Origin: Vulcanimicrobiota bacterium
Lineage (GTDB): Bacteria; Vulcanimicrobiota; Xenobia; Xenobiales; JADMJV01
Direction: 5' to 3'
Length of the DNA: 64,000 nucleotides
Assembly: GCA_050250895.1 (NCBI GenBank)
Contig: JBFWNU010000001.1
Coordinates: 3,251,557-3,315,556, forward strand
A program made the translations under genes and the position numbers. The notes under the pieces were generated by a model. That model was not told where the DNA came from and ran no database searches. It worked only from the letters and a program-made list of their open reading frames with translations. Of this stretch, positions 1-64,000 are shown one piece after another. Position 1 is the stretch's first letter, and every line of letters starts with the position of its first letter.

Positions 1-1288
1 CCTCTCGGCGCCTTTGCGGCTCGGCGGTTTTGCACAAAGCCCAGGCCCGGCTGGCGGCGGCGAGTTCGACTTGCCCCGGAGGGACTCGACGCTTCGCGTC
101 GTAACTCTTGCGCGGCTGCGCCGCTCGTCAGAGGGGAGGGCTCGCTGCGCTCGCCAGAGAGGAGCGCTGGCTGCGCCAGCGAGGAAGGAGCGGCCTCCGG
201 CTAACGCCTCGGCCGGGAGAGGAGCGAAGCTCGCTGGGCTCGCTTCGAGTTTTGAGGGACTCGACGCTTCGCGTCGTAACTCTCGCGCGGCTGCGCCGCT
301 CGGCGTAGCACGCTGCCGAATGGCCCAGGCTATAAGCCGCAAAGGCGCAGAGGTGTGGCCGGCTGCCTGGTGGTGTCTCCGCGGGTCGATGGCCGTGGCT
401 CGTCCAATTGGGTTCAGGTCCGGCCAGATGAGCGGATTTTTCGAAGAGGCGCCTACGTCTCAGTCTATTTGCCCAACCCAAAACTATATGAGCCTCCGCC
501 AACCTTCCAGGTACCCTACCTCCGCGCCCACCGCGTATCTCCGCGGTTTCTCAAGTTCGAGGGCGCACCCATCAAGATCCAGGTCCCTCTCGGCGCCTTT
601 GCGGCTCGGCGGTTTTGCACAAAGCCCAGGCCCGGCTGGCGGCGGCGAGTTCGACTTGCCCCGGAGGGACTCGACGCTTCGCGTCGTAACTCTTGCGCGG
701 CTGCGCCGCTCGGCGTAGCACGCTGCCGAATGGCCCAGGCTATAAGCCGCAAAGGCGCAGAGGTTTGGCCGGCTGCCTGGTGGTGTCTCCGCGGGTCGAT
801 GGCCGTGGCTCGTCCAATTGGGTTCAGGTCCGGCCAGATGAGCGGATTTTTCGAAGAGGCGCCTACGTCTCAGTCTTATTTGCCCAACCCAAAACCCAGG
901 TACCCTACCCTCCGCGCCCACCGCGTATCTCCGCGGTTTTCTCAAGTTCGAGGGCGCACCCATCCAGATGCATGTCCCTCTCGGCGCCTTTGCGGCTCGG
1001 CGGTTTTACACAAAGCCCAGGCCCGGCTGGCGGCGGCGAGTTCGACTTGCCCCGGAGGGACTCGACGCTTCGCGTCGTAACCCTGCGCCGCTCGCCCCGG
1101 CTGATTCGGCAGCTGAGGCGCCTACGTCTCAGTCTCAGTTGCCCAACCCAAAACCCAGGTACCCTACCCTCCGCGCCCACCGCGTATCTCCGCGGTTTTC
1201 TCAAGTTCGAGGGTGCACCCATCAAGATCCAGGTCCCTCTCGGCGCCTTTGCGGCTCGGCGGTTTTACACAAAGCCCAGGCCCGGCTG
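1..1288. repeat. Non-coding mosaic tandem repeat of palindromic (REP/BIME-like) blocks; probably continues left of the window
   Basis: Block CCTCTCGGCGCCTTTGCGGCTCGGCGGTTTT recurs at 1, 586, 977 and 1236. Hairpin block GAGGGACTCGACGCTTCGCGTCGTAAC occurs four times. An inverted copy AGCCGCAAAGGCGCAGAGG lies at 335-353. Indels between copies break every reading frame. Confidence 0.85.
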
Positions 1289-1329
1289 ATTTGGCAGCAC
1301 ACTGCCAAAGGGCCAGCTCGCCGCGACGT

Positions 1330-3096
1330 TTAGATGGTCTGCGAGCGAAACATCAGGGCGTAGAGGCCATCGGCGGCTAGAAGCTGTTCGTGGTTGCCCT
1401 GTTCGACTACCCGGCCTTCGTGGAGCACGATGATTTTGTCGACGTTTTTCACGGTGGCCAGGCGGTGGGCGATGATGAGGGCGGTGCGGCCTTCCAGCAG
1501 CAGCTCGAGGGCTTCGTTGATGGCCGCTTCGGTCTTGCTGTCGATGCTGGCGGTGGCTTCGTCGAGGATGAGGATGCCGGGGTCGCGCGCCAGGGCCCGG
1601 GCGAACGACAGGAGCTGGCGCTCGCCCTGGGAGAGGTCGTTGCCGCCCTCGCCGATTTCGTGGTCGAGGCCTTTTTCGAAGCGGTTGACCACCTGGTCGG
1701 CCCGGCTCACGCGCAGGGCTTGTTCGAGACGCTGCTCGGAGAGGTCGGTGAACAGGGTCAGGTTGCGACGCACGTCGCCCGAGAAGAGGAAGAGGTCCTG
1801 GTGGACAAAGCCGATGCGGCTGCGCAGGTCGGCCACGTTCCAGTCCTCGAGCGATTGGCCGTCGACCTCGATGCGGCCACCATCGGGAGCGAGGGGATAG
1901 AAGCCGAGCAAGAGGCCGGTGATGGTGGATTTGCCCGAGCCGGTGGGGCCGACCAGCGCCACCTTCTGGCCGGGTTCGACCTCGAAGCTGACCTCGTGTA
2001 GAACCGGTTTCTCCGGGTCATAGGCAAAGCTGACCTGGTCGAAGCGCAGCGAGCCGGTGGGGTCCGGTCTTGCGCTGGGGCGGTCGAGGCCGGGTTCGGG
2101 CGGGCTGTCGAGGATGCGAAAGAGGCGCTCGGAGGCGATCACTGCCTTCTGGAAGACGTTGAACTTCTCGGCCATTTCCTGCAGGGGCGAAAACAGCATG
2201 CGCAGGTAGAACAGAAAGGCCACCAGGCCTCCCATGGTCAGGTCTCCTTCGAGAATCTGGCGGCCGCCGATGATGAGCACCAGGGCGCTGGCCAGGATTT
2301 CCGAGATGGCGAAGGCCGGACGGAACATGGCCTGACGGTGGATGATGTTCATCTCGTTGGTGTAGCACTCATGATTGAGCAGGGCGAAGCGCTCGCGCAT
2401 GACTTTCTGGGCCGACAACGACTTGATGATGGTGATGCCCTGGACGGTTTCTTGGAAGAAGGCGTTGACTCTAGCCAGCAAGACCCGCAGTTCGCGATAG
2501 AGTTCTTGCGAGACGCGCTTGAACCAGAACGTCAGAGCCACCAGAAAGGGGCAGAGCAGAAAGAGTATGGCGGTCAGACCGGGCTCGAGATAGAGCATCG
2601 CCAGGAGGATGCCGAAAAAGAGGAAGAAGTCGGCCAGCCCCGAGGCCAGCACGTTGGTGAAGAGTTCGGCCAGGGCATTGGTGTCGTTGGCGACCCGGGT
2701 GACCAGCCGGCCCACGGCGTTCTGGTCGAAGAACTTGATGGGCAGGCGGTGGAACTTGGCCCAGATGCGGGTTCGCATGCTGCGGACGACTCCCTGGCCC
2801 ACCCGGTTGAGACCCAGGGCGGTGGAGTATTCGATCACTAGTCCGGCCAGCAGCAATCCGATGTAGACGAGGGCCAGGTGCTGGAGGCCCTCGAGCCGGC
2901 CGGCGGTGGCTCCGGCGGCAACCATGAATCCGTCGATGCCGGCTCGGACCACCTGGGGCAGGGCCACTCGCACCATCGACGAGGCCAGCGAGCCGGCCAG
3001 GCAGGCAAACAGCAAGCCACGGCCAGTCAAGCTCTCGCTGAGCAGACGCCGCAGGTTGGCCCAGGCGGCTGGGCGTTCCAGGCGTTCTTCATCCAT
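1330..3096 (-). CDS. ABC exporter, fused permease/ATPase (MdlB-like)
   Basis: N-terminal TM domain, Walker A GPTGSGKS, signature LSQGERQ, Walker B ILILDEATASID. Confidence 0.93.
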   Translation of the reverse strand: MDEERLERPAAWANLRRLLSESLTGRGLLFACLAGSLASSMVRVALPQVVRAGIDGFMVAAGATAGRLEGLQHLALVYIGLLLAGLVIEYSTALGLNRVGQGVVRSMRTRIWAKFHRLPIKFFDQNAVGRLVTRVANDTNALAELFTNVLASGLADFFLFFGILLAMLYLEPGLTAILFLLCPFLVALTFWFKRVSQELYRELRVLLARVNAFFQETVQGITIIKSLSAQKVMRERFALLNHECYTNEMNIIHRQAMFRPAFAISEILASALVLIIGGRQILEGDLTMGGLVAFLFYLRMLFSPLQEMAEKFNVFQKAVIASERLFRILDSPPEPGLDRPSARPDPTGSLRFDQVSFAYDPEKPVLHEVSFEVEPGQKVALVGPTGSGKSTITGLLLGFYPLAPDGGRIEVDGQSLEDWNVADLRSRIGFVHQDLFLFSGDVRRNLTLFTDLSEQRLEQALRVSRADQVVNRFEKGLDHEIGEGGNDLSQGERQLLSFARALARDPGILILDEATASIDSKTEAAINEALELLLEGRTALIIAHRLATVKNVDKIIVLHEGRVVEQGNHEQLLAADGLYALMFRSQTI

Positions 3097-4822
3097 GCCC
3101 GACGCCCTCCAGATTCTGTAGGCGATAGAGGTCTCGATAGAGACCCGGACGGCTGATGAGCTGGCGGTGGGGTCCGTGGTCGACTACGCGGCCGTGGGCC
3201 AGTACCAACACCGTCTCGAGTTCGCTCACCGCCGAGAGGCGATGGCTGACGATCAGGCGGGTGCGCGGGGCCCCCTGGCGCCAGCTTTCCAGGATACGAT
3301 GCTCGGTTTGGTGGTCGACCGCCGAGAGAGTGTCGTCGAGCAACACGATGGGACACTCCTTGAGGAGGGCTCGGGCCAGGCACAGGCGCTGGCGTTGGCC
3401 GCCCGAGAGCGAGATGCCGCGCTCGCCCAGCAGGGTTTGGTAGCCCTTGGGAAAGGCCAGTACTTCAGCCTCGAGAGCGGCCCTGCGACACACCTCTTCG
3501 AGCTCTTCGAAGGGCACCTCGGCGGCGGCCAGGCGAAGGTTGGCCTCGATCGTGTCCGAGAAAAGGAAGGCCTCTTGCGAGACCCAGGAAAACTGGGCGC
3601 GCAACTGGGCTAGGTTCATGGTGGTGATGTCGACCCCGTCCAGGAAGATGGTCCCGGGCGGCGGCTCGAAGAAGCGATTGAGCAACAGCAGCAGGGTCGT
3701 TTTGCCGCTGCCGACTTCGCCCACGATACCCAGGCTGTGACCGGCCGGCAGGGTGAACGACACGTCGCGCAGGGCCGGTTGGTCGGCTTTGGGATAGGTG
3801 AAGGTCAGGTTGCGCACCTCGAGTTGGCCGGCAAAGTCATGCTCGATGACCGGCAGAGGGATCTCCTCGGGAAGGTCCAGTAGATTCTGCACGCGGTTCA
3901 TCGACACCGCCCCGCGCTGAATCAAGACGAACATCCAGCCGGCCGCGATCATGGGCCAGGTGAGCTGGGCCAGATAGGTGGTGAAGGCGGCGAAGGTTCC
4001 CACCGTGGTCAGTCCGTTGACCACCCGGGCACCGCCAATGAGCAACAACAGGGCCGTGGAGCTGCCGGCGAAAATCATGATCAGCGGGCGGAAAGTGGCG
4101 TCGGTGCGGACATAGGCCATGTTGAGGGTGAAATATTCCTGGTTGAGACGCTCGAAGTCGCGGTTGTCGCCGTCGGCGGCTCCGGCCGCCCGCAGCACCC
4201 GCATGCCCTGGATGCTCTCGCGGACTTTCTCGGTGAGGCGCTCGAAACTGGCCTGGACTCCGTCATACAGATGATAGATGCGGCGCAGGGCAAAGCCCAT
4301 CACCAGCCCCAAAATGGGGAGCGGCAAGATGGCCCAGAGCGTCAGCCGCCAGTCGAGCCACAGCATGGCCGAGATGGTCATGGCGCTGAAGAACAACGAG
4401 TCGAAGAGAGCCAGCAGTCCGAAGGCCAGCGCTTGTTTGATTGAATCGACATCGTTGGTGGCCAGGGCCAGAAACTCGCCGATACGGGTCTCCTGGTGTT
4501 GGCGGGTCGACAGGGCCAGAGCCTTTTCTAGGATGGCGTTGCGGATCTCGACCTCGGCCAGCCGCGAGGCGCTCATCAAGAAGTGACGCCACCACACCTT
4601 GGCCACGAAGCTGGCCGCGGCCAGACCCACCAGAATCATGCCGGACCGGGTCAGTCCGGGGGTGGTGGCCTCCCCCAGACTGAGGGCGTCCACGGCCTCC
4701 TTGACCACCAGCGGCACGAACAGCTGGGCTACGTCGGCGCCGATGACTCCCAACAAGCCGAGAAAGACCAGCCACCGCCGCTGCCACAGGTGGCGACCCA
4801 GGCCTTTGAGTCCCTCACTCAT
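3089..4822 (-). CDS. ABC exporter, fused permease/ATPase (MdlA-like, degenerate site)
   Basis: GEVGSGKT, LSGGQRQR, LLDDTLSAVD. Start set at MSEGLKG (ATGA overlap with the upstream gene) rather than the ORF-track start. Confidence 0.92.
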   Translation of the reverse strand: MSEGLKGLGRHLWQRRWLVFLGLLGVIGADVAQLFVPLVVKEAVDALSLGEATTPGLTRSGMILVGLAAASFVAKVWWRHFLMSASRLAEVEIRNAILEKALALSTRQHQETRIGEFLALATNDVDSIKQALAFGLLALFDSLFFSAMTISAMLWLDWRLTLWAILPLPILGLVMGFALRRIYHLYDGVQASFERLTEKVRESIQGMRVLRAAGAADGDNRDFERLNQEYFTLNMAYVRTDATFRPLIMIFAGSSTALLLLIGGARVVNGLTTVGTFAAFTTYLAQLTWPMIAAGWMFVLIQRGAVSMNRVQNLLDLPEEIPLPVIEHDFAGQLEVRNLTFTYPKADQPALRDVSFTLPAGHSLGIVGEVGSGKTTLLLLLNRFFEPPPGTIFLDGVDITTMNLAQLRAQFSWVSQEAFLFSDTIEANLRLAAAEVPFEELEEVCRRAALEAEVLAFPKGYQTLLGERGISLSGGQRQRLCLARALLKECPIVLLDDTLSAVDHQTEHRILESWRQGAPRTRLIVSHRLSAVSELETVLVLAHGRVVDHGPHRQLISRPGLYRDLYRLQNLEGVGHG

Positions 4823-7800
4823 CGTGGCTTCACCGAGCCAGCCAGAGAGCAGGTGAGAGACTCGAGCCAATCCAGCTCCTGCTCGTTGGTGAATTGCTCG
4901 AGTTCGGCGTTGACCAGACCGACCAGGTAAGTGCACAACATCAAGACGGCGTTGGGGTCCTGTTCGTGATGTTCGAGCAGCCACCGCAGATTCGAGTTGA
5001 GCCGATTGAGCTTGAGTTGGGGAACCACCTTGCCCCGGTCGGTGAGGCTGCCGAAGTAGGCCGGGGGCCCCAGGGGCCAGCTGGCCCAGACGGCGCCCAG
5101 GACCAGGTCAGACGACTCGCGGCGGGCCCAGCCGGTTACACTCAATTTGAACTCGCGGCGCAGCCGAACCAGCAGAGCTCTTTCACGATCGGAGCGGGGC
5201 GACTGCTCGGAGGTGTTGAGTCGCTCGAGCGCCGCGCTCACCGTCGACCAGCCCCAGGCGCAGGCGTCGACGAGTCTTTGCACACCTGCGGGACGAGGAG
5301 GCTCATCTAGCCGGCGCAGGTTCTGGCTACCCACCAGGCCGACCATGATCTCCCACTCCAAACTCGCTTCGGGCAAGACCGGCACCAGCCCCTGGTCGGG
5401 CTCGTTGGCGGCGAATGGCGAGTAGACCAGCTCCTTGTTGAGATTGGCTTCGTCCATCAAAGCCAGGGCCGAGGCTCGCCGCCCGCCGGTGAGAAAAAAG
5501 AGCGGCAGCTCGGCCAGTTGGCGGCCCAGAATGCCCGCTTTGGATTTGCCTCCCACTTCGCGTCGTAATTCGAGTAGGGCCCCAAGAAGCAACTGCCGGA
5601 CGGGGCGCGAACGTTGGCCCTGGGCGTAGTCCTGGGCCAGACGAGCATAAATACCCCGGCCGGCCTCTTCTAGTTCCTCCTGGAGGGCGTTAGGCAGTTC
5701 GACCTGATTCGAATCCGGCAGGCGGTTGAACTCGCCTACCACAAAGGCCACCGTCTCGAGAAAAGGTCGGGGCCCGTGCCCCACTGTTTGTCCCTGGGCG
5801 TCTTGCGCCACCAGATAATACTCCTGGGCTCGGCTGGGAATCCCGATCACGCTCCCGCCCGGCAGCTCTCGTTTGATCAGCCAGCCGGAGGGACGCGAGG
5901 GAAGAGAACTCAACTCTGCTTGTAAGCGACGTTCCTGGCGGAGGCGTTCCACCTGACCGACCAGGGCACACTCGGCCAGTCTTGCGATGGCCTCCCAAAG
6001 GCTGGCGGGGGCCACCAGCATCGGCTCGCGAGGCCAGCGCGCCTGAGCGGGCGTCACCACGGGCACCGACTTGCCAAAGAGCTCGCGCAGCTGAGCCAGG
6101 CTGACCAGGCGATCGTCAGAGAGCGTCAACAAAGGAACCTCACGCAAACTCTGCCGGTCCTCGCTGCGCAAGCTCACCTCTGAGGCCACCAGCAGCAGAG
6201 CCTTGAGGGCGGCCGCCCTGGGGACGGAGCGGGCCAGCTCGGCCAGGCACTTTGAAACGGCCTCCATCAGGGCTGGGCGCAGTTTGGCCAGGTTGTTAGC
6301 GGCCGTGTAGTTGTAATTGGGCTGGAGTTTGCCGTGCGAGAACCAGACGCAGCAAGGGGACGGAAAAACCTTCTTCTGCTCTTCGAGCAAGCGGTTCTGA
6401 TACACGATTTTGAGCCAGCCAGTGGCCCGGGAGGTGAGGGCCAGGCGGCCCTGAAAGGGCGCCGGCAGCGAGACCTGGGCCAAGGAGCCCAGAAAAGGGA
6501 TGGTCCACAACTCGGGCGACCTGGACAGAAAATCCTGGCGGGCGGTCAGTTGCGAGACCACCGGGCCGGCCGCTTGCGAGGCAAAGCCCTCGAGAAGGCT
6601 GCTCAGCAGGCTCTCGAGCTTGCGCGACAGCCGCAAGACGGGACGCTCGGGGTGGGTGACCCTGGTGCCCGTTAGTAGATCACCATGCTTCTCGAGCTCG
6701 GTCTGGACCTCGGCCAGAGTAAGCCAGGTGTCGTCGGACGTCTCGACCAACGGGGTGTGCCAGAACAACTCCTTGAGCTGGGGTTGCCGGCTGAGCAGCT
6801 TGAAGATCAGCTTGCGGCGCTCGTGGTCGGGCTTTTTGAGCCGGGACAGCTCTTTCCAGGCTCGCTCTTCGGCTTGGGCTACCACGGCGAGCGCGCGCTC
6901 CATCGTCTGGTCGTCTTCCAGGTCGCTCCAGTCCTGGTTGGGTTTGAAATCGGCGCTCTCGATGACGGCCGCCAGGGGGACCCCGCTCGGCTTGTAGTGG
7001 CGGCTGCCTAGCGCGATCCCCCGGTGGACCAGGCGCAGGTTAGGAGAGAGCTGCCTGGGTAACAGCCCCAACTTGCCCCGAAAACCGTCGGCCTCGACGG
7101 TGACCTCGACCAACCCCGGGTCAGGCAAGTCGAGGTCGGGCTCACCGTCGAGCTGGTCGGCCACCGCGCCCAAATGCTCAAGGCGTTTGCGCTGATCGCT
7201 CAGGTGCTTTCCCAAAAGCAACTGCAACAAGCGGCGCTCGCGCTCGTCCACCAGGGCGACGATTTCGGCCGGCAGGAAATCGGGGGGAAGCGACCGGGTA
7301 TAGTGCTCCAGCAGGACCCATCCACAGCCCCGGGCTTGTAAGTCTTCGAGGCTGCAGGGGCCCTGCAGGCTGGAGAAGATCCGCAGGCGCAAAAAGTGGG
7401 CCGGCAACTTGGAAAGACTGGCCTGATCAGCCATCGCTGTGAGCAGGTGATGGCGCACCGCCGGAAGGTCGGCGTCGAGGCTGGCCTCATCAAGCTCGGT
7501 ATAGAGGTCGCGGGCGGCCCGAGTGAGCTTGTCCAGGGCCTGCTCGAAGCGCTTGTCCTTGGGTCCGCTCCAGTCCGGCTTGAGGTCTAGCCTGGGAAAG
7601 TCGAGCACGGCCGTATAAGACAGATCGTCGTTGGCTTTGTGGGTGCACAGCAGCTTGCTCTGATAGAGGACGTGGACCAGCGAGTCCGAGCCGGCGTCGA
7701 GCGACAGACCGACCTCGCCCCGGCAGGTCTTGAGGTCCACGGGTTTGCGTGCCAGCCAGGCCCCCGGAGGTAAGACGGCCTCACGCGGGCTGTTCTGCCA

Positions 7801-8916
7801 CTGGGTCTGGTTGGCCCGAATGGCAAGTTCTTCGGCTACTCGCGAGGCGGCGTCCTGCAAGCTGCTGCCAAAGTGGGCTTGCAGGGCGGCCAGGACGAAC
7901 GGTTGGCGGGCCAGCAGCACGGTGACCCCCTCGAGGATGACATCCACCCGCCGTTGCGAGAAAAAGAGACTGCCGGACTGGGAGCGCAGCTGGCGCAAAT
8001 CGGCTTTGCTCAGGTACGTGCCCGAGGCCGTCGGAAACAGGGGTATCTCTTCTAGAGCGCGTACTTGCGCCAGTGCCAACAGGAGAAATTTCCAGAGCTC
8101 CGGCTCGGCCGCCAGGTCCGCCTGGCGAGCCAGCGCGAGTAGTTGTTCTTCGGCCGATTGGGCGGCCTTTTCGACCAGCCCCTGGTAGGTGGCGTTCTCG
8201 ACCACGTCGGTGTGCGAGGCGTTGAGCTTGAGCTGGTCACAGACGGCCACGGCCCGATACGGGATGGAGGTCTCTAGGTGGCGTATTCCACAGGTCACTC
8301 CCAGCACCACCAGTTCGAGCCGGGAGCGGTCCGATTGGAGGGCCAGTTCCAGGCCCAGAGAATCGGTCTGCACAGAAGCGCTCAGCCGGCGACCGTTCCA
8401 ACTCAGTTCCAACCGGCAGTGCGAACAGTGCTCTTCCAGCAACTGACGAAGACTGGTCTGGTCGAGGCGCCCGTCAATCTGCAGACGAGCGGACCCGGGC
8501 TCGGTTTTCTCGAGCTTGTCGGGTCCCGCGCCGCGGTGCAGTCGATAGCCGCCGACCTCGAGGGTGATCTGCTGGGGATCGAGTTGTCCCAGGCTGTTGA
8601 GGGCTACGCCCAGGTGGGCCAGGGCGCGTTCCTCTGGCTGGTCGGTCGAGCTGAGCATGAAGTCGTCGAGATTGGCCAGAGCCTCGCCCGGGAGAGCCAG
8701 GTCGGGAAGCTCGAAGGTCAGTTGGCGACTCTCGGCGGTGATGGCGATGCGCGAGGCCCCGCCGGCGACGGCGGCCATCACCACCTCGAGGCCAAAACGC
8801 AGCGGCTCGGTCAGCTGGAATCTGGCCATCTTGGAGCGGGCTTTCTCGACGTCGAGGGTAAACTGGCCCAGCGAGTCGACCGTGCCGCCCTGGCGAAGTC
8901 GTTCGAGCAGGCTCAT
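4819..8916 (-). CDS. 1365-aa protein: degenerate GHKL/Hsp90-like N-domain plus ~5 tandem Hsp90-middle-domain-like repeats
   Basis: Start MSLLERLRQGG at 8916 (ATGA overlap). N-box decayed to FGLEVVMAAV. Recurring P-L-F-x4-G/D-x3-S/T-L-x-E/D-L-like motif about every 630 nt. Confidence 0.75.
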   Translation of the reverse strand: MSLLERLRQGGTVDSLGQFTLDVEKARSKMARFQLTEPLRFGLEVVMAAVAGGASRIAITAESRQLTFELPDLALPGEALANLDDFMLSSTDQPEERALAHLGVALNSLGQLDPQQITLEVGGYRLHRGAGPDKLEKTEPGSARLQIDGRLDQTSLRQLLEEHCSHCRLELSWNGRRLSASVQTDSLGLELALQSDRSRLELVVLGVTCGIRHLETSIPYRAVAVCDQLKLNASHTDVVENATYQGLVEKAAQSAEEQLLALARQADLAAEPELWKFLLLALAQVRALEEIPLFPTASGTYLSKADLRQLRSQSGSLFFSQRRVDVILEGVTVLLARQPFVLAALQAHFGSSLQDAASRVAEELAIRANQTQWQNSPREAVLPPGAWLARKPVDLKTCRGEVGLSLDAGSDSLVHVLYQSKLLCTHKANDDLSYTAVLDFPRLDLKPDWSGPKDKRFEQALDKLTRAARDLYTELDEASLDADLPAVRHHLLTAMADQASLSKLPAHFLRLRIFSSLQGPCSLEDLQARGCGWVLLEHYTRSLPPDFLPAEIVALVDERERRLLQLLLGKHLSDQRKRLEHLGAVADQLDGEPDLDLPDPGLVEVTVEADGFRGKLGLLPRQLSPNLRLVHRGIALGSRHYKPSGVPLAAVIESADFKPNQDWSDLEDDQTMERALAVVAQAEERAWKELSRLKKPDHERRKLIFKLLSRQPQLKELFWHTPLVETSDDTWLTLAEVQTELEKHGDLLTGTRVTHPERPVLRLSRKLESLLSSLLEGFASQAAGPVVSQLTARQDFLSRSPELWTIPFLGSLAQVSLPAPFQGRLALTSRATGWLKIVYQNRLLEEQKKVFPSPCCVWFSHGKLQPNYNYTAANNLAKLRPALMEAVSKCLAELARSVPRAAALKALLLVASEVSLRSEDRQSLREVPLLTLSDDRLVSLAQLRELFGKSVPVVTPAQARWPREPMLVAPASLWEAIARLAECALVGQVERLRQERRLQAELSSLPSRPSGWLIKRELPGGSVIGIPSRAQEYYLVAQDAQGQTVGHGPRPFLETVAFVVGEFNRLPDSNQVELPNALQEELEEAGRGIYARLAQDYAQGQRSRPVRQLLLGALLELRREVGGKSKAGILGRQLAELPLFFLTGGRRASALALMDEANLNKELVYSPFAANEPDQGLVPVLPEASLEWEIMVGLVGSQNLRRLDEPPRPAGVQRLVDACAWGWSTVSAALERLNTSEQSPRSDRERALLVRLRREFKLSVTGWARRESSDLVLGAVWASWPLGPPAYFGSLTDRGKVVPQLKLNRLNSNLRWLLEHHEQDPNAVLMLCTYLVGLVNAELEQFTNEQELDWLESLTCSLAGSVKPR

Positions 8917-10445
8917 TTCTTGCCTTTCCCTGCGCTCAGCGCCGGGGGGGGGTTGGCCAGGTGGCGCCGCAGGCTGAGCATGTCCTCCAGGCCGGCCCGG
9001 TCGGTTCGTCCGTGGGCCAGCCCCAGCATGCGCGAGAGCAGATAGACCGCCATGGGGCGGTCGTGGCTGGCGATGGTCAGCAGTTGTTGAAAAGTCTTGT
9101 GCTGGACCTGCACCCCCAGGGTCCCGCCCCCCGCATCGACCCGGCACGGCTGCCCCAGCGAGCGACAGGCAACCGAAAGGGAGTCTTTTATCCGCTGCGG
9201 ACCATACTCCACCCGGCAAGCTTCGATGGACCTGAATCCGTGGGCGGCAAGGTTCGGCAACACCCAGGCCAGCATCCGGCGGACCTCTTCTTCGGCCGGC
9301 TGGGCCACGGCCAGAAAGACCGCCTGTTCGACCGCCCGCGGCTGGTAACCCAGGCTTTCGAGACAGGCCAGCAGCGGGCTGTTGCGGCCAGCTTTGAGCA
9401 CGGGTTGCTCGTCCTCGAGCAAAGCGCGCACCAGCGCGCCGGGCTGCTCGCAATAGAGCACCTGCTGGTCCAACTCGGTGGCCGAATAGCGCCGCTCGAA
9501 TCCGGGGAAGATGGCCGGCCACTGCTGGCGGGGGCGCTCGAGGGGAAGGGCAGCAGCAAGAGCCAGCGCCTTCCAGAGGGGATGGTCGGCGTCGACTTCG
9601 GTCAGGCGTTCGAGCAGGTCGTCGGCCATGCCCTCGTAGGCCGCCTGCTTTACGATGGAGAGGGCCAACCTGTAGTGGTCATCGTGAAGCACGTTATCGC
9701 GAGTGAGAGTGTGTTCGAGATAACGCGAGCGCACCTTGAAGGCCAGGTGGGCCAGGGGGGAGCCCTGACCTTCGAGCAGGGTCAAGCCCCGATTGTAGTA
9801 GCCGTGAAAAGGAGCGCTCCCGGCCACCGGCGCGACCACCACCTCGGTGCCCTGTTGGCTGTGCTTGAATTCATAGGGCTGCCCCAGGCTAAAGGGCTCG
9901 TTGATCGGCTCGCCGGCGAAGCGCACTTCCACATCACAATGCTTGCACCAATAAATGACGGTATCCCGGCAATCTTTTTTGAGACGGTTGAAACCCCGCC
10001 CTTCAAGCGATACCCAAACGGCTACCCGGGTCCCGTCCACAGGGTGGTCCAGCCGAATTCGTTCGAACGACCTGTCAGGCCGAAACAGGATCCGCCAGGC
10101 CTCTCCCGAGCGTCCCGTCTCGACCGTGACCGCCTGGGGATTGATGGCAAAGACCGACACGAAACCGATGCCGAACTTTCCGATCTTGGTGAGGTCGTTC
10201 TCTTTGCTTGAGGAGAAAAGGCAAGTCAGCCGAGAGTCGATGATCTCCCGGTCCATTCCTTCGCCCGTATCGATGACCTCGATCACGGCGCACCCTTCGG
10301 CCTTGTCCCGGCGTACCTCGACATCCACTCGGTTGGTGGAAGCATCGAGGGCGTTCTGAATGAGTTCTCGCAAAAACGCCAGCGGCTGCGAGAACTGCGC
10401 GATGAGAGTCTCGAGTGCGTCGCTAGCGCCGACAGCGCGAGCCAA
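8913..10445 (-). CDS. Hsp90/HtpG-like GHKL ATPase
   Basis: Intact FLRELIQNALDA, DTGEGMD and IGKFGIGFVSVF motifs; middle-domain catalytic-loop-like LEHTLTRDNV. Confidence 0.88.
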   Translation of the reverse strand: MARAVGASDALETLIAQFSQPLAFLRELIQNALDASTNRVDVEVRRDKAEGCAVIEVIDTGEGMDREIIDSRLTCLFSSSKENDLTKIGKFGIGFVSVFAINPQAVTVETGRSGEAWRILFRPDRSFERIRLDHPVDGTRVAVWVSLEGRGFNRLKKDCRDTVIYWCKHCDVEVRFAGEPINEPFSLGQPYEFKHSQQGTEVVVAPVAGSAPFHGYYNRGLTLLEGQGSPLAHLAFKVRSRYLEHTLTRDNVLHDDHYRLALSIVKQAAYEGMADDLLERLTEVDADHPLWKALALAAALPLERPRQQWPAIFPGFERRYSATELDQQVLYCEQPGALVRALLEDEQPVLKAGRNSPLLACLESLGYQPRAVEQAVFLAVAQPAEEEVRRMLAWVLPNLAAHGFRSIEACRVEYGPQRIKDSLSVACRSLGQPCRVDAGGGTLGVQVQHKTFQQLLTIASHDRPMAVYLLSRMLGLAHGRTDRAGLEDMLSLRRHLANPPPALSAGKGKK

Positions 10446-10468
10446 GGAAACTACCGTACCATCTGGGT

Positions 10469-10894
10469 TTAGGCCGTTTGTAGGACTTTGAGTTCTTCCA
10501 TTACGTCACCGGGGCGGATGGCGTCGACCACTTCCATCCCCGAGATCACGCGGCCAAAGACGGTGTGTTTGCCATCGAGATGGGGCTGGGGCGAGTGGCA
10601 TACGAAGAACTGGCTGCCGCCCGTGTCCTTGCCAGCGTGGGCCATCGACAGCGAGCCACGCAGGTGCTTGTTGGAATTGATCTCGCACTTGATCTGGTAA
10701 CCGGGACCGCCGGTGCCGTCGCCCCGCGGGCAACCACCCTGGATGACGAAGTCGTCGATCACGCGGTGGAAGGTCAGGCCGTTGTAGAAGCCTTTGTTGA
10801 TGAGCGACGTGAAGTTGTCGACGGTGCCGGGAGCGTCTTTGTCGAAGAGTTCGACTACCATCGTGCCTTTGTTGGTCTTGATTTCTGCTTGCAT
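10469..10894 (-). CDS. Cyclophilin-type peptidyl-prolyl isomerase
   Basis: [47 protein letters not shown] at 10894 follows GGAGG. Confidence 0.96.
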
Positions 10895-10957
10895 GTCTAC
10901 CTCCGAGGCCCGACTTGTTATACGGCTTGGTGTAGGCTTCCTTCCCGAAGGTCCGAC

Positions 10958-10988
10958 AAAAGCAAAAGGCCCTCCCGAAGGAGGGCCT
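10958..10988 (-). terminator. Rho-independent terminator
   Basis: AGGCCCTCC-loop-GGAGGGCCT hairpin followed by a T-rich tail on the minus strand, just downstream of the 11007-12164 gene. Confidence 0.8.
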
Positions 10989-11006
10989 CGAGTTGGCTTT
11001 CCTCGT

Positions 11007-12164
11007 TTAGCGAGCGACCAGTCCGACCGACGAGGCGGGCAGGCCGGCCGCGCCGGGCAGGGGAGTGAGGGTGCCGTTGGCAGCCAGGCCGAAGGCCGAG
11101 ATGGTCTGGTCGCCGCCGTTGAGGGTGTAGACGAACAGATTGTCATCCGAGACAGCCAGGTCGACCGGGTTGAGACCGGTGACGCCACTGTTGCCGCCGG
11201 CCAGCAAGGTCAGACCGCCGTTGGCCGCGATTTGGTAAACGCTGACGGTGCTGCTGCCAGTGTTGGTCACGAAGGCAAAGGGTACGCCGGGGGCGATAGC
11301 CACCCAGCAAGCGCCGGTCTGGTTGTTGGCCAGGGCGGCGGTGACGGGGGTCAGGGTGCCGTTGACTCCGACCAGATAGCTGGAAACGGTGCTGGCGTTG
11401 GCCACGCCGCCCTGGGCCTCGGACACGACCAGCACGCCGGTGCTGGTGAAGCTAAAGCCAAACGGAGTGGCGCCCTGCGAGGCTTGAGCGGTGCCGGCCT
11501 GAGCCACGCCGCCCACTACCGGGAAGGTCACGATCTGGTTGGTGGCGCGCTCGGTCACCACCAGCACGGTGCCGGACGGGTGAAATCCGATCTGAGCCGG
11601 GTTCGGGTTCACGGCCGAAAGCAGTTGCGTCGAGTTGGGAATGGGTACGAGCTGGTTGCCCGAAACCACGAAACCGGAGATGTTGGCCGCGTTGGCGCCA
11701 CCGTCGCCGAAGTTGAGCACGTACACCAGGTCGCCCGACACGGTCACGCTGATGGGACGGACGCCACCCGAATTGACGGTGGACACGGGGGTCAGGGTGC
11801 CGTCGATGCCGAGCAGCATCATGGTCACGCTGTTGGAGACGGCGTTGACTGCAAAGAGTCGGTTGGTGTTGGCCTGGAAGACCACCGCTCCGCTCGAGCC
11901 ATTGAGGCCGCCGCCGGTGCCGGAACCACCGGTGGCAAAGTTGTTGAGAAAGGTCAGTGCGCCGGTGGTGGAACGGGTGAAAGCGCGGACCCGGTTGGTC
12001 GCTTCGTTGGTGAGGGTGTAGACGGCCTTAGGAGCAATGGGAGTATTGCCCGTGCCGGTGTTGGTAGTGGTGCCGGTATTATTGTCGTCGGAAGTATCGC
12101 AACCGGCAGCCAGGCAGATAGCCAGGGCTAACAGGGCGAATTGAATGATTCTGGGGATACGCAT
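11007..12164 (-). CDS. Lipoprotein, lactonase-family (6-phosphogluconolactonase-like) beta-propeller
   Basis: Lipobox LAAGC, Thr/Asn linker, repeated G-x-LT blade motifs. Confidence 0.85.
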
Positions 12165-12242
12165 TTCATCTCCTAGTAGAGTTTTTCCCGTTGGCGGGAC
12201 GTTCTTAGAGGGAGATGGGTTTCCTGCCTGAGAATCGGCGCA

Positions 12243-12701
12243 TCAGCCGTGAAGACTGGATTCAAGCTCCATTACCCAGCCCTCGGCCGGGTCTTTGCGC
12301 CAGTAGAGGATGATCTCGGGCTCTTTGACCTCTTTGGTATTGAGGATTTTCACCACCGCGTGCACCTTGACTCGGGCACGGTTGCCGCTACGGTCGATAT
12401 CGACATCGCGGATATCGTAACGCTGGATGTCGAGAAACTCGGGCTTGATGGCGAAAAGTCGCTCGATGAGCCTGGCGATGTTGACGTCCTTGCGATCCTC
12501 GGCCGAGTGATAGCTGGCGGCTTTCTCGAAATCCTTGAACTGCAAGTCCTCCATGAAATCCACGCTTTGCTGAGAGAGAAACTTGGCGTCGCCTGAGCCT
12601 AATGACACACCACCCGAGCCGCTCCCTGGGCGACCGCCAATGACCAGCAAACCGATGGCCAGCAACAGCAACACCGCAAAGACGGCCGCAATCTTCTTCA
12701 C
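12243..12701 (-). CDS. Membrane-anchored hypothetical protein (possible NTF2-like fold)
   Basis: GTG start overlapping the upstream stop (GTGA); N-terminal hydrophobic helix; ends with a W-x6-W strand pair. Confidence 0.65.
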   Translation of the reverse strand: MKKIAAVFAVLLLLAIGLLVIGGRPGSGSGGVSLGSGDAKFLSQQSVDFMEDLQFKDFEKAASYHSAEDRKDVNIARLIERLFAIKPEFLDIQRYDIRDVDIDRSGNRARVKVHAVVKILNTKEVKEPEIILYWRKDPAEGWVMELESSLHG

Positions 12702-13438
12702 CGTCTGACGCTCCGTTTCACCAAAAAGATGGCTAACCCGATCAGCCCGCAGGCCATGACCAGAGGGGTAAACATGCCTTGCAGCAGTTTGAATAGATCG
12801 GGTTCGCTGGCGGCCACTTCGGTGAGACCTTGATAGGTCCAGGCCGTGATGGTCAAGTCCTCGAGCAGCTTCACCAGGGCACTGGCGTGAGTGTGGTCCA
12901 TCACCATCTCGGAGAACAAGATCTGAGGCAAGAGCAGGATCGGGACCGCCGCCACTGCTCGGTCGGGAGTCGAAACCACGGCCGAGATGGCCAGACCCAG
13001 TCCCGCCCCGGCCATGCTGGAGGCAAACAGCACCAAAAAGTGCAGGAAGACGGTGCCGGGCAAAGCCACCCAGCGGTCCACGATGAAGACCAGGCACAGG
13101 CACTGAATGAAGCCCAGCAAGGCCAGTACGCTGACTTTGGACAACACGTAGGCGGTGGGATCCAGGCCCACCCTGGCCTCACGCTCGAAGATGGCCTTTT
13201 CTTTGACGATCTCGCGGCTGGCGTTGATGGTGCCGAACCAGATGGCCGAGAGGGTCAGCACGAAATAGAGCGAGGAGGTAACCTGATCGGTATCGCTCCA
13301 GACGACCGCGATACAGCCGGCGATGATGGGGGCTTGCAGCAACAGCAGAATGGTGTTGCCCGCGTCGGCCAGCACGAGTTCGAGATAACGCTCGGCCAGA
13401 ATGCCTAATTGACGCCAATCTAGTCGCCGAGAAACCAT
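12698..13438 (-). CDS. ABC-2 type permease (Rv1747-type C-terminal domain)
   Basis: RQLGILAERY, REIVKEKAIFERE, YVLSK, PQILFS motifs; six TM segments. Confidence 0.88.
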   Translation of the reverse strand: MVSRRLDWRQLGILAERYLELVLADAGNTILLLLQAPIIAGCIAVVWSDTDQVTSSLYFVLTLSAIWFGTINASREIVKEKAIFEREARVGLDPTAYVLSKVSVLALLGFIQCLCLVFIVDRWVALPGTVFLHFLVLFASSMAGAGLGLAISAVVSTPDRAVAAVPILLLPQILFSEMVMDHTHASALVKLLEDLTITAWTYQGLTEVAASEPDLFKLLQGMFTPLVMACGLIGLAIFLVKRSVRR

Positions 13439-13500
13439 ATACGCATAGTTCTGGACCAGTCAGGTGGGATCCTGGCCAGATCTCACGAACACACCCGGCC

Positions 13501-14469
13501 ATGGGTTGTAAGACCGTCCTGCTCAATCGCTCGGAAGTCATGCGGCTACTCGACGCCAGCGCCCTGGTCGAGATGCTGGCCGACGCTTTTCGTGCTCATT
13601 CCGCGGACGGCACCGACCCGGGGCATCGCTTTCCGGCCCCGCTACCTGGACCCGGCGACATGGTGATTCTGGCACCCGGATTGACCAGCGATATCCCTGC
13701 CTACACGGTCAAGGTCCACGCCAAGTTTCCCGACAGCAATCCCTCCATTCGGGGAGTGCTGCATCTGCATGACCTCGACAACGGCGATCTGCTGGCGGTG
13801 ATGGATTCGAGTTATCTGACCGCCGTGCGTACCAGCCTCACCGCCGCCCTGGCCACCGACCTGCTGGCCCGGAGCCAGGCCGACCGGGTGGCCGTCATCG
13901 GAGCTGGCGTGCAGGGCTGGTATCAGCTGCGTTACCTGCTGCAGATGCGCCGGCTCAAGGAGATCTTCGTCTTCGACATCATCAAGAGCCGGGCCGAGAA
14001 ATTCGTCGAGTTGCTCCAGCAACGGTCCGATCTCACGGCGCGAGCCTGTTCTGCCCTCACCGACGCTCTGGCTGCCTGCGACATCGTGCTGTGCTCGACC
14101 TGGGCCCGTGAGCCGTTTCTGACTCGTGACCTGATCCTTCCCGGCACCCACATCACCACCCTGGGGGCCGATCAGCCCGGCAAAGCCGAAGTCGACCGGA
14201 CCGTCCTCAGGAAGGCTCTGGTCTTTTGTGACGATCGCAAACTGGCTCTCGAGATGGGTTTGGTGGGCAACGTAGGGCTCGGCCCTAAGACCATCGCTGC
14301 CGAACTGGGCGAGGTGTTGGCTGGGACTCACAAAGGTCGCTCGACCGACAAGCAAATCACGGTCTACGGGGCCGTTGGTCTGCCTTTCCAAGACCTCATC
14401 GCCGCCTGGCAGGTCTATCGCGAAGCCCGCCGCAAAGGGGTCGGCCGCACCTTCGATTTTCTGACCTAG
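13501..14469 (+). CDS. Ornithine cyclodeaminase/mu-crystallin family protein
   Basis: LTAVRT, VIGAGVQG, HITTLGAD, GLPFQD motifs. Confidence 0.92.
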   Translation: MGCKTVLLNRSEVMRLLDASALVEMLADAFRAHSADGTDPGHRFPAPLPGPGDMVILAPGLTSDIPAYTVKVHAKFPDSNPSIRGVLHLHDLDNGDLLAVMDSSYLTAVRTSLTAALATDLLARSQADRVAVIGAGVQGWYQLRYLLQMRRLKEIFVFDIIKSRAEKFVELLQQRSDLTARACSALTDALAACDIVLCSTWAREPFLTRDLILPGTHITTLGADQPGKAEVDRTVLRKALVFCDDRKLALEMGLVGNVGLGPKTIAAELGEVLAGTHKGRSTDKQITVYGAVGLPFQDLIAAWQVYREARRKGVGRTFDFLT

Positions 14470-14515
14470 ACGGTCAGTAGCAGGTCGGTTGCCCGGTCGG
14501 GATGAACCCAATTTC

Positions 14516-15016
14516 GTGGGAAGATTTCTTGCTTTTGTCGGTTTCTTGCTGGTCGTCTTCTACTGCTTGTCGAATTCGAGTCCGCGAGGCGAACTCAACC
14601 GGCTGGTAGCCGGGGCCAGAGGGCACGCCCAGTATGTCCAGGCCATGTGCGCCGCCCATGAAAAGCGCGTGGCCGAGTACAACTCGGCCGCCCAGGCCGC
14701 CGCCCTCAACGGGGGACGGCCGCCATCGGTCAATCGCAAGCTCCAGGTCGAGGCCAACGAGCCCACCCCGTCGCTGGCCGAGTTGATGAAAAACTGCAAG
14801 GACCTGTACGACCGGCTCAAAGCCAAGGGAGACCCCGACAGCCTGAAGCTCGCTTCGGCCTGTAACGATCTGTACAAGTTTCTCTCCGCCCTCGACAACA
14901 TGGAGAAGAATCTCAACACCGACAACATCGTGGGCGTGGCCTCCAGCTACAACAGCTGGGTGGACCAGACCAACCAGCGGATGAAAAAGCTCGACGAAAC
15001 CCTGGCCAAGCTCTAG
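14516..15016 (+). CDS. Hypothetical membrane-anchored helical protein (start uncertain)
   Basis: GC3-biased open frame with an N-terminal hydrophobic segment. Confidence 0.65.
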   Translation: MGRFLAFVGFLLVVFYCLSNSSPRGELNRLVAGARGHAQYVQAMCAAHEKRVAEYNSAAQAAALNGGRPPSVNRKLQVEANEPTPSLAELMKNCKDLYDRLKAKGDPDSLKLASACNDLYKFLSALDNMEKNLNTDNIVGVASSYNSWVDQTNQRMKKLDETLAKL

Positions 15017-15053
15017 AGCGCGAGGCTCCCTCTCCGAGCAACGCGAGCGAAGC

Positions 15054-15851
15054 CTATTGCCGTTCGCGAACGTATTGCATCTGTTGGGGCGAGGTGGCGA
15101 ATTTGGCGGCCAGTTGGGCGGGGTCTTCCTTTTGGAGCAGGCGATAGACATCGCGCGGGTCCGACAGGCCGAAGTAGGTCGTGAGTTCGGCCGGAGGCCC
15201 GACATAGACCAACCGGCCCGCTGCCAACACCACCACGAGATCCAGCAGGTTGAGGCTCTGCAGGATGTGGGTCGTGACCAGCAGGGTGCGGCCGGTGCGG
15301 GCCAGCTCGTGACATAGCTCCATGAACTGCTCTTCTAGCGCCGGGTCCAGGCCCGAGGTGGGCTCGTCCAGAAAGAGCAGCGACGGGCTGGTGAGTAGCT
15401 CGACTCCGATGCTGACGCGCTTTCTTTGTCCACCCGAGAGCTTCGAGATCTTGACCTGGCGGCGCTCCTCGAGGCCTAGCTGAGAGATGACCTTGTCGAC
15501 GGCGGCCTGGTGGGCGGCCGGTTCGGCGTCTGAGCGCATGCGCAGGCGAGCGCTAAAAAGCAGAGCTCGCTCGATGTTGAGGGCCTGGTGGACGATGTCG
15601 TCCTGGGGCACGAAGCCGATGCGCCGGGACACGTGTTCTCCGAGTGGTTGACCGTCACAGAGCACCTGACCCGAGGTTGGCTCGAGCTGGCCGCTGAGCA
15701 GTTTGAGCAGGGTCGACTTGCCACAGCCGCTGGGTCCGAGCACACCCACGAATTCGCCTGGCAGAATGGTCAGGGAGATATCGCGGAGTATCTCTGTTTT
15801 CTTGAACTTGAGACCGATCGCTCGGGCATCGAGACGAAGGCCGATGTTCAA
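15054..15851 (-). CDS. ABC transporter ATPase (ABCG/Rv1747-type)
   Basis: GPSGCGKST, FVPQDDIVH, LSGGQRKRVSIGVELL, FLDEPTSGLDP. Confidence 0.93.
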   Translation of the reverse strand: MNIGLRLDARAIGLKFKKTEILRDISLTILPGEFVGVLGPSGCGKSTLLKLLSGQLEPTSGQVLCDGQPLGEHVSRRIGFVPQDDIVHQALNIERALLFSARLRMRSDAEPAAHQAAVDKVISQLGLEERRQVKISKLSGGQRKRVSIGVELLTSPSLLFLDEPTSGLDPALEEQFMELCHELARTGRTLLVTTHILQSLNLLDLVVVLAAGRLVYVGPPAELTTYFGLSDPRDVYRLLQKEDPAQLAAKFATSPQQMQYVRERQ

Positions 15852-15852
15852 C

Positions 15853-18450
15853 TCAGAAGCTCACCGTGAAGTTCGAATTGATCATGATGCCATCATAACT
15901 CAAGGGGTGGATCGAGCGTTGGGGGACGAACAGAGTATTGGTGCCCGGAATGGTTGGGGTTGAAAAGACGGCCGACGGCACACGGTCTTGAGTCGAGATG
16001 AACAAAGCGTCGACGTTCCAGGCCACCGTCGGGTCGATTTGGTAAGAGAAGCCCAGCGAAGGCTGCTTCTGGGTGACGTCGAGGTTCTTGAAGCGCGTCT
16101 CGCCGGTACTCTCGGCGAAGGCCGAGTAGGCTCCGAACGGGTCGTAGTGGCCCGAGATGGTGTAGTTGCCGTAGCCGGCATTGAGGGTGAAATCCTCGGT
16201 CAGGTCGTAACCCAGTTCGAGTTCCCAGCCGGTATAGTCGAGATCGACAAAGTTGACGTTCTCGCCGCGGGTTCCCAGGGGGCCCGGACGCAGTGCCTGC
16301 AGATTGCTGCCGCGATGGAAGTTGGTGGTGTTGAAACGGGCTTGAGCCTTGAAGCCACGAGTGGTGTCTTCGCCGAAATACCACTTGTAGCCGGCCGCCA
16401 GGGCGTAGAAGTCGCTATCGCCTTTGGGAGCCTCGAGCGGCACGGCCAGAGTGTTGCCGCCACTGGCCACGAACGTATTGGGCGAGAAGCCTCCGAAGAC
16501 CGGGTCGACAAACCCGGGGCTAAAGCCCAGCACCGGGGTGTTGGGAATGGCCGCCCCCAGGCTTGCGGTCGAGAAACGAATATCCTGGAGCGAAGCTTGT
16601 TTCTGGTCGAGAAGGCCAAATTTGGCGTCGACCACTCCGCTCTCGGCGAACTCCCAGCGCAGGTGGCCCCGCCAACCCTGACGGTTGTGGGGCAGCAAGT
16701 CGGTGTCGTGGAGGGGGTAAAGGTCGGGACGCGTGCTCAGGAAGTTTTCGCCCAGCCGGAAGCCGTTATAAAGGATGCCCCCGATGCGAGGGATCTGGAG
16801 CACGAAGGGGTCGTAGGTGGGATCGACCGAGAGATAGTCGAGATCGAGGTCAAGCCCCTCGACCGGCGTCACTCCTGCGCTGACCCGGAAGGCGTCGCCG
16901 TCGGCGGTGTAGCTGGAATTCTTCTGCGGTCGATATTCGCTGTGGGCATACTCGGCCACCACTCGGGGGGCCAGGTCGTTGTCCCACTCGTAGCGGGCCG
17001 ACAGACCGTAGCTGACCTGGTCCTGGGGGCCGATATTGCCGAAGTTGAGGTCACCAAGCACGCCCGTGATTCCGTCGTTGTTGACGGCGGACATGGGAAC
17101 GGGGCGAACGTCGCCGGTGCTGCCGATGCCGCCGGTGGCCATGGTGCCCAACTGGTTGTAGTAGAAGCCGGGCGGATTGACCCAGGGGATAGGACCCAGG
17201 TTGGTGCCGGTAATCAGGCCCACCTGGCGGGCCGCCCCGCCCGAGGCGTCGTTGGCGGCATGCAGAAAGTTGAACCGCACCCGGCCGCGTTCTTTCGAGA
17301 AGACATAGGCGAGATTGACGCCTTCAGCGTGATTGAAATACGAGGCCCCGCCGACGCCACCGTTGCGGTCGGGCAAAAGCGTGCCCATGACTTCCCATTC
17401 TAGTTTCTGGTCGAAGTCGTCGTCGAGTTCGATTTGTCCATACACCTGAATACCGTAGCCGTCGAGATACTTCTCGCCAAAGTTGCCGGGGTTGTACTGC
17501 TTTTGGTAGACGCTGGGGTCAAAGTGAGGCTGCTCGATGGAGCCGAGGCGCAGCATCGTTTTGCTGGGTTTGTGCTCGAGCCAGAAGTGGTCGAGGGTCA
17601 TGGTGGTAAAGGGTCGATGGTTGGTGGGCTGGACGCCGGCCAGTCCCCCGGTGACCGTGCTCAAGGCCGTGAAAGCGTTGGACAGAAACGGCGGTGAGAT
17701 GCCGTAATACTGCCCCACCGACTGGTCGCCCTGGGAAGAGAAGGCGATGAATTCGGCTCCGGCATCGAGATCGGGCGTCAAGCGGATATTCAGACCCAGG
17801 GTAGCCAGGCTGGTGAAGGCCGTGCCGTTACTGAGGGGGCGACCGGTCTTGAGATTGTTGACCGTGAAAGCGCCGAAGGCGAAGGGGTCGAAGTTGAGGG
17901 TGGCGGCCGGACCGGTGGGGATTCGGCCGCCAGCACCAGGCACGCTACCGATGATCGAGTTGTAGTCGAGCAGGGCATCGCTCGGATCGCTAAAGCTCGA
18001 GCCCGAGTTCCGATAGGTCTGGAAACTGGTGCGCACCTCGAGGTTGCCGTAAAAGGTGATGCGTTCCAGTTCAGTCACCCGCCGATCGATGCGTTCGGTC
18101 TGTTCTTCGAGGTTGGTGACGCGAACGCCGAGGGCATCCAGTTCTTCGCGCAGGGCTTCAGCCAATTTACGCAACTCTTCCAGTTCGGCTTTGGTAGCGA
18201 AGGTGGCGTGGGCTTGTTCCATCTTGGCCAGCAGGCGCGCCACGCTCATGGCCACTTCCCAGCGCGACGCTGCCCGGTCACCCTTGAAGGTCCCGTCAGG
18301 ATAGCCCTCTACCAGGCCTTTGGCGGCCAGGGCCGAGACGGCGTCGCGAGCCCAGTGGGCATCGGGCACATCAGGAAAGAGCGGAGCTGCCAGGCTGACC
18401 TGCCCCAGTAAAAAAACGAGAGCCAGTGCGGCTCCGAGTGTGCGACGAAT
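15853..18450 (-). CDS. SLH-domain outer-membrane beta-barrel protein (OmpM-like); probable ATT start
   Basis: FPDVPDAHWARDAV...GYPDGTFKGDRAASRWE SLH domain, coiled coil, beta-rich body, C-terminal Phe. The signal peptide lies upstream of the ORF-track GTG at 18369. Confidence 0.85.
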   Translation of the reverse strand: MRRTLGAALALVFLLGQVSLAAPLFPDVPDAHWARDAVSALAAKGLVEGYPDGTFKGDRAASRWEVAMSVARLLAKMEQAHATFATKAELEELRKLAEALREELDALGVRVTNLEEQTERIDRRVTELERITFYGNLEVRTSFQTYRNSGSSFSDPSDALLDYNSIIGSVPGAGGRIPTGPAATLNFDPFAFGAFTVNNLKTGRPLSNGTAFTSLATLGLNIRLTPDLDAGAEFIAFSSQGDQSVGQYYGISPPFLSNAFTALSTVTGGLAGVQPTNHRPFTTMTLDHFWLEHKPSKTMLRLGSIEQPHFDPSVYQKQYNPGNFGEKYLDGYGIQVYGQIELDDDFDQKLEWEVMGTLLPDRNGGVGGASYFNHAEGVNLAYVFSKERGRVRFNFLHAANDASGGAARQVGLITGTNLGPIPWVNPPGFYYNQLGTMATGGIGSTGDVRPVPMSAVNNDGITGVLGDLNFGNIGPQDQVSYGLSARYEWDNDLAPRVVAEYAHSEYRPQKNSSYTADGDAFRVSAGVTPVEGLDLDLDYLSVDPTYDPFVLQIPRIGGILYNGFRLGENFLSTRPDLYPLHDTDLLPHNRQGWRGHLRWEFAESGVVDAKFGLLDQKQASLQDIRFSTASLGAAIPNTPVLGFSPGFVDPVFGGFSPNTFVASGGNTLAVPLEAPKGDSDFYALAAGYKWYFGEDTTRGFKAQARFNTTNFHRGSNLQALRPGPLGTRGENVNFVDLDYTGWELELGYDLTEDFTLNAGYGNYTISGHYDPFGAYSAFAESTGETRFKNLDVTQKQPSLGFSYQIDPTVAWNVDALFISTQDRVPSAVFSTPTIPGTNTLFVPQRSIHPLSYDGIMINSNFTVSF

Positions 18451-18541
18451 TGTCCTGTCCCCCTTGAACTTCCCTCAAATTGCCTAAATGCATTCTTCAG
18501 GGCGCCAGGGGTCCCCTCCCCTCCGTGGAAGATCCGTGCCT

Positions 18542-19243
18542 ATGCGAAGAATGCTTGTGGCCGGTTTGCTGGTCTGTCTGGGTTGCCTATCGGCCTGGGC
18601 GGGGGAGATCCGCGGCCAGATCGGTTTTGCGTCAGAGCTGCCCGCGCGTCACACCCGCGGGGATCAGGGCAAGTCCATGCGCCAACTCGAGAAGCAAGAT
18701 GGCTACGAGCGAGATTTTCTGGTGAAGGAGAATCGCATCGGTGGGGGGCTTCCCGAAGGGGCCGAAGTCAACGAGCACACCTTCGTGGTGGTCCATCTTA
18801 CCGAAAAGGCCGATGGAGCCCGCCTACGAGCCACTCCAGTCAAGACCCAGATCGATCAGCGCGACCGCCAGTTCAAGCCCCACGTTGTTCCGGTCGTGCT
18901 GGGTTCTGAAGTCGCCTTCTTCAACAACGACAGCTACTTTCATCACATTTTCTCGCCCTCGAAATTCGAGATCCGTAAGTTTCTCAAGGGGCAGCGCTAT
19001 GAGAAGCCGAGCAAGTTGGGGGCGTACGAGCTCTTTTGCAACATCCACCCTCGTATGAATGCCTACCTTTACGTCGTTCCCAACGACTTCTACGTGATGG
19101 CCGATGGTGAGGGCCGCTATCGACTCAAAGACGTGCCGCCGGGCCGTTACGTCCTGCGGGCCTGGCACCCCCGACTGCAGGCCAAAGAGGTGGAGCTAAC
19201 CGTTCGAGGAGAAGACACACAAGAGGCGAACTTCCGCCTATGA
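18542..19243 (+). CDS. Secreted cupredoxin-like protein with carboxypeptidase-regulatory-like tail
   Basis: Signal peptide; F-x-PHV, HHIFS, FCNIHPRM, VPPGRY...AWHP. Confidence 0.82.
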   Translation: MRRMLVAGLLVCLGCLSAWAGEIRGQIGFASELPARHTRGDQGKSMRQLEKQDGYERDFLVKENRIGGGLPEGAEVNEHTFVVVHLTEKADGARLRATPVKTQIDQRDRQFKPHVVPVVLGSEVAFFNNDSYFHHIFSPSKFEIRKFLKGQRYEKPSKLGAYELFCNIHPRMNAYLYVVPNDFYVMADGEGRYRLKDVPPGRYVLRAWHPRLQAKEVELTVRGEDTQEANFRL

Positions 19244-19905
19244 CCAGAACCTGGTTGAGGACACTTGCGGGGGCTTTCGTGGCTCTTTATCTGGCTGGCA
19301 CCCTGCCGGCCGAAGCCGGAGACATCGAGGGTCAGGTCTCGATCTCCTCGACGGTGCCCCCCCGCGTGCGGGGCAAGAAGAGGGTGTCTTACTACGAAGA
19401 CCAGGACGAGGGTGGGCTGCCTCCTGGCACCGAGGTCGATGAACGTGAGTTCGTGGTGATCGGGCTCGAGGGCAAGAACCTCAAGTCCACTCCCAAGACA
19501 GTGGATATGGTGCAGCAGAACAAAGACTTCGTGCCCCACGTGCTGGTGATCTCGCGGGGGTCGACGGTTCGCTTTGTCAACAACGACCGCATCTATCACC
19601 ATATCTATTCTGTGTCAAATCCCGGCGCCTTCGAGATTCGCCGCTATCTCGGCAAGAGCAAGACCAAAACGTTTGAAGAACCCAACGACCTCGAGATTTT
19701 CTGCGGCATCCATCCGCGGATGAACGCCTATATTTACGTGGCTGACAACGACTTCTTCTGCCAGCCCAAGGGCGGAAGGTTCAAGCTCAAGGGCGTTCCC
19801 GCCGGTACCTACACCCTCAAAGTTTGGCATCCCCGTCTCAAGACGGTGACGCGCCCGGTCACGGTGCCCGAATCGGGAACGGCCACGGTCGATCTCAAGC
19901 TCTAG
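19240..19905 (+). CDS. Secreted cupredoxin-like protein (paralog of the preceding gene)
   Basis: Signal peptide; HHIYS, FCGIHPRM, VPAGTY...VWHP; ATGA overlap. Confidence 0.82.
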   Translation: MTRTWLRTLAGAFVALYLAGTLPAEAGDIEGQVSISSTVPPRVRGKKRVSYYEDQDEGGLPPGTEVDEREFVVIGLEGKNLKSTPKTVDMVQQNKDFVPHVLVISRGSTVRFVNNDRIYHHIYSVSNPGAFEIRRYLGKSKTKTFEEPNDLEIFCGIHPRMNAYIYVADNDFFCQPKGGRFKLKGVPAGTYTLKVWHPRLKTVTRPVTVPESGTATVDLKL

Positions 19906-21876
19906 ATGAGACTGCGTCATGAGTTGATGCTGTTTTTCGGGGGTCTTCTGTTGATCTTTGGGGGCATCGTGGTCTACGTCAACTACGTTCAGCTCTCCCA
20001 GACGCTGGCCGAGGGCCTCAGGCGCCGCCTCTCTCCTCGCTCCTACCAACAGCTGGCCCAGGTCGAACACCGGCTGCTACTCGAGAAGGCGCAGGCCATA
20101 GCGCTTCACAACGAACTCGGTCGCTATCGCAATACGGCCAATAGCTTTTTGCGCTCCGAGAGCCACGTGCCCGAGGACCTGGTCCTGAGCCAAGCGTTCG
20201 AACTCAAGGGGCAGAAGCTGGCCCCCGGGGCGGTCGTCAAGCGGGGGACCCCAGTCACCAAGCGCGAGATGCTCAACCTGTTGTGGGCCATCGACTACGA
20301 CCAGAATCCCTGGCTCGGCAATGACTACACCACCATGGCCGAGCCGCTCTCTCAGCGAGACCAGCGATTGCGCCCGATGACCGAGGCCTGGCAGGCCCTG
20401 CTCAGCCTTCAGGGCGAGTCTGGCGAGACGTTCGGAACGGTGGTGACCCGCCAATCGGAGTTTGACCTGGTGGCCTTCTGCGACGAGCAGGGCGACGTGA
20501 TGACCGAGGTGCTACGCGACCACGAGCGCCATCAGGCTCCCCTGGTCTCTAGCCTGGCCACCAGCCGGTTGGTGGCGGAGGTGCTGGGCGGACAGGCTTA
20601 TTCGACGGGGTACATTCTCTATCCTGACCCGGACCACCGGCAAGGCCAGCTCTATCTCTGCTCGGCCGTGGCTTTGCGGGTCGGGCCGAGAGGAGACGGC
20701 GCCCTGGTTCTGGGCAAGCGGCTCGACCGCGAATTAGCCGAGCAGGCCTCGCAGGTCACCCTCGATGCTGAAGTGGCAATTCTTTTCGCCGACCAGGTGG
20801 TGGCGAGTTCGGACCATGCCGAGAAGTTGGGCCAGAGCTTGCTGGCTCGCGGGGGCGGGCAGCTCGAGCAAGAGCAAGTGTCGGTCGATGGCGAGAGCTA
20901 TCTTCAGACCAACCTGGCCCTGGCCTCGCAAGCCGAAAGCCAGGACGCCGAAGGCCGCATCTATTTTCTCAAGAGCGCAGCCGAGATTCGGGACGAGGTG
21001 ACTAATCAGGCTCGTCTCACCCTGGTCATGGGCGGTCTGGTGCTGGTGGTGGCCCTGTTGCTGGTGCCGGTGGTGGCTCGACGCTTCACCGAGCCCATCG
21101 CCACCTTGACCCAGGCCATGTCCAGGGTCGGCGAGGGCGTGCTCGAGAAGTTGCCCGCGCGGGCCATCTCGGGCAGTATCGAGGTTCGGGCCGCGGCCGA
21201 GTCTTTCAACCAGATGGTGATCGGCCTGCGCCAAAAGAAGCAACTCGAGCAGTTTGTGCCCCTGGGCACCCGGCAGGCAGTCGAGAACTCGGAAGGCGCC
21301 CAGCAGACCCTGGGCGGGAAGCGCATCACCCGGACCATCATGTTCAGCGACTTGCGAGGCTTCACCTCGATGTCCGAGCGGCTCGAGCCCGACGAGGTGA
21401 TGAGCGTGCTCAACGACTATCTGCAGTTGATGACCGGCATCATCCGCAAGCACGACGGAGACATTAACGAATACATTGGCGACGCCATCCTGGCCGTCTT
21501 TAGAGAGCCGGTGGGCGCCATTCGTGCGGGTTATGACATGTATCGGGCCCTCGAAGAGCTACGCCAGACCACCACCAGCGAGGCCGTGGCCTCACTGCGC
21601 CAGGGTATCGGCTTTCATACCGGCGATCTGGTCGAGGGCAACATCGGCAACCAGGGCGACCGCATGAAGCTCTCGGTGATCGGCGATACGGTCAATCTGG
21701 CCGCTCGCATCCAGGACCGCTCTCGCGAGGGTCAGCACACCTGTATCTTCATGAGTGGAGCGGTCCGCGAGCACCTGGGAAAAGAGTTCGAGGTGGCCCA
21801 TTTCGGCGACGTGGCTTTCAAGGGCAAGGCCGAGCCAGTACCGGTTTTCGAACTGGTGACTATTCGTTCATCATGA
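19906..21876 (+). CDS. Membrane-bound class III nucleotide cyclase (periplasmic sensor, HAMP, cyclase)
   Basis: Two TM helices; HAMP domain; FSDLRGFT, YIGDAI, GDTVNLAARI motifs. Confidence 0.92.
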   Translation: MRLRHELMLFFGGLLLIFGGIVVYVNYVQLSQTLAEGLRRRLSPRSYQQLAQVEHRLLLEKAQAIALHNELGRYRNTANSFLRSESHVPEDLVLSQAFELKGQKLAPGAVVKRGTPVTKREMLNLLWAIDYDQNPWLGNDYTTMAEPLSQRDQRLRPMTEAWQALLSLQGESGETFGTVVTRQSEFDLVAFCDEQGDVMTEVLRDHERHQAPLVSSLATSRLVAEVLGGQAYSTGYILYPDPDHRQGQLYLCSAVALRVGPRGDGALVLGKRLDRELAEQASQVTLDAEVAILFADQVVASSDHAEKLGQSLLARGGGQLEQEQVSVDGESYLQTNLALASQAESQDAEGRIYFLKSAAEIRDEVTNQARLTLVMGGLVLVVALLLVPVVARRFTEPIATLTQAMSRVGEGVLEKLPARAISGSIEVRAAAESFNQMVIGLRQKKQLEQFVPLGTRQAVENSEGAQQTLGGKRITRTIMFSDLRGFTSMSERLEPDEVMSVLNDYLQLMTGIIRKHDGDINEYIGDAILAVFREPVGAIRAGYDMYRALEELRQTTTSEAVASLRQGIGFHTGDLVEGNIGNQGDRMKLSVIGDTVNLAARIQDRSREGQHTCIFMSGAVREHLGKEFEVAHFGDVAFKGKAEPVPVFELVTIRSS

Positions 21877-22240
21877 GACGGATGACGTTGCGGCGGTAGT
21901 GGTTCCACTGCTCGTCATTCATCTGCGAGCGGCAGTCAAACATCTCGTCGACATACAGATGCTGTAGCTTGAGTTCCACATCCATCAGTTCGCGGAGCTT
22001 GGCCTTGATTTTGGGTGATTCGGGGTCGCTGGCTTTGAGCAGTTGCATCAGGTCGAGCTTCTTGACCCGCAGTTGTTCGAGCACCTCCTGGCGCTTGGAG
22101 GCGTAACCTGAACGAATCTTCTGCAGGGCCACCGCCTGCTCGCGAGTCAGGCCCATGTCGCCCGGGTTCTGGGCGGCGGCCGGAGCGAAGACGGCCAGGG
22201 TCAACAGCAGTGCAACAACGCGGATTCTAGCGAATGCCAT
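21860..22240 (-). CDS. Spy/CpxP-like periplasmic helical protein
   Basis: Signal peptide; LTREQ and MNDEQ (LTxxQ-type) motifs; last gene of the ECF sigma operon. Confidence 0.75.
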   Translation of the reverse strand: MAFARIRVVALLLTLAVFAPAAAQNPGDMGLTREQAVALQKIRSGYASKRQEVLEQLRVKKLDLMQLLKASDPESPKIKAKLRELMDVELKLQHLYVDEMFDCRSQMNDEQWNHYRRNVIRLMMNE

Positions 22241-22775
22241 CACTGACGAACTCGACCTCGGGGGCTGGGTCCCAGGCCTGATCGGCCACATCCAGCAAGG
22301 GCGTCGAGACGCGGCCGATGCGCGGTGCCGACAGGGTCATCAGCAGATCGGCATCGAGCGGACTGGATTGGCCGCGGGCGAGATTGACCGGAGCCGAGAC
22401 AGGGGCGGCCGGAGACGGTGTCTCTTCGAGCGCGGCCGGGGGGGCGGTCAGCATACTGCCCACCAGAAAGCCGGTGATCAACATCGAGGCGCCGGCCGCC
22501 AGGCGAATACCGAACCAGCCTTCGAGGCGCTCGCCCCAGCCGGTTTTGACGGGCTCGTGGCGCAGCTTTTCCCACACCTGAGCGCGAAAGGTGGGACTGG
22601 GTTCGAGACCTTCCCAGGCGTCGAGAGCCTCCCAGGCGGCTATCAGCAGGTCGAGTTCGTGCTGGCACTCGGCGCACTTTTCGAGGTGCGCCTCGACCTG
22701 CTGAGTCTCATCGGCCTCGAGGTCGTCTTCGCTGAAGGCCGGAAGTAGTCGTCTGATGTCGTTGCAAAGTCGCAT
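22227..22775 (-). CDS. Zinc-finger (ZAS) anti-sigma factor
   Basis: HLEKCAEC (HxxxCxxC), single TM helix, directly after the ECF sigma gene. Confidence 0.9.
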   Translation of the reverse strand: MRLCNDIRRLLPAFSEDDLEADETQQVEAHLEKCAECQHELDLLIAAWEALDAWEGLEPSPTFRAQVWEKLRHEPVKTGWGERLEGWFGIRLAAGASMLITGFLVGSMLTAPPAALEETPSPAAPVSAPVNLARGQSSPLDADLLMTLSAPRIGRVSTPLLDVADQAWDPAPEVEFVSDGIR

Positions 22776-22777
22776 GG

Positions 22778-23461
22778 CTAAGCGGTGATCTCTTGGTTCT
22801 CCAGGTAGGGTTCGAGTTTCTTTCTTAGATTGAGCTTGGCCCTGTGCAGACGAGATTTGACAGCCGGTATCGAAAGACCTAGCGTGTCGGCAATCTCTTC
22901 ATAGGCCAGCCCCTGATAGCGCTGCAAGATGACCGCCACGCGCTGCTCTTCAGGCAGGTCCATGACCGCTTCGCGCACGACTTCAGCCAGTTCCTGGCGA
23001 GCCAGATGGTCCTCGGCCGAGCCGGCCGGGTCTTCTAGCTCTCGCTTAAGAGGCTGGTCCTCATACCCCGGGCGCGGGGCATCCAGGCTGTTGGTCCGCC
23101 GACGTTGCGCCTTGGCGCGGGCGTTGCGGCAGAGATTCAAGGTAACTTTATAGAGATAGGTGAAGAATTTGGCTCGGGCCTCGAAGCGACCGGCTGCCCG
23201 ATAGACACGCAAGAAGACTTCTTGAGCGAGATCTTCGGCCGATTCTCGATCACCGGTGAAACGAAAGACAAGATTCACGACCGTCTTTTCGTACTTCTTC
23301 ATTAGCAGATTGAAGGCTTCTGAGTCCCCTGCCTTCACCCGCTCCATGAGAGCGATATCTTCATCCTTGGCCAGGTCGCTGCGAATTTCTCCTTTGCGTT
23401 CCTGGTCCTGGCCGGACAGGTCCAGCCTATTCAAACGTGCCTCCATCACGGCGAGCATCAT
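22778..23461 (-). CDS. ECF sigma-70 factor (RpoE/SigW-like)
   Basis: AEDLAQEVFLR, YEEIA...VKSRLHRA. Confidence 0.95.
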   Translation of the reverse strand: MMLAVMEARLNRLDLSGQDQERKGEIRSDLAKDEDIALMERVKAGDSEAFNLLMKKYEKTVVNLVFRFTGDRESAEDLAQEVFLRVYRAAGRFEARAKFFTYLYKVTLNLCRNARAKAQRRRTNSLDAPRPGYEDQPLKRELEDPAGSAEDHLARQELAEVVREAVMDLPEEQRVAVILQRYQGLAYEEIADTLGLSIPAVKSRLHRAKLNLRKKLEPYLENQEITA

Positions 23462-23518
23462 AAACCTCCAGAGGTGTCAACTGATCGGTATAACCGGTCG
23501 CCGTTGAGAAAGGTTTCG

Positions 23519-24637
23519 CTAGTCCTCGCTCTCGTCCCCCGTTTTTTTCGTTCGAGGGTGCAGATCAAGACAAGCCCGCAGCATTTCTAGACTGAGAACC
23601 TCGGCCTCTCGGCCGTGGGTGACCAGCCTCAATTCGCAGATGTCGACGGCGCGCCAACAATCTTCCTCGGCCACTGCCTCGGCCCCCCTGGCCAGGGCGC
23701 TCAAGATGGAATACACCTCCACCACCTGCGGGAGCAGCACCAGGATCAGGAAACGTTCCAGCAGCGAGCGCCCGCCCAGCAGGTATTTGCGAAAGAGCAG
23801 GGCATCGAGATAGCGTGGCAGCAGAGTTCCCAGCTCGGGAGTAGGAAACTCGGTCAACTGGTTCCAACTGCCCCGAAAGTCAAGGCTGGCGAAGTTCACC
23901 GGTTGGCCGGCCTCGAGCGCTTCGACGAAGCCGCGGTTGGCCTGGCCGGGCGCCTCGACCCGCCCCATGAGTCCGCGCACGCAGAGCCAGCTCAGGCCTA
24001 TCAACTCCGGCGGCGGCGCGGGTAGGTCGTGACTCAGCAGGGCACTCAGGTGGTCGGCCTCGAGCCGCTGCGGCCCCACCTGGCCAACCAGGGCCCAGAA
24101 GACGGGCACCAGACTCTGGTGGCCGTGGAGGGCCAGCCGCTGACGAAGGCTCCGCTCCAACTCGCGATAGCCTGGCCAGTCCAGGCTGGTGCGGCGGGCC
24201 AGGCGGATGGGCCCGAAGCCCAGTCGGGGAGGGGTGTCGGAAACGAAGCTGGCGTGCTCGGCCAGAGCCCGCCCACTGTTGCGCGCGATGGCCGTACAAT
24301 AGAACGAGACGCCCACGAACAACCCATCGGGAGTCTCCACCGGAAAGAAGGGAAACTGCCTGCAACTGGTGGGCTTGGCGGCCGGGCCAAGGGTGGCGTG
24401 AATGTGGCAACGGTTGCCCTCCAGAAAGACGCAGCCGCCCTCGCAATTGGTCAGAACCAGTTGCTCCCGGCTTTGGGCGAAGGGCTCGAGTCCCAGCCCC
24501 TCGACGCGTCGCACCGACTCAGAATCGATCAGGCCCTGGAAGACCTCTTGAGAAACGGGGATTTTCCAGGCGGTTCGACAACTCTTGGCGCACTGCAAGC
24601 AGTCGTAGTGCTGGCCCGGCAGGAAGTGAATATCCAT
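23519..24637 (-). CDS. YkgJ-family cysteine-cluster protein
   Basis: YDCLQCAKSC...CVFL...CHIH...KPTSCRQFPF...SFYC. Confidence 0.85.
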   Translation of the reverse strand: MDIHFLPGQHYDCLQCAKSCRTAWKIPVSQEVFQGLIDSESVRRVEGLGLEPFAQSREQLVLTNCEGGCVFLEGNRCHIHATLGPAAKPTSCRQFPFFPVETPDGLFVGVSFYCTAIARNSGRALAEHASFVSDTPPRLGFGPIRLARRTSLDWPGYRELERSLRQRLALHGHQSLVPVFWALVGQVGPQRLEADHLSALLSHDLPAPPPELIGLSWLCVRGLMGRVEAPGQANRGFVEALEAGQPVNFASLDFRGSWNQLTEFPTPELGTLLPRYLDALLFRKYLLGGRSLLERFLILVLLPQVVEVYSILSALARGAEAVAEEDCWRAVDICELRLVTHGREAEVLSLEMLRACLDLHPRTKKTGDESED

Positions 24638-24700
24638 CTAAGTCGACTTTCGGCGGCCAGCGGGGCTTTACTGCTGGTGGGGGGGCTCCCCCACGAGCAC

Positions 24701-25000
24701 CTACTTCTTGGACTTGGTCTTGGCCGCCTTGGGCACGACGGTTTCGTCGCAATCGTCGGCGGGAGCGGGAATGACGTGGGCGGCCACCAGTTGACCGACC
24801 CGGCGGGCGGCCTGGGCAGCTGCCTCGGTGGCGGCCTGGACCGCGCCCACATCACCGCGGAAGTGGACCGACACCAGGCCGGCCTGGACCTGCTCATAGC
24901 CCACCAGTTCGACATTGGCCGTCTTGACGGCGGCGTCGGCGGCCTCGATGGCGCCCACTAAGCCTAAGGTCTCGATCATTCCCAGGGCACGTCTGCTCAT
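24701..25000 (-). CDS. Bacterial microcompartment hexamer shell protein (BMC-H)
   Basis: [22 protein letters not shown]...[10 protein letters not shown]...HVIPAP. Confidence 0.95.
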
Positions 25001-25036
25001 TGGTCCACCTCTAATAATTTCCAGGCTAGTTCCGGT

Positions 25037-26128
25037 TTAAGCTTGTAGATCCTGCCCGGGGTCGAGCAGGTCGGGCCCTATGTCGGCCAGAGTGGGGGTT
25101 CCGCACAAGGCCATGGCCAGGTCGATTTCGCGTCGGAAGAGTTCGAAAACCTGGGTCACTCCGGCCTCGCCCGCGCTGGCCAGTCCCCAAAGGATAGGCC
25201 GGCCGATCAGCACGGCCGAGGCTCCCAGCGCGAGGGCTTTGACCACATCCGTGCCACGCCGCACTCCCCCATCGAGCAAGACGGGAATGCGACCGGCCAC
25301 GGCCCGGGCGATGGGGCCGAGCACCTCGATGGTGGCCGGCGACGTGTCGAGTTGGCGGCCGCCATGGTTTGAGACCACCAGACCAGAAGCGCCGGACTCG
25401 ATGGCCCGCCGGGCGTCATCGACCCGGACCACGCCCTTGATGAAGACTGGCAGGTCAGAGATCGAGCGCAGCCACTCGATATCTTTCCAATTGAGGCTGT
25501 CGTCGATCATCGAATAGAAATAGGCAGCCAGACCCGAGTCGTTGACGGTTGCAGGCAGATCGGCCAGACCGGCGGCGGTCAGGTTGACCACTTTGAGGCC
25601 TTCGGGCAGGGCGAAGCGGTTGCGAACGTCGGCCTCGCGGCAGCCCAACAAAGGAGCATCGACCGTGACCACCAGCGCTCGAGCCCCGGCGTGGCGAGCT
25701 CTGGCCACCAGCTCGTGGGTGGCCTGCCGGTCCTTGTAAACGTAAAGTTGGAACCAGAATTGACCACCGGCGGCCTGCGCCACCTCTTCCATGGGATAGT
25801 TCGACAAAGTGCTCAAGATCATGCTGGTGCCGGCTTTTGCGCAAGCTCGGGCGGTGGCGAGCTCGCCGTCGGGAGTCGCCATGGCATGAAAGGCGGTGGG
25901 TGCCGCCAGGACCGGCAAAGACAGAGGTTGGCCTAGCAAGGTGGTGCGGGCTGAGCGAAGAGAAACGTCGACCATCACCCGATAGAAGAGGCGAATCTCG
26001 TCGAAAGCCGCTCGGTTGCGAGCCAGGGTCACCTGATCGTGGGCCCCGCTGACATAGTAGTCATAGGCCGATTGACTCAGCTTTTGACGAGCGATCTCCT
26101 GGAAGTCGTCGAGGTTTACAGGTTCCAT
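25037..26128 (-). CDS. FMN-dependent alpha-hydroxy-acid oxidase (glycolate/lactate oxidase family)
   Basis: WFQLY, VSNHGGRQLD, DGGVRRGTD; start set at MEPVNL. Confidence 0.94.
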   Translation of the reverse strand: MEPVNLDDFQEIARQKLSQSAYDYYVSGAHDQVTLARNRAAFDEIRLFYRVMVDVSLRSARTTLLGQPLSLPVLAAPTAFHAMATPDGELATARACAKAGTSMILSTLSNYPMEEVAQAAGGQFWFQLYVYKDRQATHELVARARHAGARALVVTVDAPLLGCREADVRNRFALPEGLKVVNLTAAGLADLPATVNDSGLAAYFYSMIDDSLNWKDIEWLRSISDLPVFIKGVVRVDDARRAIESGASGLVVSNHGGRQLDTSPATIEVLGPIARAVAGRIPVLLDGGVRRGTDVVKALALGASAVLIGRPILWGLASAGEAGVTQVFELFRREIDLAMALCGTPTLADIGPDLLDPGQDLQA

Positions 26129-26179
26129 AGGCCACCGTTCAAAGCAGGGAACGGGCCTTCCTTCGCCACACTCGCCCTC

Positions 26180-27019
26180 ATGACTTATCAGGATTTCGAG
26201 GTGGGGGGGCTGGCCGCCAGGCGCTGGGGCTTGGGCCAGCCGTGCCTGGCTCTGCATGGTTGGATGGATAATGCGGCCACCTGGGATCGGCTGGCCCCAC
26301 TGCTGCCAGGTCTCGAGTTGGTAGCCCTCGACCTGCCGGGGCACGGTCGCTCGCCCCACCGCCCGGCCGAAGCCTTCTATCACTTTATCGATTGGATTCC
26401 GGCCGTGCTAGCCGTCACTCAAGAACTTGGCTGGACACGCTACCACTTGCTTGGCCACTCGATGGGGGCCGGCATCGCCAGTCTGGTGGCAGGGGCTGTG
26501 CCCGCCCAGATCGACCGGCTGCTCCTGGTGGAGGGATTAGGCCCTTTCACCAGCCCCGAAACCGAGGCGCCAGCCCTGTTGCGGCGCTCGCTGAGTCATC
26601 GGTTGAGCGGGCGCCGGCCCGTCTATGCCGATCGGGAAGCGGCCGTGGTTCGGCTGGAAAACCGGGGATTGAGCCGGGCCGGGGCCGAGGCTCTGGCCGG
26701 CCGGGCCGTGGTCGAGGTGGAGGGAGGAGTGGCCTTCAGCTATGACCCTCGCCTGCGAACGCCTTCTCGGGCGCGCTTGACCGAAGGTCAGATTCGGGCT
26801 TTTCTGGCCGAGATCACCGCCCCTACGCTATTGGTGTTGGGACGACAGGGTCTGGAGATACCTGACCAGATGCTGGGCCAGCGGGCTCGGCTGGTGCCCG
26901 ATCTCAAGGTGGTCAAAGTGGAGGGAGGCCACCATCTGCACCTGGACCGACCCGAGGCGGTGGCCCCGGTGATGAGAGACTTCTTAGACCTCGGGCTGGC
27001 GAGGGGTGGGCGGGGGTAG
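26180..27019 (+). CDS. Alpha/beta hydrolase
   Basis: HGWMDN, DLPGHG, GHSMG nucleophile elbow, GGHHLH. Confidence 0.92.
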   Translation: MTYQDFEVGGLAARRWGLGQPCLALHGWMDNAATWDRLAPLLPGLELVALDLPGHGRSPHRPAEAFYHFIDWIPAVLAVTQELGWTRYHLLGHSMGAGIASLVAGAVPAQIDRLLLVEGLGPFTSPETEAPALLRRSLSHRLSGRRPVYADREAAVVRLENRGLSRAGAEALAGRAVVEVEGGVAFSYDPRLRTPSRARLTEGQIRAFLAEITAPTLLVLGRQGLEIPDQMLGQRARLVPDLKVVKVEGGHHLHLDRPEAVAPVMRDFLDLGLARGGRG

Positions 27020-29203
27020 GACCTTGCCCGGGGTGTGGCCCAGTTCTTGTTCGAGGGCGCCAATGCGGTCATCGCGCAGCGAGAGCTTCCACTCCAGTCC
27101 GGTAATCTGGCGCTCCATCGATTTGAAGCGCTCTTCGTAATCCTTCTCGAAGGTCACCCGTACGTTCTTGAGCTTGTTTTCACGGTCGATCAATAGCTCG
27201 GTTAGGCGGGTCGATTCTTCGTGGGCTTTGCCCAGGCCTCGCTCCATATCGGCCAGTTTGGCCGCCAACTTCTTTACCTGAGCGTCACGGCTGGCCACGG
27301 TGCGCTGCAGATGGGCGATCTGTTGACTGGCGATACTTTCATTGGAGGTAGCTGCTCGAGCCTTGTGCAGGCGTAATTCCTCGCGACTGGTGCGAAGCTC
27401 TTCTTCGAGCTTCTGGCGCAACTGCTCCAGGTCGCGGATTTTACCCTCGGCCGCTTCGAGCTGAGGGGCAGAATTGGGGGAATCGGTGCTCTTGCCCGGA
27501 ATGGGCAGGAATTTGCTCTGGGCTTGACCCCCCCGCAGCTCGGCCAGCTCGGACTCGAGTCGCTGATTGGCCAGGCGAACCACTTCATTGCTACGTTTGA
27601 GCGAGTTTAGCTCGACCCGGTGCGAGGCCTGAGCATCTTCGATGCGGCGCTCGAGTTCGGCTACCTGGGACTGGGCGGCCTCGTGCGCCGCGGCCAGCAC
27701 CTCGCCCTCGCTGCTGCCCTGTAGGGCGCTGGCTAATTGCTGTTCGAGGCGGGAGATGAGCTGATCGCGCAGCTGCAGTTCTTGTAGTAGCGAGTCGATT
27801 TGCGGACCGCTCTCGGACTGGCCTTGTAAACCTTCCAGTTGCTCTTCGAGGGCCTGGGCCCGGGCCGCCTGAGCCTCGGCAAACGAACGGATGCCGGCGT
27901 TCTCGCGGCGGGCCTCGTTGAGTTCTTCATGGATGCCCTGAGCCGTGCGCTCGAGTTCGTGATAGGCGTCGACCCACTGGTGGTAATCGGCTTTTAGAGC
28001 TTCGAACTCGGCTGCATCCATGGCCGGCTCGCCGGCCCGACGGGCCTCGACCAGCGCCTTTTCGAGAGCCTCGGCGCGGCGGGTTAGCTCGAGCCGGCGA
28101 GCTTCACTCTCTTGGAACTTCTGAAAGGCCCGCTCATTGTAGTCTTGCGCTTCGGTCAGGGCCTGACGCAACTCGGCGATGTGGTCACCTTCGGAGCCCC
28201 CGTCCATAGCCAGCATTTGGGCCTGCAGCTCTTGGACCTGGCGTTCGCGGGCGGCCAGACTCTCGGCATATTCGGCCAGGCGCTCTTCGAGGGCGGCGAT
28301 GCGGCCATCGTCGGCGGCCGGGCCCGGAGCATGGGCCGGCGCCTCGGCGAGCTGCTGTTGCAAGGCGGCGATCTGCTCGTGTTGCGAGGCCAACTGCTGC
28401 TGCTGAGAGGCCAGCTGTTGCTGTTGAGAGGCTATTTCAGCCTGGAGAGCTTGAATCTGCTCGTAGCTGTCATCGTCTGCCGAAGAAGCCACTCCACCGC
28501 TGCTCTCGAGCTGGGAAATTCGGGCGTTGGCATCGCGCAACAAGCCTTCAGACTGAGCCAGCTGGATCTCGAGCATCTGGACTCGGTCTTCGGCTTCTCC
28601 TACGGCCCTCAACCGGGCCTCGAGTTCAGGAACCCTCGCGGCCACGGCCTCTAGCTCTTTGAGGTGTTGGCTCTGGTCAGGGCTGAGAGCGGGGACGCCG
28701 TCGTCACCCTCGCGGGTCTGCTTTTCGAGGGTGCGGATGCGGTCATTGGCAGCCTTGAGCTTGGTTTTAAGCTTTTGAACCTCGCGTTCGTTGCCGGCTT
28801 TGCCGACTTTGACGATGCGCGGGGTTTGGCCGCCGTTCTTTTGACCGCCGGGGAAAAACCGTCGCAGTCGCTCGAAAAAGCCGGTCTTTTCCGGCTTGGC
28901 TATGGAGGGGGGAGGCGAGGGGGGGCGACGGCGTGCGTCGTCGATCTCGTTTTCGCAGTCGAGCTTGAATTTGTTGAGGTCATAGGGCCTGATGCCATTG
29001 GCAGAAGAACGCAACAGGCCAGCTTTGATCCAGCCCCGGACATGGTCGGGCTCTACTTTGAGTTGAGCCGCCACCTGGTCGATGGACAGGGCAGCCGACG
29101 GTCCACCCGTAGGCTTTTGCCCCAGCCCGCCCGCTCCACCCGGAAGAGGCTTGGAATCGGGGGTGGGACCGAGATTTTTGCTGACCAGTCCTCGGCGTGA
29201 CAA
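26984..29203 (-). CDS. HTH plus long coiled-coil protein
   Basis: LSIDQVAAQLKVEPDHVRGWIKAGLL (MerR/excisionase-like HTH); >500 aa of E/Q/L/A-rich heptads. Confidence 0.8.
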   Translation of the reverse strand: MSRRGLVSKNLGPTPDSKPLPGGAGGLGQKPTGGPSAALSIDQVAAQLKVEPDHVRGWIKAGLLRSSANGIRPYDLNKFKLDCENEIDDARRRPPSPPPSIAKPEKTGFFERLRRFFPGGQKNGGQTPRIVKVGKAGNEREVQKLKTKLKAANDRIRTLEKQTREGDDGVPALSPDQSQHLKELEAVAARVPELEARLRAVGEAEDRVQMLEIQLAQSEGLLRDANARISQLESSGGVASSADDDSYEQIQALQAEIASQQQQLASQQQQLASQHEQIAALQQQLAEAPAHAPGPAADDGRIAALEERLAEYAESLAARERQVQELQAQMLAMDGGSEGDHIAELRQALTEAQDYNERAFQKFQESEARRLELTRRAEALEKALVEARRAGEPAMDAAEFEALKADYHQWVDAYHELERTAQGIHEELNEARRENAGIRSFAEAQAARAQALEEQLEGLQGQSESGPQIDSLLQELQLRDQLISRLEQQLASALQGSSEGEVLAAAHEAAQSQVAELERRIEDAQASHRVELNSLKRSNEVVRLANQRLESELAELRGGQAQSKFLPIPGKSTDSPNSAPQLEAAEGKIRDLEQLRQKLEEELRTSREELRLHKARAATSNESIASQQIAHLQRTVASRDAQVKKLAAKLADMERGLGKAHEESTRLTELLIDRENKLKNVRVTFEKDYEERFKSMERQITGLEWKLSLRDDRIGALEQELGHTPGKVLPPPTPRQPEV

Positions 29204-29323
29204 TCTATCTTCCTCTCGACCTAGCCGTGGTCAGGCCGCCCGAAGATGCCCCTTCGGCGGCCTCTCTCGAGTATACGCGATCGAGGGCCGAGATTACTGC
29301 TTTTTTTCGGATGGAAGTGGGCA

Positions 29324-30934
29324 CTACAACGGCGCCACCTGAGGCCATTTGAGCTCGACACCCCGCTCGACCAGCGAACTCTGGAAATCTGCTAACAGTT
29401 CGTCCTGTTCGCATACCGCGTGGGGTTCGGTGCGGTGCTGATGACAGAAAGCAACCAGCGCTCCGGCCGATTCGCCGACGTTCCATTCGACCGGATGCAG
29501 CCGATAGCAGCCGTTGGTAATGTGGGTCACTCCCAGGTTTTTACCCCCGGCCAGCAAGTTTCGGACACGCCGAGGCACCAGCGACCCGAGCGGAATCTGA
29601 AAGGGCAGGGCGCCGACATCGATGTAGTTGTCTCCACCCGTAGAGGGGTGAAGGTCGATACGATAAGCTCCGATGCCCACCGAGTCGGCGAAGTCTGCGG
29701 CCCGCACCTGTTCGGGGGGCAATCCGGTCTCGTGGCAGCGGGCTTCGACCCCGACATGCTGCTCGAGGACGGTGAAGCGCGCTCGCAAACGACGGGCTTC
29801 TCGAATGTAAGGCTGGCGGGCCAGACCGTGGGCGCCGCCCGTGATGTCAGGCCGCGGTCGTAAGCCAGGCCACCCCGTCCCTCCGTCGGGTCGGGGAGCC
29901 TCGGTCTGCATCCAGTAAAGCATCGATAGGCTCAGATTGCGAGCACCTTGCAGGTGGCGCTCGCGTTGCTCTGGCTCGACCTCGATGAGGTTGCCCAGGA
30001 CGTAGTCGATCTGGGGCCAGTTCACCAGCACGATATCGCTGGCATAAGCGTCTCGCCTGAAATTGTTGCGGTCGGCGATGCGCCGAAAAGTCCACAGGTC
30101 CATCGGCCCGCGCTCGGGTTTGGGGCGGATGGGGTCAAAGGTTCGGACCACCGGTTCGAGGGTGATGGGATGGGTGGCCGACCAGCTCAACAGCTTGCTC
30201 CCCCAATCGGGGCGCAAGGCGGGATAGAAGTCGCGCCAGAAGCTGTAATCGGGCGGCTGATCGATAGTGTGCTCGCCGTCGGAATCGTAGTCGACCACGA
30301 AACACCAGCTGATGGCCTGCATGTTGTGGGGAGCCGCCTCGGTCGCAGCGTGCGGCTCGCCCGTCTCGGATTGGGCCTCGGCCCCGGTCACATACTCGAC
30401 TCCGGCGAGGGGCAGCAGATCGCCGTTTTCGGTAGCGTCGATGAAGTAAGGTGCCTCCAACTCTCGTTGGCTGCCGTCGAGGTGCCGGACGGTGACGCTC
30501 ACGATGCGGTCCCCCTCGCTGTTGGCCGCTACAGGCTCATAGCCCAGCAGTAGTTCGAGCTGGCCGCCGGCCCGATAGGGCATCAGCAGCCCCTCGAGCA
30601 CCGCCAGGCTGACTCGAGGTTCGTGGCAGATCTGAGAGACGAAGGCGTTGCCCGGATTCAGGGCGCGAGCGCGGCGGGCCGCGTCGGTGAGGGGATAGTA
30701 GCGCCGGTAGTAGGCTCGGATCAGCTGCCGCACCCGGCGATAGTTGGCCGTGCAACCGAACTGCTCGATCCAGGGGTGCTCGTCAGGGGGGACCGCCTGG
30801 GAAGTCATCTGGCCCCCAATCCAGCCGTCGACTTCAGTCATCACTACGCGCAGGCCTTGCTGCAGGGCGGCCAGCGTTGCGGCGACGCCGCCGACACCGC
30901 CGCCAATCACCACCAGGTCCGGTCGATTGATCAT
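29324..30934 (-). CDS. FAD-dependent oxidoreductase
   Basis: VIGGGVGG, IDATENGDL, PYIREARR, CYRLHPVEWNVG. Confidence 0.9.
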   Translation of the reverse strand: MINRPDLVVIGGGVGGVAATLAALQQGLRVVMTEVDGWIGGQMTSQAVPPDEHPWIEQFGCTANYRRVRQLIRAYYRRYYPLTDAARRARALNPGNAFVSQICHEPRVSLAVLEGLLMPYRAGGQLELLLGYEPVAANSEGDRIVSVTVRHLDGSQRELEAPYFIDATENGDLLPLAGVEYVTGAEAQSETGEPHAATEAAPHNMQAISWCFVVDYDSDGEHTIDQPPDYSFWRDFYPALRPDWGSKLLSWSATHPITLEPVVRTFDPIRPKPERGPMDLWTFRRIADRNNFRRDAYASDIVLVNWPQIDYVLGNLIEVEPEQRERHLQGARNLSLSMLYWMQTEAPRPDGGTGWPGLRPRPDITGGAHGLARQPYIREARRLRARFTVLEQHVGVEARCHETGLPPEQVRAADFADSVGIGAYRIDLHPSTGGDNYIDVGALPFQIPLGSLVPRRVRNLLAGGKNLGVTHITNGCYRLHPVEWNVGESAGALVAFCHQHRTEPHAVCEQDELLADFQSSLVERGVELKWPQVAPL

Positions 30935-31005
30935 CTCAGCCGGTTCGTCTCGATGCTCGGCTCGCCTGCTTTTCTCGGGCGACCGGGCATGATAGACTGG
31001 CAGGC

Positions 31006-32085
31006 GTGTGGGATAGAGTCAAGACCGTCAAAGGACGGGGCGCTGCGGGGCGAATTCCCAATCGCTTCGAGCAACATCAGTACGAGCCAGACCCTGAGTA
31101 CCTCGAGTGGCAGCATCAAACGGGCGAAGAGGAGCCAGTCAAGACCAGCGTCCATCACGAGCATACGCGCTCGATCATCACTCGCAATGACAGTCCCGAC
31201 ATCTCTTTTGGAGCCAGCCTCAATCCCTATCGCGGCTGCGAGCACGGGTGCAGCTACTGTTACGCCCGACCTACTCACGAGTACCTGGGCTTTTCGGCCG
31301 GCCTTGACTTCGAGTCGAAGATCGTGGCCAAGCACGACGCGCCTGCCTTGCTGCGGGCCGAGTTCGAGCGCCCCCGCTACCGACCCGAAACGCTGGTCAT
31401 GAGTGGAGTCACCGATGCTTATCAGCCGCTCGAGAAGAAGTTGCGCCTGAGCCGGGCTTGTCTAGAAGTGCTGGCCGAATACCGTCATCCCGTGGTGATC
31501 ATCACCAAGAATCGATTAGTCACCCGGGATGCCGACCTGTTGGCCGAACTGGCCGGTCGTGGCCAGGCTCGGGTCTGGATTTCGGTCACCAGCTTGCGGC
31601 CCGAGCTGGCCAGGGTCTTCGAGCCCCGGGCAAGCACTCCTGAAAATCGTCTCCAAGCCATTGCCGAGCTGCATCAGAAAGGGATTCCGGTAGGGGTCAT
31701 GACCGCTCCCATCGTGGCCGGCCTCAACGACCACGAGGTACCTGCTATTCTGGCCCGGGCCGCCGAAGCCGGAGCCAGCTTTGCCAGTTTCACCCCCCTC
31801 AGGCTACCGCTGGCGGTGGCGCCACTCTTTCTGGATTGGCTCGAGCGTCACTTTCCCGACCGGCGCGACAAGGTGGTGCACCAGCTCCAACAGATGCGCG
31901 GGGGAAAGCTCAACCAGTCCGAGTTTCATCGACGTTTTGAAGGCAGCGGACCGGTAGCCGATCATCTGCGGCGGCTCTTCGAACTGGGGGCCCGCCGAGC
32001 GGGCCTGAGCCGCCAGGTGCCCGACCTGGACGCTACGGGCTTTCGTCGTCCCGGACCCGCCCAGTTGTCTTTGTTCGAGGAGTGA
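31006..32085 (+). CDS. Radical SAM protein, PA0069/Rv2578c (spore photoproduct lyase-like) family
   Basis: NPYRGCEHGCSYCYAR, TDAYQPLE, C-terminal QLSLF clamp-binding motif. Confidence 0.92.
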   Translation: MWDRVKTVKGRGAAGRIPNRFEQHQYEPDPEYLEWQHQTGEEEPVKTSVHHEHTRSIITRNDSPDISFGASLNPYRGCEHGCSYCYARPTHEYLGFSAGLDFESKIVAKHDAPALLRAEFERPRYRPETLVMSGVTDAYQPLEKKLRLSRACLEVLAEYRHPVVIITKNRLVTRDADLLAELAGRGQARVWISVTSLRPELARVFEPRASTPENRLQAIAELHQKGIPVGVMTAPIVAGLNDHEVPAILARAAEAGASFASFTPLRLPLAVAPLFLDWLERHFPDRRDKVVHQLQQMRGGKLNQSEFHRRFEGSGPVADHLRRLFELGARRAGLSRQVPDLDATGFRRPGPAQLSLFEE

Positions 32086-32111
32086 GCCCAGCTGGGGTGG
32101 AAGGGGCGGCA

Positions 32112-32519
32112 GTGAAGGTCCTGTTCGTCTGCACCGGCAACACCTGTCGCTCACCCATGGCCCAGGCGCTCTTCCAGCAGAAGTACCCAGAGGCCTCGGT
32201 CCGGTCGGCTGGTCTGGCTGCTCGGGCCGGAGAACCGGCCGCTCGACCGGCTCGTCAGGTCATGCGGGCGCGGGGCTTGAGCCTCGAGTCGCATCGATCG
32301 GTGCCCCTCGAGGATGAGTTGTTAGCCTGGGCCGACCGGGTGCTGGTGATGTCGCAGCGACATCACCAGGCGATTGCGGCTCGTTGGCCCGAGTATCTGG
32401 CCAAGGTCGAGTCGCTCAAGCCCGGTGGGTCGGTGGCCGACCCCTACGGGGGTGACCTGACCGAATATGCTCGATGCGCCGACGAGCTAGGAAAGTTGGT
32501 CGACCAGCTGGACCTTTGA
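32112..32519 (+). CDS. Low-molecular-weight protein Arg/Tyr phosphatase
   Basis: VCTGNTCRSPMA and DPYGG. Confidence 0.93.
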   Translation: MKVLFVCTGNTCRSPMAQALFQQKYPEASVRSAGLAARAGEPAARPARQVMRARGLSLESHRSVPLEDELLAWADRVLVMSQRHHQAIAARWPEYLAKVESLKPGGSVADPYGGDLTEYARCADELGKLVDQLDL

Positions 32520-32568
32520 CGGCTCTGAGGCAGGGTGTTATAGTTTCGTATGGAATTTGTATAATTTT
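32516..32568 (+). promoter_or_regulatory. Sigma70 promoter overlapped by 11-bp direct repeats (CarH-type operator candidate)
   Basis: TTGACG (32516-21), 17 nt, then extended TGn-TATAGT (32539-44). On the minus strand ACA/ACG/ACA recur at 11-nt spacing. Confidence 0.65.
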
Positions 32569-32569
32569 G

Positions 32570-33460
32570 ATGGGACCGGGCCGCTACAAGATCAAGACCA
32601 TCGCAGAACTGTCGGGCTTCACGCCGACCTTGCTTCGCGCCTGGGAAAGACGCTATGCGTTGCTGGAACCCGTGCGCCAGGCCAGTGGTCATCGTCTCTA
32701 CACCGAGTCAGACTTACGCCTGCTGCTTAGAATTCGCGAGCTGATGGAGCGGGGTCGCTCCATCGGCGAGATTGCGGTTTTGGGCCGAGAGACCCTTTTG
32801 AATACCCTTAGCAACGGCAAGTCGGCTCCCGCACCCGAGCGGGCCGCGGGCGGACCGGCTCAGGGGTTGGCCGAGGCTGCCGGTCGTTTGGACTCGGCCG
32901 ACCTGGAGCGTTGTCTTGACGAGGCCCTGGTCGAGAATTCGCGAGAGCACCTGCTCTACCAGGTGGTGGTCGAGGCTGCTCGCGAGATTGGTCGGCGCTG
33001 GTCGACCGGGCAATTGTCGGTGGCAGGCGAACATCTGTTCTCGGCGGTGGTGGGCTCGCGCCTTCGCAGCTGGATTGCCGAGCTGCCCAATGGCGACGAG
33101 GGCCCGACCTGCATCTGCGCCGGCTTTCCTGACGAGCAGCACGAGCTGGGCCTGCTGATGGTCTACTACGAGCTGCGCAAAGCCGGTAGGAGAGTTCTCT
33201 ATCTTGGCCCGTGTCTACCCTGGGAAGACCTGGAAAGAGCCGTGAGCCAGGCCCATCCCCGCACCGTCTTCTTGAGCGTGGCCCGCGAGGCCGCCTTCGA
33301 GGTTCACCACTTTCGCCTGCTCGAGATGGCGACTCGCAACCCCGAGACGCGATTTGTGGTAGGGGGAGAAGGCGCGGCCGGTCGGGGGGCAGCCCTGGCT
33401 TCGGCGGGACTGGCCCACTGGCCCAGGGAGCGACCGCTGGCCGAACTGGCGTCTATCTAG
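32570..33460 (+). CDS. carH: CarH/LitR-type MerR regulator with cobalamin-binding domain
   Basis: MerR HTH (LRAWERRY...GHRLY), W-x9-EH ([12 protein letters not shown]), E-x-H-x2-G (EQHELG). Confidence 0.85.
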
Positions 33461-33471
33461 AAAGGAATGTA

Positions 33472-34101
33472 GTGGAACACCGACTCGACTATCGAGGCCA
33501 ACTCCTCGACGAAGAGGCTATGACCGCCGACCCCCTGGCGCAGTTTCAGTGCTGGTATGAACAGGCTCAGGAAGCGGGGCTGGCTGAACCCAACGGCATG
33601 ACCCTGGCCACCTGCGACAGCCACGGAAGACCGTCGGCCCGCATCGTTCTGCTGCGTGGAGTCGACGACCGCGGATTGCAGTTCTTTACCAACTACCTCA
33701 GTCGTAAAGGTCAAGAATTGGCCGCTAATCCTCGGGCGGCGGCGGTTTTCTGGTGGCAACCGATGGCCCGCCAGGTTCGCTTCGAAGGCGCCATCGAACG
33801 ACTCGAGCCGGAAGCGAGCGATGCCTATTTCGCCTCTCGGCCCCGCGATTCGCGGTTGGGGGCCTGGGCCTCGCATCAGAGTCAGCCGATCGCTTCGCGT
33901 CAGCAGCTCGAAGAGCGCCTGGAAGAAGTTCGCGAGCACTTCGAGGATCAGTCCGACCCGCCCCGTCCCGACTACTGGGGCGGATATCGGTTGGTCCCCG
34001 ATCGGGTCGAGTTTTGGCAGGGGCAGCCCAGCCGTTTGCATGAGCGGGTTTGTTATCATCGTCAGGGGTCGGGCTGGTCGACCGAGAGGCTCATGCCCTG
34101 A
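33472..34101 (+). CDS. pdxH: Pyridoxamine 5'-phosphate oxidase
   Basis: [31 protein letters not shown]; GTG follows AAAGGA. Confidence 0.95.
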
Positions 34102-35621
34102 TGGCCAGCCTGGCCCGGCTGGTGGAAGTCAGCCAGGCGCTCCGCCAGTCGGGTGGCCGCAACCGCAAGCTCGAGTTGCTGGCCGACTATTTGCGCAGTC
34201 TGGCGCCCGCAGAGCTCAGGCTGGCCATTGACTATCTCAGCGGCCAGCTTCCTCAGGGCAAGATCGGGGTGGGACCTTCGCTGCTGCGCCAGCTCGAGCT
34301 TGAAGGCCTTGAATCTGGCACCGAATTGCGTCTGGCCGAGGTCGACGCTTGCCTGTCGGCGGTGGCGGCCTGCTCAGGGACCGGTTCCAGGGCGGCCCGC
34401 TTAAACCAGCTTCAAAGCTTGCTCGCGGCCGCGGGCCGGGCTGAGCGACCCTTTCTGATCCGGCTGCTGGGGGGCGAGTTACGCCAGGGCGCTCAGGAAG
34501 GCCTCATGGTGGTGGCCCTGGCTCAGGCCCTGGAACTCCCGGTCGAGGTGGTGCGGCGGGCCTTCATGGTGACCGGCGACCTGGCTCGGGTGGCCCGCCT
34601 TGGGCAACACGGCGAAGAAGAACTGGCGGCCCTGGGGCCTGAGCTGTTTCGCCCCCTGCGTCCGATGCTGGCCAGTCCGGCGGCCGGGCTTGGTGAGGCG
34701 TTGACCCGAGCGGGCGCCTGTCAGGTCGAGGTCAAGATGGATGGTGTGCGGGTGCAGGTGCATCGCCGCGGCGCCCAGGTCAAGGTCTATTCGCGCAGCC
34801 TTAACGATATCACCTATCAGGTGCCTGAGGTCGTCGAACTGGTCAAGGCCCTGAGCTGCTCTGACTGCATCCTCGACGGCGAGGTGCTGGCACTAGATGA
34901 ACAGGGCCGCCCCCGGCCGTTCCAAGAAACCATGCGCCGCTTTGGCCGCCGAGGAGACCTCGAGCAGGCCCGTGCGGCGGTGCCGCTCAGCTGCTTCTTC
35001 TTCGACTGTCTGTGGCTGGACGGGCAAAGCCTGATCGACCAGCCTCTCGAGCAGCGCGGCCAGTCATTGCAGGGCTTGGCCCCGAACCACCTGGTGACGC
35101 GAGTCGAGGCCGAGCGAGCCGAAGAATTCTTCGAGCAGGTGCTCGAGGCCGGCCACGAGGGAGTGATGGTAAAGTCGCTCGAGTCGACCTATGAGGCGGG
35201 CAATCGCGGCTTTGCCTGGATGAAGGTCAAGCCGGCCCACACTCTCGATCTGGTGGTGCTGGCGGCCGAATGGGGCTCAGGGCGCCGCCAGGGCTGGCTG
35301 AGCAATCTGCATCTCGGAGCCCGAGATGAGGACGGTTTCGTCATGCTGGGCAAGACGTTCAAAGGGATGACCGACGAGATGTTGGCCTGGCAGACTCGCC
35401 ACTTGCTCGCCCTCGAGACCGACCGCGAAGACTATCTGGTCAGGGTTCGACCCGAGTTGGTGGTCGAGATTGCCTTCGATTCTCTGCAGGCCAGTCCGCA
35501 CTATCCGGGCGGCATGGCTCTTCGCTTTGCTCGGGTCAAAGGCTATCGGCCCGACAAGTCGGCCGACGAGGCCGACACCATCGAGACGGTCCGCCAGATT
35601 TTCGTGGATGGTCGTGTTTGA
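34101..35621 (+). CDS. ATP-dependent DNA ligase (LigB-like)
   Basis: KMDG adenylation motif, EGVMVK, WMKVK, LRFARV. Confidence 0.93.
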   Translation: MASLARLVEVSQALRQSGGRNRKLELLADYLRSLAPAELRLAIDYLSGQLPQGKIGVGPSLLRQLELEGLESGTELRLAEVDACLSAVAACSGTGSRAARLNQLQSLLAAAGRAERPFLIRLLGGELRQGAQEGLMVVALAQALELPVEVVRRAFMVTGDLARVARLGQHGEEELAALGPELFRPLRPMLASPAAGLGEALTRAGACQVEVKMDGVRVQVHRRGAQVKVYSRSLNDITYQVPEVVELVKALSCSDCILDGEVLALDEQGRPRPFQETMRRFGRRGDLEQARAAVPLSCFFFDCLWLDGQSLIDQPLEQRGQSLQGLAPNHLVTRVEAERAEEFFEQVLEAGHEGVMVKSLESTYEAGNRGFAWMKVKPAHTLDLVVLAAEWGSGRRQGWLSNLHLGARDEDGFVMLGKTFKGMTDEMLAWQTRHLLALETDREDYLVRVRPELVVEIAFDSLQASPHYPGGMALRFARVKGYRPDKSADEADTIETVRQIFVDGRV

Positions 35622-35653
35622 GTATTTGGCCAAAAACGGCTATGATTAGGGAC

Positions 35654-36853
35654 ATGCAGTGGAAACATCAGGCCGCCGCGGCCTGTCTAGCCCTGGGAAT
35701 GCTCACTCCGGCCCTCGCCGAACCCGGCGCCGTGGGGCCGCCCACCACCGTCAACGGCGTGCCCAATGTCTCGCCCCCCATTGTCAAGAACGGCGTGAAA
35801 TACTACCCGGCCGTGCTGGTGGGCGAGGCCATGAATGTGGTCTTCACCTGGGACGCAGCCAGCCATACCCTCTACGCCAACGGCGTCCCCTCGCCCCTCG
35901 AGCCGCTGATCGTCGACGAGCAGGTGTATCTACCGATCGAGCCATACTCTACCGAACTCTCTGACGCCCCCGACCCGCGCTACCGCGTCAATCCCACTCT
36001 GCCCGGCGAGAGCGCCATGCGCGCCCGCTACGCCCGCGTCAAGCAGATCATGCCCAACGACCGTCCCGAGATCGCCCGGGTTGACGACAACTACATGCAT
36101 TACAACATGCAGCTTCCGGCCCACCCCTGGTTGACCAATCGGGCCGTTCCCAACTATCCCGGCATGTCGCGCGATGACACCTCCGAAAACGCCCTTCCCC
36201 AACACATGCGCCAGGGCGCGGCCCCGCCCAACCCCGGGGTCGATCCTAACCAGCTGCCCAACCATCTTCCCCCGCCCGGCTCCACCCCGCCGCCCGAGCC
36301 AACGCTAACGGTGCAGCCCGCCGGCCCCGGAGTGCAGACCGGGGTCCCCCTTCGCCACGCCCGCAGGGGTGGACCCGGCTCGCTTGACCGAGGGGACGAA
36401 CCTGCGGCTGCGCCCCAACCGGTAGCCCTCGATCCCTACGCTTCGCCCAACACGGCCTACGCCACCCCGGCTCCCCAGGCCCGGCCCACTTTCCATTTCC
36501 AGGCCAACAGCGAGAAGAACTCTATCTTCGAAGTGGCCGTCCACGATGTGCAGCTTTCCCGCAATCTCAATGGGGTCTTCCCTGCCTCCGAAGGCAAGCA
36601 GTGGGTGACCGCCAAGCTCACCCAAAAGAACCTGAGCTTCGTGCTGCAGGTCGAGCCAGGCATTTTTGCCCTGCGCGACCGCGAGGGCAAGCGCTATCCG
36701 GCGGTGAGTCAGCACACGCGGCTGGCCGAAGAGTCGATTCCTCCCGGCGAGAACCGTCAGGGCGTGGTGGTCTTCGAGCTGCCCGACACGGCCATTCCCA
36801 CTCGTCTTGAACTCGAGGGCACGATGCCCCTCAAGGTCGAACTCGAGCAATAA
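35654..36853 (+). CDS. Secreted Pro-rich protein with C-terminal DUF4352-like Ig domain
   Basis: Signal peptide; F-x-L-x-D-x2-GKRY...IPPGENRQGVVVFELP. Confidence 0.7.
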   Translation: MQWKHQAAAACLALGMLTPALAEPGAVGPPTTVNGVPNVSPPIVKNGVKYYPAVLVGEAMNVVFTWDAASHTLYANGVPSPLEPLIVDEQVYLPIEPYSTELSDAPDPRYRVNPTLPGESAMRARYARVKQIMPNDRPEIARVDDNYMHYNMQLPAHPWLTNRAVPNYPGMSRDDTSENALPQHMRQGAAPPNPGVDPNQLPNHLPPPGSTPPPEPTLTVQPAGPGVQTGVPLRHARRGGPGSLDRGDEPAAAPQPVALDPYASPNTAYATPAPQARPTFHFQANSEKNSIFEVAVHDVQLSRNLNGVFPASEGKQWVTAKLTQKNLSFVLQVEPGIFALRDREGKRYPAVSQHTRLAEESIPPGENRQGVVVFELPDTAIPTRLELEGTMPLKVELEQ

Positions 36854-36886
36854 AAAAAGCCGCCGGTTTACCGGCGGCTCTTTGTT
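36852..36886. terminator. Bidirectional intrinsic terminator
   Basis: A7-GCCGCCGG-TTTA-CCGGCGGC-TCTTTGTT between convergent genes. Confidence 0.85.
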
Positions 36887-36899
36887 GGGCTGCTAGACC

Positions 36900-38336
36900 C
36901 TAGTTGGTCTGGAAGATGGCCATTCCCATCGGGTTTACCACCGAGGTATCGACATCGTAGAAGACCGGGTTGCCAGCTCCGTCGAGTTGGAAGACATTGA
37001 TCGAGCCGCTGGCGGTCGGTTTGTTATCGGTGTTGATGGCGGGGTCATCAACGAACAACTGATTGCCGGGAACGGTTCCCAGCGGCGAGGCGTTGGCCAC
37101 CACGACGTACGAGCCGGTCGAGTCGACGATCACGTTAGCCGGCTGCCCAGGGTCGGGCGTTCCGGCCGGAGCTACCGGGCCATCCTGGTCGGCTAGGGTC
37201 AGCGTACCGGTCGGCACGTCGATGTTGTAGGTCAACAGTGCAGTAAGGGCCGCAACATACAGCTTGTTGTTGCCGAAGTGGGTGGTCAGCATGGTGGGAC
37301 GGGTACCCGCGGGGGCCACGGCGTGCTGAACCCCGGTGAGAGCGCCGGTGCCGGCATCCACAGCGAACACATCGACAGAACCGGGGGTGGCGCCTGCGCC
37401 CTGGCTTGACACGAAGAGGAAGCGGCCGTCACGAGAGAAGCCGAGGCCGTGGGTATTGACGCCGCCTGAAGCAACCGACACACGGTTGGTCAACGCTCCG
37501 CTGGCCTGGTTGATGCTGTAGCGAATAACGTTGCCGTTAAAGTCGGCTACGTAGAGGAACAGCCCGTTGGGGTGGAAGGTGATGGCTCGCGGCGAGCCAG
37601 CCGTAGTTACGAAAGAATTCGAGGTAATGGCTGAGTTCACGGAGTTGTAAGCGAAGACCTCGATCACGCCATTGAGGGCGGTCGTGCCGGTGGAAGTCCG
37701 AAAGACCAGCGGCAGCGTCGGGTGGAAGACCAGGTTGGTGAAGTCAGCGCTGCCAACGGTACCAGCAGCGTCAAGGGAGTGACCGAAAACGCTGAAGTTG
37801 GCTGGAGGATTCCCGATGGTCAGAGGGACGGGGTTGATCCAATTGACCTGAGAACGAGGAAACGCGTTGACATCATTCGTGTCGGGTCGGCTGCGCCCCT
37901 TGGCACCGGAACTGCTCAGCATCACTGCCGTCGGTCCGTGGATGGCCACCGAAGTTGCCCCGCCGATGTTGCCGGAAGTGGTCAACGGGCTCAGACGCGC
38001 GTTGGGAGCCGGTCGATTGTTGGCTCCCGTAAGTTCGAAAACGCGAATCCCGGCGCCAGTGCCGCCCGAATCCTCGACGCGAAAGAGCGTCGCCATCGCT
38101 GGGATGGGAGCTGGAACGATGTCATCCGCCGCGACGTTGGCCACATCTACATCAGGATAGTTGATGCCGCGGTCGGCCACGAATAAATACTGTCGCGTGT
38201 TGAGCCCGGGGCCTACCGCTCCGGTCGACTCCACGTCGCTAAAATTAGTGCCGTTGGGCTGTCCGCTGCCGTTGCAGCCGGCGAAGCCGGCTAGCAGGAC
38301 CGCGGACGCCACGATACTGCAAATTGTCCTTTTCAT
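36900..38336 (-). CDS. Lipoprotein, lactonase-family beta-propeller
   Basis: Lipobox FAGC; blades such as PRAITFHPNGLFLYVAD and GALT repeats. Confidence 0.82.
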   Translation of the reverse strand: MKRTICSIVASAVLLAGFAGCNGSGQPNGTNFSDVESTGAVGPGLNTRQYLFVADRGINYPDVDVANVAADDIVPAPIPAMATLFRVEDSGGTGAGIRVFELTGANNRPAPNARLSPLTTSGNIGGATSVAIHGPTAVMLSSSGAKGRSRPDTNDVNAFPRSQVNWINPVPLTIGNPPANFSVFGHSLDAAGTVGSADFTNLVFHPTLPLVFRTSTGTTALNGVIEVFAYNSVNSAITSNSFVTTAGSPRAITFHPNGLFLYVADFNGNVIRYSINQASGALTNRVSVASGGVNTHGLGFSRDGRFLFVSSQGAGATPGSVDVFAVDAGTGALTGVQHAVAPAGTRPTMLTTHFGNNKLYVAALTALLTYNIDVPTGTLTLADQDGPVAPAGTPDPGQPANVIVDSTGSYVVVANASPLGTVPGNQLFVDDPAINTDNKPTASGSINVFQLDGAGNPVFYDVDTSVVNPMGMAIFQTN

Positions 38337-38538
38337 GATACCTCCATCTGTTCAAATCGGAGCGTAGGCGGCTCGACCCATTCCGTCGTGGTCATCGAGC
38401 CCTGCGCACCGCGGCTGGTTCAAGTAGAATTTCTTTCCCCGCCCTGCAGAATTGCCATTAGTTCGCACTGGGGATCAAGATCCCTCTCGGGCGGTTCGCT
38501 TCAGGCGGTCGCTCTCCTAGTCGCGAACGAAAAACCTT

Positions 38539-39399
38539 TCAGGGCAGTCGTTGGGCCACACTGGCAAAGAAGGGCTCCAGACCCCGAGCGTGCAGTCCGG
38601 CGTGACGCTCCACAATATCGACGGCCCTCGACCAGTCGCCCGAGGTATGGGCATACCACCTGAGCAGATAGGCCCGCATGACGAACGAGACGACGGCCAG
38701 GTCTGGGTCGAGCAAAGCCAGGTCTTTGCGATGCAGGACATGATTGAGGTAGCGAAGGGCCAGGCCATCGGCAGGCGGAGTGCAGGTCCACCACGGTCGA
38801 CCCACCTCGACGGTCCGCCCCAGCAAGCGGCTGGGCAAGAGCCCCTCGGTCACCTTCTGATAGAGGGCCGGCAGGTTGTCGGGGTGGCCCGCCTCCACGA
38901 TCAGCACCAGCTCCACCACGAACCCGGCCATTTCGGAGGGCGCGAGCCCCAGCAAATCGGCCGGCTCGTCCAGGCCAGCGCGCAACCGCGACTCGAGTTC
39001 TACATACTCGTCATAGCCGGCCTCGGGGACCGGCTCGAGCTCTACGCCCGCGAGATCGTGCTGGGCCAGGGGCCGTCCGTGCTGGGTGCGCACGGCCGTG
39101 CAGCAGAAGGAAAGCCCGGTGAACAGACCATCGGGGGTATGGCGAGCCACCAGCGGGAAGCTGCGGCAAGCGGAGGGTTTGGCCTCGGGGCCGCGGTCGC
39201 AATGGAGACCGCACAGCGAGTCGGCGGTGAGATAGCTGCAGCCCTGGGTGGTAGTGGGAAGGACCAGAAAACCGGGCCGGCCGGGTGACCCGGACAGACC
39301 CAGGCGCTCGGCCTCGGCCAGCTCGACCTGGACCTCGAAACTGCGACAGCTGTGACCGCAGCGAATGCAGTCATAGGTCAGAGGGGGGTCGTGCCTCAC
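38539..39399 (-). CDS. YkgJ-family cysteine-cluster protein (second paralog)
   Basis: YDCIRCGHSC...CSYL...CGLH...KPSACRSFPL...SFCC. Confidence 0.82.
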   Translation of the reverse strand: MRHDPPLTYDCIRCGHSCRSFEVQVELAEAERLGLSGSPGRPGFLVLPTTTQGCSYLTADSLCGLHCDRGPEAKPSACRSFPLVARHTPDGLFTGLSFCCTAVRTQHGRPLAQHDLAGVELEPVPEAGYDEYVELESRLRAGLDEPADLLGLAPSEMAGFVVELVLIVEAGHPDNLPALYQKVTEGLLPSRLLGRTVEVGRPWWTCTPPADGLALRYLNHVLHRKDLALLDPDLAVVSFVMRAYLLRWYAHTSGDWSRAVDIVERHAGLHARGLEPFFASVAQRLP

Positions 39400-39632
39400 T
39401 CGTCGGCTTGCAGCAGCAGATTGACCAGTTCTGGCCCGAAGTCGTCGAAGAGTTCTTGAAAACTCAACCCCCCCGGAAAAGCCTCGATAAAGCGACGGAC
39501 CTCGGCCTGGTCCGCCGTCAACTCGAACCTCACGAACAGGGCATTGGGCTCCATCCGCTGGATGCGTAGCGTGCCGATGCTTTCGAGAGCGGCTAAAAAA
39601 GTCACCGCCCGTGCTTCCTGAAGGGCTCGCAT
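39396..39632 (-). CDS. Small hypothetical protein
   Basis: 78-aa frame overlapping the downstream start by 4 nt. Confidence 0.55.
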   Translation of the reverse strand: MRALQEARAVTFLAALESIGTLRIQRMEPNALFVRFELTADQAEVRRFIEAFPGGLSFQELFDDFGPELVNLLLQADE

Positions 39633-39675
39633 GCTAGAGATTTTCTAGCTTCGACATCGAAACTCCCGGGAAAAC

Positions 39676-39750
39676 TTTAGGGAATGTTAAAGATTTGGCG
39701 TCAACCAGTTAACACGTTATTCAAGATTTTTTGAGTTCAGGAATGTTTTA
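39676..39750. promoter_or_regulatory. AT-rich divergent promoter region with three TTNA-N7-TTNA sites
   Basis: TTTA-N7-TTAA 39676-90, TTAA-N7-TTCA 39709-23, TTCA-N7-TTTA 39736-50. Confidence 0.5.
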
Positions 39751-39791
39751 ATAATAGAGCAGAGGGATTCACCAGTTGTGTGGAGGGTGTG

Positions 39792-40145
39792 TTGAAGGGC
39801 CATCACATTAGACAATTCTACGACCCGCAGGCCGGCGAGGAGCTGGGCGAGCGGATCACCGACATCCATCGCGGACTGTCGACCTTTCTTCAGGGCAACC
39901 CCGAGTCCAACCCTGAAGTGAATTTGGCCCTCACCCAACTAGAAATTGCCAACCGCGCCCGCCTGGGTGCCGGAGTCCAGCAGATGGTGGCCGTTCCGAA
40001 AGCCCGCTTCGGCCAACTGGCGCGCGAAGGCGCCGGACCGATGCCCGCCCCCCGGCTCGAGAAAAAGGCCGAAGAGGTCAAGCTCGAGGCCAAACCCAAA
40101 AAACGTCGCCTCCAGGGGCCTCCTCTCAACTACGTGGCCCGCTAG
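39792..40145 (+). CDS. Hypothetical protein
   Basis: GGAGG at 39782-86 before TTG; GC3-biased frame with a basic C-terminus. Confidence 0.65.
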   Translation: MKGHHIRQFYDPQAGEELGERITDIHRGLSTFLQGNPESNPEVNLALTQLEIANRARLGAGVQQMVAVPKARFGQLAREGAGPMPAPRLEKKAEEVKLEAKPKKRRLQGPPLNYVAR

Positions 40146-41308
40146 GCACCGGCTCTTAGAAAGGCCCCCAGGCACGCCTCACGGTCGGCGCCGGGGGCCA
40201 AAATCATGGCTCCCCCGGGTCGCTGCCGAGCCCGTTCCTCGAGAGTCAGCCACTCCAGCTCCAGATGGGCCTCGCTGTGGGCGCTGACCACCAGCGGAGA
40301 ACCTTCGGCTTTCAGCGGGCGCAGCCCGTCGAAATCCCGCCCGTGCACAAAGAGCAGATCGGGCGGACCTCCAATCCGGAGACTCAGACTCTGGCGGTCG
40401 GGCTGCTCGACGTTGGTAGAGCGAATCCTGGCCGCCACGGCGGCCGGACCCCGGGCGCCAGACAACTGCTCACCCCGCAACAGGCTCTCGACCAGTTCGA
40501 GGGGATCGGTGGGATGAGCCAGCAGCTTCTCGAGCAGATCGTCGCGAGTGGTTCCGCGGCCCTCTTCATTATCCAGCAGATGGACCAGACGCGACAGGGC
40601 CACCAACATCTCGGCCTGTTCGAAAGAGAGCCCGCGTCGATAGGCAAGACCGAGCACCGCGTCATCTAGATAGTGCAGGCGGGCCAGCTGGTCGGCTCCC
40701 TCGCCGCTCCAGCCGCGCACCGTCAGTCGTAGCCGGCACGCCTGGCCCTGAAAGTGGGTGAGTTCGGCATTCTGGATGTCGGCTCCCTGGCGGCCCAGGT
40801 GGCGGGCCACCCGTTCGAACAGGCTGCGGCTCTGCGCGTTGCCGATCGTGATGGTGATGGTGGTCAAGCTCGGGTTGAGATCGACCGCCACGTCGACCTT
40901 GTTCTCGTCCACCAGGTCTTGCCAATCTCCCTCGCCGGGACGCGCGCTTTGCAGCTCGCCAAATTCGAAGACATCGAGCACCAGCGAGCTGTCGCTGGCG
41001 GTATGGATGCGGGCCGAGGTGAGGGGTCGATCCTTGGGAAGCCGAGCAATCAACTCGGCCAGTTGACCCGGATAGTTGCGCCGGCTGATGACGGTATAGA
41101 CCGAACCCTCGTGGCCTCGCAGGGTCAGCTCTTCATCCAGGCCAGCCGCTTCGGCGGCCACGATGGCCCGCAGGTGCCCCAGGCGCGTAGGCCGGTCGTG
41201 AGCCTGAAAATACTCCCGGGGCATGGTGCGAAAGAACCGGGGGACAACCTGGCCGGCTGCCCCGCTGAGCTGGGTCATCAACTCGCGCTGCTCGTCGGAA
41301 AAGCTCAT
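40142..41308 (-). CDS. Truncated, degenerate homolog of the N-terminal region of large NAD-glutamate dehydrogenase (ACT-like domains)
   Basis: VVPRFFRTMPREYF, YPGQL, IHTASDSSLVLDVFEFG, FVHGRDFDG; catalytic and NAD-binding parts absent. Confidence 0.55.
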   Translation of the reverse strand: MSFSDEQRELMTQLSGAAGQVVPRFFRTMPREYFQAHDRPTRLGHLRAIVAAEAAGLDEELTLRGHEGSVYTVISRRNYPGQLAELIARLPKDRPLTSARIHTASDSSLVLDVFEFGELQSARPGEGDWQDLVDENKVDVAVDLNPSLTTITITIGNAQSRSLFERVARHLGRQGADIQNAELTHFQGQACRLRLTVRGWSGEGADQLARLHYLDDAVLGLAYRRGLSFEQAEMLVALSRLVHLLDNEEGRGTTRDDLLEKLLAHPTDPLELVESLLRGEQLSGARGPAAVAARIRSTNVEQPDRQSLSLRIGGPPDLLFVHGRDFDGLRPLKAEGSPLVVSAHSEAHLELEWLTLEERARQRPGGAMILAPGADREACLGAFLRAGA

Positions 41309-41480
41309 CAGAAAGAAACACCGCGCAAGTTGGAAGACCGTTTTGACTTGGAAAAGTGTGTAAGGTCTACCGGTCAGGGCGCGGCCTCGCCAGTTTACCG
41401 GGTTTGTAACCCCCGGTCAAGCGTTTGGGGATGGCCGGGAATGGTTACTTACAAATGAGAAACCGTGACGGGGGGACCCC

Positions 41481-43433
41481 ATGCAACCGATCGCCACCAT
41501 CGACGATATCCTCGAGATCGAGAAAACTCCGCTCGAGCAGCGAAATCTGGCTCCCAGCACTTATGAGGCTATCCGCCGCAGTGCTGAGGCCCAGCCCGAT
41601 CGGCTGGCCCTGCGCTTTATCTTTCAGGGCACCGAATATGAACGCTCGGTCGACTACACCTATGCAGAGCTGATGGCCAACCTGCATCGCACGGCCAACA
41701 TGTTCACCAGCCTGGGCATCGGCCCCAACGATGTGGTTTCGACCATCATGCCCAACCTGCCGCAGACGTTTTTCACCATTTTCGGAGCCGAGGCCGTCGG
41801 TATCGTCAATCCCATCAATCCTTTGCTCGAGCCCCCGGTCATGGCCGAGATCATGAATGCGGCCAGGACCAAAGTGCTGGTCACTGTGGGACCCTTCGTC
41901 AAGACCGACATCTGGCAGAAGGTGGTCGAGATTGCCGATCAGGTCCCCAGCCTCGAGACGATTCTCCAGGTGCGCCTTGGGTCGTTCCTGGGTGGGGCCA
42001 AGAAACTGCTCGGACCGGTCCTGGCCTGGAGTGTGGGTCGCAAGCTGGCCAAACCGTCGAAGCGGGTCGAAGACTTCGACAAACTGCGCGCGACCCAGCC
42101 GAGTGGTGCCCTGGTCTCGGGTCGCAAGGCCAAACCCGACGACATCGCCTCGTACTTCCATACGGGCGGCACTACCGGCGTGCCCAAACTGGCTCAGCAC
42201 ACTCATGCCAACGAGGTCTATGACGCCTGGGTGGGAGCCATGATCGCCCAGCTCGAGGGCAAGACCCTTTTCTGCGGATTGCCCCTCTTTCATGTCAACG
42301 GCGTCATCTTGACCGGACTTGCTCCCTGGAGCATGCAAGGCACCACCGTGCTCGGCTCGCCGGCCGGCTACCGGGGTGAGGGCATCCTCGACAACTTCTG
42401 GAAGATCACCGATCGTTACAAGATCAACTTCTTCTCGGGCGTGCCCACCGTCTACTCGACGCTGCTCAACAAGCCCATCGACGGGGCCGACGTCTCTTCG
42501 CTCGAGGCCTGCATCTGCGGAGCCGCTCCCATGCCGGTCGAGGTGTTCAAGCAGTTCGAAAAGCGCACCAATCTCAAGATCCTCGAGGGCTATGGCCTGA
42601 CCGAGGCGACCTGCGCTTCTTCGGCCAACCCGCTCGGCGGCGAGCGCCGCATCGGCTCGGTGGGTCTACGCTTTCCCTATCAAGAGATGAAGACCGTCAT
42701 GCTCGATGAACAGGGCAAGTTCGAACGCAACTGCGAGGTCATGGAGATCGGTACCGTGGTGATGCGGGGACCGAACGTCTTTCCCGGCTACAAAGAAGAC
42801 TTCCACAACCAAGGCATCTGGGTCGATTGCCAGGACGGCGGGGCCCCCTGGCTCAACACGGGCGACCTGGGCCGCCAGGACGCCGAAGGCTATTTCTGGC
42901 TGACCGGCCGCAAGAAAGAGCTCATCATTCGCGGCGGCCACAACATCGATCCCAAGCTGATCGAAGAACCCCTGTGCGAGCATGAAGCGGTGGCCATGGC
43001 TGCGGCCGTGGGCCGGCCCGACGCCCACGCTGGCGAGGTGCCGGTAGCCTATGTGCAGCTCAAGCCCGGGGCCGTAGCCAGCGAGGCGGCTCTGCTCGAG
43101 TTCTGTCACAACACCATCGGCGAACGGGCGGCCGTGCCCAAGTCGATCCATATCCTGGCCGAGTTACCTCTGACGCCGGTCGGCAAGATCTTCAAGCCCG
43201 ACCTGGTACGCCGCCAGATCACCGAAGTCTATAACCACACCATCGAGGGCATCGAAGGGGTGGCCAAATTCAAAGTGATCGCCGAGGCTCACAAGCAGTA
43301 TGGCACCGTGGCCCGGGTGCAGATCGAGGCCAGTCCCGAGGCTCACAAAGCCGTCGAAGAGGCGCTGGGGGCTTTCACGGTGCGCTATCAGTTGGAGTCC
43401 TTCGACCGCCAGTTGGCTAGCGCCACTGCCTGA
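41481..43433 (+). CDS. Acyl-CoA synthetase (AMP-forming)
   Basis: YFHTGGTTGVPK, EGYGLTE, TGDLG, GRKKELIIRGGHNI, TPVGKI. Confidence 0.95.
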   Translation: MQPIATIDDILEIEKTPLEQRNLAPSTYEAIRRSAEAQPDRLALRFIFQGTEYERSVDYTYAELMANLHRTANMFTSLGIGPNDVVSTIMPNLPQTFFTIFGAEAVGIVNPINPLLEPPVMAEIMNAARTKVLVTVGPFVKTDIWQKVVEIADQVPSLETILQVRLGSFLGGAKKLLGPVLAWSVGRKLAKPSKRVEDFDKLRATQPSGALVSGRKAKPDDIASYFHTGGTTGVPKLAQHTHANEVYDAWVGAMIAQLEGKTLFCGLPLFHVNGVILTGLAPWSMQGTTVLGSPAGYRGEGILDNFWKITDRYKINFFSGVPTVYSTLLNKPIDGADVSSLEACICGAAPMPVEVFKQFEKRTNLKILEGYGLTEATCASSANPLGGERRIGSVGLRFPYQEMKTVMLDEQGKFERNCEVMEIGTVVMRGPNVFPGYKEDFHNQGIWVDCQDGGAPWLNTGDLGRQDAEGYFWLTGRKKELIIRGGHNIDPKLIEEPLCEHEAVAMAAAVGRPDAHAGEVPVAYVQLKPGAVASEAALLEFCHNTIGERAAVPKSIHILAELPLTPVGKIFKPDLVRRQITEVYNHTIEGIEGVAKFKVIAEAHKQYGTVARVQIEASPEAHKAVEEALGAFTVRYQLESFDRQLASATA

Positions 43434-43833
43434 CGCCACAGGGGTTCTGCTCTAGATACAAGGCCAGGATCTTCTGATCGTGGTCATAGGCTTCGACCTC
43501 GAAGGAGATGCGCCGATAGCGGCAGCCGTTGGCGAACCAGCTGCCGACGTAGCGTAGGAGGAAGCCCCACCAGCCGTATTGCTCTTGCTGCAATACGTGC
43601 ACCGGCTCGTGACCAAGTAGGACCCGAATGGTGTGGCGGTCGGCCGGGTCGATGTGGCTGCGCCAACCCCGACGCACGTAAATGACCTGGTTGAAGACCT
43701 TGGCTGCCCATCGGCCGCCCAGCGGCAAAGTGTCGACAAAGCGGTAACGCAAGGCTCGGGCCCCCCCGATCGCCTCGAGTTCGGGCCAGACGCTGTCGAG
43801 CCAGTCGGCTAGTTCTGGGGTCAGACGGTCCAC
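43417..43833 (-). CDS. Small HExxH protein (DUF4157-like)
   Basis: LLGHEPVHVLQQ...GFLLRY...FEVEAY; start GTG inferred. Confidence 0.72.
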   Translation of the reverse strand: MDRLTPELADWLDSVWPELEAIGGARALRYRFVDTLPLGGRWAAKVFNQVIYVRRGWRSHIDPADRHTIRVLLGHEPVHVLQQEQYGWWGFLLRYVGSWFANGCRYRRISFEVEAYDHDQKILALYLEQNPCGVRQWR

Positions 43834-43879
43834 GGCCGAGTCGTTTGCTCTTCTTCTGAGGTTAACCTTTGCGTGTCGG

Positions 43880-44275
43880 TTAGTCGCCGCCTCCCCCGCC
43901 GGCGCTGCCACCTGATGGTCCTTCGCCACTGGACTCAGAGCGGGGCCCATGCATTTCAGAAGCGGCTTGGGGCGTGGAAGATTCGGTGTCGGTCAGGCTG
44001 GGTGGGCCGACGTGGCTTGACTCATGGACGCTGGCCGTGCCGTCGTCGTTGACCGACAAAGAGGGCGGGGCCAGGGGCGAGCTGGTGGTTTGATAGTCGG
44101 AGTTTCGAAGAGAACGGGCCAGGTCCTCGCCTGCGCTACTGGGACCGTCCTCCTGTCCCCCTAGATCGACGGAGTCACCTTTGGGAATCGCCGGTCTATC
44201 CTTTTCGGCAAACACTCGCATGGGGGAGCTGATGGCCGGGGTTTGGCCAATCGAGCCTAAGGGTGAGACAGACAT
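43880..44275 (-). CDS. Low-complexity Ser/Pro/Gly-rich hypothetical protein
   Basis: ATG follows GGAGG; MSVSPLGSIGQTPAISS...DSVDL. Confidence 0.6.
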   Translation of the reverse strand: MSVSPLGSIGQTPAISSPMRVFAEKDRPAIPKGDSVDLGGQEDGPSSAGEDLARSLRNSDYQTTSSPLAPPSLSVNDDGTASVHESSHVGPPSLTDTESSTPQAASEMHGPRSESSGEGPSGGSAGGGGGD

Positions 44276-44436
44276 GGATGTTTCCTCCGCAACGTTGGAT
44301 TGAACCCCAGTATGAGCCAGCCTGGTGGGGCGCACTTTGGGTGGTGCCGCGTGGAAGTAAATGGATTGTTGCCGTTTGGTAACAAATCACCACGCGTTGA
44401 TAGCAGGGCCACGTCCAACCGAAAGGTCGCATGGCG

Positions 44437-44468
44437 TTAACCTTTCCGTGACGCCGGTGCGCTAGGCT
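44437..44468 (+). promoter_or_regulatory. Shared cis-motif copy
   Basis: TTAA-N7-GTGAC-N10-TAGGCT, 8 nt before ATG 44477. Confidence 0.5.
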
Positions 44469-44476
44469 AAGTTGTC

Positions 44477-45847
44477 ATGCTAGTCAAGTCCACGCCCTAT
44501 CAGAAGCTAAAGAACTCGCCGGCCGGCAAGTTCGTATCCCGCAACAAGACGGCCACCGCTCTAGCCTCGGTCAGCGGCGCCATCGTGGTGGCCGGCGGAG
44601 CCTATCAATCCGAGGCCTTCCGCCAGGTGGCCCGTTACGGCATCGTGCCGGTAGCAGGAGCGGCCACGGCTCTGTTTGGGGCCGCTATGGCGCACGATGC
44701 CGTGGTCAACGACCTGGGCCAGCACAACTGGCGGGCGGCCGGCAAGATTTCGTTCGGGGTGACGGCCGCCCTGGGCGGCACCCAGGCGGTCGGACTGGCC
44801 TATAACATCCCTTACCTCGACGACGCCCTGAGCGGCACGGTCGTGCGGGCCTTTCGCAATGGCGAGGCCATTCTAGGCACCGGGCTGCTGGGTGGGGCGG
44901 CCCTCTCCGGCCGCTACGCCATAGACCGCTTCCAGGCGGCGGCCGGGTCCTCCGAGGGGCGGGCTCTCAACCTGGCCAAAGGCACCGGGGCCACGCTGGC
45001 CACGACCGCGGCCGGCCTGGGTGGGGCCGAACTCATTGGGCGCAACTTCGAAATTGCCGGCCTCGACCGGGCCCTGACCGGCACCATCGAGTATCTCTCG
45101 GGCTCTCCCGTCGCGGCTGTGGCCGGCGGTGGGCTGCTGCTGGGTGGGGCCGGGGTGCTGGCCAACGAGACCTTCAGCCACCTCGAGGGCAACGAGCTGG
45201 CCACCACCGCTCGCGGGTTGGGCGCCGTCACGGCCGCCCTGGGCGGGGTGCAAATGGCCGGTCGGGGCCTGGGAATCCAGGCCACCGAGGGCCTGCTCAC
45301 CGAACACGCTGATGTCATGGGTGGTCTGGCCGTGTCGGCCTTCGGGGCGGCCCTCACGCGCCGCTCGCTCAAAAGCATGGCCAAAAACGGTCTCGGCCTG
45401 AAGAACTCTCTGGGCCTTACCGCCGGTGCGGCCGCCTTGCCGGGTGGTCTGGGCCTGGCCTCGTCAGCCCTGGGTTGGGGAGGGGCCGAACTGGCTGCCC
45501 GCGCCAGTGGCCTGGGCGCCGGCATCGGCCTGGGAGTGACCGCGGCCGCTTTCGGACGCAACGCCTTGACCAACGCCCGCGAAGGCAAGCCGGTCGCGGC
45601 CGTGGCCCAGGGGGGACTGGCCGCCGCCAGCGGCGTAGCCGCCCTGGCCCTGACCGGCGACGCCCTCGAAATCAAGGCCCTCTCGGATCTGGCCGAGGGC
45701 ATCTCGAAGGTGACGGTGGAACCGCTCTGGGACCATGTGATTTCGCCGACCTCGACCTGGCTTTTCAACCATCCCCTGGCCGGGGCCGCCGTCCTGGGTC
45801 TGGGCATCGGCGCCTACATTTATTTCCATCGCAAGGATGGTGAGTAG
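44477..45847 (+). CDS. Gly/Ala-rich multipass membrane protein of unknown function
   Basis: Many glycine-zipper hydrophobic hairpins; internal repeats such as ALGGTQAVG, GLGGAELIG, ALGGVQMAG. Confidence 0.75.
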   Translation: MLVKSTPYQKLKNSPAGKFVSRNKTATALASVSGAIVVAGGAYQSEAFRQVARYGIVPVAGAATALFGAAMAHDAVVNDLGQHNWRAAGKISFGVTAALGGTQAVGLAYNIPYLDDALSGTVVRAFRNGEAILGTGLLGGAALSGRYAIDRFQAAAGSSEGRALNLAKGTGATLATTAAGLGGAELIGRNFEIAGLDRALTGTIEYLSGSPVAAVAGGGLLLGGAGVLANETFSHLEGNELATTARGLGAVTAALGGVQMAGRGLGIQATEGLLTEHADVMGGLAVSAFGAALTRRSLKSMAKNGLGLKNSLGLTAGAAALPGGLGLASSALGWGGAELAARASGLGAGIGLGVTAAAFGRNALTNAREGKPVAAVAQGGLAAASGVAALALTGDALEIKALSDLAEGISKVTVEPLWDHVISPTSTWLFNHPLAGAAVLGLGIGAYIYFHRKDGE

Positions 45848-45867
45848 CTCACCGGGAAAGGGCTTGG

Positions 45868-46590
45868 GTGAAGCTCCTCAACCAGTATCCCAAGATCGTC
45901 TTTTTCACCGGCGCCGGCATGAGCGCCGACAGCGGCATCCACACCTACCGCGGCGAGGGCGGGCTGTGGCACGAGTACCGCTATCAGGACTACGCCTGCC
46001 AGGACGCTTTCGAACGCGATCCGGTCGCGGTCTGGAAGTTTCATGACCAGCGCCGAGCCGAGGCGGCCAACTGCAATCCCCATCGGGGGCACGAGTTGCT
46101 GGCTGACCTGGTCCGGGGTCGGGCCGAGTCGGGGTTCGGGCCCGACGGCGGGGTCACCATCGTGACCCAGAATATCGATGGCATGCACCAGCGAGCCGGG
46201 GTCGACAAGGTGCTGGAATTGCACGGGAGCCTGTGGCGAATTCGCTGCGATGCCTGTGGTGTGGTCGAAGACAATCGCGATATCCCGCTGGGCGCCTACC
46301 AGCACTCGTGCGGCAGCTACTGGCGGCCCGACATCGTCTGGTTCGGCGACTCGTTGAAGCGCAACGTGCTCAGTCAAGCCACCGACGCTATCGCGCGTTG
46401 TCAACTGTTCGTCAGCATCGGCACCAGTGGGGCCGTCTTTCCGGCTGCCCGCCTGCCTCAGCACGCCATCGCCAGCGGCGCAGCCCTCATCGAGATCAAT
46501 CCCGAGAAGACCTCGGTCTCGCAGTTCTATCAAAAGCACTTGCGAGGTGGAGCCGAAGCCATGCTGGTGGAGTGGCTGGGGGACTCTTAG
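45868..46590 (+). CDS. cobB: NAD-dependent protein deacylase (sirtuin)
   Basis: FTGAGMSADSGI, TQNIDGMHQRAG, ELHGS, RPDIVWFG, GTSG, INP. Confidence 0.92.
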   Translation: MKLLNQYPKIVFFTGAGMSADSGIHTYRGEGGLWHEYRYQDYACQDAFERDPVAVWKFHDQRRAEAANCNPHRGHELLADLVRGRAESGFGPDGGVTIVTQNIDGMHQRAGVDKVLELHGSLWRIRCDACGVVEDNRDIPLGAYQHSCGSYWRPDIVWFGDSLKRNVLSQATDAIARCQLFVSIGTSGAVFPAARLPQHAIASGAALIEINPEKTSVSQFYQKHLRGGAEAMLVEWLGDS

Positions 46591-46674
46591 GATGCCCGGC
46601 CACGATACCCACTGAGGTCGCTACCAACCCGGCTCGGAGAGACAATGGGGCCAACAATAGTTGGAGGGACGAGC

Positions 46675-47529
46675 ATGAAGTGGCAAGGCCGACGTGGCAG
46701 TGACAACGTTCTGGAAAGCGCCGGAGCATCCGGAGGGGGCGGACTCAGACTCTTAGGAGGCGGCGGCATCGGCTCGCTATTGATCGTGGGCTTGATGCTG
46801 ATCATGGGCTTCTCGCCCGGCGATATTCTCGGCGTGATGTCCTCGGGGGACCGTCGACCGGCCGAAACCAGACCCGTTGACCACCCTACCGACGAGCGCA
46901 AGCAGTTTGTCTCGGTGGTGCTGGCCGATACCGAAGACGTCTGGGCGGAACTCTTCCGTCAGCGCGGTCAGAGCTACTCTGAACCCGAATTGGTCCTTTT
47001 TAGTGACGGAGTCGATAGCGCTTGCGGTTTCTCGAGCGCTGCAGTGGGGCCGTTCTACTGCCCGGGGGACCAACGGGTCTATCTTGATGTCGATTTCTTC
47101 GACCAGTTGGCCCATCAGCTTAGATCCCCCGGTGATTTCGCCCAGGCCTATGTCGTCGCCCATGAAGTCGGTCACCATGTCCAGAATCTGAGCGGCATCC
47201 TCGACCGCGCCCAGCGCCGCAAACGGGGCCTGAGTCAGAGCGCGGCCAATGCTATTCAGGTCAAGGTGGAACTGCAGGCGGACTACCTGGCCGGAGTTTG
47301 GGCCCACCACGCTCAACAACGCTTTGCCAGCCTCGAACCCGGTGATATCGAAGAGGCGTTGCAGGCCGCCCAGTCGATCGGTGACGACACCCTCCAGAAG
47401 CGAGCCCAGGGCTATGTGGTGCCAGAGTCGTTCACCCACGGCACCTCGGCCCAGCGAGTGAATGCCTTTCGAGAAGGCTTCGAAACCGGAGACGTCGAGC
47501 GTGGCCTGGCTCTAACCAGTGATATCTAG
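46675..47529 (+). CDS. ypfJ: YpfJ-family neutral zinc metallopeptidase
   Basis: GPFYCPGD, AHEVGHHVQ, ELQADYLAG, FTHGTSAQR. Confidence 0.92.
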   Translation: MKWQGRRGSDNVLESAGASGGGGLRLLGGGGIGSLLIVGLMLIMGFSPGDILGVMSSGDRRPAETRPVDHPTDERKQFVSVVLADTEDVWAELFRQRGQSYSEPELVLFSDGVDSACGFSSAAVGPFYCPGDQRVYLDVDFFDQLAHQLRSPGDFAQAYVVAHEVGHHVQNLSGILDRAQRRKRGLSQSAANAIQVKVELQADYLAGVWAHHAQQRFASLEPGDIEEALQAAQSIGDDTLQKRAQGYVVPESFTHGTSAQRVNAFREGFETGDVERGLALTSDI

Positions 47530-47534
47530 TTTTC

Positions 47535-48788
47535 CTATTTGCCGTCGACGAACATCTTGAACTGGCCCTTTTGTAGCCAGTTGCCGGTGCAGACGCTGGT
47601 GTAGTAGCCCAGGGCGCCCCCTACCAGCCCAGCCAACGTCGAGCCCACCAGGCCCAGTCCCAGCGAGTGCGCCACCAGCCCGGTGGTCAGCCCCGAAACA
47701 GCGCCGATTCCACCCACTGGCCAGCTGTGCCTCTGGTCGTCGAAATAGTCGGCTTGATCGTCGAACTTGACCACCGCGCCCTCGACCTTGAAAAAGGCGG
47801 CCGGGCTGACGGTGGTGTGGCCGGTCGCGAACTCGGTGCGAGGCACCTTGATGGGGTTGGGGATGTTCTCGAGGCTATAGGTAACCGCCTCGGTGCAGCC
47901 GAAGGCGCTGGGGTGCTCTTCGCTCAGAAAGTTGGGGGTGCGGTTGTAAGGCTTGCCTCGAATGGCCCGGAAGTTGTCGAGGGCCGCCTGCCGATCCGCC
48001 TCGCTGGCGTAGGGCATTTTGATGACGGCCACCTTGACCGTGTCGTTGAGGTATTTCTCGATGTCCGAGCGCTGCACACCGCCGTGGGGAGTGGCTTCGA
48101 GAAACTTACCGTTGCCTTCGTAGAGGGCCGCGTGGGTGTAGTTCGATTGGAGCGCGTAGTGCTCGAACTGCTTCCAGCCGGGATAAGCCAAATTGGTCTC
48201 GAGGATGACATCGCCCGGCTCGAGGCTGGCTAGAAAACGCTGGCGACGTTGGTCGTCCATGACCCCGAAGCTGGTGGGGATGCGGCGCTCGAGCAGGCTT
48301 ACAAAGCGATGGCTCACCAGGCTCAAGGGATCGGTGTGCGAGTTGATCCTCCGGTTCGACTTCTTCTTGGGCTTGGGGGCCGGCGGAGTGGGCGGCCCCT
48401 GAAATTCGTAGAGGGCTTTGCCATTGAAGGTGAGCTTGGCGTGGTCGGCCCATAGTTCGAGGTGCCAGTCCTTGCGATTCGGATAGGCTTCCTGGAGGGT
48501 CAGCACTTCCTTCTCATCGACTTTGCCGTCAGGCCCGCCAGGCCCTAGACCGTCACGCCAGAAACCCAGCTTGCAGGCTTTGTCGGTCAGGGTTACCGCA
48601 TCGCGCGGCTGGAGCGGGTGCCAATGGCCGTATTGGTCTTGCTCGACCAGCACGGTTCCATGGCGCTCTTGCGACTCCAAGAGGCCATTACGGACCTCGA
48701 GGTAGTGCAGATACTGCCCCGTGGCTTTATCGTGGCGACCCGGCGGAAGGGACCGGGTGGCGTGCATCCAGTTGTTGGTTAGAAACAT
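47535..48788 (-). CDS. Permuted papain-like NlpC/P60 (YiiX/YebB-type) protein with N-terminal extension and C-terminal Gly-zipper TM
   Basis: LEPGDVIL, YTHAALY (His) precedes GKPY and FGCTEAV (Cys). Confidence 0.8.
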   Translation of the reverse strand: MFLTNNWMHATRSLPPGRHDKATGQYLHYLEVRNGLLESQERHGTVLVEQDQYGHWHPLQPRDAVTLTDKACKLGFWRDGLGPGGPDGKVDEKEVLTLQEAYPNRKDWHLELWADHAKLTFNGKALYEFQGPPTPPAPKPKKKSNRRINSHTDPLSLVSHRFVSLLERRIPTSFGVMDDQRRQRFLASLEPGDVILETNLAYPGWKQFEHYALQSNYTHAALYEGNGKFLEATPHGGVQRSDIEKYLNDTVKVAVIKMPYASEADRQAALDNFRAIRGKPYNRTPNFLSEEHPSAFGCTEAVTYSLENIPNPIKVPRTEFATGHTTVSPAAFFKVEGAVVKFDDQADYFDDQRHSWPVGGIGAVSGLTTGLVAHSLGLGLVGSTLAGLVGGALGYYTSVCTGNWLQKGQFKMFVDGK

Positions 48789-48815
48789 AGACCGTTTCTG
48801 GTTGGACCTTCCCCT

Positions 48816-48847
48816 AGCTTAGCCACCCACCCTGAAAAGAACCCGAA
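48816..48847 (-). promoter_or_regulatory. Shared cis-motif copy
   Basis: Minus strand TTCG-N7-TTCAG-N10-TAAGCT upstream of ATG 48788. Confidence 0.5.
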
Positions 48848-50332
48848 CTATCGGCGCGTCATTCGCCAGGTTTGCACGGTCACGTTGCCCTGAGCGTCGG
48901 TCACCGTCACCGTCGCGCTGCCGGTCCGGTTGTCGGCGTTGACGGTAAAACGACCGCTCACGCTTAGTCGCATTCGTCCAAGCCCCTGGCCCTGCCAGGT
49001 GGCGGTCGAACCCGAGGCTCGTCCTGTGAAGACGAAGTGCGAGCTGACCGTAATCACCCCGGCGGTCGGGTCATGCCAGCTAATGTCCAGTTGGCCGGCT
49101 CCCTGCTGACCCCGATTGTCGGTCCAGGTTCCTTTCCAAAAGCCGATAGGGCTTCCGCCCGAGGCGATTGGCGCGGGTGGAGCGGGTTTGGGCGGTTTGG
49201 CCGTGGTTGCCGTGGTCTCGGCGGACACCGCGCGAGCCAAGCGAGGGCCGCATCTACCCGAGGCGTAAAGCTTGCGCACGTCCTCCAAGCGGATTCGGAT
49301 CCCGGACCAGCTCTCGAACATCGCGATGTCTGGAGGGACCGGATAGGTGGGGTTGTTCGGGCCGGCGCCGGCCTTGAAGATCCGCTCGGCTCTTTTCCAG
49401 CGGTCCCTGAGGCCCTGTTCAGAGACCTTTGGGTTTTTGGCGGCGTCTTCGAGCAGGGCGAGCGCGGTCAAAAAGTCTCGCATCAGCGCCTCGTAATAAT
49501 AGGTGTGACGCTCCTCCCAGTCCGGATCTTCGTTGGGTTGGTCTCGGTTGGCGCTCTCGACCAAATGGATGGATTCGTGCCAGAGTGTGTCCAATACGTC
49601 CTTGCGCGCGGGCCCGGCCTCGCGCAGAAGCTGCTGGGGAGACTTGCTCAGGTGCATCACCGGCGGGTCAAGCATCTCGACCACGGCGATGGAATCGTTG
49701 CGCCAGAGACGATAGGGCGAAAACTCGATCTCCGCGCGCTCGATGGCTGCGGCGAACTTCTGCAGGTCGCCCAGACTGACCACCTCATTGAAGCAGCGGC
49801 CCTGGAAGCGGTTGAGCTGCTCGTCGATGGCCGCCAGCAGCTCGAACTTGAGCGCGGCCTGCGAGTCTTCAACGGGACTTTCAGGCTCCGGGGGGGCCGG
49901 CGCGGGGCCAGCAGCCGGTGTGTAGATGGGTTGCGGAGCTCGGCGAGGGGTATCGACAAGCCCTTCCCTCGAATCCACCCGGGGATAGCTCGGAGGCAGA
50001 CCGGGGTGGCGACCCTGGCAACAGACCTGGTATCCCCCGCCGCCGGTCGTGTACCCCGCCGAGTAGGTGTCCCGCTGCTGCAGCGGACATCGGGGGAGCC
50101 TGGCCAGGTAAACCGGGACAAGCTGGTCGAGGGCTGAAGGATACCGGCCGCCGTGATCAGAGCTGTACATCTCGAGCGCGGTCAGCAGATTCTTCAAGTT
50201 CGAGCGGCATTCACCCAGAGACCGGTCGCCCTCCTGGGGCTCGACCCGGCCGGTGACGGCGCCCAGCCCGATCAGCAAGATTAGAAGGAGCAAGCCCTGG
50301 CGTCTGAGCCCCGCTTTGATCCCGAATCTCAT
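48848..50332 (-). CDS. Exported protein: pilin/GspG-like domain, HExxH domain and beta-strand C-terminal domain
   Basis: TM helix; CRSNLKNLLTALEMYSSDHGGRYP...LPRCP; LWHESIHLVE...WEE; Pro-rich linkers. Confidence 0.7.
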   Translation of the reverse strand: MRFGIKAGLRRQGLLLLILLIGLGAVTGRVEPQEGDRSLGECRSNLKNLLTALEMYSSDHGGRYPSALDQLVPVYLARLPRCPLQQRDTYSAGYTTGGGGYQVCCQGRHPGLPPSYPRVDSREGLVDTPRRAPQPIYTPAAGPAPAPPEPESPVEDSQAALKFELLAAIDEQLNRFQGRCFNEVVSLGDLQKFAAAIERAEIEFSPYRLWRNDSIAVVEMLDPPVMHLSKSPQQLLREAGPARKDVLDTLWHESIHLVESANRDQPNEDPDWEERHTYYYEALMRDFLTALALLEDAAKNPKVSEQGLRDRWKRAERIFKAGAGPNNPTYPVPPDIAMFESWSGIRIRLEDVRKLYASGRCGPRLARAVSAETTATTAKPPKPAPPAPIASGGSPIGFWKGTWTDNRGQQGAGQLDISWHDPTAGVITVSSHFVFTGRASGSTATWQGQGLGRMRLSVSGRFTVNADNRTGSATVTVTDAQGNVTVQTWRMTRR

Positions 50333-50440
50333 GGTGGTCCCCCCGGTGAAAGATCTTCGGGTTCTTCTTTCCGAAAACCGACCCCGCCAACCCATGAGAA
50401 CTGAGTTCGCTAACAGGCAGGGTCCGGTTCCGGCCCTGTA

Positions 50441-50469
50441 TTGACGCCCATCCTACATCAATGTAGGAT
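50441..50469 (+). promoter_or_regulatory. vapBC promoter with palindromic operator
   Basis: TTGACG-17-TAGGAT; ATCCTACAT-CA-ATGTAGGAT inverted repeat; ATG 6 nt after the -10. Confidence 0.8.
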
Positions 50470-50475
50470 AGGTGC

Positions 50476-50724
50476 ATGAAGCGAACCCAGATTCAGTTTC
50501 CCGACCCGTTGTATCGACGACTCAAAGACGTCGCGCGCATGAACGATTGGGCCCTCGCCGAAGTCGTGCGACGAGCGGCCGAGCTTTACGTTCAGCGATT
50601 TCCAGAAGCTGAGCACCGGGCCAAGCCCTGGGATTTTCCCGTTCTCGAGTTGGGGGGGGACTTCTTGCTCGACCCTTCCGAAGTCCGGGCAGAGGCTGAC
50701 GCCATCGAGTCTCGGATCGTATGA
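50476..50724 (+). CDS. vapB: Ribbon-helix-helix antitoxin (VapB)
   Basis: MKRTQIQFPD...LAEVVRRA; ATGA overlap with the PIN gene. Confidence 0.85.
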   Translation: MKRTQIQFPDPLYRRLKDVARMNDWALAEVVRRAAELYVQRFPEAEHRAKPWDFPVLELGGDFLLDPSEVRAEADAIESRIV

Positions 50725-51149
50725 TCTCCGCTGACACCAATCTGTTTCTTTACGCTGCCAACGCCAACAGCCCTCGACACAAAGCGGCGAGAACGTTCTT
50801 TTCCACTCTGTCCGAGGAATCGAACTTTGTCGTCTGCGAACTGGTGCTGGTAGAGGTCTACATGCAGTTGCGGAACCCCGCTGTCATGGCGCAGCCGTTA
50901 TCGAGTGCAGAGGCGGTTGCATTTTGCAGGGCCTTGAAGCGACACCCTTACTGGCAGCACCTTGATTACTCCGCGGAGGTGTCCGAGCGACTCTGGGAGT
51001 GGGCAGACCGAACAGAGAGTGGCTTTCGAAAGATCATCGATGCCAGGTTAGCCCTCACGCTACTCAGCGGAGGGGTTCAGCACTTTGCCACGGTGAACAC
51101 GAAGGATTTTCAAAACTTCGGATTCAAGAGGGTGTGGAATCCATTGTGA
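50721..51149 (+). CDS. vapC: PIN-domain toxin
   Basis: DTNLFLYA...E...IIDARLA...TVNTKDF...VWNPL. Confidence 0.9.
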   Translation: MISADTNLFLYAANANSPRHKAARTFFSTLSEESNFVVCELVLVEVYMQLRNPAVMAQPLSSAEAVAFCRALKRHPYWQHLDYSAEVSERLWEWADRTESGFRKIIDARLALTLLSGGVQHFATVNTKDFQNFGFKRVWNPL

Positions 51150-51242
51150 GGCCGTCCTTAGCCGAAGCGTCGCGCGCTAGTGAAGCCAGTAGCATTCCGG
51201 CGGTGGGAAGGCAGCGCGGTCGGGCCGCCCGAAGGCGGAGCG

Positions 51243-51917
51243 ATGGACGTGCGTATCCTCTGGTGGGTCATTCTGGGCGGAAGCCTTCTGTTTACCATGT
51301 GGCGCTCTCGAGGTCGCACCGGCTCGACCGCCCTCTATCTCGATGCCGACGGCAAACTGCAGCCAGACAAGGCGCTGATCCTGGTGGTCATGAGCAAGAC
51401 CAAAAGCGGGCCCGCCGCGGACGAGGTCGAGCGGTTGCTTTTGGAGGCGCGCGCACTTCAACCTGACCACCCCGACCTGGCCATGGCCTGGGCCCAACTC
51501 CATCCCGAGCAGGCCGTTGAAACCGTCTCTTCGGCCATCGAGAAGCACCCCGATCATGTCGACCTCAGACTCAACCGCGTCGGCCACCTCGACAGCCGCA
51601 CGCAATACGACGAAATCATGGCCGACATCGGGCACATCCTGCAGTTGGGGGACGAGAAGTCAGCCGCCCGAGCTTCGCTGCGACTGGCTCAGGTGCACGC
51701 CGACCGACAAGAGAACGGCCAGGCCGAGGCTCTGCTGGATTCTCTGACGATCGACCAGTGGGCCAAGGTTCTCGAGGAAGAGGGCCTGCTGGCGGTGGGC
51801 AGTCTCTATAAGAGCCTGCGCCGGGACGAGCAGGTCAAAGAGGTGCTGGCCCGAATGCGCAAGTCCTCCAACCAGACCTACCGCATGTTGGCCGAGTCGA
51901 TGCTTTCCGATGGCTGA
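51243..51917 (+). CDS. Membrane-anchored TPR-like helical protein
   Basis: N-terminal TM after GGAG; helical-repeat pattern (IEKHPDHVD). Confidence 0.65.
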   Translation: MDVRILWWVILGGSLLFTMWRSRGRTGSTALYLDADGKLQPDKALILVVMSKTKSGPAADEVERLLLEARALQPDHPDLAMAWAQLHPEQAVETVSSAIEKHPDHVDLRLNRVGHLDSRTQYDEIMADIGHILQLGDEKSAARASLRLAQVHADRQENGQAEALLDSLTIDQWAKVLEEEGLLAVGSLYKSLRRDEQVKEVLARMRKSSNQTYRMLAESMLSDG

Positions 51918-52149
51918 CCTCGCTGAGCTGATTCTCGAACTCGTCCGGGCCCGCGGCTCCGAGAAATCCATCTGCCCCTCCGAGGTGGCTCGGGCCGCTA
52001 ACCCAGACCACTGGCGTCAGTTCATGGAGCCTGTCCGCCAGGCCGCCCGCGAACTCTGCCATCAGGGGCTCATCGAGATCTGTCAGGGCGGTGAACCGGT
52101 AGATCCCGACCACTTCCGCGGGCCGGTTCGCCTGCGCGTTCGCAGCTGA
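51910..52149 (+). CDS. DUF3253-family protein
   Basis: SICPSEVARA...WRQFMEPVR...QGGEPVD...RGPVRL. Confidence 0.85.
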   Translation: MADLAELILELVRARGSEKSICPSEVARAANPDHWRQFMEPVRQAARELCHQGLIEICQGGEPVDPDHFRGPVRLRVRS

Positions 52150-52267
52150 TCGGTCCACCGTAGTTCAAAACGCCGCCGGCCGCCAGGTGGTGCCGTACGT
52201 GGTAGCGCCGTGCTCGGGCGAGGTTGCTCTTCCTTCCGTGCTTGAGAGTGGTCTCCATCATCGCCCT

Positions 52268-52606
52268 CTAGTCGCCTGCGCATCCGCAGCCGCCCTGCAG
52301 GCTCCTGACGTAACGGGCCAGAGCCCACAACTCGTCCTGGCTGAGGGTCTCGGCAAAAGACGGCATTCCCGAAGTCGGAAAGCCGGTGTGCAACGTTCGG
52401 ACAATGGCTCCCGGACCGCACCCATTCTTATAGGGCCGGCGGGTCAAATCGCGAGGCGCCACAGCCAAAGCTCCAGCCGCCGGTCCGTCGCCCCGGCCGG
52501 CTTCGCCGTGACACATTTGGCAGTGCGTCTCGAAGAGTTGACGACCCAGTTCGGGTTGAGCGCTGGCCGGCAGCGCCAGTAACAAGACAATCATGAAATA
52601 TCTCAT
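52268..52606 (-). CDS. Small secreted monoheme cytochrome c
   Basis: Signal peptide; CQMCHG...GDGP; GMPSF. Confidence 0.9.
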   Translation of the reverse strand: MRYFMIVLLLALPASAQPELGRQLFETHCQMCHGEAGRGDGPAAGALAVAPRDLTRRPYKNGCGPGAIVRTLHTGFPTSGMPSFAETLSQDELWALARYVRSLQGGCGCAGD

Positions 52607-52655
52607 ATCTGATTATATTGATAAATGATTTGTCGGCTCCGCGAAATGACGGGGA

Positions 52656-52958
52656 TCAGCTTTGGACCGGGTCCACCTCGAGCAGAAGTTGCAGGCTGAA
52701 CCGGCCGCAGGGGGATAGCTCGACCCGGTCGTGCTCGGGGGCGGGTTGGGCAGTGGCAAACGCCTCTCGCAGGCGCTGGCGGCTCGCTTTGTAGAAGGCT
52801 GAGTCGGCGAGGTTCACGACTCTATCTTCCGTGCGCAAGTGGCTACCACCCGCTTGCCGGTGGGTCAGGGTTTGAGCAGGTCGGCAGGGTTCGGTCTGGG
52901 AGTTGGCGGCTGGGCGCGGTGCGGGATGGATGCGAATTTGGCTGAACTTCTCGCTCAT
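52656..52958 (-). CDS. Small hypothetical protein
   Basis: AGGAGG before ATG 52958; Pro-rich N-terminus; DRVELS motif. Confidence 0.55.
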   Translation of the reverse strand: MSEKFSQIRIHPAPRPAANSQTEPCRPAQTLTHRQAGGSHLRTEDRVVNLADSAFYKASRQRLREAFATAQPAPEHDRVELSPCGRFSLQLLLEVDPVQS

Positions 52959-53043
52959 TAGGTCCTCCTGTTGGTTGCCCAATTCTTGCCCACCAGACTT
53001 GGAGTCTTGGTTGGAAAAGGTTGGTGACGATGTGGCACTTTGG

Positions 53044-53970
53044 TTAGAGGCCGGCCTGACCAGCTACTCGGGCCGGGTCGGGCGGGTCGGCCAACAGGTC
53101 CTGGATGGTGTGACCGTGCTCGAGCAAGTAGGCCACCATCACTCCATAACGCAGGTAGTCTTCGGCCATGGTGGCCTTCACGCGGGGGTCGCGCTGGTGA
53201 TAGGCAGCCAGGGCCTGGGCGTGAGTGTAGTTGGGTCCGAGGGCGACGCAATCGGGATAGCCCTCGCGCAGCCAGACTGGGGTGGGCGAGGTGCGCTCGG
53301 CCACGGCCATGCCGACCAGGGTGTGAGTGAACTCGTGGGTGAGGTAGTAGGTGAGGGTGCGTGGGCTGGCGATGGGGTTGCCGGCCGGGGAGAGGAGGGC
53401 GTCGTCGGGGATGCGAGCGGGGCCGAGGAAGACGTGATTTGCCGTGGGGAAGTAGTTGAGACCGGCCAGTTTCCCGGCTCCGTTGAGGTAGTATTCCTCC
53501 CGCCAGCGCTCGTTACAGACGAAGGCCGAGTGGGTGTCTTCGGGGTGATAGAGAGGTGAGGCCGCCAGACGGCGCTTGACTTCGGCCAGGATGGCAGCGC
53601 CCCGCTCGGGAGGGAAGGGCTCGTCGCTGTAAAGGTGGAGCTTGCCAAAGTCTACGTGGTAGGGGAAGAGGACCGGAGCTTGGCGGACGAGGTCGGGGCG
53701 AGAGTACTCCGAGAGGATCTGCTGTGGTTGCCCGGCTTTGACCAAGGCCTGGTAACGTTCGGACAACGCCGGGGGACGGCTGCAGGCAACCAGGAAGAGC
53801 AACAGGAGGTAGCCCCTCCGGACTGGACCTCGGCCAAAAAGCTGCCGACTTTGATGCCGGTTCGACCTCGACGCGCCGCACTCCCGAGGGGTATCTCCGA
53901 GCCCGAGCTGGTGCGCGGCTTGGAAGGGGCGCCTGGCCGAGACCGGGGTTGGGTTGGCTCCCACACGCAT
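53044..53970 (-). CDS. Gluzincin-like (peptidase MA-like) protein; start uncertain
   Basis: LTHEFTH...PVWLREGYPD; lipobox-like LVAC lies about 60 aa after the ATG. Confidence 0.7.
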   Translation of the reverse strand: MRVGANPTPVSARRPFQAAHQLGLGDTPRECGASRSNRHQSRQLFGRGPVRRGYLLLLFLVACSRPPALSERYQALVKAGQPQQILSEYSRPDLVRQAPVLFPYHVDFGKLHLYSDEPFPPERGAAILAEVKRRLAASPLYHPEDTHSAFVCNERWREEYYLNGAGKLAGLNYFPTANHVFLGPARIPDDALLSPAGNPIASPRTLTYYLTHEFTHTLVGMAVAERTSPTPVWLREGYPDCVALGPNYTHAQALAAYHQRDPRVKATMAEDYLRYGVMVAYLLEHGHTIQDLLADPPDPARVAGQAGL

Positions 53971-53975
53971 ACCTC

Positions 53976-54006
53976 ACCCTAGCCGCCTGCCTTAAAAAAG
54001 GGCTGA
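53976..54006 (-). promoter_or_regulatory. Shared cis-motif copy (9-nt spacer variant)
   Basis: Minus strand TCAG-N7-TTAAG-N9-TAGGGT, 5 nt before ATG 53970. Confidence 0.45.
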
Positions 54007-54118
54007 AACGAGGCGCCGGTTAGACGGATGTACCGCTGGCTCCACCCCACGTCCTGGGCCTACTAGTGAAAGGTTGAGCGCGAACTGACGCGAAGGTGGT
54101 GGCGGAGGTGAAGTTCAA

Positions 54119-54334
54119 ATGCTAGACCGTGACGTAGAGAAGGTTCTCGACCGAGAACAGTTTATCCAGACCCTGCGACGCATCGCCGACAGTCTCGAGC
54201 GGGGAGAGAGCTTTCGCATCCAGGTGCTCAACGAACGACTGACGGTTCCGGCCGATGCCGAGGTCTCGATCGAGCACGAGCGAGAAGGCGACACCCAGGA
54301 ACTAGAGCTGCAATTTCGCTGGGCGCTCGACTAG
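54119..54334 (+). CDS. Amphi-Trp domain protein
   Basis: LRRIADSLE...SIEHERE...ELELQFRW; GGAGG SD. Confidence 0.85.
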   Translation: MLDRDVEKVLDREQFIQTLRRIADSLERGESFRIQVLNERLTVPADAEVSIEHEREGDTQELELQFRWALD

Positions 54335-54370
54335 CTGGTTAGCCCGCCCTCCAGGACCGGGTGGAAGGCC

Positions 54371-54397
54371 TTAAGCAAAGGCTGCACCCGCCGATAA
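54371..54397 (+). promoter_or_regulatory. Sigma28 (FliA) promoter
   Basis: TTAA-N15-GCCGATAA directly upstream of a chemoreceptor gene. Confidence 0.8.
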
Positions 54398-54426
54398 CCT
54401 CGTCATCTTCAACTGGGGGTGCGCCG

Positions 54427-55760
54427 ATGGGATTTGGTAGCGAGGAGCTGACGTCTGCTCAAGTGGTGGAACTGATCGATGCGTGGATTGCTGGCGACCT
54501 GGCTCGCCAGGTGGAGGGGACCGACGAGCTTTCGCGGGCTCTGGCCCGACTGGGTGACCACTTGCGCCGGAATGCGCAAGTCCATCTGGCCCGCACCGTC
54601 ACCCTCTCGGTTGACCTCAACGACACCGCCCGGACCTTCGGCCAGTTGTTCACCGACCTGCGCGGGATCCAGGACCAGACCAATCAGAGCGCCGCCGCCG
54701 CCGAGCAGATGTTGTCCGCGGCTGACCATGTCTTGCAGAGCACGGAGCTGATCGCCGGTCAGGCCGAGCACACGCGCCAACTGATGGACGAGGGATCGCG
54801 GCGGCTCACGGCCAGCACCGACCGGATCGAAGCCATCGTCGAGGCCACCAACCAGGTGCAGAGGAAGGTGGGCGACTTGCTCGATCTTTCCAAGGAGGTG
54901 CGGCGGATCTCGGCCTCCATCAGTCAGATCGCCAATCAGACCAATTTGCTTGCTCTCAATGCCACCATCGAGGCGGCCCGGGCCGGAGAGTCGGGCGAGG
55001 ATTCGCGGTAGTGGCCGGCGAGGTCAAGAACCTGGCCCAGCAAACCGACCGGGCCACCAAGGACATCGAGACTATCGTCGGACGCATTCAGAGCGAGGTG
55101 CTCGAGATCGCCTCGTCGGCGGAGTTGAGCCAGAAGGCGGTCCGCGACGGACAATCTTCGGTCAACTCGGTGGCCCAGGACATCGGGGGGGTCAAATCAA
55201 GGGTCGACGAGATCGTCACCCAGATCGCCTCGATCGCGCAGCTGTTTTCCGAACATCGCGCCGCTGGCCACCAGGTGGCCACCTCGGTGGTCGACATCAC
55301 TGTCGCCAATCAGGCCTCGCTCGAGGGCGTGCAGGCGGTGGCCCAGACCATGAATGCCCTCGAGAAGACCATTCTCGAGCAACTCGACGAACTCTCGCGC
55401 CTGGAGTTGCCGGGCAAGGTGGTGCAACTGGCCAAGTCCGATCACGTCATCTGGAAAAAGCGCCTGGCCATGATGGCGGTCGGCCAACTGCAGCTCGATC
55501 CTAAGGAACTGGCCGACCATCACTCTTGTCGTTTGGGGCGTTGGTACGACCAGCAGTGCGACCGTCGTCTCACCGGTCATCCCGCTTTTGCGGCCCTGGC
55601 CGACCCCCACCAGCGGGTGCACGCGCACGGCATTCGGGCTGCTCAGCTCATGACCGACGGTCAGGCCGAGGCCGCCGATCACGAACTGGCGTTGATGGAG
55701 AAGGCGTCAGAAGAGGTCATGCGACACCTCACCGCCCTCGAACAGACTGCGCGCGAATAG
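54427..55760 (+). pseudogene. Soluble methyl-accepting chemotaxis protein with C-terminal CZB domain; 1-nt frameshift near 54996
   Basis: QTNLLALNATIEAARAGESG in one frame continues as GFAVVAGEVKNLA in another; CZB motif DHVIWK...DHHSCRLGRWY...HQRVH. Confidence 0.85.
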
Positions 55761-56120
55761 TCAGGCTTCCACGCGATTGCGTCCAGACTGTTTGGCCCGG
55801 TAGAGCGCCTGGTCAGCCTTCGATATCAATAGCTCTTTGCCGAGGTCCGGGCTCCAAGAGGCAACTCCCAGGCTGATGGTGACCTGCAGGTCCCGCGTTC
55901 CTCCCCGGGGCCCGGCACCGAGAAGATGTGCGCTTCGACTTTCTCTCGCAGGCGCTCGGCCATCTCGAGCCCGCCTTCGAGCGAGATGTTTCCCAACAGC
56001 ACGATAAACTCTTCTCCTCGCACCCGGAGCGGATGATGGACACCGCCCGTCCCTATCCGAGCGACCAGACAGCCGCCGGTCAAGCCATCCTCAAAGCCGT
56101 GATAGCCTCGGTGACTCGCT
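55761..56120 (-). pseudogene. Decayed GGDEF (diguanylate cyclase) remnant
   Basis: DGLTG...RGEEFIVLL...AERLREKV in one frame; VTISLGVA...ADQALYRAKQSGRNRV-stop in another; internal deletion. Confidence 0.8.
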
Positions 56121-56232
56121 AGACCGCGCGCAGACGGATCTGGCGCAGCGGTAACCTGACGTTCACAGCCCACCGGTCTTTGTTAGGGGTTCTACAAAGT
56201 CGGGTCCAAAGTGGTTGCTCTATCGTGAGCCC

Positions 56233-56688
56233 ATGAGAATTCACGCCTACAAGCCCCCTACTTTGCCAGCCGCTCGTCGTCACAAACCCGTCGTCATCGA
56301 CGGCGTGACCCTGGAAGATCCCAAGAACGACACCGAACGCGTGCTGGGAGAAGGTCGCGGCGCCAGTCCTGGACGCCGGGCCATGCTCTGGGGCGGTATC
56401 GGGGCGGTCGCCGGGGCACTGCCTGGCGTGGGCGTCTTTAGCACCATGGCCGGTATGGGTATGGCCGCCCGCGGAATGGATCAGCGGGACAATCCCGATG
56501 GCATGCCTTTGATCACGCCTTTGCTGGCACTTGGCACGGCGGCCACCATGCTGGCTGGAGCGGTCGGTTTTGCGGCTGTCGGCAGTGGCCACTCGGCGGC
56601 CTGGCTCTTGCCCCAGATGGGTCTGGGCGCGATCTTCGGCGGACTGAACTTCGCCGTGGCCGGCTACCATGGCCGCAACTGGTACTAG
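56233..56688 (+). CDS. Gly-zipper membrane protein of unknown function
   Basis: Pro/Arg-rich N-terminus, then several GxxxG hydrophobic helices. Confidence 0.7.
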   Translation: MRIHAYKPPTLPAARRHKPVVIDGVTLEDPKNDTERVLGEGRGASPGRRAMLWGGIGAVAGALPGVGVFSTMAGMGMAARGMDQRDNPDGMPLITPLLALGTAATMLAGAVGFAAVGSGHSAAWLLPQMGLGAIFGGLNFAVAGYHGRNWY

Positions 56689-56689
56689 G

Positions 56690-56721
56690 TCAAGGCTTCT
56701 TTAAGACCCTTGCTTTAGGCT
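56690..56721 (+). promoter_or_regulatory. Shared cis-motif copy
   Basis: TCAA-N7-TTAAG-N10-TAGGCT, 6 nt before ATG 56728. Confidence 0.55.
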
Positions 56722-56727
56722 GGGGTC

Positions 56728-57015
56728 ATGCTAGTCACACGTTCAACCAACCCAACCCACCGTCCGGGCATCGCTCACGACCCCATCCGCAGTGCTCTTC
56801 AGCAAGTCGTTGGCCAAATGAAGCTGCCGCTTCGCTTCGACGACAAGACCATGAAGGCCGACCTCAAGGACGAATTGGGACTCGACTCTATCGACCACGT
56901 CGAACTCGTCATGAAAGCCGAGGAGAGGTTGGGAGTCAAGGTTCCGAGTTCAGACTATGAGAGGATCAATACTCTGGGTGACCTCGAGCAGGTCTTTCGC
57001 GAGCTGAAGAGTTAG
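56728..57015 (+). CDS. Orphan acyl carrier protein with N-terminal extension
   Basis: ELGLDSIDHVELVMKAEERLGV...INTLGDL. Confidence 0.88.
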   Translation: MLVTRSTNPTHRPGIAHDPIRSALQQVVGQMKLPLRFDDKTMKADLKDELGLDSIDHVELVMKAEERLGVKVPSSDYERINTLGDLEQVFRELKS

Positions 57016-57446
57016 ACGCGCTCGACCATCGAGACGTGCACCGACTCGTTGCTCGAGTAGTGCCAATGGTCGACCTCGATCAGGTCGCCGTGCAGTTCGA
57101 CCCGCACGAAGTCGCGGGAACTCTGGCTGCGCGTCGCCTGGACGAAGATGGTCGGCTGCTCGGTGGCGCTCGAGGTCAGGGCGAGTTGCAGGCCGTTCTG
57201 ACTGTCGAGGCGGCAGACGCGCACATCCGGCTCGGGGCTCAGCATCGGCAGGCCCTCGAAACAGCTGACGAATTCACCTAGATTGACGGTGCCGGACAAA
57301 ACCGGGGCCACATCGAGCACTCGATCGATGGCCGAGCCATCTTCACTGACGGCGTAACGGCGCAGGTCGAGAGTGTGATCGGAGGAGGACGGCCGGTCCT
57401 CGCGGACGGCGTCGAAGTGGCGTGTGACACAGCTAGGTAGACTCAT
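57012..57446 (-). CDS. Hypothetical protein
   Basis: 144-aa GC3-biased frame preceded by the shared cis-motif. Confidence 0.6.
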   Translation of the reverse strand: MSLPSCVTRHFDAVREDRPSSSDHTLDLRRYAVSEDGSAIDRVLDVAPVLSGTVNLGEFVSCFEGLPMLSPEPDVRVCRLDSQNGLQLALTSSATEQPTIFVQATRSQSSRDFVRVELHGDLIEVDHWHYSSNESVHVSMVERV

Positions 57447-57455
57447 CTTGAGCTT

Positions 57456-57487
57456 AGCCTATCAGGGGGGCCTTAAAGATCTTTAGA
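57456..57487 (-). promoter_or_regulatory. Shared cis-motif copy
   Basis: Minus strand TCTA-N7-TTAAG-N10-TAGGCT, 9 nt before ATG 57446. Confidence 0.55.
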
Positions 57488-57553
57488 AGTTTCTGGGTCA
57501 GACTTTGCCGGCATGTTACACGGATGTGAAGAGAATGTTGCCCGGCGCGGGGA

Positions 57554-57952
57554 CTAGATTGTCGTGACAACTCTCGAATTGATGATGCGCTGGTCCGAGG
57601 TCAACAGGGTAGCCCCCTCCAGAATAGCTGTCGAGACGATGAGGCGATCCGCCGGGTCGCGGTGAAAGCTCTCCGGGAGGCTGGCTACTTGAGCGGCAAT
57701 AGCCGGGGTCACGGGACAGCGACGCACCAGCGGCGGAGCGGTGGCGCATTCTAGCCAATCTCGAAGGGGACGCTCCAGTCGAAGCCTGCCAAGCATTGCG
57801 AGGGTCGCCACCTCCCAGAGACTGATGTTCGCGACGAGTAGGGGAGAGCGGTTGACTCGGGCCTTTCGAAGAATGACGTCTTGCGCCTTGGAGAGCCGTC
57901 CCTGGTCTTCAAACCACCAGACCAGGATATGAGTGTCCAGTAGATAGGTCAA
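57554..57952 (-). CDS. vapC: PIN-domain toxin
   Basis: LLDTHILVWW, SLWEV, HRDPADRLIVSTA, LLTSD; TTGA overlap with the antitoxin. Confidence 0.92.
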   Translation of the reverse strand: MTYLLDTHILVWWFEDQGRLSKAQDVILRKARVNRSPLLVANISLWEVATLAMLGRLRLERPLRDWLECATAPPLVRRCPVTPAIAAQVASLPESFHRDPADRLIVSTAILEGATLLTSDQRIINSRVVTTI

Positions 57953-58197
57953 GGCAACTCTGCTTCCGCTTCCCATTCGCTGGGATTGAGGACCGGTGAG
58001 ACGATGTCACCCAAGATGGTGACGCTTCCGAAGAGAGCGTCCTGTGGCAAGCCATCGTCTCGCGGCGTGGCGGGGACCAACTGTGCGACCGGCTTGCCAC
58101 GCTTGAGGATGGTCAGCGGTTGGCCCGTTTTGGCGACCTCGTCGAGCAGCGCCAGGCATTTGGCTTTAAAATCGGATGCGTTGATCGAATGTTCCAT
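57949..58197 (-). CDS. Phd/YefM-family antitoxin
   Basis: INASDFKAKCLALLDEV...TILKRGKPVAQLVP. Confidence 0.92.
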   Translation of the reverse strand: MEHSINASDFKAKCLALLDEVAKTGQPLTILKRGKPVAQLVPATPRDDGLPQDALFGSVTILGDIVSPVLNPSEWEAEAELP

Positions 58198-58198
58198 G

Positions 58199-58232
58199 TG
58201 ACCAGTCTAATTGACTGGTCAGCGTTTGTCGA
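58199..58232 (-). promoter_or_regulatory. Toxin-antitoxin promoter with palindromic operator
   Basis: TGACCAGTC-N5-GACTGGTCA at 58199-58221; minus strand TCGACA-17-TAGACT; ATG 6 nt downstream. Confidence 0.8.
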
Positions 58233-58680
58233 GCAGGCTCCGGATCTCGGCCACCAGGGCGTCTACCGCCTGGCGCTGCTGCTCGGAAGTGGCCAGTTGC
58301 TGGGCCAGTTCGTCCCAGCGTTCGAGGTTGCGGGCCCGAGCCGCCTGATTCTGGCTGGCTACATGGCGACGGTGGTCTTCGGTGCGCACCAACCACTCAT
58401 ACAGGACCGCCGCTCGAGGTCGCTGGATGGGAGGTAAGTCGGGCTCGATGGGATCGCCGGGAAACTCGGCCGGCGGCTGATTCTCGAGGGCGTCGAAATA
58501 GCGCACCAGGTCGCCGAAGGCGGCCTCAGGCTCAGCCAGCGTCGGGCTTTCGAGCAGGCCACGGAGTTGCTCTTTGCCGGCCGCGGACAGATCGAGACGC
58601 AGCGCCTGATCGTAGACGAAGACCAGATTGAGCAGGTCGATGCCCTGGCGCAGGTTCTGAAAGAGTTCTTCGAGGATCAT
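58219..58680 (-). CDS. Helical hypothetical protein; candidate immunity/partner of the giant protein
   Basis: 153 aa; ATG at 58680 overlaps the stop of the upstream gene (ATGA). Confidence 0.65.
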   Translation of the reverse strand: MILEELFQNLRQGIDLLNLVFVYDQALRLDLSAAGKEQLRGLLESPTLAEPEAAFGDLVRYFDALENQPPAEFPGDPIEPDLPPIQRPRAAVLYEWLVRTEDHRRHVASQNQAARARNLERWDELAQQLATSEQQRQAVDALVAEIRSLLDKR

Positions 58681-61600
58681 TGGCCGTTGACCCAATTCAG
58701 ATAGTCTCGCACCACCGGGATCTGGTGGGTGTAGCGAGTGGCCTCGGCATAGGCGCGATCGATCTGCTCACCCTGGAAGCCGTAGGGGATTTGCTGGTTG
58801 TATTCGAGGGCCGGGGTATCCAGGCCGGCCGGATCCACCGGACTCTGGCGCAGACCGTAGTTGTTGACCGGCGCCCCGGCGTTATCGACTTGCCCCAGCC
58901 AGGCCCGGTTGGCTTTGTCGCGGAAGAACATATACTGCAGCTTCCCGTCAGCCGAGGGGAAAACCTCGGCCGAGACCTCGCCGTGGAGGGGGTGCTGGAA
59001 AGTGAAGCGGTCGCTGGCCCCGTTGGAGAAGTTGGGGGCCTGCTCGGGGTTGTAGAAACGGAACGAAGTGGGATCGTTTTTGTCGGCAAACTCGCCCAGC
59101 TTGAGGCCTTTGTCCATCTGGTTGATAAAGCCCTCGGGAGGCAGGTGTCCTCCCAGCTCGAGACCTCCATAGAAGGCTTGCTGGGAGGCCTCGGGCGAGA
59201 GGTTGAGGCGGGGTTGCTCGGCCATGCGGAAGAGTTCTTTCTGGAGCGAGGCAGGCAGGTTGGTGCTGGTTTCGCCCAGGCCTTTGCCGATCCAGCCGTT
59301 GCCGCCACCGTGGCTGGCCGAACGATACAGGCCCTGCGAGTTGCTCTGATAGAACAGGCGCTGGTGGATCTCGCCGCTCTTGGGATCCTTGACGTAGCCG
59401 ATGAAAGCCGAGCGACCGTCGCGCTCGAACGGCTTGGAGAGATACATTTCGGTATCCCCCACCTTGAGCTTGGTGGCGGGGCCCAGACCGTTCTGCTGGA
59501 GAAACTCGGGGGTGAGCGCCTGGGCGCCTCCGGGACGCATTTCGGATTGGGGAATGCGGGCCTGCTTGACCACTCGGGCGGCCTCGTCGGGCGAAACCTG
59601 CTCGACCGGCAGACTGTGAGGAGTTTCGCCCACCTTCGGAGGCGTGTCGAGCTTGGGCACCCGGTTGGGTCGCATGACCTGATCGGTGCCCATGCGGAAG
59701 CTGCCGTCGGGAGGCAACTCGGTCCACTGGTTGGCTTGCAGGCGCTTGCCGTTGACGAAGGTGCCGTTGGAGGAGCCCACATCGCGGATCATGAGATGGC
59801 CGTTCTCGACCTTGATCTCGGCGTGCTCGCGACTGACGCTGGGGGCGTCCATACCGTGGCTACGCCCGAGTTTGCGCACCGAGCCGTCGGTGGGAATGTC
59901 GAGCGACTGGCCATTGGGCCCGGTCAGCCGATAAGGGTCGCCCGCTTTGATCGGCCCGGGCTGGCTGAGCCGGCGCTGGGCTTGCAGACCTTGCAGGTTG
60001 AGTTCCTGGTTGGCCAGGCGCAGGCGAGCTTCGGGAGGCACGTTGACCCACTCGTCGGGCTTGAGACGTTGGCCGTCGAGATAGCTGCCCGAGGTCGAGT
60101 TGAGATCGCGAACCTGCAGCTGGCCGTCCTGCATGCGGAACTGGGCGTGGCGGCGGCTGACCCCCAGGTCGTCGGCTCCGAAGATCTGACCGTCTTCGCC
60201 AGGCGCGCGGCCCACGGTAATGGGCGAGCCGTCGTGGGGCACGCGCAGGTTGGGCCCGTTGGGGGTGCCGATCTCGAGCGCCTGGGCGGCGCTGGCGCCA
60301 GCCGTGCCGCCCACAGGCGTGGCGCTCAGAGCGTGGTTGGGCCCGAAGGTCAGCTTGCCCTCGCCCACGTTGACCCATTGCTCGGGATCAAGGCGCTGGC
60401 CGTCGAGATAGGTGCCCGAGGTCGACTTGAGGTCGCGCACCTGCAGTTGCCCTTCGTGCACCCGCATCTCGGCGTGGCGGCGGCTAACGCTGAGGTCCTC
60501 GCGACCGATGGTGAGCCCGCCCTCGCCCGGACTGCGGCCGATGACCCGGGCCTGGCCGTCGCCGGGAATGAAGATCTCTTCGCCCAGCTGATTGCGCACG
60601 CGATAGTCGCGGTCGCGGGGAAGGTTCAGCTGGCCGTCGGTGCTGCGGTCGATGTGGCGCATACCGTCGAGGGACACCACGTCGCGCTTGCCGTCGGGGA
60701 ACTTGGGATCGTCGGAGAATTTCCAGCCGGTGCCGGTGTGGCCGTCGACATCGTAAGACAGGTACTTGCCCGACGGAGCCTTGTAGACGGCATCCTTACC
60801 CTCGCCGATCTTCTCCAGCCCCATCTTGTCGGCCAGAGCTTGCTTCTCGGCGGCCTCGAGATTGAGGGTGACGCCACCGCTTTCGGTCACGCGCACGCCG
60901 TTGGGCTCGAAAGCCTTGCGCTTGATCAGGTCCATGACGTCCTGGTGCACGCCTTTGACATCGGCCGCGCTGGCCTTGGGGTCGACGAGCTTCTGATAGG
61001 CGGCCACGCCATCCGGGCCGTATTGGCCCACGGCTAGCAGGTTCTTGTGATCCGGCACGCCCGGGATGGAAGGCGGAGCCCCTCCGGCCGTAGAGGGATC
61101 GACCATACGCTGGAATTTGTCGAACTGGCCCAGGGTTTCGTTGCCCTGCAGCTGCTTCCAGGTGCGGAACTTCTCGGCGCCCAGCTCTTTCTGCATGCGA
61201 GCGTCGATGTCTTTGGCCGACATGCCGTCTTTGCGCCACCTGCCGAGTTCGCCGCGCAGGTTCTTGTCGAGGGTCGAGTCGGCCATCTCGCCAAAGCGCT
61301 GCTGCATCTCGCTGCGATAGGCACCAAAGTCGACATTCTCTCCACCCAGGCGGCGTCGGGCGATGGTGTCCACGGTCTGGTCGCGCAGCATGCGATTGAA
61401 ATCTTGCTCGAGGCCGGCCTGTTGGGCGGCCTGTTGCCATTTGCGCAACTGAGCGGCCGACCCCTGAGCCAGCGGATCCTGGATCTGGTCGGCAAAGGCC
61501 GTTCGCATGCGGTCGTCGAGGTTGTCGCGCACCCAGTCGTCGCCGAAGTTGCGCCGGGCGTACTCGCGAGCGGCCAGCAGTTCTTGGGGCGAGGTGCCCT

Positions 61601-64000
61601 CGTTAGAGTAGCGGGTCTGGCGCTGGTCGAACTTCTGCAGGATGTCGTCTTTGACCACCTGAGGTTCGTCTTTGACGAACTCGTCCCAGGTTTTGCGAGT
61701 GGCGTCGTCAAGGCCGCGAATCTCGCCCTCGTTGTTGAGCCGCAACTCGCCCGTGTCGCCGTCGGTGGTCTGGCGCGGGGGAGTGGGCTCGGCCTGGTCG
61801 TGAGCGGCCCGATGGGCCTGCTCGCGCTCGCGCAACCGGTCCAGGGCCTCGCTGTTCTGCTCGCCCCCAGACTTGGGCTTCTTGGTCTTCTCCAGGCGCT
61901 CGAGATAGTTGTCGACGAAGTCATGGCCGCCGGCTTCGGCGCGATGCTCGGCCAGGCTATTCTCGTAGGCTTTGCGGGCTTTGGCAATCTCTTCGGGCGG
62001 GGCGTTGTTGGCCCGCAAATCTTCCAGTCGGCGAGCGGCCTGGTTGGTGTCTTGCAAGGCTCCGCGCAGGGCCCGGTCGCCGTTGGGCCCAGAGGCGGCT
62101 CGAATATCGACCACGTGCTTGAGCTCGTGGCCAAAGTCGTGAGCGAGCACCCGGCCGTTGGCATCCACCGGCATGAACATCTGGATACGCCCATCGGCCC
62201 CGCGGGTGACGTGGGGGGTAGTGATGCGATTACCCTGGGCGTCGACCCCGGTGTGGATGTCGACATCCTTCATGAAGCCGGGGTCGATCCCGCGCTCCTT
62301 CAGGTAAGCATTGGCCTGGTTGGGTAGCTCATCACCGGCGATGCGCAGCTTCGAGGTGCGGGGCGCGTCTTGCGTCAGGCTGGCGGGAGCGTCCACTCCC
62401 TTGCCGCGGAACAGGGCCGGCATGCCTGCCCCCACCGTGCCGCCGATCACGCCGCCGATAGCGCCGCCCGCCAGGGTGCCCTGACCGAGCCGTCCCAGGC
62501 CGGTCGAAAAGCCATCGCGCCAGGTGGCCTCATCGAGGGCGGTGTTGGTGAAACCACCGGCCGCCCCGCCCAGGGTTCCTTCGGTGAAGCCGATGGCGCC
62601 CATGGTGGCCATCCGTCGCATCAGCGGGTTCTGCAAGCCGATGCGTCCCAGGGCGTTGCTGATGGGGCCGCCCAGCTTGCCCACCGAGATACCGGCGGTG
62701 GCTCCGTCGATGGCTCCCACGGCCACGTCGCGGAAGCTGTCTTCCCAGTTGTAGCCGTTGCCCTGCATCACCAGACGCGTGCCGAAGTTGGTGGCGGCGC
62801 CGGCCGCCGCCGCCGTGCCGGCCACCGCCAGCACCGGCGCAGCCGTACCCGCCGAGCCGACCACGATGGCAGTGGTGACGGCGGCGGTGCCCACTGTGGC
62901 AGCCACATCGGTGACCCCGTCCTTGTTGCTGCGGTAAGCCTTGATCTGGCTTTCACCCGATTGGGCCAGGCTCCACAGGCGTTCGAGTTTCTTCTTGTCC
63001 TCGGGCTTGTCGCTCTTGAGTAGCCCTTCGATCTTGTCGCGTCCACCCAACTCCTTGACGTAGGCGTTGAGTTCGCGATTGGCGTTGTCGAGACCGCGGC
63101 CCACAGCCTGATCGCCCGCCACACCCATCATGGCGCGCCATCCCAGGCTGCCCATGCCGCGCTCGTAGTCGAAGCGATCTCTGAATTGATCGTAAGCTTC
63201 GAGAGCGTTCTCGGGTTTGCCCTTGAGGGCCATGCGGATCTCGAAGTCGTTGCGTCCGGAGAAGTCCCCCAGCAGATCGTTGTCGAGGGTGGCGCCTTCA
63301 TAACCGCTGTCGGTGGCAAATTGGGCGTAGTCTTCCCGAAGCTTGGCGACTTCGGCCTTGCTACGGCCGTCCATGACCCGATGCACCGAATCCTCGTCGG
63401 TACCAAGGCCGCGCACTGCGAAGAACAGCTCCTGGGCGTCGGTGAGCTTGCCGTTCTTCATCAGCAGATCCATGCGCTGGCGCTCGTAGCCCGAGGTCTC
63501 GCCGCGAACATCCGATTTGAAGTCGCTACGGTACTGGCTTTGGTACGACTCGCGCATCTTCTGCTGGAAGTCGGCCGAACCCGTTTGAGCGACATCGCGC
63601 AGGGCCACCTCGTCGGTGCCCGCCCCGCTCCAGGGCCAGAAGTTGCTGCCTTTCATGGCGTAGCGGGCGCGGGCCGCTTCGGCCTTGGCCATGTCGTTGT
63701 CGAGCAGCCCCTCGAAGCGATCCTTGAGCGGGCCGCGCGAGCCCAGGCTCCACTCCTTCATGGCATCGCTGTGCATCTTCGACTGCCGCCAATCGACATC
63801 GCGCAGACCGCTGCCGTAGAGGCCTTCATACTCTTTAATAATCTGCTTGCGCTCGTCGTGGGTCATGGTCGACAGATCGCGATAGACGCTGTCGGCGTCA
63901 GTGCCCCAGCCCGACACGAAGGTACTGCCATCGCCCTGCATGGCGTAGCGGATATTGGCCGCCCGGGCTTTGGCCTCATTGCCTTCGAGCAGGGCCAGCG
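58677..64000 (-). CDS. Giant multidomain protein (5' end outside window): annexin-like repeats, Gly-rich TM region, HExxH, Ntox21-like toxin, 3 FHA domains, unknown C-terminal domain
   Basis: Frame stays open to 64000 (LALLEGNEAKARAANIRYAM). GxGTD motifs x3; GHELKH; YLSYDVDGHTGTGWK; GR...VSRxHA...DxxSxxG x3. Confidence 0.85.
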   Translation of the reverse strand, partial: LALLEGNEAKARAANIRYAMQGDGSTFVSGWGTDADSVYRDLSTMTHDERKQIIKEYEGLYGSGLRDVDWRQSKMHSDAMKEWSLGSRGPLKDRFEGLLDNDMAKAEAARARYAMKGSNFWPWSGAGTDEVALRDVAQTGSADFQQKMRESYQSQYRSDFKSDVRGETSGYERQRMDLLMKNGKLTDAQELFFAVRGLGTDEDSVHRVMDGRSKAEVAKLREDYAQFATDSGYEGATLDNDLLGDFSGRNDFEIRMALKGKPENALEAYDQFRDRFDYERGMGSLGWRAMMGVAGDQAVGRGLDNANRELNAYVKELGGRDKIEGLLKSDKPEDKKKLERLWSLAQSGESQIKAYRSNKDGVTDVAATVGTAAVTTAIVVGSAGTAAPVLAVAGTAAAAGAATNFGTRLVMQGNGYNWEDSFRDVAVGAIDGATAGISVGKLGGPISNALGRIGLQNPLMRRMATMGAIGFTEGTLGGAAGGFTNTALDEATWRDGFSTGLGRLGQGTLAGGAIGGVIGGTVGAGMPALFRGKGVDAPASLTQDAPRTSKLRIAGDELPNQANAYLKERGIDPGFMKDVDIHTGVDAQGNRITTPHVTRGADGRIQMFMPVDANGRVLAHDFGHELKHVVDIRAASGPNGDRALRGALQDTNQAARRLEDLRANNAPPEEIAKARKAYENSLAEHRAEAGGHDFVDNYLERLEKTKKPKSGGEQNSEALDRLREREQAHRAAHDQAEPTPPRQTTDGDTGELRLNNEGEIRGLDDATRKTWDEFVKDEPQVVKDDILQKFDQRQTRYSNEGTSPQELLAAREYARRNFGDDWVRDNLDDRMRTAFADQIQDPLAQGSAAQLRKWQQAAQQAGLEQDFNRMLRDQTVDTIARRRLGGENVDFGAYRSEMQQRFGEMADSTLDKNLRGELGRWRKDGMSAKDIDARMQKELGAEKFRTWKQLQGNETLGQFDKFQRMVDPSTAGGAPPSIPGVPDHKNLLAVGQYGPDGVAAYQKLVDPKASAADVKGVHQDVMDLIKRKAFEPNGVRVTESGGVTLNLEAAEKQALADKMGLEKIGEGKDAVYKAPSGKYLSYDVDGHTGTGWKFSDDPKFPDGKRDVVSLDGMRHIDRSTDGQLNLPRDRDYRVRNQLGEEIFIPGDGQARVIGRSPGEGGLTIGREDLSVSRRHAEMRVHEGQLQVRDLKSTSGTYLDGQRLDPEQWVNVGEGKLTFGPNHALSATPVGGTAGASAAQALEIGTPNGPNLRVPHDGSPITVGRAPGEDGQIFGADDLGVSRRHAQFRMQDGQLQVRDLNSTSGSYLDGQRLKPDEWVNVPPEARLRLANQELNLQGLQAQRRLSQPGPIKAGDPYRLTGPNGQSLDIPTDGSVRKLGRSHGMDAPSVSREHAEIKVENGHLMIRDVGSSNGTFVNGKRLQANQWTELPPDGSFRMGTDQVMRPNRVPKLDTPPKVGETPHSLPVEQVSPDEAARVVKQARIPQSEMRPGGAQALTPEFLQQNGLGPATKLKVGDTEMYLSKPFERDGRSAFIGYVKDPKSGEIHQRLFYQSNSQGLYRSASHGGGNGWIGKGLGETSTNLPASLQKELFRMAEQPRLNLSPEASQQAFYGGLELGGHLPPEGFINQMDKGLKLGEFADKNDPTSFRFYNPEQAPNFSNGASDRFTFQHPLHGEVSAEVFPSADGKLQYMFFRDKANRAWLGQVDNAGAPVNNYGLRQSPVDPAGLDTPALEYNQQIPYGFQGEQIDRAYAEATRYTHQIPVVRDYLNWVNGQ

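Follow-up and report, generated by a model that had tools for sequence, protein, structure and literature searches.

The stretch of DNA analysed here (the window) comprises 64,000 nt of a Vulcanimicrobiota bacterium (GCA_050250895.1 JBFWNU010000001.1:3251557-3315556). The genes and features under study lie on its minus strand and are given below in the direction of transcription.

10966-10989, minus strand: terminator-like hairpin (10-bp stem, 7 GC pairs, T-rich tail)
10469-10894, minus strand: small, cytoplasmic-type cyclophilin peptidyl-prolyl isomerase (Pfam Pro_isomerase 2.4e-45)
8913-10445, minus strand: gene A, ORF of 510 aa, compact Hsp90-like ATPase
9876-10445, minus strand: A N (GHKL) domain, residues ~1-190
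9321-9875, minus strand: A middle domain with catalytic-loop Arg249, residues ~191-375
8916-9320, minus strand: A C-terminal domain, residues ~376-510
4819-8916, minus strand: gene B, ORF of 1365 aa, pseudo-Hsp90
8365-8916, minus strand: B pseudo-GHKL (Hsp90 N-like) domain, residues 1-184
7717-8364, minus strand: B unit 1, Hsp90 middle-domain-like, residues 185-400, loop LKLNASHTD
7081-7716, minus strand: B unit 2, residues 401-612, loop LKPDWSG
6457-7080, minus strand: B unit 3, residues 613-820, loop FKPNQDWSD
5827-6456, minus strand: B unit 4, residues 821-1030, loop LQPNYNYT
5197-5826, minus strand: B unit 5, divergent, residues 1031-1240
4819-5196, minus strand: B C-terminal region, Hsp90 C-terminal-domain-like, residues 1241-1365 and stop
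3089-4822, minus strand: ABC exporter half-transporter 1, 577 aa (Pfam ABC_membrane 9.9e-34, ABC_tran 7.2e-28)
1330-3096, minus strand: ABC exporter half-transporter 2, 588 aa, sharing 8 nt with the 3' end of half-transporter 1

The hairpin at 10966-10989 lies 5' of the cyclophilin gene, in the gap that separates it from an upstream beta-propeller gene. It was the strongest of 9 terminator-like sites in 900-12600, a total at chance level (shuffle mean 8.2), and it likely marks the 5' limit of the operon. The cyclophilin of 141 aa starts from Met99 of its ORF (Met at 10894, preceded by GGAGG) and stops 23 nt ahead of the start of gene A; a cyclophilin gene was also found immediately 5' of A at four other loci (L028, L031, L044 and L047). 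The ATG of gene B at 8916 overlaps the TGA of gene A as ATGA, an overlap already reported in a first-pass annotation of this DNA, and the ATG of the first ABC gene overlaps the TGA of B in the same manner. For half-transporter 1 the nearest NCBIfam model was SmdA (416.6 bits, under the cut-off of 845). This couples the translation of A and B to that of two ABC exporter genes. The pair also lies 3' of a cyclophilin gene, to which, as to the exporters, it may be functionally linked.

Gene A carries the motifs RELIQNALDAS at residue 26, DTGEGM at 59, GKFGIGFVS at 89 and TLTRDN at 246. The first-pass annotation had credited A with all GHKL motifs and a catalytic-loop-like TLTRDN, and the family alignment bore this out: E27, N31, D34, D59, G61, G63, G89, G92, G94, R249 and D250 were invariant across 75 A-family members. 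The N-domain motifs aligned residue for residue with HtpG FLRELISNASDA, SDNGIGM and GQFGVGF, and R249 aligned with the Arg in the catalytic loop of HtpG (LNVSRE / NVSRE). A matched Pfam HATPase_c_3 (2.4e-12) and NCBIfam P_loop_sacsin (54.8 bits, cut-off 50). The family profile matched HtpG 2iop_A in two stretches (5.6e-13), with A264-505 aligning to HtpG 343-604, and hhalign against a canonical HtpG profile gave 99.6% probability (E 5e-24, 441 columns), the C-terminal part alone reaching 87.7% against HtpG 456-605 (E 3.4e-6). The AF2 model (pLDDT 92.2) had TRAP1 4ipe_A as its top Foldseek match (2.1e-21); its residues 1-497 superposed on TRAP1 7kcl_B with a VIA Z of 20.1, and it matched the Hsp90 N-M fragment 4z1i_A with a Z of 20.1 and an rmsd of 4.2 A over 275 residues. 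By these results A is homologous to Hsp90 over its full length, and its catalytic residues are intact. It is nevertheless a separate, shortened Hsp90-like family and not an HtpG orthologue, because the curated Hsp90 and HtpG models failed: Pfam HSP90 (PF00183) gave no match at E ≤ 0.1, and the scores for HtpG NF003555 (37.4 bits vs 371) and PRK14083 (37 vs 455) fell under the NCBIfam cut-offs.

The N-terminal region of B is related to A (blastp: A17-299 with B34-283, E 1.8e-5; hhalign against the A family: 95.4%, E 1.8e-8). The hhalign alignment agreed with the earlier view that the N-box of B is decayed and that DxGxG and GxFGxG are gone: Glu44, opposite A Glu27, was the sole ATP-binding residue retained, Ala48 and Ala51 stood opposite Asn31 and Asp34, and nothing similar to DxGxG or GxxGxG was present in B. 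B as a whole matched no family in Pfam, NCBIfam or PADLOC. In its AF2 model (pLDDT 83.8), residues 16-361 superposed on the TRAP1 N-M fragment 4ivg (residues 100-568) with a VIA Z of 17.7 and an rmsd of 4.5 A over 337 residues, and Foldseek with B1-360 returned TRAP1 4j0b_A as best match (2.8e-12), all matches listed being Hsp90s. Residues ~1-360 of B are thus predicted to adopt the Hsp90 N-M fold, with an N-domain that keeps its fold and lacks the canonical nucleotide-binding residues.

Behind this domain B carries five repeat motifs, at residues 291, 511, 721, 927 and 1137 (spacing 220, 210, 206 and 210), and four loops at residues 229, 445, 657 and 864. The first-pass annotation had counted five repeats of ~210 aa; the count stood and the motifs were present, while the DNA positions it gave were ~20-25 nt off the true starts (8046, 7386, 6756, 6138 and 5508), an immaterial shift. 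Using unit profiles built from a 16-sequence orthologue alignment, hhalign paired units 1-4 in register at 98.3-99.1% (E 2e-14 to 1e-18, 189-197 columns; unit 2 against units 1, 3 and 4, E 5e-15 to 2e-14). Unit 5 matched units 1-4 at 80-94% (E 1.4e-5 to 1.5e-7) and was recovered at residues 1054-1204 by an HMM trained on units 1-4 alone (i-E 2.5e-7). The controls were clean, with all 11 hhalign comparisons involving the N or C flank at E ≥ 0.09 and all 20 reversed-unit comparisons at E ≥ 0.044. Identity between units was 15-21%, and plain self-BLAST of B returned no repeat at E ≤ 10. The N-domain profile matched none of the units (E ≥ 0.24), and B has a single N-type domain (residues 1-184).

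The units resemble the Hsp90 middle domain. Against the A family profile, hhalign matched units 1, 3 and 2 to the middle region of A (92.8%, 88.5% and 77.3%), and the pooled unit profile aligned to HtpG 311-500 (E 3.2e-5), setting LNASH against LNVSR and PLFPTAS..LSKADL against LFRSTH..TLADY. In unit 1, His235 thereby occupies the position of the catalytic Arg, and no Arg was found in the loops of units 2-4, as had been noticed for the first four loops. HMMER searches of the PDB with the unit profile and the profile of unit 5 plus C-terminus found no Hsp90 (the top matches, at E 0.013 and 0.043, were unrelated proteins), so the link of the units to Hsp90 comes from profile-profile comparison and one AF2 model. 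In that model the fold is seen for unit 1 and, by the order of strands and helices, which is as in unit 1, for unit 2; for units 3-5 the assignment rests on their homology with units 1-2. Together with the TRAP1 superposition, this supports the proposal that the repeats are Hsp90-middle-domain-like.

The same loss of ATP-binding motifs and catalytic Arg could mark B as a decaying, functionless Hsp90 duplicate whose repeats are relics, and the fragmented copy in a genome of the same genus would fit. This reading is very improbable given an open frame of 1365 codons, a confidently modelled product, a partner kept across phyla, and 12 orthologues in other genomes that, at 24-34% identity, keep both length (1377-1430 aa) and five-unit order. 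In the unit tree, units grouped by position and not by protein: Myxococcota units 1-4 formed one clade each with 100% support, and Xenobia-like unit 1 joined Myxococcota unit 1 (96/75), as unit 3 joined unit 3 (95/91). By this grouping the array is old and each of its positions has been kept.

Gene order was conserved along with the array. A adjoined B at 18 of the 19 B loci in the phylum, and a B-like gene lay directly 3' of A, or was fused to it, in 62 of the 75 A-family genes of a cross-phylum sample with at least 700 nt downstream; the first-pass annotation had named a lack of such co-occurrence as grounds for rejecting its proposal. The A-B loci carried the titles Vulcanimicrobiota, Xenobia, Myxococcota, Elusimicrobia and Nitrospirales; Eremiobacterota-like, Myxococcota and Elusimicrobia genomes were among those represented. 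One locus (L101) held an apparent in-frame A-B fusion, and the present genome contains a second A-B pair with a 4-nt overlap (G000 C6:132974-137673). The number of units in B-like genes ranged from 0 to 7 across loci. The A-then-B order is a conserved bacterial gene pair. The other 13 of the 75 A genes, which had no B-like gene in the scored position, count against a joint A-B machine.

The earlier notice of similar C-terminal helices in A and B was also upheld: a helix motif common to A441-477 and B1299-1335 spanned 37 columns (E ~1e-4, probability 49-59%), a real correspondence by profile comparison but a weak likeness in sequence. A complex of A191-510 with B1031-1365 was modelled in three runs alongside three controls. 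The results showed an ipSAE of 0.69 in all three runs against 0.01 for the best control; 116 of 157 solved complexes attain that mark, as do 2 of 215 mismatched pairs. Contacts agreed between runs to at least 90%, pLDDT of the partner was at least 71, and the modelled interface set A451-497 against B1284-1362, joining the C-terminal helices of the two proteins. Resemblance to solved Hsp90 homodimers may account for this score, and the C-terminal A-B contact is supported in silico only.

A and B might instead form no stable heterodimer. A would then be a conventional homodimeric mini-Hsp90, and B, alone or paired with itself, would serve as a holdase that needs no ATP, as a co-chaperone or as a structural scaffold, with co-expression as its only tie to A. 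Established Hsp90s are homodimers, the Hsp90-type C-terminal bundle of the model would permit A-A and B-B pairing too, and most proteins of this genome with a pseudo-N domain lack both an A neighbour (61 of 63) and a B-type C-terminus. We regard this arrangement as unlikely, if still a serious contender, in view of the ATGA coupling, the strict A-then-B order with its one apparent fusion, the gap between the heterotypic model and its controls, and the retention of the B-type C-terminus in complete B orthologues and multi-unit relatives.

We favour, tentatively and at a little below an even chance, the reading in which A and B together form a specialised Hsp90-derived machine of two subunits. 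The 'motor plus scaffold' anatomy that the first-pass annotation proposed is supported, since the repeats, the unit fold, the co-occurrence and the pair model all held up and none of the outcomes that it had set as refuting was seen. A would provide the sole ATP-binding and hydrolysing site of the pair, and B would contribute an N-domain fold lacking canonical ATP binding and a middle domain multiplied to five, none with the catalytic Arg. A single transcript on which the stop codon of A overlaps the start codon of B would yield both and favour equimolar assembly, and their C-terminal helices would pair as those of the protomers do in an Hsp90 dimer. ATP-driven closure of A could then pass through the shared C-terminal bundle to the elongated middle-domain array, and possibly by a second route, through pairing of the A N-domain with the pseudo-N domain of B. 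The arm of B is about four domains longer than that of A, so simultaneous N-N and C-C pairing would need the array to loop out. Hsp90 binds its clients mainly through the middle domain, so large protein clients, or several at once, would be held or remodelled by the B array; we infer chaperone or remodelling activity on this basis. Further findings count against such a machine: a canonical HtpG (646 aa) is encoded elsewhere in the genome, so general Hsp90 duty is already covered, and in the same-genus genome both A and B are broken, so that either this genome does without the pair or its contig has errors.

The pseudo-N domain of B is not confined to this gene. In this genome it was found in 63 ORFs by phmmer and in 80 by HMM. 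No A gene lay within 3 kb of 61 of the 63; the domain can thus do without A as a neighbour, which is a point against the two-subunit reading. TPR tails were seen in 8 of 19 paralogues examined (one weak), and the HMM of the B C-terminus matched only B and four other ORFs among 90 ORFs with any match. With ~80 family members, and with cyclophilin and ABC exporter genes as neighbours, the range of possible functions widens. A speculative extension, which we consider improbable and advance with considerable reserve, is that A-B is a natural, obligate asymmetric Hsp90 and that the ~80 pseudo-N proteins are interchangeable adaptors on few A motors. If so, the five position-specialised middle domains would serve as an extended platform on which very large clients, or several of them, are handled, the adaptors, many of them TPR-tailed, would dock onto A-type motors by N-domain pairing, and 'few motors, many pseudo-protomer adaptors' would be a chaperone network new to bacteria.

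The expansion of the pseudo-N domain in this lineage and the TPR tails would also suit a module for signalling or for conflict with phages or plasmids, in place of a housekeeping-type chaperone. The B array and the pseudo-N paralogues would then be sensors or scaffolds and A an ATP-driven switch, with the output elsewhere, for instance in an effector encoded away from the locus or in the ABC exporter coupled to the pair. Such a module would be in keeping with the patchy spread, mostly over bacteria with large genomes and complex social behaviour (matches in 33 of 401 phylum genomes; loci in Myxococcota, Elusimicrobia and Nitrospirales), with the variable number of units, and with the AAA+ ATPase, coiled-coil protein and unknown protein found 5' of A in 8-18 of 80 other-phyla loci. 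The A N-domain resembles the TmtA ATPase (best PADLOC match 5.1e-11), and prokaryotic Hsp90-like proteins fused to HD or calcineurin-like effectors are described in a 2026 preprint as proposed defence proteins (10.64898/2026.09.30.754977). However, no nuclease, HD, phosphoesterase or other effector was detected in A or B (Pfam E ≤ 0.1), and neither B nor the upstream neighbours matched PADLOC. The TmtA matches covered A residues 15-155, mostly 19-103, some 85 residues of profiles 1063-1782 positions long. The window neighbours of the pair are cyclophilin, ABC exporter and metabolic genes, with no defence island, and the units are kept by position across phyla and do not diversify quickly. A role in conflict or signalling therefore appears a minority prospect, and the Hsp90-derived two-subunit machine remains our preferred reading.

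Among the closest known systems are the Hsp90s (bacterial HtpG, mitochondrial TRAP1). A shares with them the three-domain order, the GHKL motifs, the catalytic-loop Arg and a C-terminal LN..H motif, and they are the best structural matches of both AF2 models, although A is shorter than the HtpG of this genome by ~130 residues (510 vs 646 aa). B retains the N and middle folds and, in its C-terminal helices, a likeness to the C-terminal domain of Hsp90; it departs from Hsp90 in having neither the ATP-binding residues nor the Arg, and in carrying five middle domains where Hsp90 has one. Known Hsp90s are homodimers, whereas A and B are encoded as two different subunits, and we found no published description of such an asymmetric two-gene Hsp90-type pair in the literature searched. 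MORC2 was among the structural matches of A (Z 17.1-17.2, residues 1-279), scoring below the Hsp90s, which additionally cover the C-terminal domain of A.

Tiamat (TmtA) and other defence-linked GHL ATPases (MORC, paraMORC) share with A the GHKL N-domain. TmtA is described as a single protein of >1000 aa that joins a GHKL ATPase to DUF3684 and a DUF3883-type nuclease (10.64898/2026.09.30.754977). A Pfam search of A and B at E ≤ 0.1 returned neither of these DUFs and no nuclease, and A as a TmtA was rejected, the match being limited to the N-domain.

Sacsin, a eukaryotic protein with three sacsin repeating regions, had been put forward as a precedent for tandem Hsp90-like units. The parallel holds in that B likewise repeats Hsp90-related modules in one large protein, and the A N-domain passes the NCBIfam sacsin N-terminal ATP-binding-like model; Pfam SACS on A stayed just under its cut-off (32.6 vs 32.8) and covered residues 76-101 only. 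It is a loose precedent, since each sacsin repeat has its own ATPase domain (10.64898/2026.09.30.754977), whereas B repeats the middle domain alone beside one dead N-domain. B as a sacsin-like repeat protein was rejected, no unit being matched by the N-domain profile.

In asymmetric Hsp90 dimers, one active and one inactive protomer can run the working cycle, and the entry 5tth ('Heterodimeric ... TRAP1 in ATP/ADP-hybrid state') was among the structural matches of the models. Engineered or asymmetric Hsp90 dimers with one hydrolysis-dead protomer and the asymmetric closed state of TRAP1 share with A/B the idea of active and inactive protomers. Such dimers come from one gene or from laboratory mutation, whereas the asymmetry of A/B would be fixed in two genes, and unlike them the dead protomer, B, would be greatly extended.

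Gene A, which encodes a compact Hsp90-like ATPase, and gene B, which encodes a pseudo-Hsp90, were found on the minus strand of the window together with the following features:

10966-10989, minus strand: terminator-like hairpin preceding the cyclophilin gene, the strongest such site of the region
10469-10894, minus strand: small cyclophilin gene (Pfam Pro_isomerase, 2.4e-45), 23 nt upstream of A
8913-10445, minus strand: gene A, ORF of 510 aa with a TTG start
4819-8916, minus strand: gene B, 1365 aa, starting at the first ATG of the long frame after A
3089-4822, minus strand: ABC exporter gene 1, directly after B
1330-3096, minus strand: ABC exporter gene 2, with an 8-nt overlap with ABC exporter gene 1

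The ATG of B at 8916 lies on the TGA of A in an ATGA overlap, and the ATG of the first ABC gene lies on the TGA of B in the same way. These overlaps, the 23-nt gap and the hairpin before the cyclophilin gene indicate that cyclophilin, A, B and the two ABC genes likely form, in this order, a single transcription unit; the total count of terminator-like sites in the operon region was at chance level. The cyclophilin adjoining A fits a protein-folding theme. ABC exporters were detected downstream of B elsewhere only in four loci (L028, L044, L083 and L085) among the 80 best loci for 379 A relatives in public genomes. Upstream of the operon, we also observed a gene for a lactonase-type seven-bladed beta-propeller (11007-12164, minus strand; Pfam, 1.2e-17) and, farther upstream, a gene for a large protein (15853-18369, minus strand) with an N-terminal iron-uptake porin match (NCBIfam, 2.1e-14, below cut-off).

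Gene A carries the motifs RELIQNALDAS, DTGEGM, GKFGIGFVS and TLTRDN, and residues E27, N31, D34, D59, G61, G63, G89, G92, G94, R249 and D250 were invariant in a 75-member family alignment. The protein matched Pfam HATPase_c_3 (2.4e-12), with no match to the Pfam HSP90 family, and passed the NCBIfam sacsin-type N-domain model (54.8 bits vs. a cut-off of 50), while failing the NCBIfam model of HtpG, the canonical bacterial Hsp90 (37 bits vs. 371). The A-family profile matched E. coli HtpG (2iop_A) at 5.6e-13 in two stretches, corresponding to the N-domain and to A264-505 on HtpG 343-604. Comparison of A with a canonical HtpG profile (27 sequences, same phylum) by hhalign gave 99.6% and E 5e-24 over 441 columns, and R249 fell on the Arg of the HtpG LNVSRE loop. 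The AF2 model of A (pLDDT 92.2) had Hsp90s as its top structural matches; the best Foldseek match was 4ipe_A (2.1e-21), and VIA gave a Z of 20.1 for model residues 1-497 against the mitochondrial Hsp90 TRAP1. These motif, profile and structure matches demonstrate that A is a complete but shortened Hsp90 homologue from a separate family. At E <=1e-30, this family comprised 506 cluster representatives among 1.84 billion proteins, and a canonical HtpG is encoded elsewhere in the source genome.

B is covered by no family model, as searches of Pfam, NCBIfam and PADLOC gave no match. By blastp, B34-283 aligned to A17-299 (E 1.8e-5), and comparison of the B N-domain profile with the A family gave 95.4% (E 1.8e-8). 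In the alignment of B to the A family, E44 was the sole ATP-site residue kept; the Asn, the N-box Asp, DxGxG and the glycine loop were gone. Direct comparison of the N-domain profile with HtpG yielded nothing (E 0.066); this pseudo-N domain is linked to Hsp90 indirectly, by its match to the A family and by structural modelling.

The first-pass annotation had described five motifs within a tandem repeat of ~210 aa in B. We located the motifs at B residues 291, 511, 721, 927 and 1137, and profile comparisons (hhalign, HMM) supported the repeat, with the following units:

B residues 185-400: unit U1
B residues 401-612: unit U2
B residues 613-820: unit U3
B residues 821-1030: unit U4
B residues 1031-1240: unit U5

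With unit profiles built on a 16-sequence orthologue alignment, U1-U4 matched one another in register at 98.3-99.1% (E 2e-14 to 1e-18, ~190 columns), U5 matched U1-U4 at 80-94% (E 1.4e-5 to 1.5e-7), and an HMM made without U5 recovered it at i-E 2.5e-7. Nothing matched when the N and C flanks of B were compared with the units (E at least 0.09), and reversed-unit controls gave E of at least 0.044 in 20 of 20 comparisons. Identity among the units was just 15-21%, and self-BLAST of B returned no off-diagonal match at E <=10; the repeat is detectable by profiles only.

Region 213-377 of the A-family profile matched U1 at 92.8%, U3 at 88.5% and U2 at 77.3%, with weak matches for U4 and U5. The pooled unit profile fell on HtpG 311-500 (72.7%, E 3.2e-5, 162 columns), and single units matched the canonical HtpG profile weakly (U1 24%, U3 31.5%, U2, U4 and U5 <1%). 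In the pooled-profile alignment, LKLNASHTD of B lay over HtpG LSLNVSREI, so that His235 occupies the Arg position, and PLFPTAS-GTYLSKADL lay over HtpG LFRSTHGEGWTTLADY. Against PDB sequences, Hsp90 was reached neither by a HMMER profile of 28 units (best match a P450, E 0.013) nor by one of U5 plus the C-terminus (best match a designed protein, E 0.043). The AF2 model of B1-612 (pLDDT 83.8, pTM 0.58) returned only Hsp90s as top Foldseek matches (4j0b_A at 2.8e-12), and B16-361 superposed on residues 100-568 of 4ivg, an N-middle fragment of TRAP1, with a Z of 17.7 and an rmsd of 4.5 A over 337 residues; the strand and helix order of U1 recurred in U2 of the model. In the ESM Atlas, the clusters nearest to B1-400 carried no name beyond 'hypothetical protein' and came from Myxococcota and Vulcanimicrobiota, and the named clusters for B613-1030 were headed by an unrelated antitoxin family (0.92), followed at ranks 2-3 by HSP90-domain fragments (0.88 and 0.87), which serve as leads only. 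Towards the C-terminus, B1299-1335 aligned with A441-477 (E ~1e-4), at the position of the LN..H motif common to A and the HtpG C-terminal domain.

We modelled A191-510 in complex with B1031-1365. The A-B complex scored 0.69 in three runs, whereas the highest of three control scores was 0.01. Of 157 solved complexes, 116 reached the 0.69 mark, as did 2 of 215 mismatched pairs. Contacts were shared between runs at 90% or more, the pLDDT of the partner was at least 71, and the predicted interface set A451-497 against B1284-1362. The modelled interface is of the Hsp90-type C-terminal helix bundle, and the pass may therefore stem from likeness to solved Hsp90 dimers. An asymmetric heterodimer had been proposed from the sequence; its C-terminal contact was predicted over controls, but the model does not set a heterodimer apart from two homodimers. 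Co-expression of A and B as separate homodimers would agree with the same model, and we regard this arrangement as unlikely. The reading with the best support, tentative but quite plausible, is that A and B constitute a two-subunit Hsp90-derived machine. In it, A would act as the motor subunit and B as a protomer blind to nucleotide whose five middle domains form a platform, with the two subunits held together through their C-termini.

A protein homologue search with B returned four proteins, B itself among them, and orthologues came from a genome search: 33 of 401 phylum genomes matched B, and in 13 of these genomes the matches spanned nearly the whole protein. A adjoined B in 18 of 19 fetched phylum loci, and 12 orthologues (1377-1430 aa) kept four strong units and the fifth region. 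Among the 80 best loci for the 379 A relatives in public genomes, 75 A genes had enough downstream sequence, and in 62 of these a pseudo-N-domain gene lay directly downstream or was fused; in the same set, a B-like gene lay slightly past the distance limit in L053 and elsewhere within the locus in L056 and L076. Complete downstream genes of this set (n=52) carried 0 to 7 units by an HMM that probably undercounts divergent units. In a tree of 66 units, grouping was by position and not by protein, and the first and third units of the Xenobia-like proteins each grouped with their Myxococcota counterparts. The tree thus shows the array to be old. The source genome holds a second A-B pair (contig C6:132974-137673), in which a 521-aa A paralogue overlaps by 4 nt a B-like gene of 1045 aa; in the latter, ~2 units and a C-terminus of the B type were detected. 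The third A paralogue has no accompanying B (C1:1999915-2002308; ORF of 797 aa, ~260 additional residues at the N-terminus, no Pfam match).

Several loci showed variant arrangements. An A-type and a B-type part share one 1841-aa frame in L101:3534-9056, an apparent fusion; L103 carries two A-B pairs in tandem; and in L059 five B-like genes flank one A. The stop-to-stop frame of A extends 530-590 residues upstream in L053, L064 and L089, which could represent a fusion. A conserved gene set precedes A in L050:3161-6975 and in L053, L060, L064, L071, L072, L081, L082, L088 and L103, from Elusimicrobia, Bradymonadales and Myxococcales. Among the 80 best loci, this set includes an unknown ~350-aa protein (18 loci), a coiled-coil protein (9) and an AAA+ ATPase (8; Pfam AAA, 2.3e-5); it showed no similarity to A, B or HtpG profiles (E at least 0.075) and is absent from the window.

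In L018 (identical to L028:1478-5947), from a same-genus genome, both genes of the orthologous locus are broken. A is divided between two frames and lacks part of the profile, and the N-domain of B lies in a different frame from the remaining 709 aa, which hold two partial units. The two ABC genes still lie downstream. This copy reflects either dispensability or decay there or a faulty contig. Under the former it would speak for B being a decayed, functionless duplicate, which we consider extremely improbable.

The pseudo-N domain of B belongs to a greatly expanded family in the source genome: with B residues 1-190, phmmer matched 63 six-frame ORFs and a profile HMM matched 80. Only 2 of the 63 phmmer ORFs had an A gene within 3 kb. 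Most pseudo-N-domain ORFs were 350-700 aa, and some had 3-7 units. Examples are the following:

C3:574142-575905: pseudo-N-domain paralogue
C1:2048641-2049750: pseudo-N-domain paralogue
C2:494556-498935: pseudo-N-domain paralogue
C6:153856-158925: pseudo-N-domain paralogue

C-terminal TPR repeats were present in 8 of 19 examined paralogues, one of them weak (regions L109, L110, L117, L118, L119, L121, L122 and L126). TPR is a classic Hsp70/Hsp90 co-chaperone module, so these paralogues may, by analogy, be adaptors. Two-component proteins near 21 of the 80 paralogues and Ser/Thr kinases near 9 were rejected as evidence, because genes of these types are so abundant in such a genome that chance may account for the counts. 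HNH endonuclease genes, one of which also encodes DUF222, adjoin 5 of the 80 paralogue loci and may be mobile or selfish elements, for example:

C1:3340058-3341329: HNH endonuclease gene
C4:160207-161460: HNH endonuclease gene
C6:489205-490452: HNH endonuclease gene

PADLOC gave no match for the paralogues or for the conserved upstream neighbours of other phyla. A conflict or signalling role for the A-B pair would add an Hsp90-derived scaffold to the conflict and signalling repertoire; Pfam and PADLOC revealed neither an effector domain nor a match to any defence family, and we judge such a role improbable.

Full-text literature searches brought up no description of a pair in which an Hsp90-like ATPase is accompanied by a pseudo-Hsp90 or by a protein with tandem middle domains; a paper on Hsp90-like defence proteins (NAR 2023) may cover related families. 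The nearest idea in the literature covered is a proposed defence role for different Hsp90-like proteins (10.64898/2026.09.30.754977). If true, the two-subunit pairing would assign a role to a large family that lacks annotation, with ~80 paralogues in the source genome and relatives in Myxococcota, Elusimicrobia and Nitrospirales. Bacterial Hsp90 is viewed as a homodimer, largely without dedicated partners; a widespread pairing, encoded in the genes, of an active mini-Hsp90 with a pseudo-Hsp90 bearing a middle-domain array would, if true, provide a natural test both of the ATPase asymmetry tolerated by the Hsp90 cycle and of the role of the middle domain alone.

Follow-up and report, generated by a model that had tools for sequence, protein, structure and literature searches.

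A lineage-specific giant mosaic protein of a Vulcanimicrobiota bacterium that ends in FHA domains and a tail domain with its own partner gene

Several described systems lie close to the gene analysed here. Two papers describe toxin proteins that bear annexin domains together with a DUF4157/PVC zinc peptidase (PMC3482391, PMC3894181), and in polymorphic toxins the releasing peptidases occupy the position behind a hydrophobic region (PMC3482391). The Ntox21 family, whose founding member is CdiA-CT of Enterobacter cloacae (PDB 4NTQ), has the published signature K, [DS]xDxxxH, K, RxG[ST], RxxD (PMC3482391), and the active site given for 4NTQ in PMC9086364 is D203/D205/H207/K214. FHA-bearing outputs of threat sensing were treated by Kaur, Iyer and Aravind in 2020, as cited in PMC13622651.

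We analysed a stretch of 64,000 nucleotides (the window) from a 9.5-Mb genome that is 99.6% complete and whose relatives are Vulcanimicrobiota/Eremiobacterota of the class Xenobia; the host is an uncultured soil-type bacterium. A frame on the minus strand, a strand that the first-pass annotation had left unstated, is open from window position 63998 to a stop at 58677-58679; it gives 1773 aa and continues past the window edge, in line with the >1770 aa noted earlier. On the genome contig the gene begins at an ATG 2,246 codons further upstream (L003:2234-14293, minus strand) and encodes 4,019 aa, more than twice the length visible in the window. The features are given below in window coordinates, except where the contig is named, with residues numbered along the whole protein.

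58219..58680, minus strand: partner gene of 153 codons, helical and of no known family, with homologs directly after tail genes
58677..64000, minus strand: 3' part of the giant gene, 44% of it (1773 codons and the stop of a 4,019-codon gene)
L003:7558-14293, minus strand: 5' part of the giant gene, 2,246 codons beyond the window
58680..59600, minus strand: C-terminal tail domain of 307 residues (family alignments; AF2)
59676..60584, minus strand: three FHA domains, residues ~3385-3687 (PF00498 in 3 stretches; paralog matches)
60702..60836, minus strand: Ntox21-like segment, residues 3301-3344 (PF15526, 20.0-27.9 bits)
60837..61832, minus strand: orphan stretch, residues ~2969-3300, mostly helical, without relatives beyond close strains
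61833..62357, minus strand: HExxH module, residues ~2794-2968, a candidate zinc peptidase (TSKLRI..., FGHELKH at 2868-2874, LAEHRAEAGGHDF downstream)
62409..62918, minus strand: Gly/Ala-rich hydrophobic region, residues 2607-2776 (Kyte-Doolittle windows)
63219..63998, minus strand: annexin repeats 3-5 of five (PF00191; G-T-D loops at 2278, 2373 and 2445; repeats 1-2 lie beyond the window)

The annexin G-x-GTD repeats, the Ala/Gly-rich hydrophobic stretch, the GHELKH motif with a downstream Glu, the three FHA domains and the tail of about 300 aa had all been read from the window alone, and each was borne out where it had been placed. GC content at third codon positions (0.72-0.85) lies above that at second positions (0.40-0.68) in all 11 segments tested, so the giant gene looks coding over its full length; it runs for 12 kb without any stop codon on a contig of 3.9 Mb. 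BLASTP against the 21,653 ORFs of its own genome found paralogs for residues 2079-2749 (in a 1,672-aa ORF), 2776-2970 (in a 2,202-aa ORF), the FHA domains, and 3601-4018 and 3746-4015 (in ORFs of 824 and 432 aa) only, at 32-53% identity. A 503-aa fragment from another assembly (P0003, 86% identity) carries the Ntox21-like segment followed by three FHA domains, in the order seen in the giant; together with contigs of run X1, it preserves junctions or pieces of the giant at 86-95% identity. The gene was not found in the only other genome searched from this genus. The giant is a real, species- or lineage-specific mosaic, the modules of which are found separately elsewhere. Invariant homologs in a housekeeping setting, which the first-pass annotation had set against its own proposal, are not what these comparisons returned: they support a patchy, lineage-specific gene that is not housekeeping.

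The N-terminus is Lys-rich with 15 tandem 12-aa repeats, about 1,700 residues have no relatives, and the ~2,000 N-terminal residues include a YD repeat and TonB-like Pro/Lys/Ala repeats. The annexin repeats reach 54.6 bits (PF00191, cut-off 25; 3 stretches) within the window, and the whole protein reaches 102.3 bits with 5 stretches and has G-T-D motifs at residues 2109, 2196, 2278, 2373 and 2445. They are followed by hydrophobic stretches at 2607-2651 (45 residues) and 2754-2776 (23 residues); the former has the length of a hairpin, so both flanks would stay on the same side of a membrane. This annexin and hairpin module is common to at least 14 other large proteins with differing flanks. BLASTP with residues ~2080-2780 matched 11 proteins of relatives and one paralog (24-36% identity), and P0042 aligns with the module at 25% over 688 residues. 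The 11 further frames of relatives are 1,208-2,719 aa long and carry, as other domains, DnaJ (two frames), an RHS repeat (one), a weak Peptidase_C39_2 match (one) and a weak LysM match (one). The modular design proposed earlier therefore holds by the annotation's own test of a polymorphic-toxin-like protein, homologs that keep the annexin and hydrophobic part with swapped flanks. The C-terminal remainders of the 15 family members fall into several classes: the giant shares its HExxH module with paralog C9, C9 shares its last domain with L025, and four are unique; one domain is common to 7 of the 15, which limits the polymorphism.

In both the giant and C9, the HExxH module (51% identity) lies directly behind the hydrophobic region. 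FGHELKH, which starts at residue 2868, lies at about 62115-62135 in the window and is followed further downstream by LAEHRAE; eCIS_core (PF13699) matches weakly at 14-15 bits (cut-off 22). The orphan stretch that comes next has no paralog among the ORFs of its own genome and, out of 40 genomes from the order, occurs in its own alone; a run X1 contig spans 61192-62426 at about 89% identity.

The DVDGH segment had been read as an Ntox21/colicin E3-like RNase, from a motif that differs from the published signature. Its D3329-x-D3331-x-H3333-(5)-K3339 (window 60720-60752) agrees with the active site listed for 4NTQ (PMC9086364). PF15526 scores 21.7 and 20.0 bits by hmmscan (E = 2.7e-4 and 9e-4; cut-off 25) and 27.9 bits in a six-frame genome search (E = 2.8e-5), the only match over the cut-off among 301 genomes. 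All of these matches cover positions 2-50 of the 71 in the model; the last third is unaligned, and RxG[ST] was not seen in the segment. A phmmer search of 1.84 billion proteins returned nothing but one 86%-identical ortholog fragment, and phmmer against the PDB gave no relative; the best PDB sequence match, to beta-hairpin repeats, is non-significant (E = 0.13). The AF2 model (pLDDT 45.3) is not usable, and its low-confidence secondary structure is a helix followed by short strands. In a language-model atlas, the segment falls near clusters of small toxin domains, among them Ntox21, Ntox17 and Ntox30, and the cluster 'Novel toxin 21' scores 0.91 with 183 of 256 features in common; overall recognition (1838) is below the mark of 2300, and the top matches disagree on family. 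The Pfam and language-model signals, which are independent of each other, weakly suggest a small toxin-type domain. The part of the earlier claim that stands is thus the likeness to such a domain; given the partial model, the missing motif and the low pLDDT, its assignment as an RNase is borderline.

FHA (PF00498) scores 129-133 bits over 3 stretches (cut-off 20.7). The tail domain is conserved and forms, by alignment, a family of its own with invariant polar residues Y84, S88, K106, S216 and Y267 (domain numbering); its AF2 model has a pLDDT of 93.3 and a pTM of 0.90. It has no match among solved structures in the PDB, and by fold it is matched by three Klosneuvirus-group proteins. The FHA domains and the tail together occur in relatives as a free-standing gene, the products of which show no export signal or secretion-type N-terminus at their start. 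The tail profile matches 8 of the 301 genomes in the phylum sample, with three copies in its own genome and none in a second genome of the genus, the sole other one searched (98% complete), a patchy, multi-copy distribution that resembles that of conflict systems.

Directly after the tail follows the partner gene, the ATG of which (58680-58678) overlaps the TGA of the giant gene as ATGA. A homologous ORF of 137-170 aa begins between -3 and +4 nt from the tail-gene stop at 7 of 9 loci, and one of the two remaining loci has only 60 nt of downstream sequence; one tail copy, on contig 4, is without a partner. Among 41 relatives, the partner profile matches eight genomes, exactly those that carry the tail, and in 8 of 9 pairs the two genes lie side by side, with a contig end splitting the ninth. 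The modelled complex of tail and partner scores 0.87, compared with 0.21 for the best of three controls; as a benchmark, 58 of 80 solved complexes attained the mark for such scores and so did 2 of 110 mismatched pairs, counts that are rough because our own alignments were used. At least 83% of contacts agree between runs, the partner has a pLDDT of at least 87, and the predicted interface takes in the family-invariant S88, K106 and Y267. The model supports binding between tail and partner. No immunity, toxin or defence family was found for either in Pfam, NCBIfam or PADLOC. Judged from these loci, the FHA domains and the tail belong together as a unit that existed beforehand and has a partner gene of its own; we regard this unit, rather than the nuclease-like segment inside the giant, as the strongest candidate for the working end. 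The first-pass annotation had missed this two-gene arrangement. The novelty that it saw in the domain combination is partly anticipated, as proteins of toxin type that combine annexin domains with a zinc peptidase have already been described (PMC3482391, PMC3894181); the tail-partner pair was not found in print.

Searches bearing on export gave no positive signal. Neither the giant nor any of the 15 family members yielded a signal peptide or a known trafficking domain such as TPS, PAAR or LXG, and neither phage-type (PF04984) nor T6SS (PF05943) sheath genes were found in the near-complete genome. The earlier proposal of a secreted, self-translocating protein finds no direct support here. The genome has two proteins with a TPS domain, both encoded by genes other than the giant. 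The giant's neighbours are a Phd/PIN pair and a GST, and thus give no secretion context. PADLOC found nothing, and a scan of the genes around the giant and around two free-standing loci turned up no adjacent kinase or phosphatase gene.

We tentatively favour a reading (probability roughly 0.42) in which the giant is a membrane-targeted, polymorphic-toxin-like conflict effector, with the C-terminal domain as its working end, restrained by the partner. The five annexin repeats would bring the protein to a membrane, into which the Gly/Ala-rich hairpin would insert, and the HExxH...E module just behind may cleave off the downstream part. That part would be cargo: possibly a small Ntox21-type RNase, then three FHA domains and the 300-aa domain at the end. 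The FHA-tail unit may be an older, self-standing two-gene module that was later fused to the carrier. The partner would bind the tail over the conserved S88/K106/Y267 face, acting like an immunity protein or inhibitor, and contacts of the FHA domains with phospho-threonine proteins would direct the tail or gate it. The data show how the giant is built, that each module occurs independently, that tail and partner strictly co-occur side by side, and that their predicted complex passes its controls; how the giant is exported or delivered, its release by proteolysis, any toxic effect, RNase activity and the target are what we infer.

The main rival, a real possibility that we nevertheless doubt, is that nothing is exported. 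The hairpin and annexins would anchor the giant to the producer's own membrane on its cytoplasmic side, and the FHA-tail unit would act as an effector inside the cell, with Ser/Thr-kinase signalling as its gate and the partner as its restraint, much as FHA-bearing outputs do in pathways of threat sensing or abortive defence. The lack of trafficking signals across the family, the hairpin length of the hydrophobic stretch and the free-standing FHA-tail genes all fit, as do the recognisable variable domains (FHA and DnaJ), which are of cytoplasmic type, and the patchy distribution of tail and partner; FHA outputs with many alternative effector domains are also described for kinase-based threat sensing (PMC13622651). 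The Ntox21-like stretch would then be a diverged remnant or a YD-type hairpin, in keeping with its best PDB neighbour and the YD repeat elsewhere in the giant; however, a match with E = 2.8e-5 per genome, over the cut-off in 1 of 301 genomes, is unlikely to be chance. The missing kinase or phosphatase neighbours and the empty PADLOC result also count against a purely cytoplasmic role, which assigns none to the ~2,000 N-terminal residues and does not explain the toxin-like placement of the zinc-peptidase-like module.

The explanation given in the first-pass annotation takes the internal domain for the main toxin, an rRNase active on 16S rRNA and self-carried through target membranes by the annexin and hydrophobic parts, with FHA domains and tail as accessories. 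The D-x-D-x-H...K constellation within a Pfam match, the 'Novel toxin 21' cluster and an earlier proposal that annexins help to breach membranes (PMC3482391) speak for it, yet we consider it unlikely: the scores straddle the cut-off, the C-terminal third with RxG[ST] is missing, relatives amount to one ortholog fragment, the structure prediction and the atlas recognition are poor, and the domain is internal without its own immunity gene, the sole coupled downstream gene pairing with the tail. Very improbable is an assembly chimera or a decaying, functionless fusion. It would draw on the paralogs in the same genome and on the gene's absence from the other genome of the genus, but those paralogs are too distant to mislead an assembler, and the stop-free frame, its high GC3 throughout, the long contig and the matching pieces in P0003 and run X1 all argue against it.

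The giant resembles the PVC/eCIS-type toxins with annexins that are known from Haliangium ochraceum and Microscilla marina (Zhang et al. 2012, PMC3482391; Kodavali et al. 2014, PMC3894181), with which it shares annexins on a long protein, an HExxH zinc peptidase-like module with downstream toxin-type domains, module shuffling among paralogs and, often, no classical immunity gene family. Those toxins, as described there, have an N-terminal DUF4157/eCIS_core peptidase, a single annexin before a C-terminal enzyme and a contractile injection locus nearby, whereas in the giant the HExxH module is below the eCIS_core cut-off and sits behind five annexins and a hydrophobic hairpin, the C-terminus consists of three FHA domains and a domain of its own family with a partner, and no sheath gene was found in the genome. 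With CdiA-CT (4NTQ) and colicin E3 it has in common D-x-D-x-H followed by Lys and a small alpha+beta segment, predicted at low confidence; the His-to-Lys spacing is one residue shorter, RxG[ST] and the last third of the model were not found, the segment is internal rather than C-terminal, and no CdiI/Imm41/Barstar-type gene accompanies it. FHA output proteins of kinase-based threat sensing (EsrG; PMC13622651) likewise combine FHA with interchangeable effector domains in a patchy, conflict-type distribution; no kinase, MoxR or vWA genes were seen adjoining the loci examined here, and the FHA protein of those systems is small and soluble, in contrast to the one copy here that is attached to a membrane-type carrier of 3,400 aa. 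As in type II toxin-antitoxin or toxin-immunity pairs, translational coupling links a small gene to the end of the one encoding its predicted binding target, tail and partner strictly co-occur and the partner sits on a conserved face in the model; as differences from such pairs, the domain comes first and the partner second, the candidate is a ~300-aa domain without a solved structural relative, and the contig 4 copy stands alone.

The frame that the first-pass annotation had described as running open past the window edge is real and encodes a 4,019-aa protein, referred to here as the giant. On the minus strand of the window (G000:C1:3251557–3315556), it stays open from position 63998, at the window edge, as far as a TGA (58677–58679; 1,773 aa), and adding the next 12 kb placed its ATG start 2,246 codons upstream of that edge. 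In each of the 11 segments tested, GC content across the codon positions is typical of coding sequence (GC3 of 0.72–0.85). The hydrophobic stretches (residues 2607–2651 and 2754–2776), FGHELKH (2868) and YDVDGH (3328) lie where that annotation had located them. We annotated the whole protein using Pfam and NCBIfam; beyond Pfam, NCBIfam contributed only partial FHA- and YD-type matches.

Layout of the giant (residues of the 4,019-aa product, minus strand)
1–230, Lys-rich N-terminus without a hydrophobic signal
230–420, tandem 12-aa unit KPAxEAKPAPxA, about 15 copies (36-nt period, 15.1 copies)
420–2080, stretch with no Pfam family except one YD repeat and no paralog (Pfam; own-genome BLASTP)
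2080–2560, five annexin repeats (PF00191)
2600–2780, Gly/Ala-rich hydrophobic region (the hairpin)
2794–2968, HExxH module
2969–3300, orphan helical stretch
3301–3344, Ntox21-like segment
3385–3687, three FHA domains (PF00498)
3713–4019, C-terminal tail (window 58680–59600)

Pfam finds a single RHS_repeat stretch in the giant (residues 1746–1771, 28.8 bits), and the long YD array and RHS core of an RHS/YD shell are absent from the same search. Residues of about 470–540, outside the window (AAYLPDNGGTVLMSQAL...EEAGHHLD...GDEG), seem to resemble a motif from the N-termini of large secreted repeat proteins; Pfam at E ≤ 1 gives nothing for them. Both the giant (L003:13061–13603, on the locus that holds the whole gene) and its contig-9 paralog (C9, in the N-terminal third of locus L016) open with a tract rich in Lys and Arg, after which come long low-complexity repeats in tandem, of KPAxEA type (15 copies) in the giant and ANPPANGQ type in C9; the remaining N-terminal halves are unrelated.

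The FHA domains and the tail form a unit that also occurs on its own. The C-terminal approximately 540 residues of the giant match free-standing genes of 570–612 aa, with two FHA domains and a tail, in 5 of 41 related genomes, and two further genomes have the tail alone. FHA domains contact phospho-threonine through the Arg of GR, the Ser and His of SxxH, and the Asn of the SxNG loop. Each of the three FHA domains of the giant (129.2 bits, three stretches; cut-off 20.7) has GR and S-R-x-H; at the loop, domains one and two carry STSGT and STSGS, respectively, and domain three carries SSNGT.

The tail aligns over 10 sequences with 51% mean column identity and gives a confident AlphaFold2 (AF2) model (pLDDT 93.3, pTM 0.90). 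Foldseek returned no PDB match at E ≤ 0.001, and the only structural matches are three uncharacterised proteins in BFVD, from Indivirus, Hokovirus and Klosneuvirus (A0A1V0SDE5, A0A1V0SF17 and A0A1V0SKW6; E = 9 × 10−9 to 9 × 10−7, TM 0.47–0.55, about 12% identity). Sequence searches found no tail in 72 stretches of IMG/VR viral contigs or among 613 candidate proteins of near length, no usable match in the ESM Atlas, and nothing in PADLOC, NCBIfam or Pfam. In a set of 5.8 billion proteins, 36 of 3,063 candidates belong to the tail family, and none has a name beyond 'FHA domain-containing' or 'hypothetical'; 22 of the 36 have FHA domains and nine members without FHA have no Pfam domain. The 36 come from Eremiobacterota/Vulcanimicrobiota/Xenobia and one Planctomycetes assembly. 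The tail profile matches 8 of the 301 phylum-sample genomes. Besides the giant's own genome, these are 6 of 15 in the same taxonomic family and 1 of 3 in a second family; the largest family, with 207 genomes, has none.

A small gene directly downstream of the giant (window 58219–58680, 153 codons; the partner) accompanies the tail. Its ATG overlaps the TGA of the giant (CAATGA), and weak tblastn matches to the 158-codon ORF that contains it fall exactly 3′ of tail genes at four loci. ORF calling places a partner homolog of 137–170 aa at −3 to +4 nt from the tail-gene stop in seven of nine loci; of the other two, one is followed by just 60 nt of sequence, and no homolog accompanies the contig-4 copy. 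The partner profile matches 8 of 41 relatives, identical to the eight tail genomes, and in 8 of 9 pairs partner and tail are neighbours. These same sequences were used to build both profiles, so the informative part is that neither gene was found alone elsewhere. A model of the tail–partner complex scores 0.87, compared with 0.21 for the best of three controls, with contacts agreeing at 83% or more and a partner pLDDT of at least 87. Of 80 solved complexes, 58 attain that mark, as do 2 of 110 mismatched pairs; these counts are approximate because the analysis used its own alignments. The predicted interface includes three of the five family-invariant polar residues (S88, K106 and Y267). The complex model supports binding of the two proteins, and tail and partner show the pattern of a putative toxin–immunity or enzyme–inhibitor pair.

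A third tail copy (L014, G000:C4:240053–241351) lies on a 432-aa ORF whose N-terminal part is unrelated. No partner gene follows this copy, which may be an orphan or decaying cassette. No terminator-like site was found in window 57400–58800. A type II toxin–antitoxin pair follows the partner on the minus strand (Phd/YefM antitoxin, 57949–58197; PIN-domain gene, 57554–57976), near a promoter-like site at 58232–58204 on the same strand; unknown ORFs and a GST complete the neighbourhood of the giant. Synteny with the free-standing loci by way of a nearby GST was ruled out: the GSTs share only 29% identity across 111 residues, and the second neighbour is not related. The two free-standing loci compared (neighbours LytR_cpsA_psr, GST, FHIPEP/HTH, pentapeptide and a pilin-like gene) have no neighbour in common. 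Elsewhere in the window (54361–55760, plus strand), two abutting ORFs of 216 and 249 aa, with base 55011 in both, have translations suggestive of the halves of one methyl-accepting-type signalling protein. Among the sequencing runs listed for the stretch, none is of RNA, and the one DNA run contains only pieces of a relative, none spanning the whole stretch.

The segment ahead of the FHA domains had been assigned to Ntox21/colicin E3-like RNases. The Ntox21 signature comprises K, [DS]xDxxxH, K, RxG[ST] and RxxD (PMC3482391), and the solved member, CdiA-CT of E. cloacae (4NTQ), is ColE3-like and cleaves 16S rRNA, with D203/D205/H207/K214 (PMC9086364). The giant has a comparable constellation of residues, S3327-Y-D3329-V-D3331-G-H3333 and then K3339, with a spacing to the Lys one residue shorter than in 4NTQ. 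A six-frame search of its own genome with PF15526 gave 27.9 bits (E = 2.8 × 10−5 per genome), and this segment is the sole match above the cut-off of 25 in 301 phylum-sample genomes (next best 19.5 and 17.9 bits, in frames of 74 and 49 codons). Against the assignment, hmmscan scored 21.7 bits for the window part and 20.0 bits for the whole protein, both under the cut-off, and RxG[ST] was not seen in residues 3340–3385; R-H-I-D in that interval fits RxxD. The alignment covers model positions 2–50 of 71 and leaves 51–71 unaligned.

The ESM Atlas neighbours of a 99-aa piece of the segment were small toxin-domain clusters, Ntox30 (0.92), Ntox17 and Ntox21 (both 0.91), a placement of little weight because recognition was 1838, under the tool's mark of 2300. 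A phmmer search of 1.84 billion representatives returned one true relative, a 503-aa fragment that is 86% identical with its parts in the same order, and two repeat artefacts. The AF2 model (166 aa, two-row alignment) reached a mean pLDDT of 45.3 and a pTM of 0.30. phmmer against the PDB gave nothing significant (collagen adhesin, E = 1.6–1.8; toxin A repeats, E = 0.13); the best of these neighbours is a beta-hairpin repeat, and the Y-x-x-Y-D-x-x-G motif of the segment resembles YD repeats elsewhere in the giant. The segment is internal, as the first-pass annotation held, with 675 more residues following it rather than at the C-terminus; Pfam matched no Imm41 or Barstar type gene among neighbouring ORFs, and the gene coupled downstream pairs with the tail, not with this segment. 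We consider true kinship with Ntox21-type domains an even call, and an active RNase doubtful, at about half those odds.

The annexin repeats are well supported (PF00191, 102.3 bits over five stretches; 54.6 bits over three in the window part; cut-off 25). Every repeat carries the motif of a type II calcium-site loop, GxGT(D/E), with G-T-D at 2109, 2196, 2278, 2373 and 2445, and these loops are putative calcium sites. BLASTP among 21,653 ORFs of the same genome identified separate paralogs for separate modules.

Own-genome paralogs of the modules of the giant
Annexin/hairpin, 1,672-aa ORF on contig 2 (C2), 32% identity
HExxH, 2,202-aa ORF on contig 9 (C9), about 46–51% identity (46% BLASTP, 51% alignment)
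FHA–tail, 824-aa ORF on contig 10, 37% identity
Tail only, 432-aa ORF on contig 4, 35% identity

The proposed search for homologs that share the annexin/transmembrane part but differ downstream found such proteins. Eleven further frames of 1,208–2,719 aa in the 41 related genomes have this part, all with Pfam annexin (1–5 stretches each), and their other domains vary: a C-terminal DnaJ in two, an RHS repeat in one, and weak matches to Peptidase_C39_2 and LysM in one each. In an all-versus-all comparison of the regions behind the hairpin in 15 proteins, domain content was not invariant and fell into several classes: a domain of about 330 aa is common to seven, the giant and C9 have the HExxH module in common, C9 and L025 (another family member) a last domain, four regions are unique and one is truncated by a contig end. 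A shared carrier with alternative C-terminal domains, one of the features of polymorphic toxin systems (PMC3482391), is found among these paralogs and relatives, with the caveat that 7 of 15 have one C-terminal domain in common. Among longer proteins, the sole match to the hairpin region in 8,000 scored candidates was P0042, a 3,488-aa database protein with the annexin/hairpin unit at 25% identity over 688 residues. A search of 40 genomes from the order found the central stretch of the giant (2777–3385) only in its own genome. The giant is therefore a species-level mosaic rather than a conserved gene.

Four family members (L015, L024, L020 and L019) begin with a similar Gly/Pro/Met-rich stretch with an LFLGPPMF-like motif and no signal peptide, which might represent either a sorting signal or an N-terminal domain peculiar to the lineage. 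The C-termini of C2 and C9 have motifs that we had assumed to be calpain-like (RNPWG) and ParB-like (DGNHR); neither label found backing in Pfam (E ≤ 1), in NCBIfam or in a phmmer search of the PDB, and both were dropped.

The GHELKH with a downstream Glu noted earlier is conserved in part of the family: HELKH (2870–2874) and LAEHRAE about 55 residues downstream are both kept in C9. The best Pfam match of the module, eCIS_core (PF13699), stays below the cut-off of 22 at 14.0 and 15.2 bits, and 10 of 14 control genomes have sub-threshold matches of like level; the module profile has no meaningful relative in the PDB. eCIS_core, formerly DUF4157, is the 'PVC-metallopeptidase' of PMC3482391. The peptidase-like module sits where releasing peptidases sit, with scores that fall short of membership in that family.

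Pfam and NCBIfam identify no trafficking domain or signal in the giant, and in 15 family members the N-terminus is polar and lacks a hydrophobic signal. In the genome (99.6% complete), phage-type sheath PF04984 has no match at E ≤ 0.01 and the T6SS sheath PF05943 was not found. Two other giant ORFs (G000:C12:11765–31963, 6,732 aa; G000:C1:3120064–3125574, 1,836 aa) are the only ones with TPS domains, and the genome therefore has type Vb-style giant exoproteins apart from the protein studied here. More than 50 of its ORFs reach 1,500 aa or more. The cargo domains that can be recognised, FHA and DnaJ, act in a cytoplasm, that of the producer or that of a target. Four points incline us slightly towards a delivered effector rather than a cytoplasmic protein: the peptidase-like module is placed as in toxins, the Ntox21 match is statistically non-random, annexins have a precedent in toxins, and modules are shuffled. 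A predatory habit has been proposed for large-genome relatives belonging to a sister family (PMC9259500).

Taken jointly, the tail and its ATGA-coupled partner would be a new toxin–immunity (or enzyme–inhibitor) family with a fold absent from solved structures but found in Klosneuvirus-group proteins; the FHA domains would make its action phospho-threonine-dependent; and annexin plus hairpin would be a portable, secretion-system-independent module that carries cytoplasm-type cargo (FHA–tail, J domain, peptidase-like domains and a small RNase) through prey membranes, where the prey of these large-genome Eremiobacterota could be eukaryotic. We give this combined reading a probability of roughly 15%.

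To our knowledge, hardly any proteins of the host phylum have been studied, and annexin repeats on bacterial toxin-type proteins are known from sequence surveys only, with a role in membrane passage being a guess. At least 15 large proteins with a fixed annexin–hairpin unit and swapped flanks constitute a defined system for testing such passage. FHA–tail–partner is a compact two-gene module: the tail fold is modelled with confidence, the partner is predicted to be inhibitor-like, and giant viruses alone supply structural relatives. Any toxicity, binding and phospho-dependence would be simple to test. If the FHA domains gate a toxin, Ser/Thr-kinase signalling would be tied directly to an effector domain.

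Kinase-based threat sensing is reported to include FHA output proteins whose effector domains are swapped (PMC13622651). The view that the combination in the giant is undescribed holds only in part: annexin, zinc peptidase and toxin domains together are already in print (PMC3482391; PMC3894181), whereas nothing beyond these two papers, whose supplementary tables may hold closer architectures, unites FHA, annexin and polymorphic toxins among the matches listed. The annexin, peptidase-like and toxin-like plan of the giant has published precedent, and the tail–partner module is the newer element.
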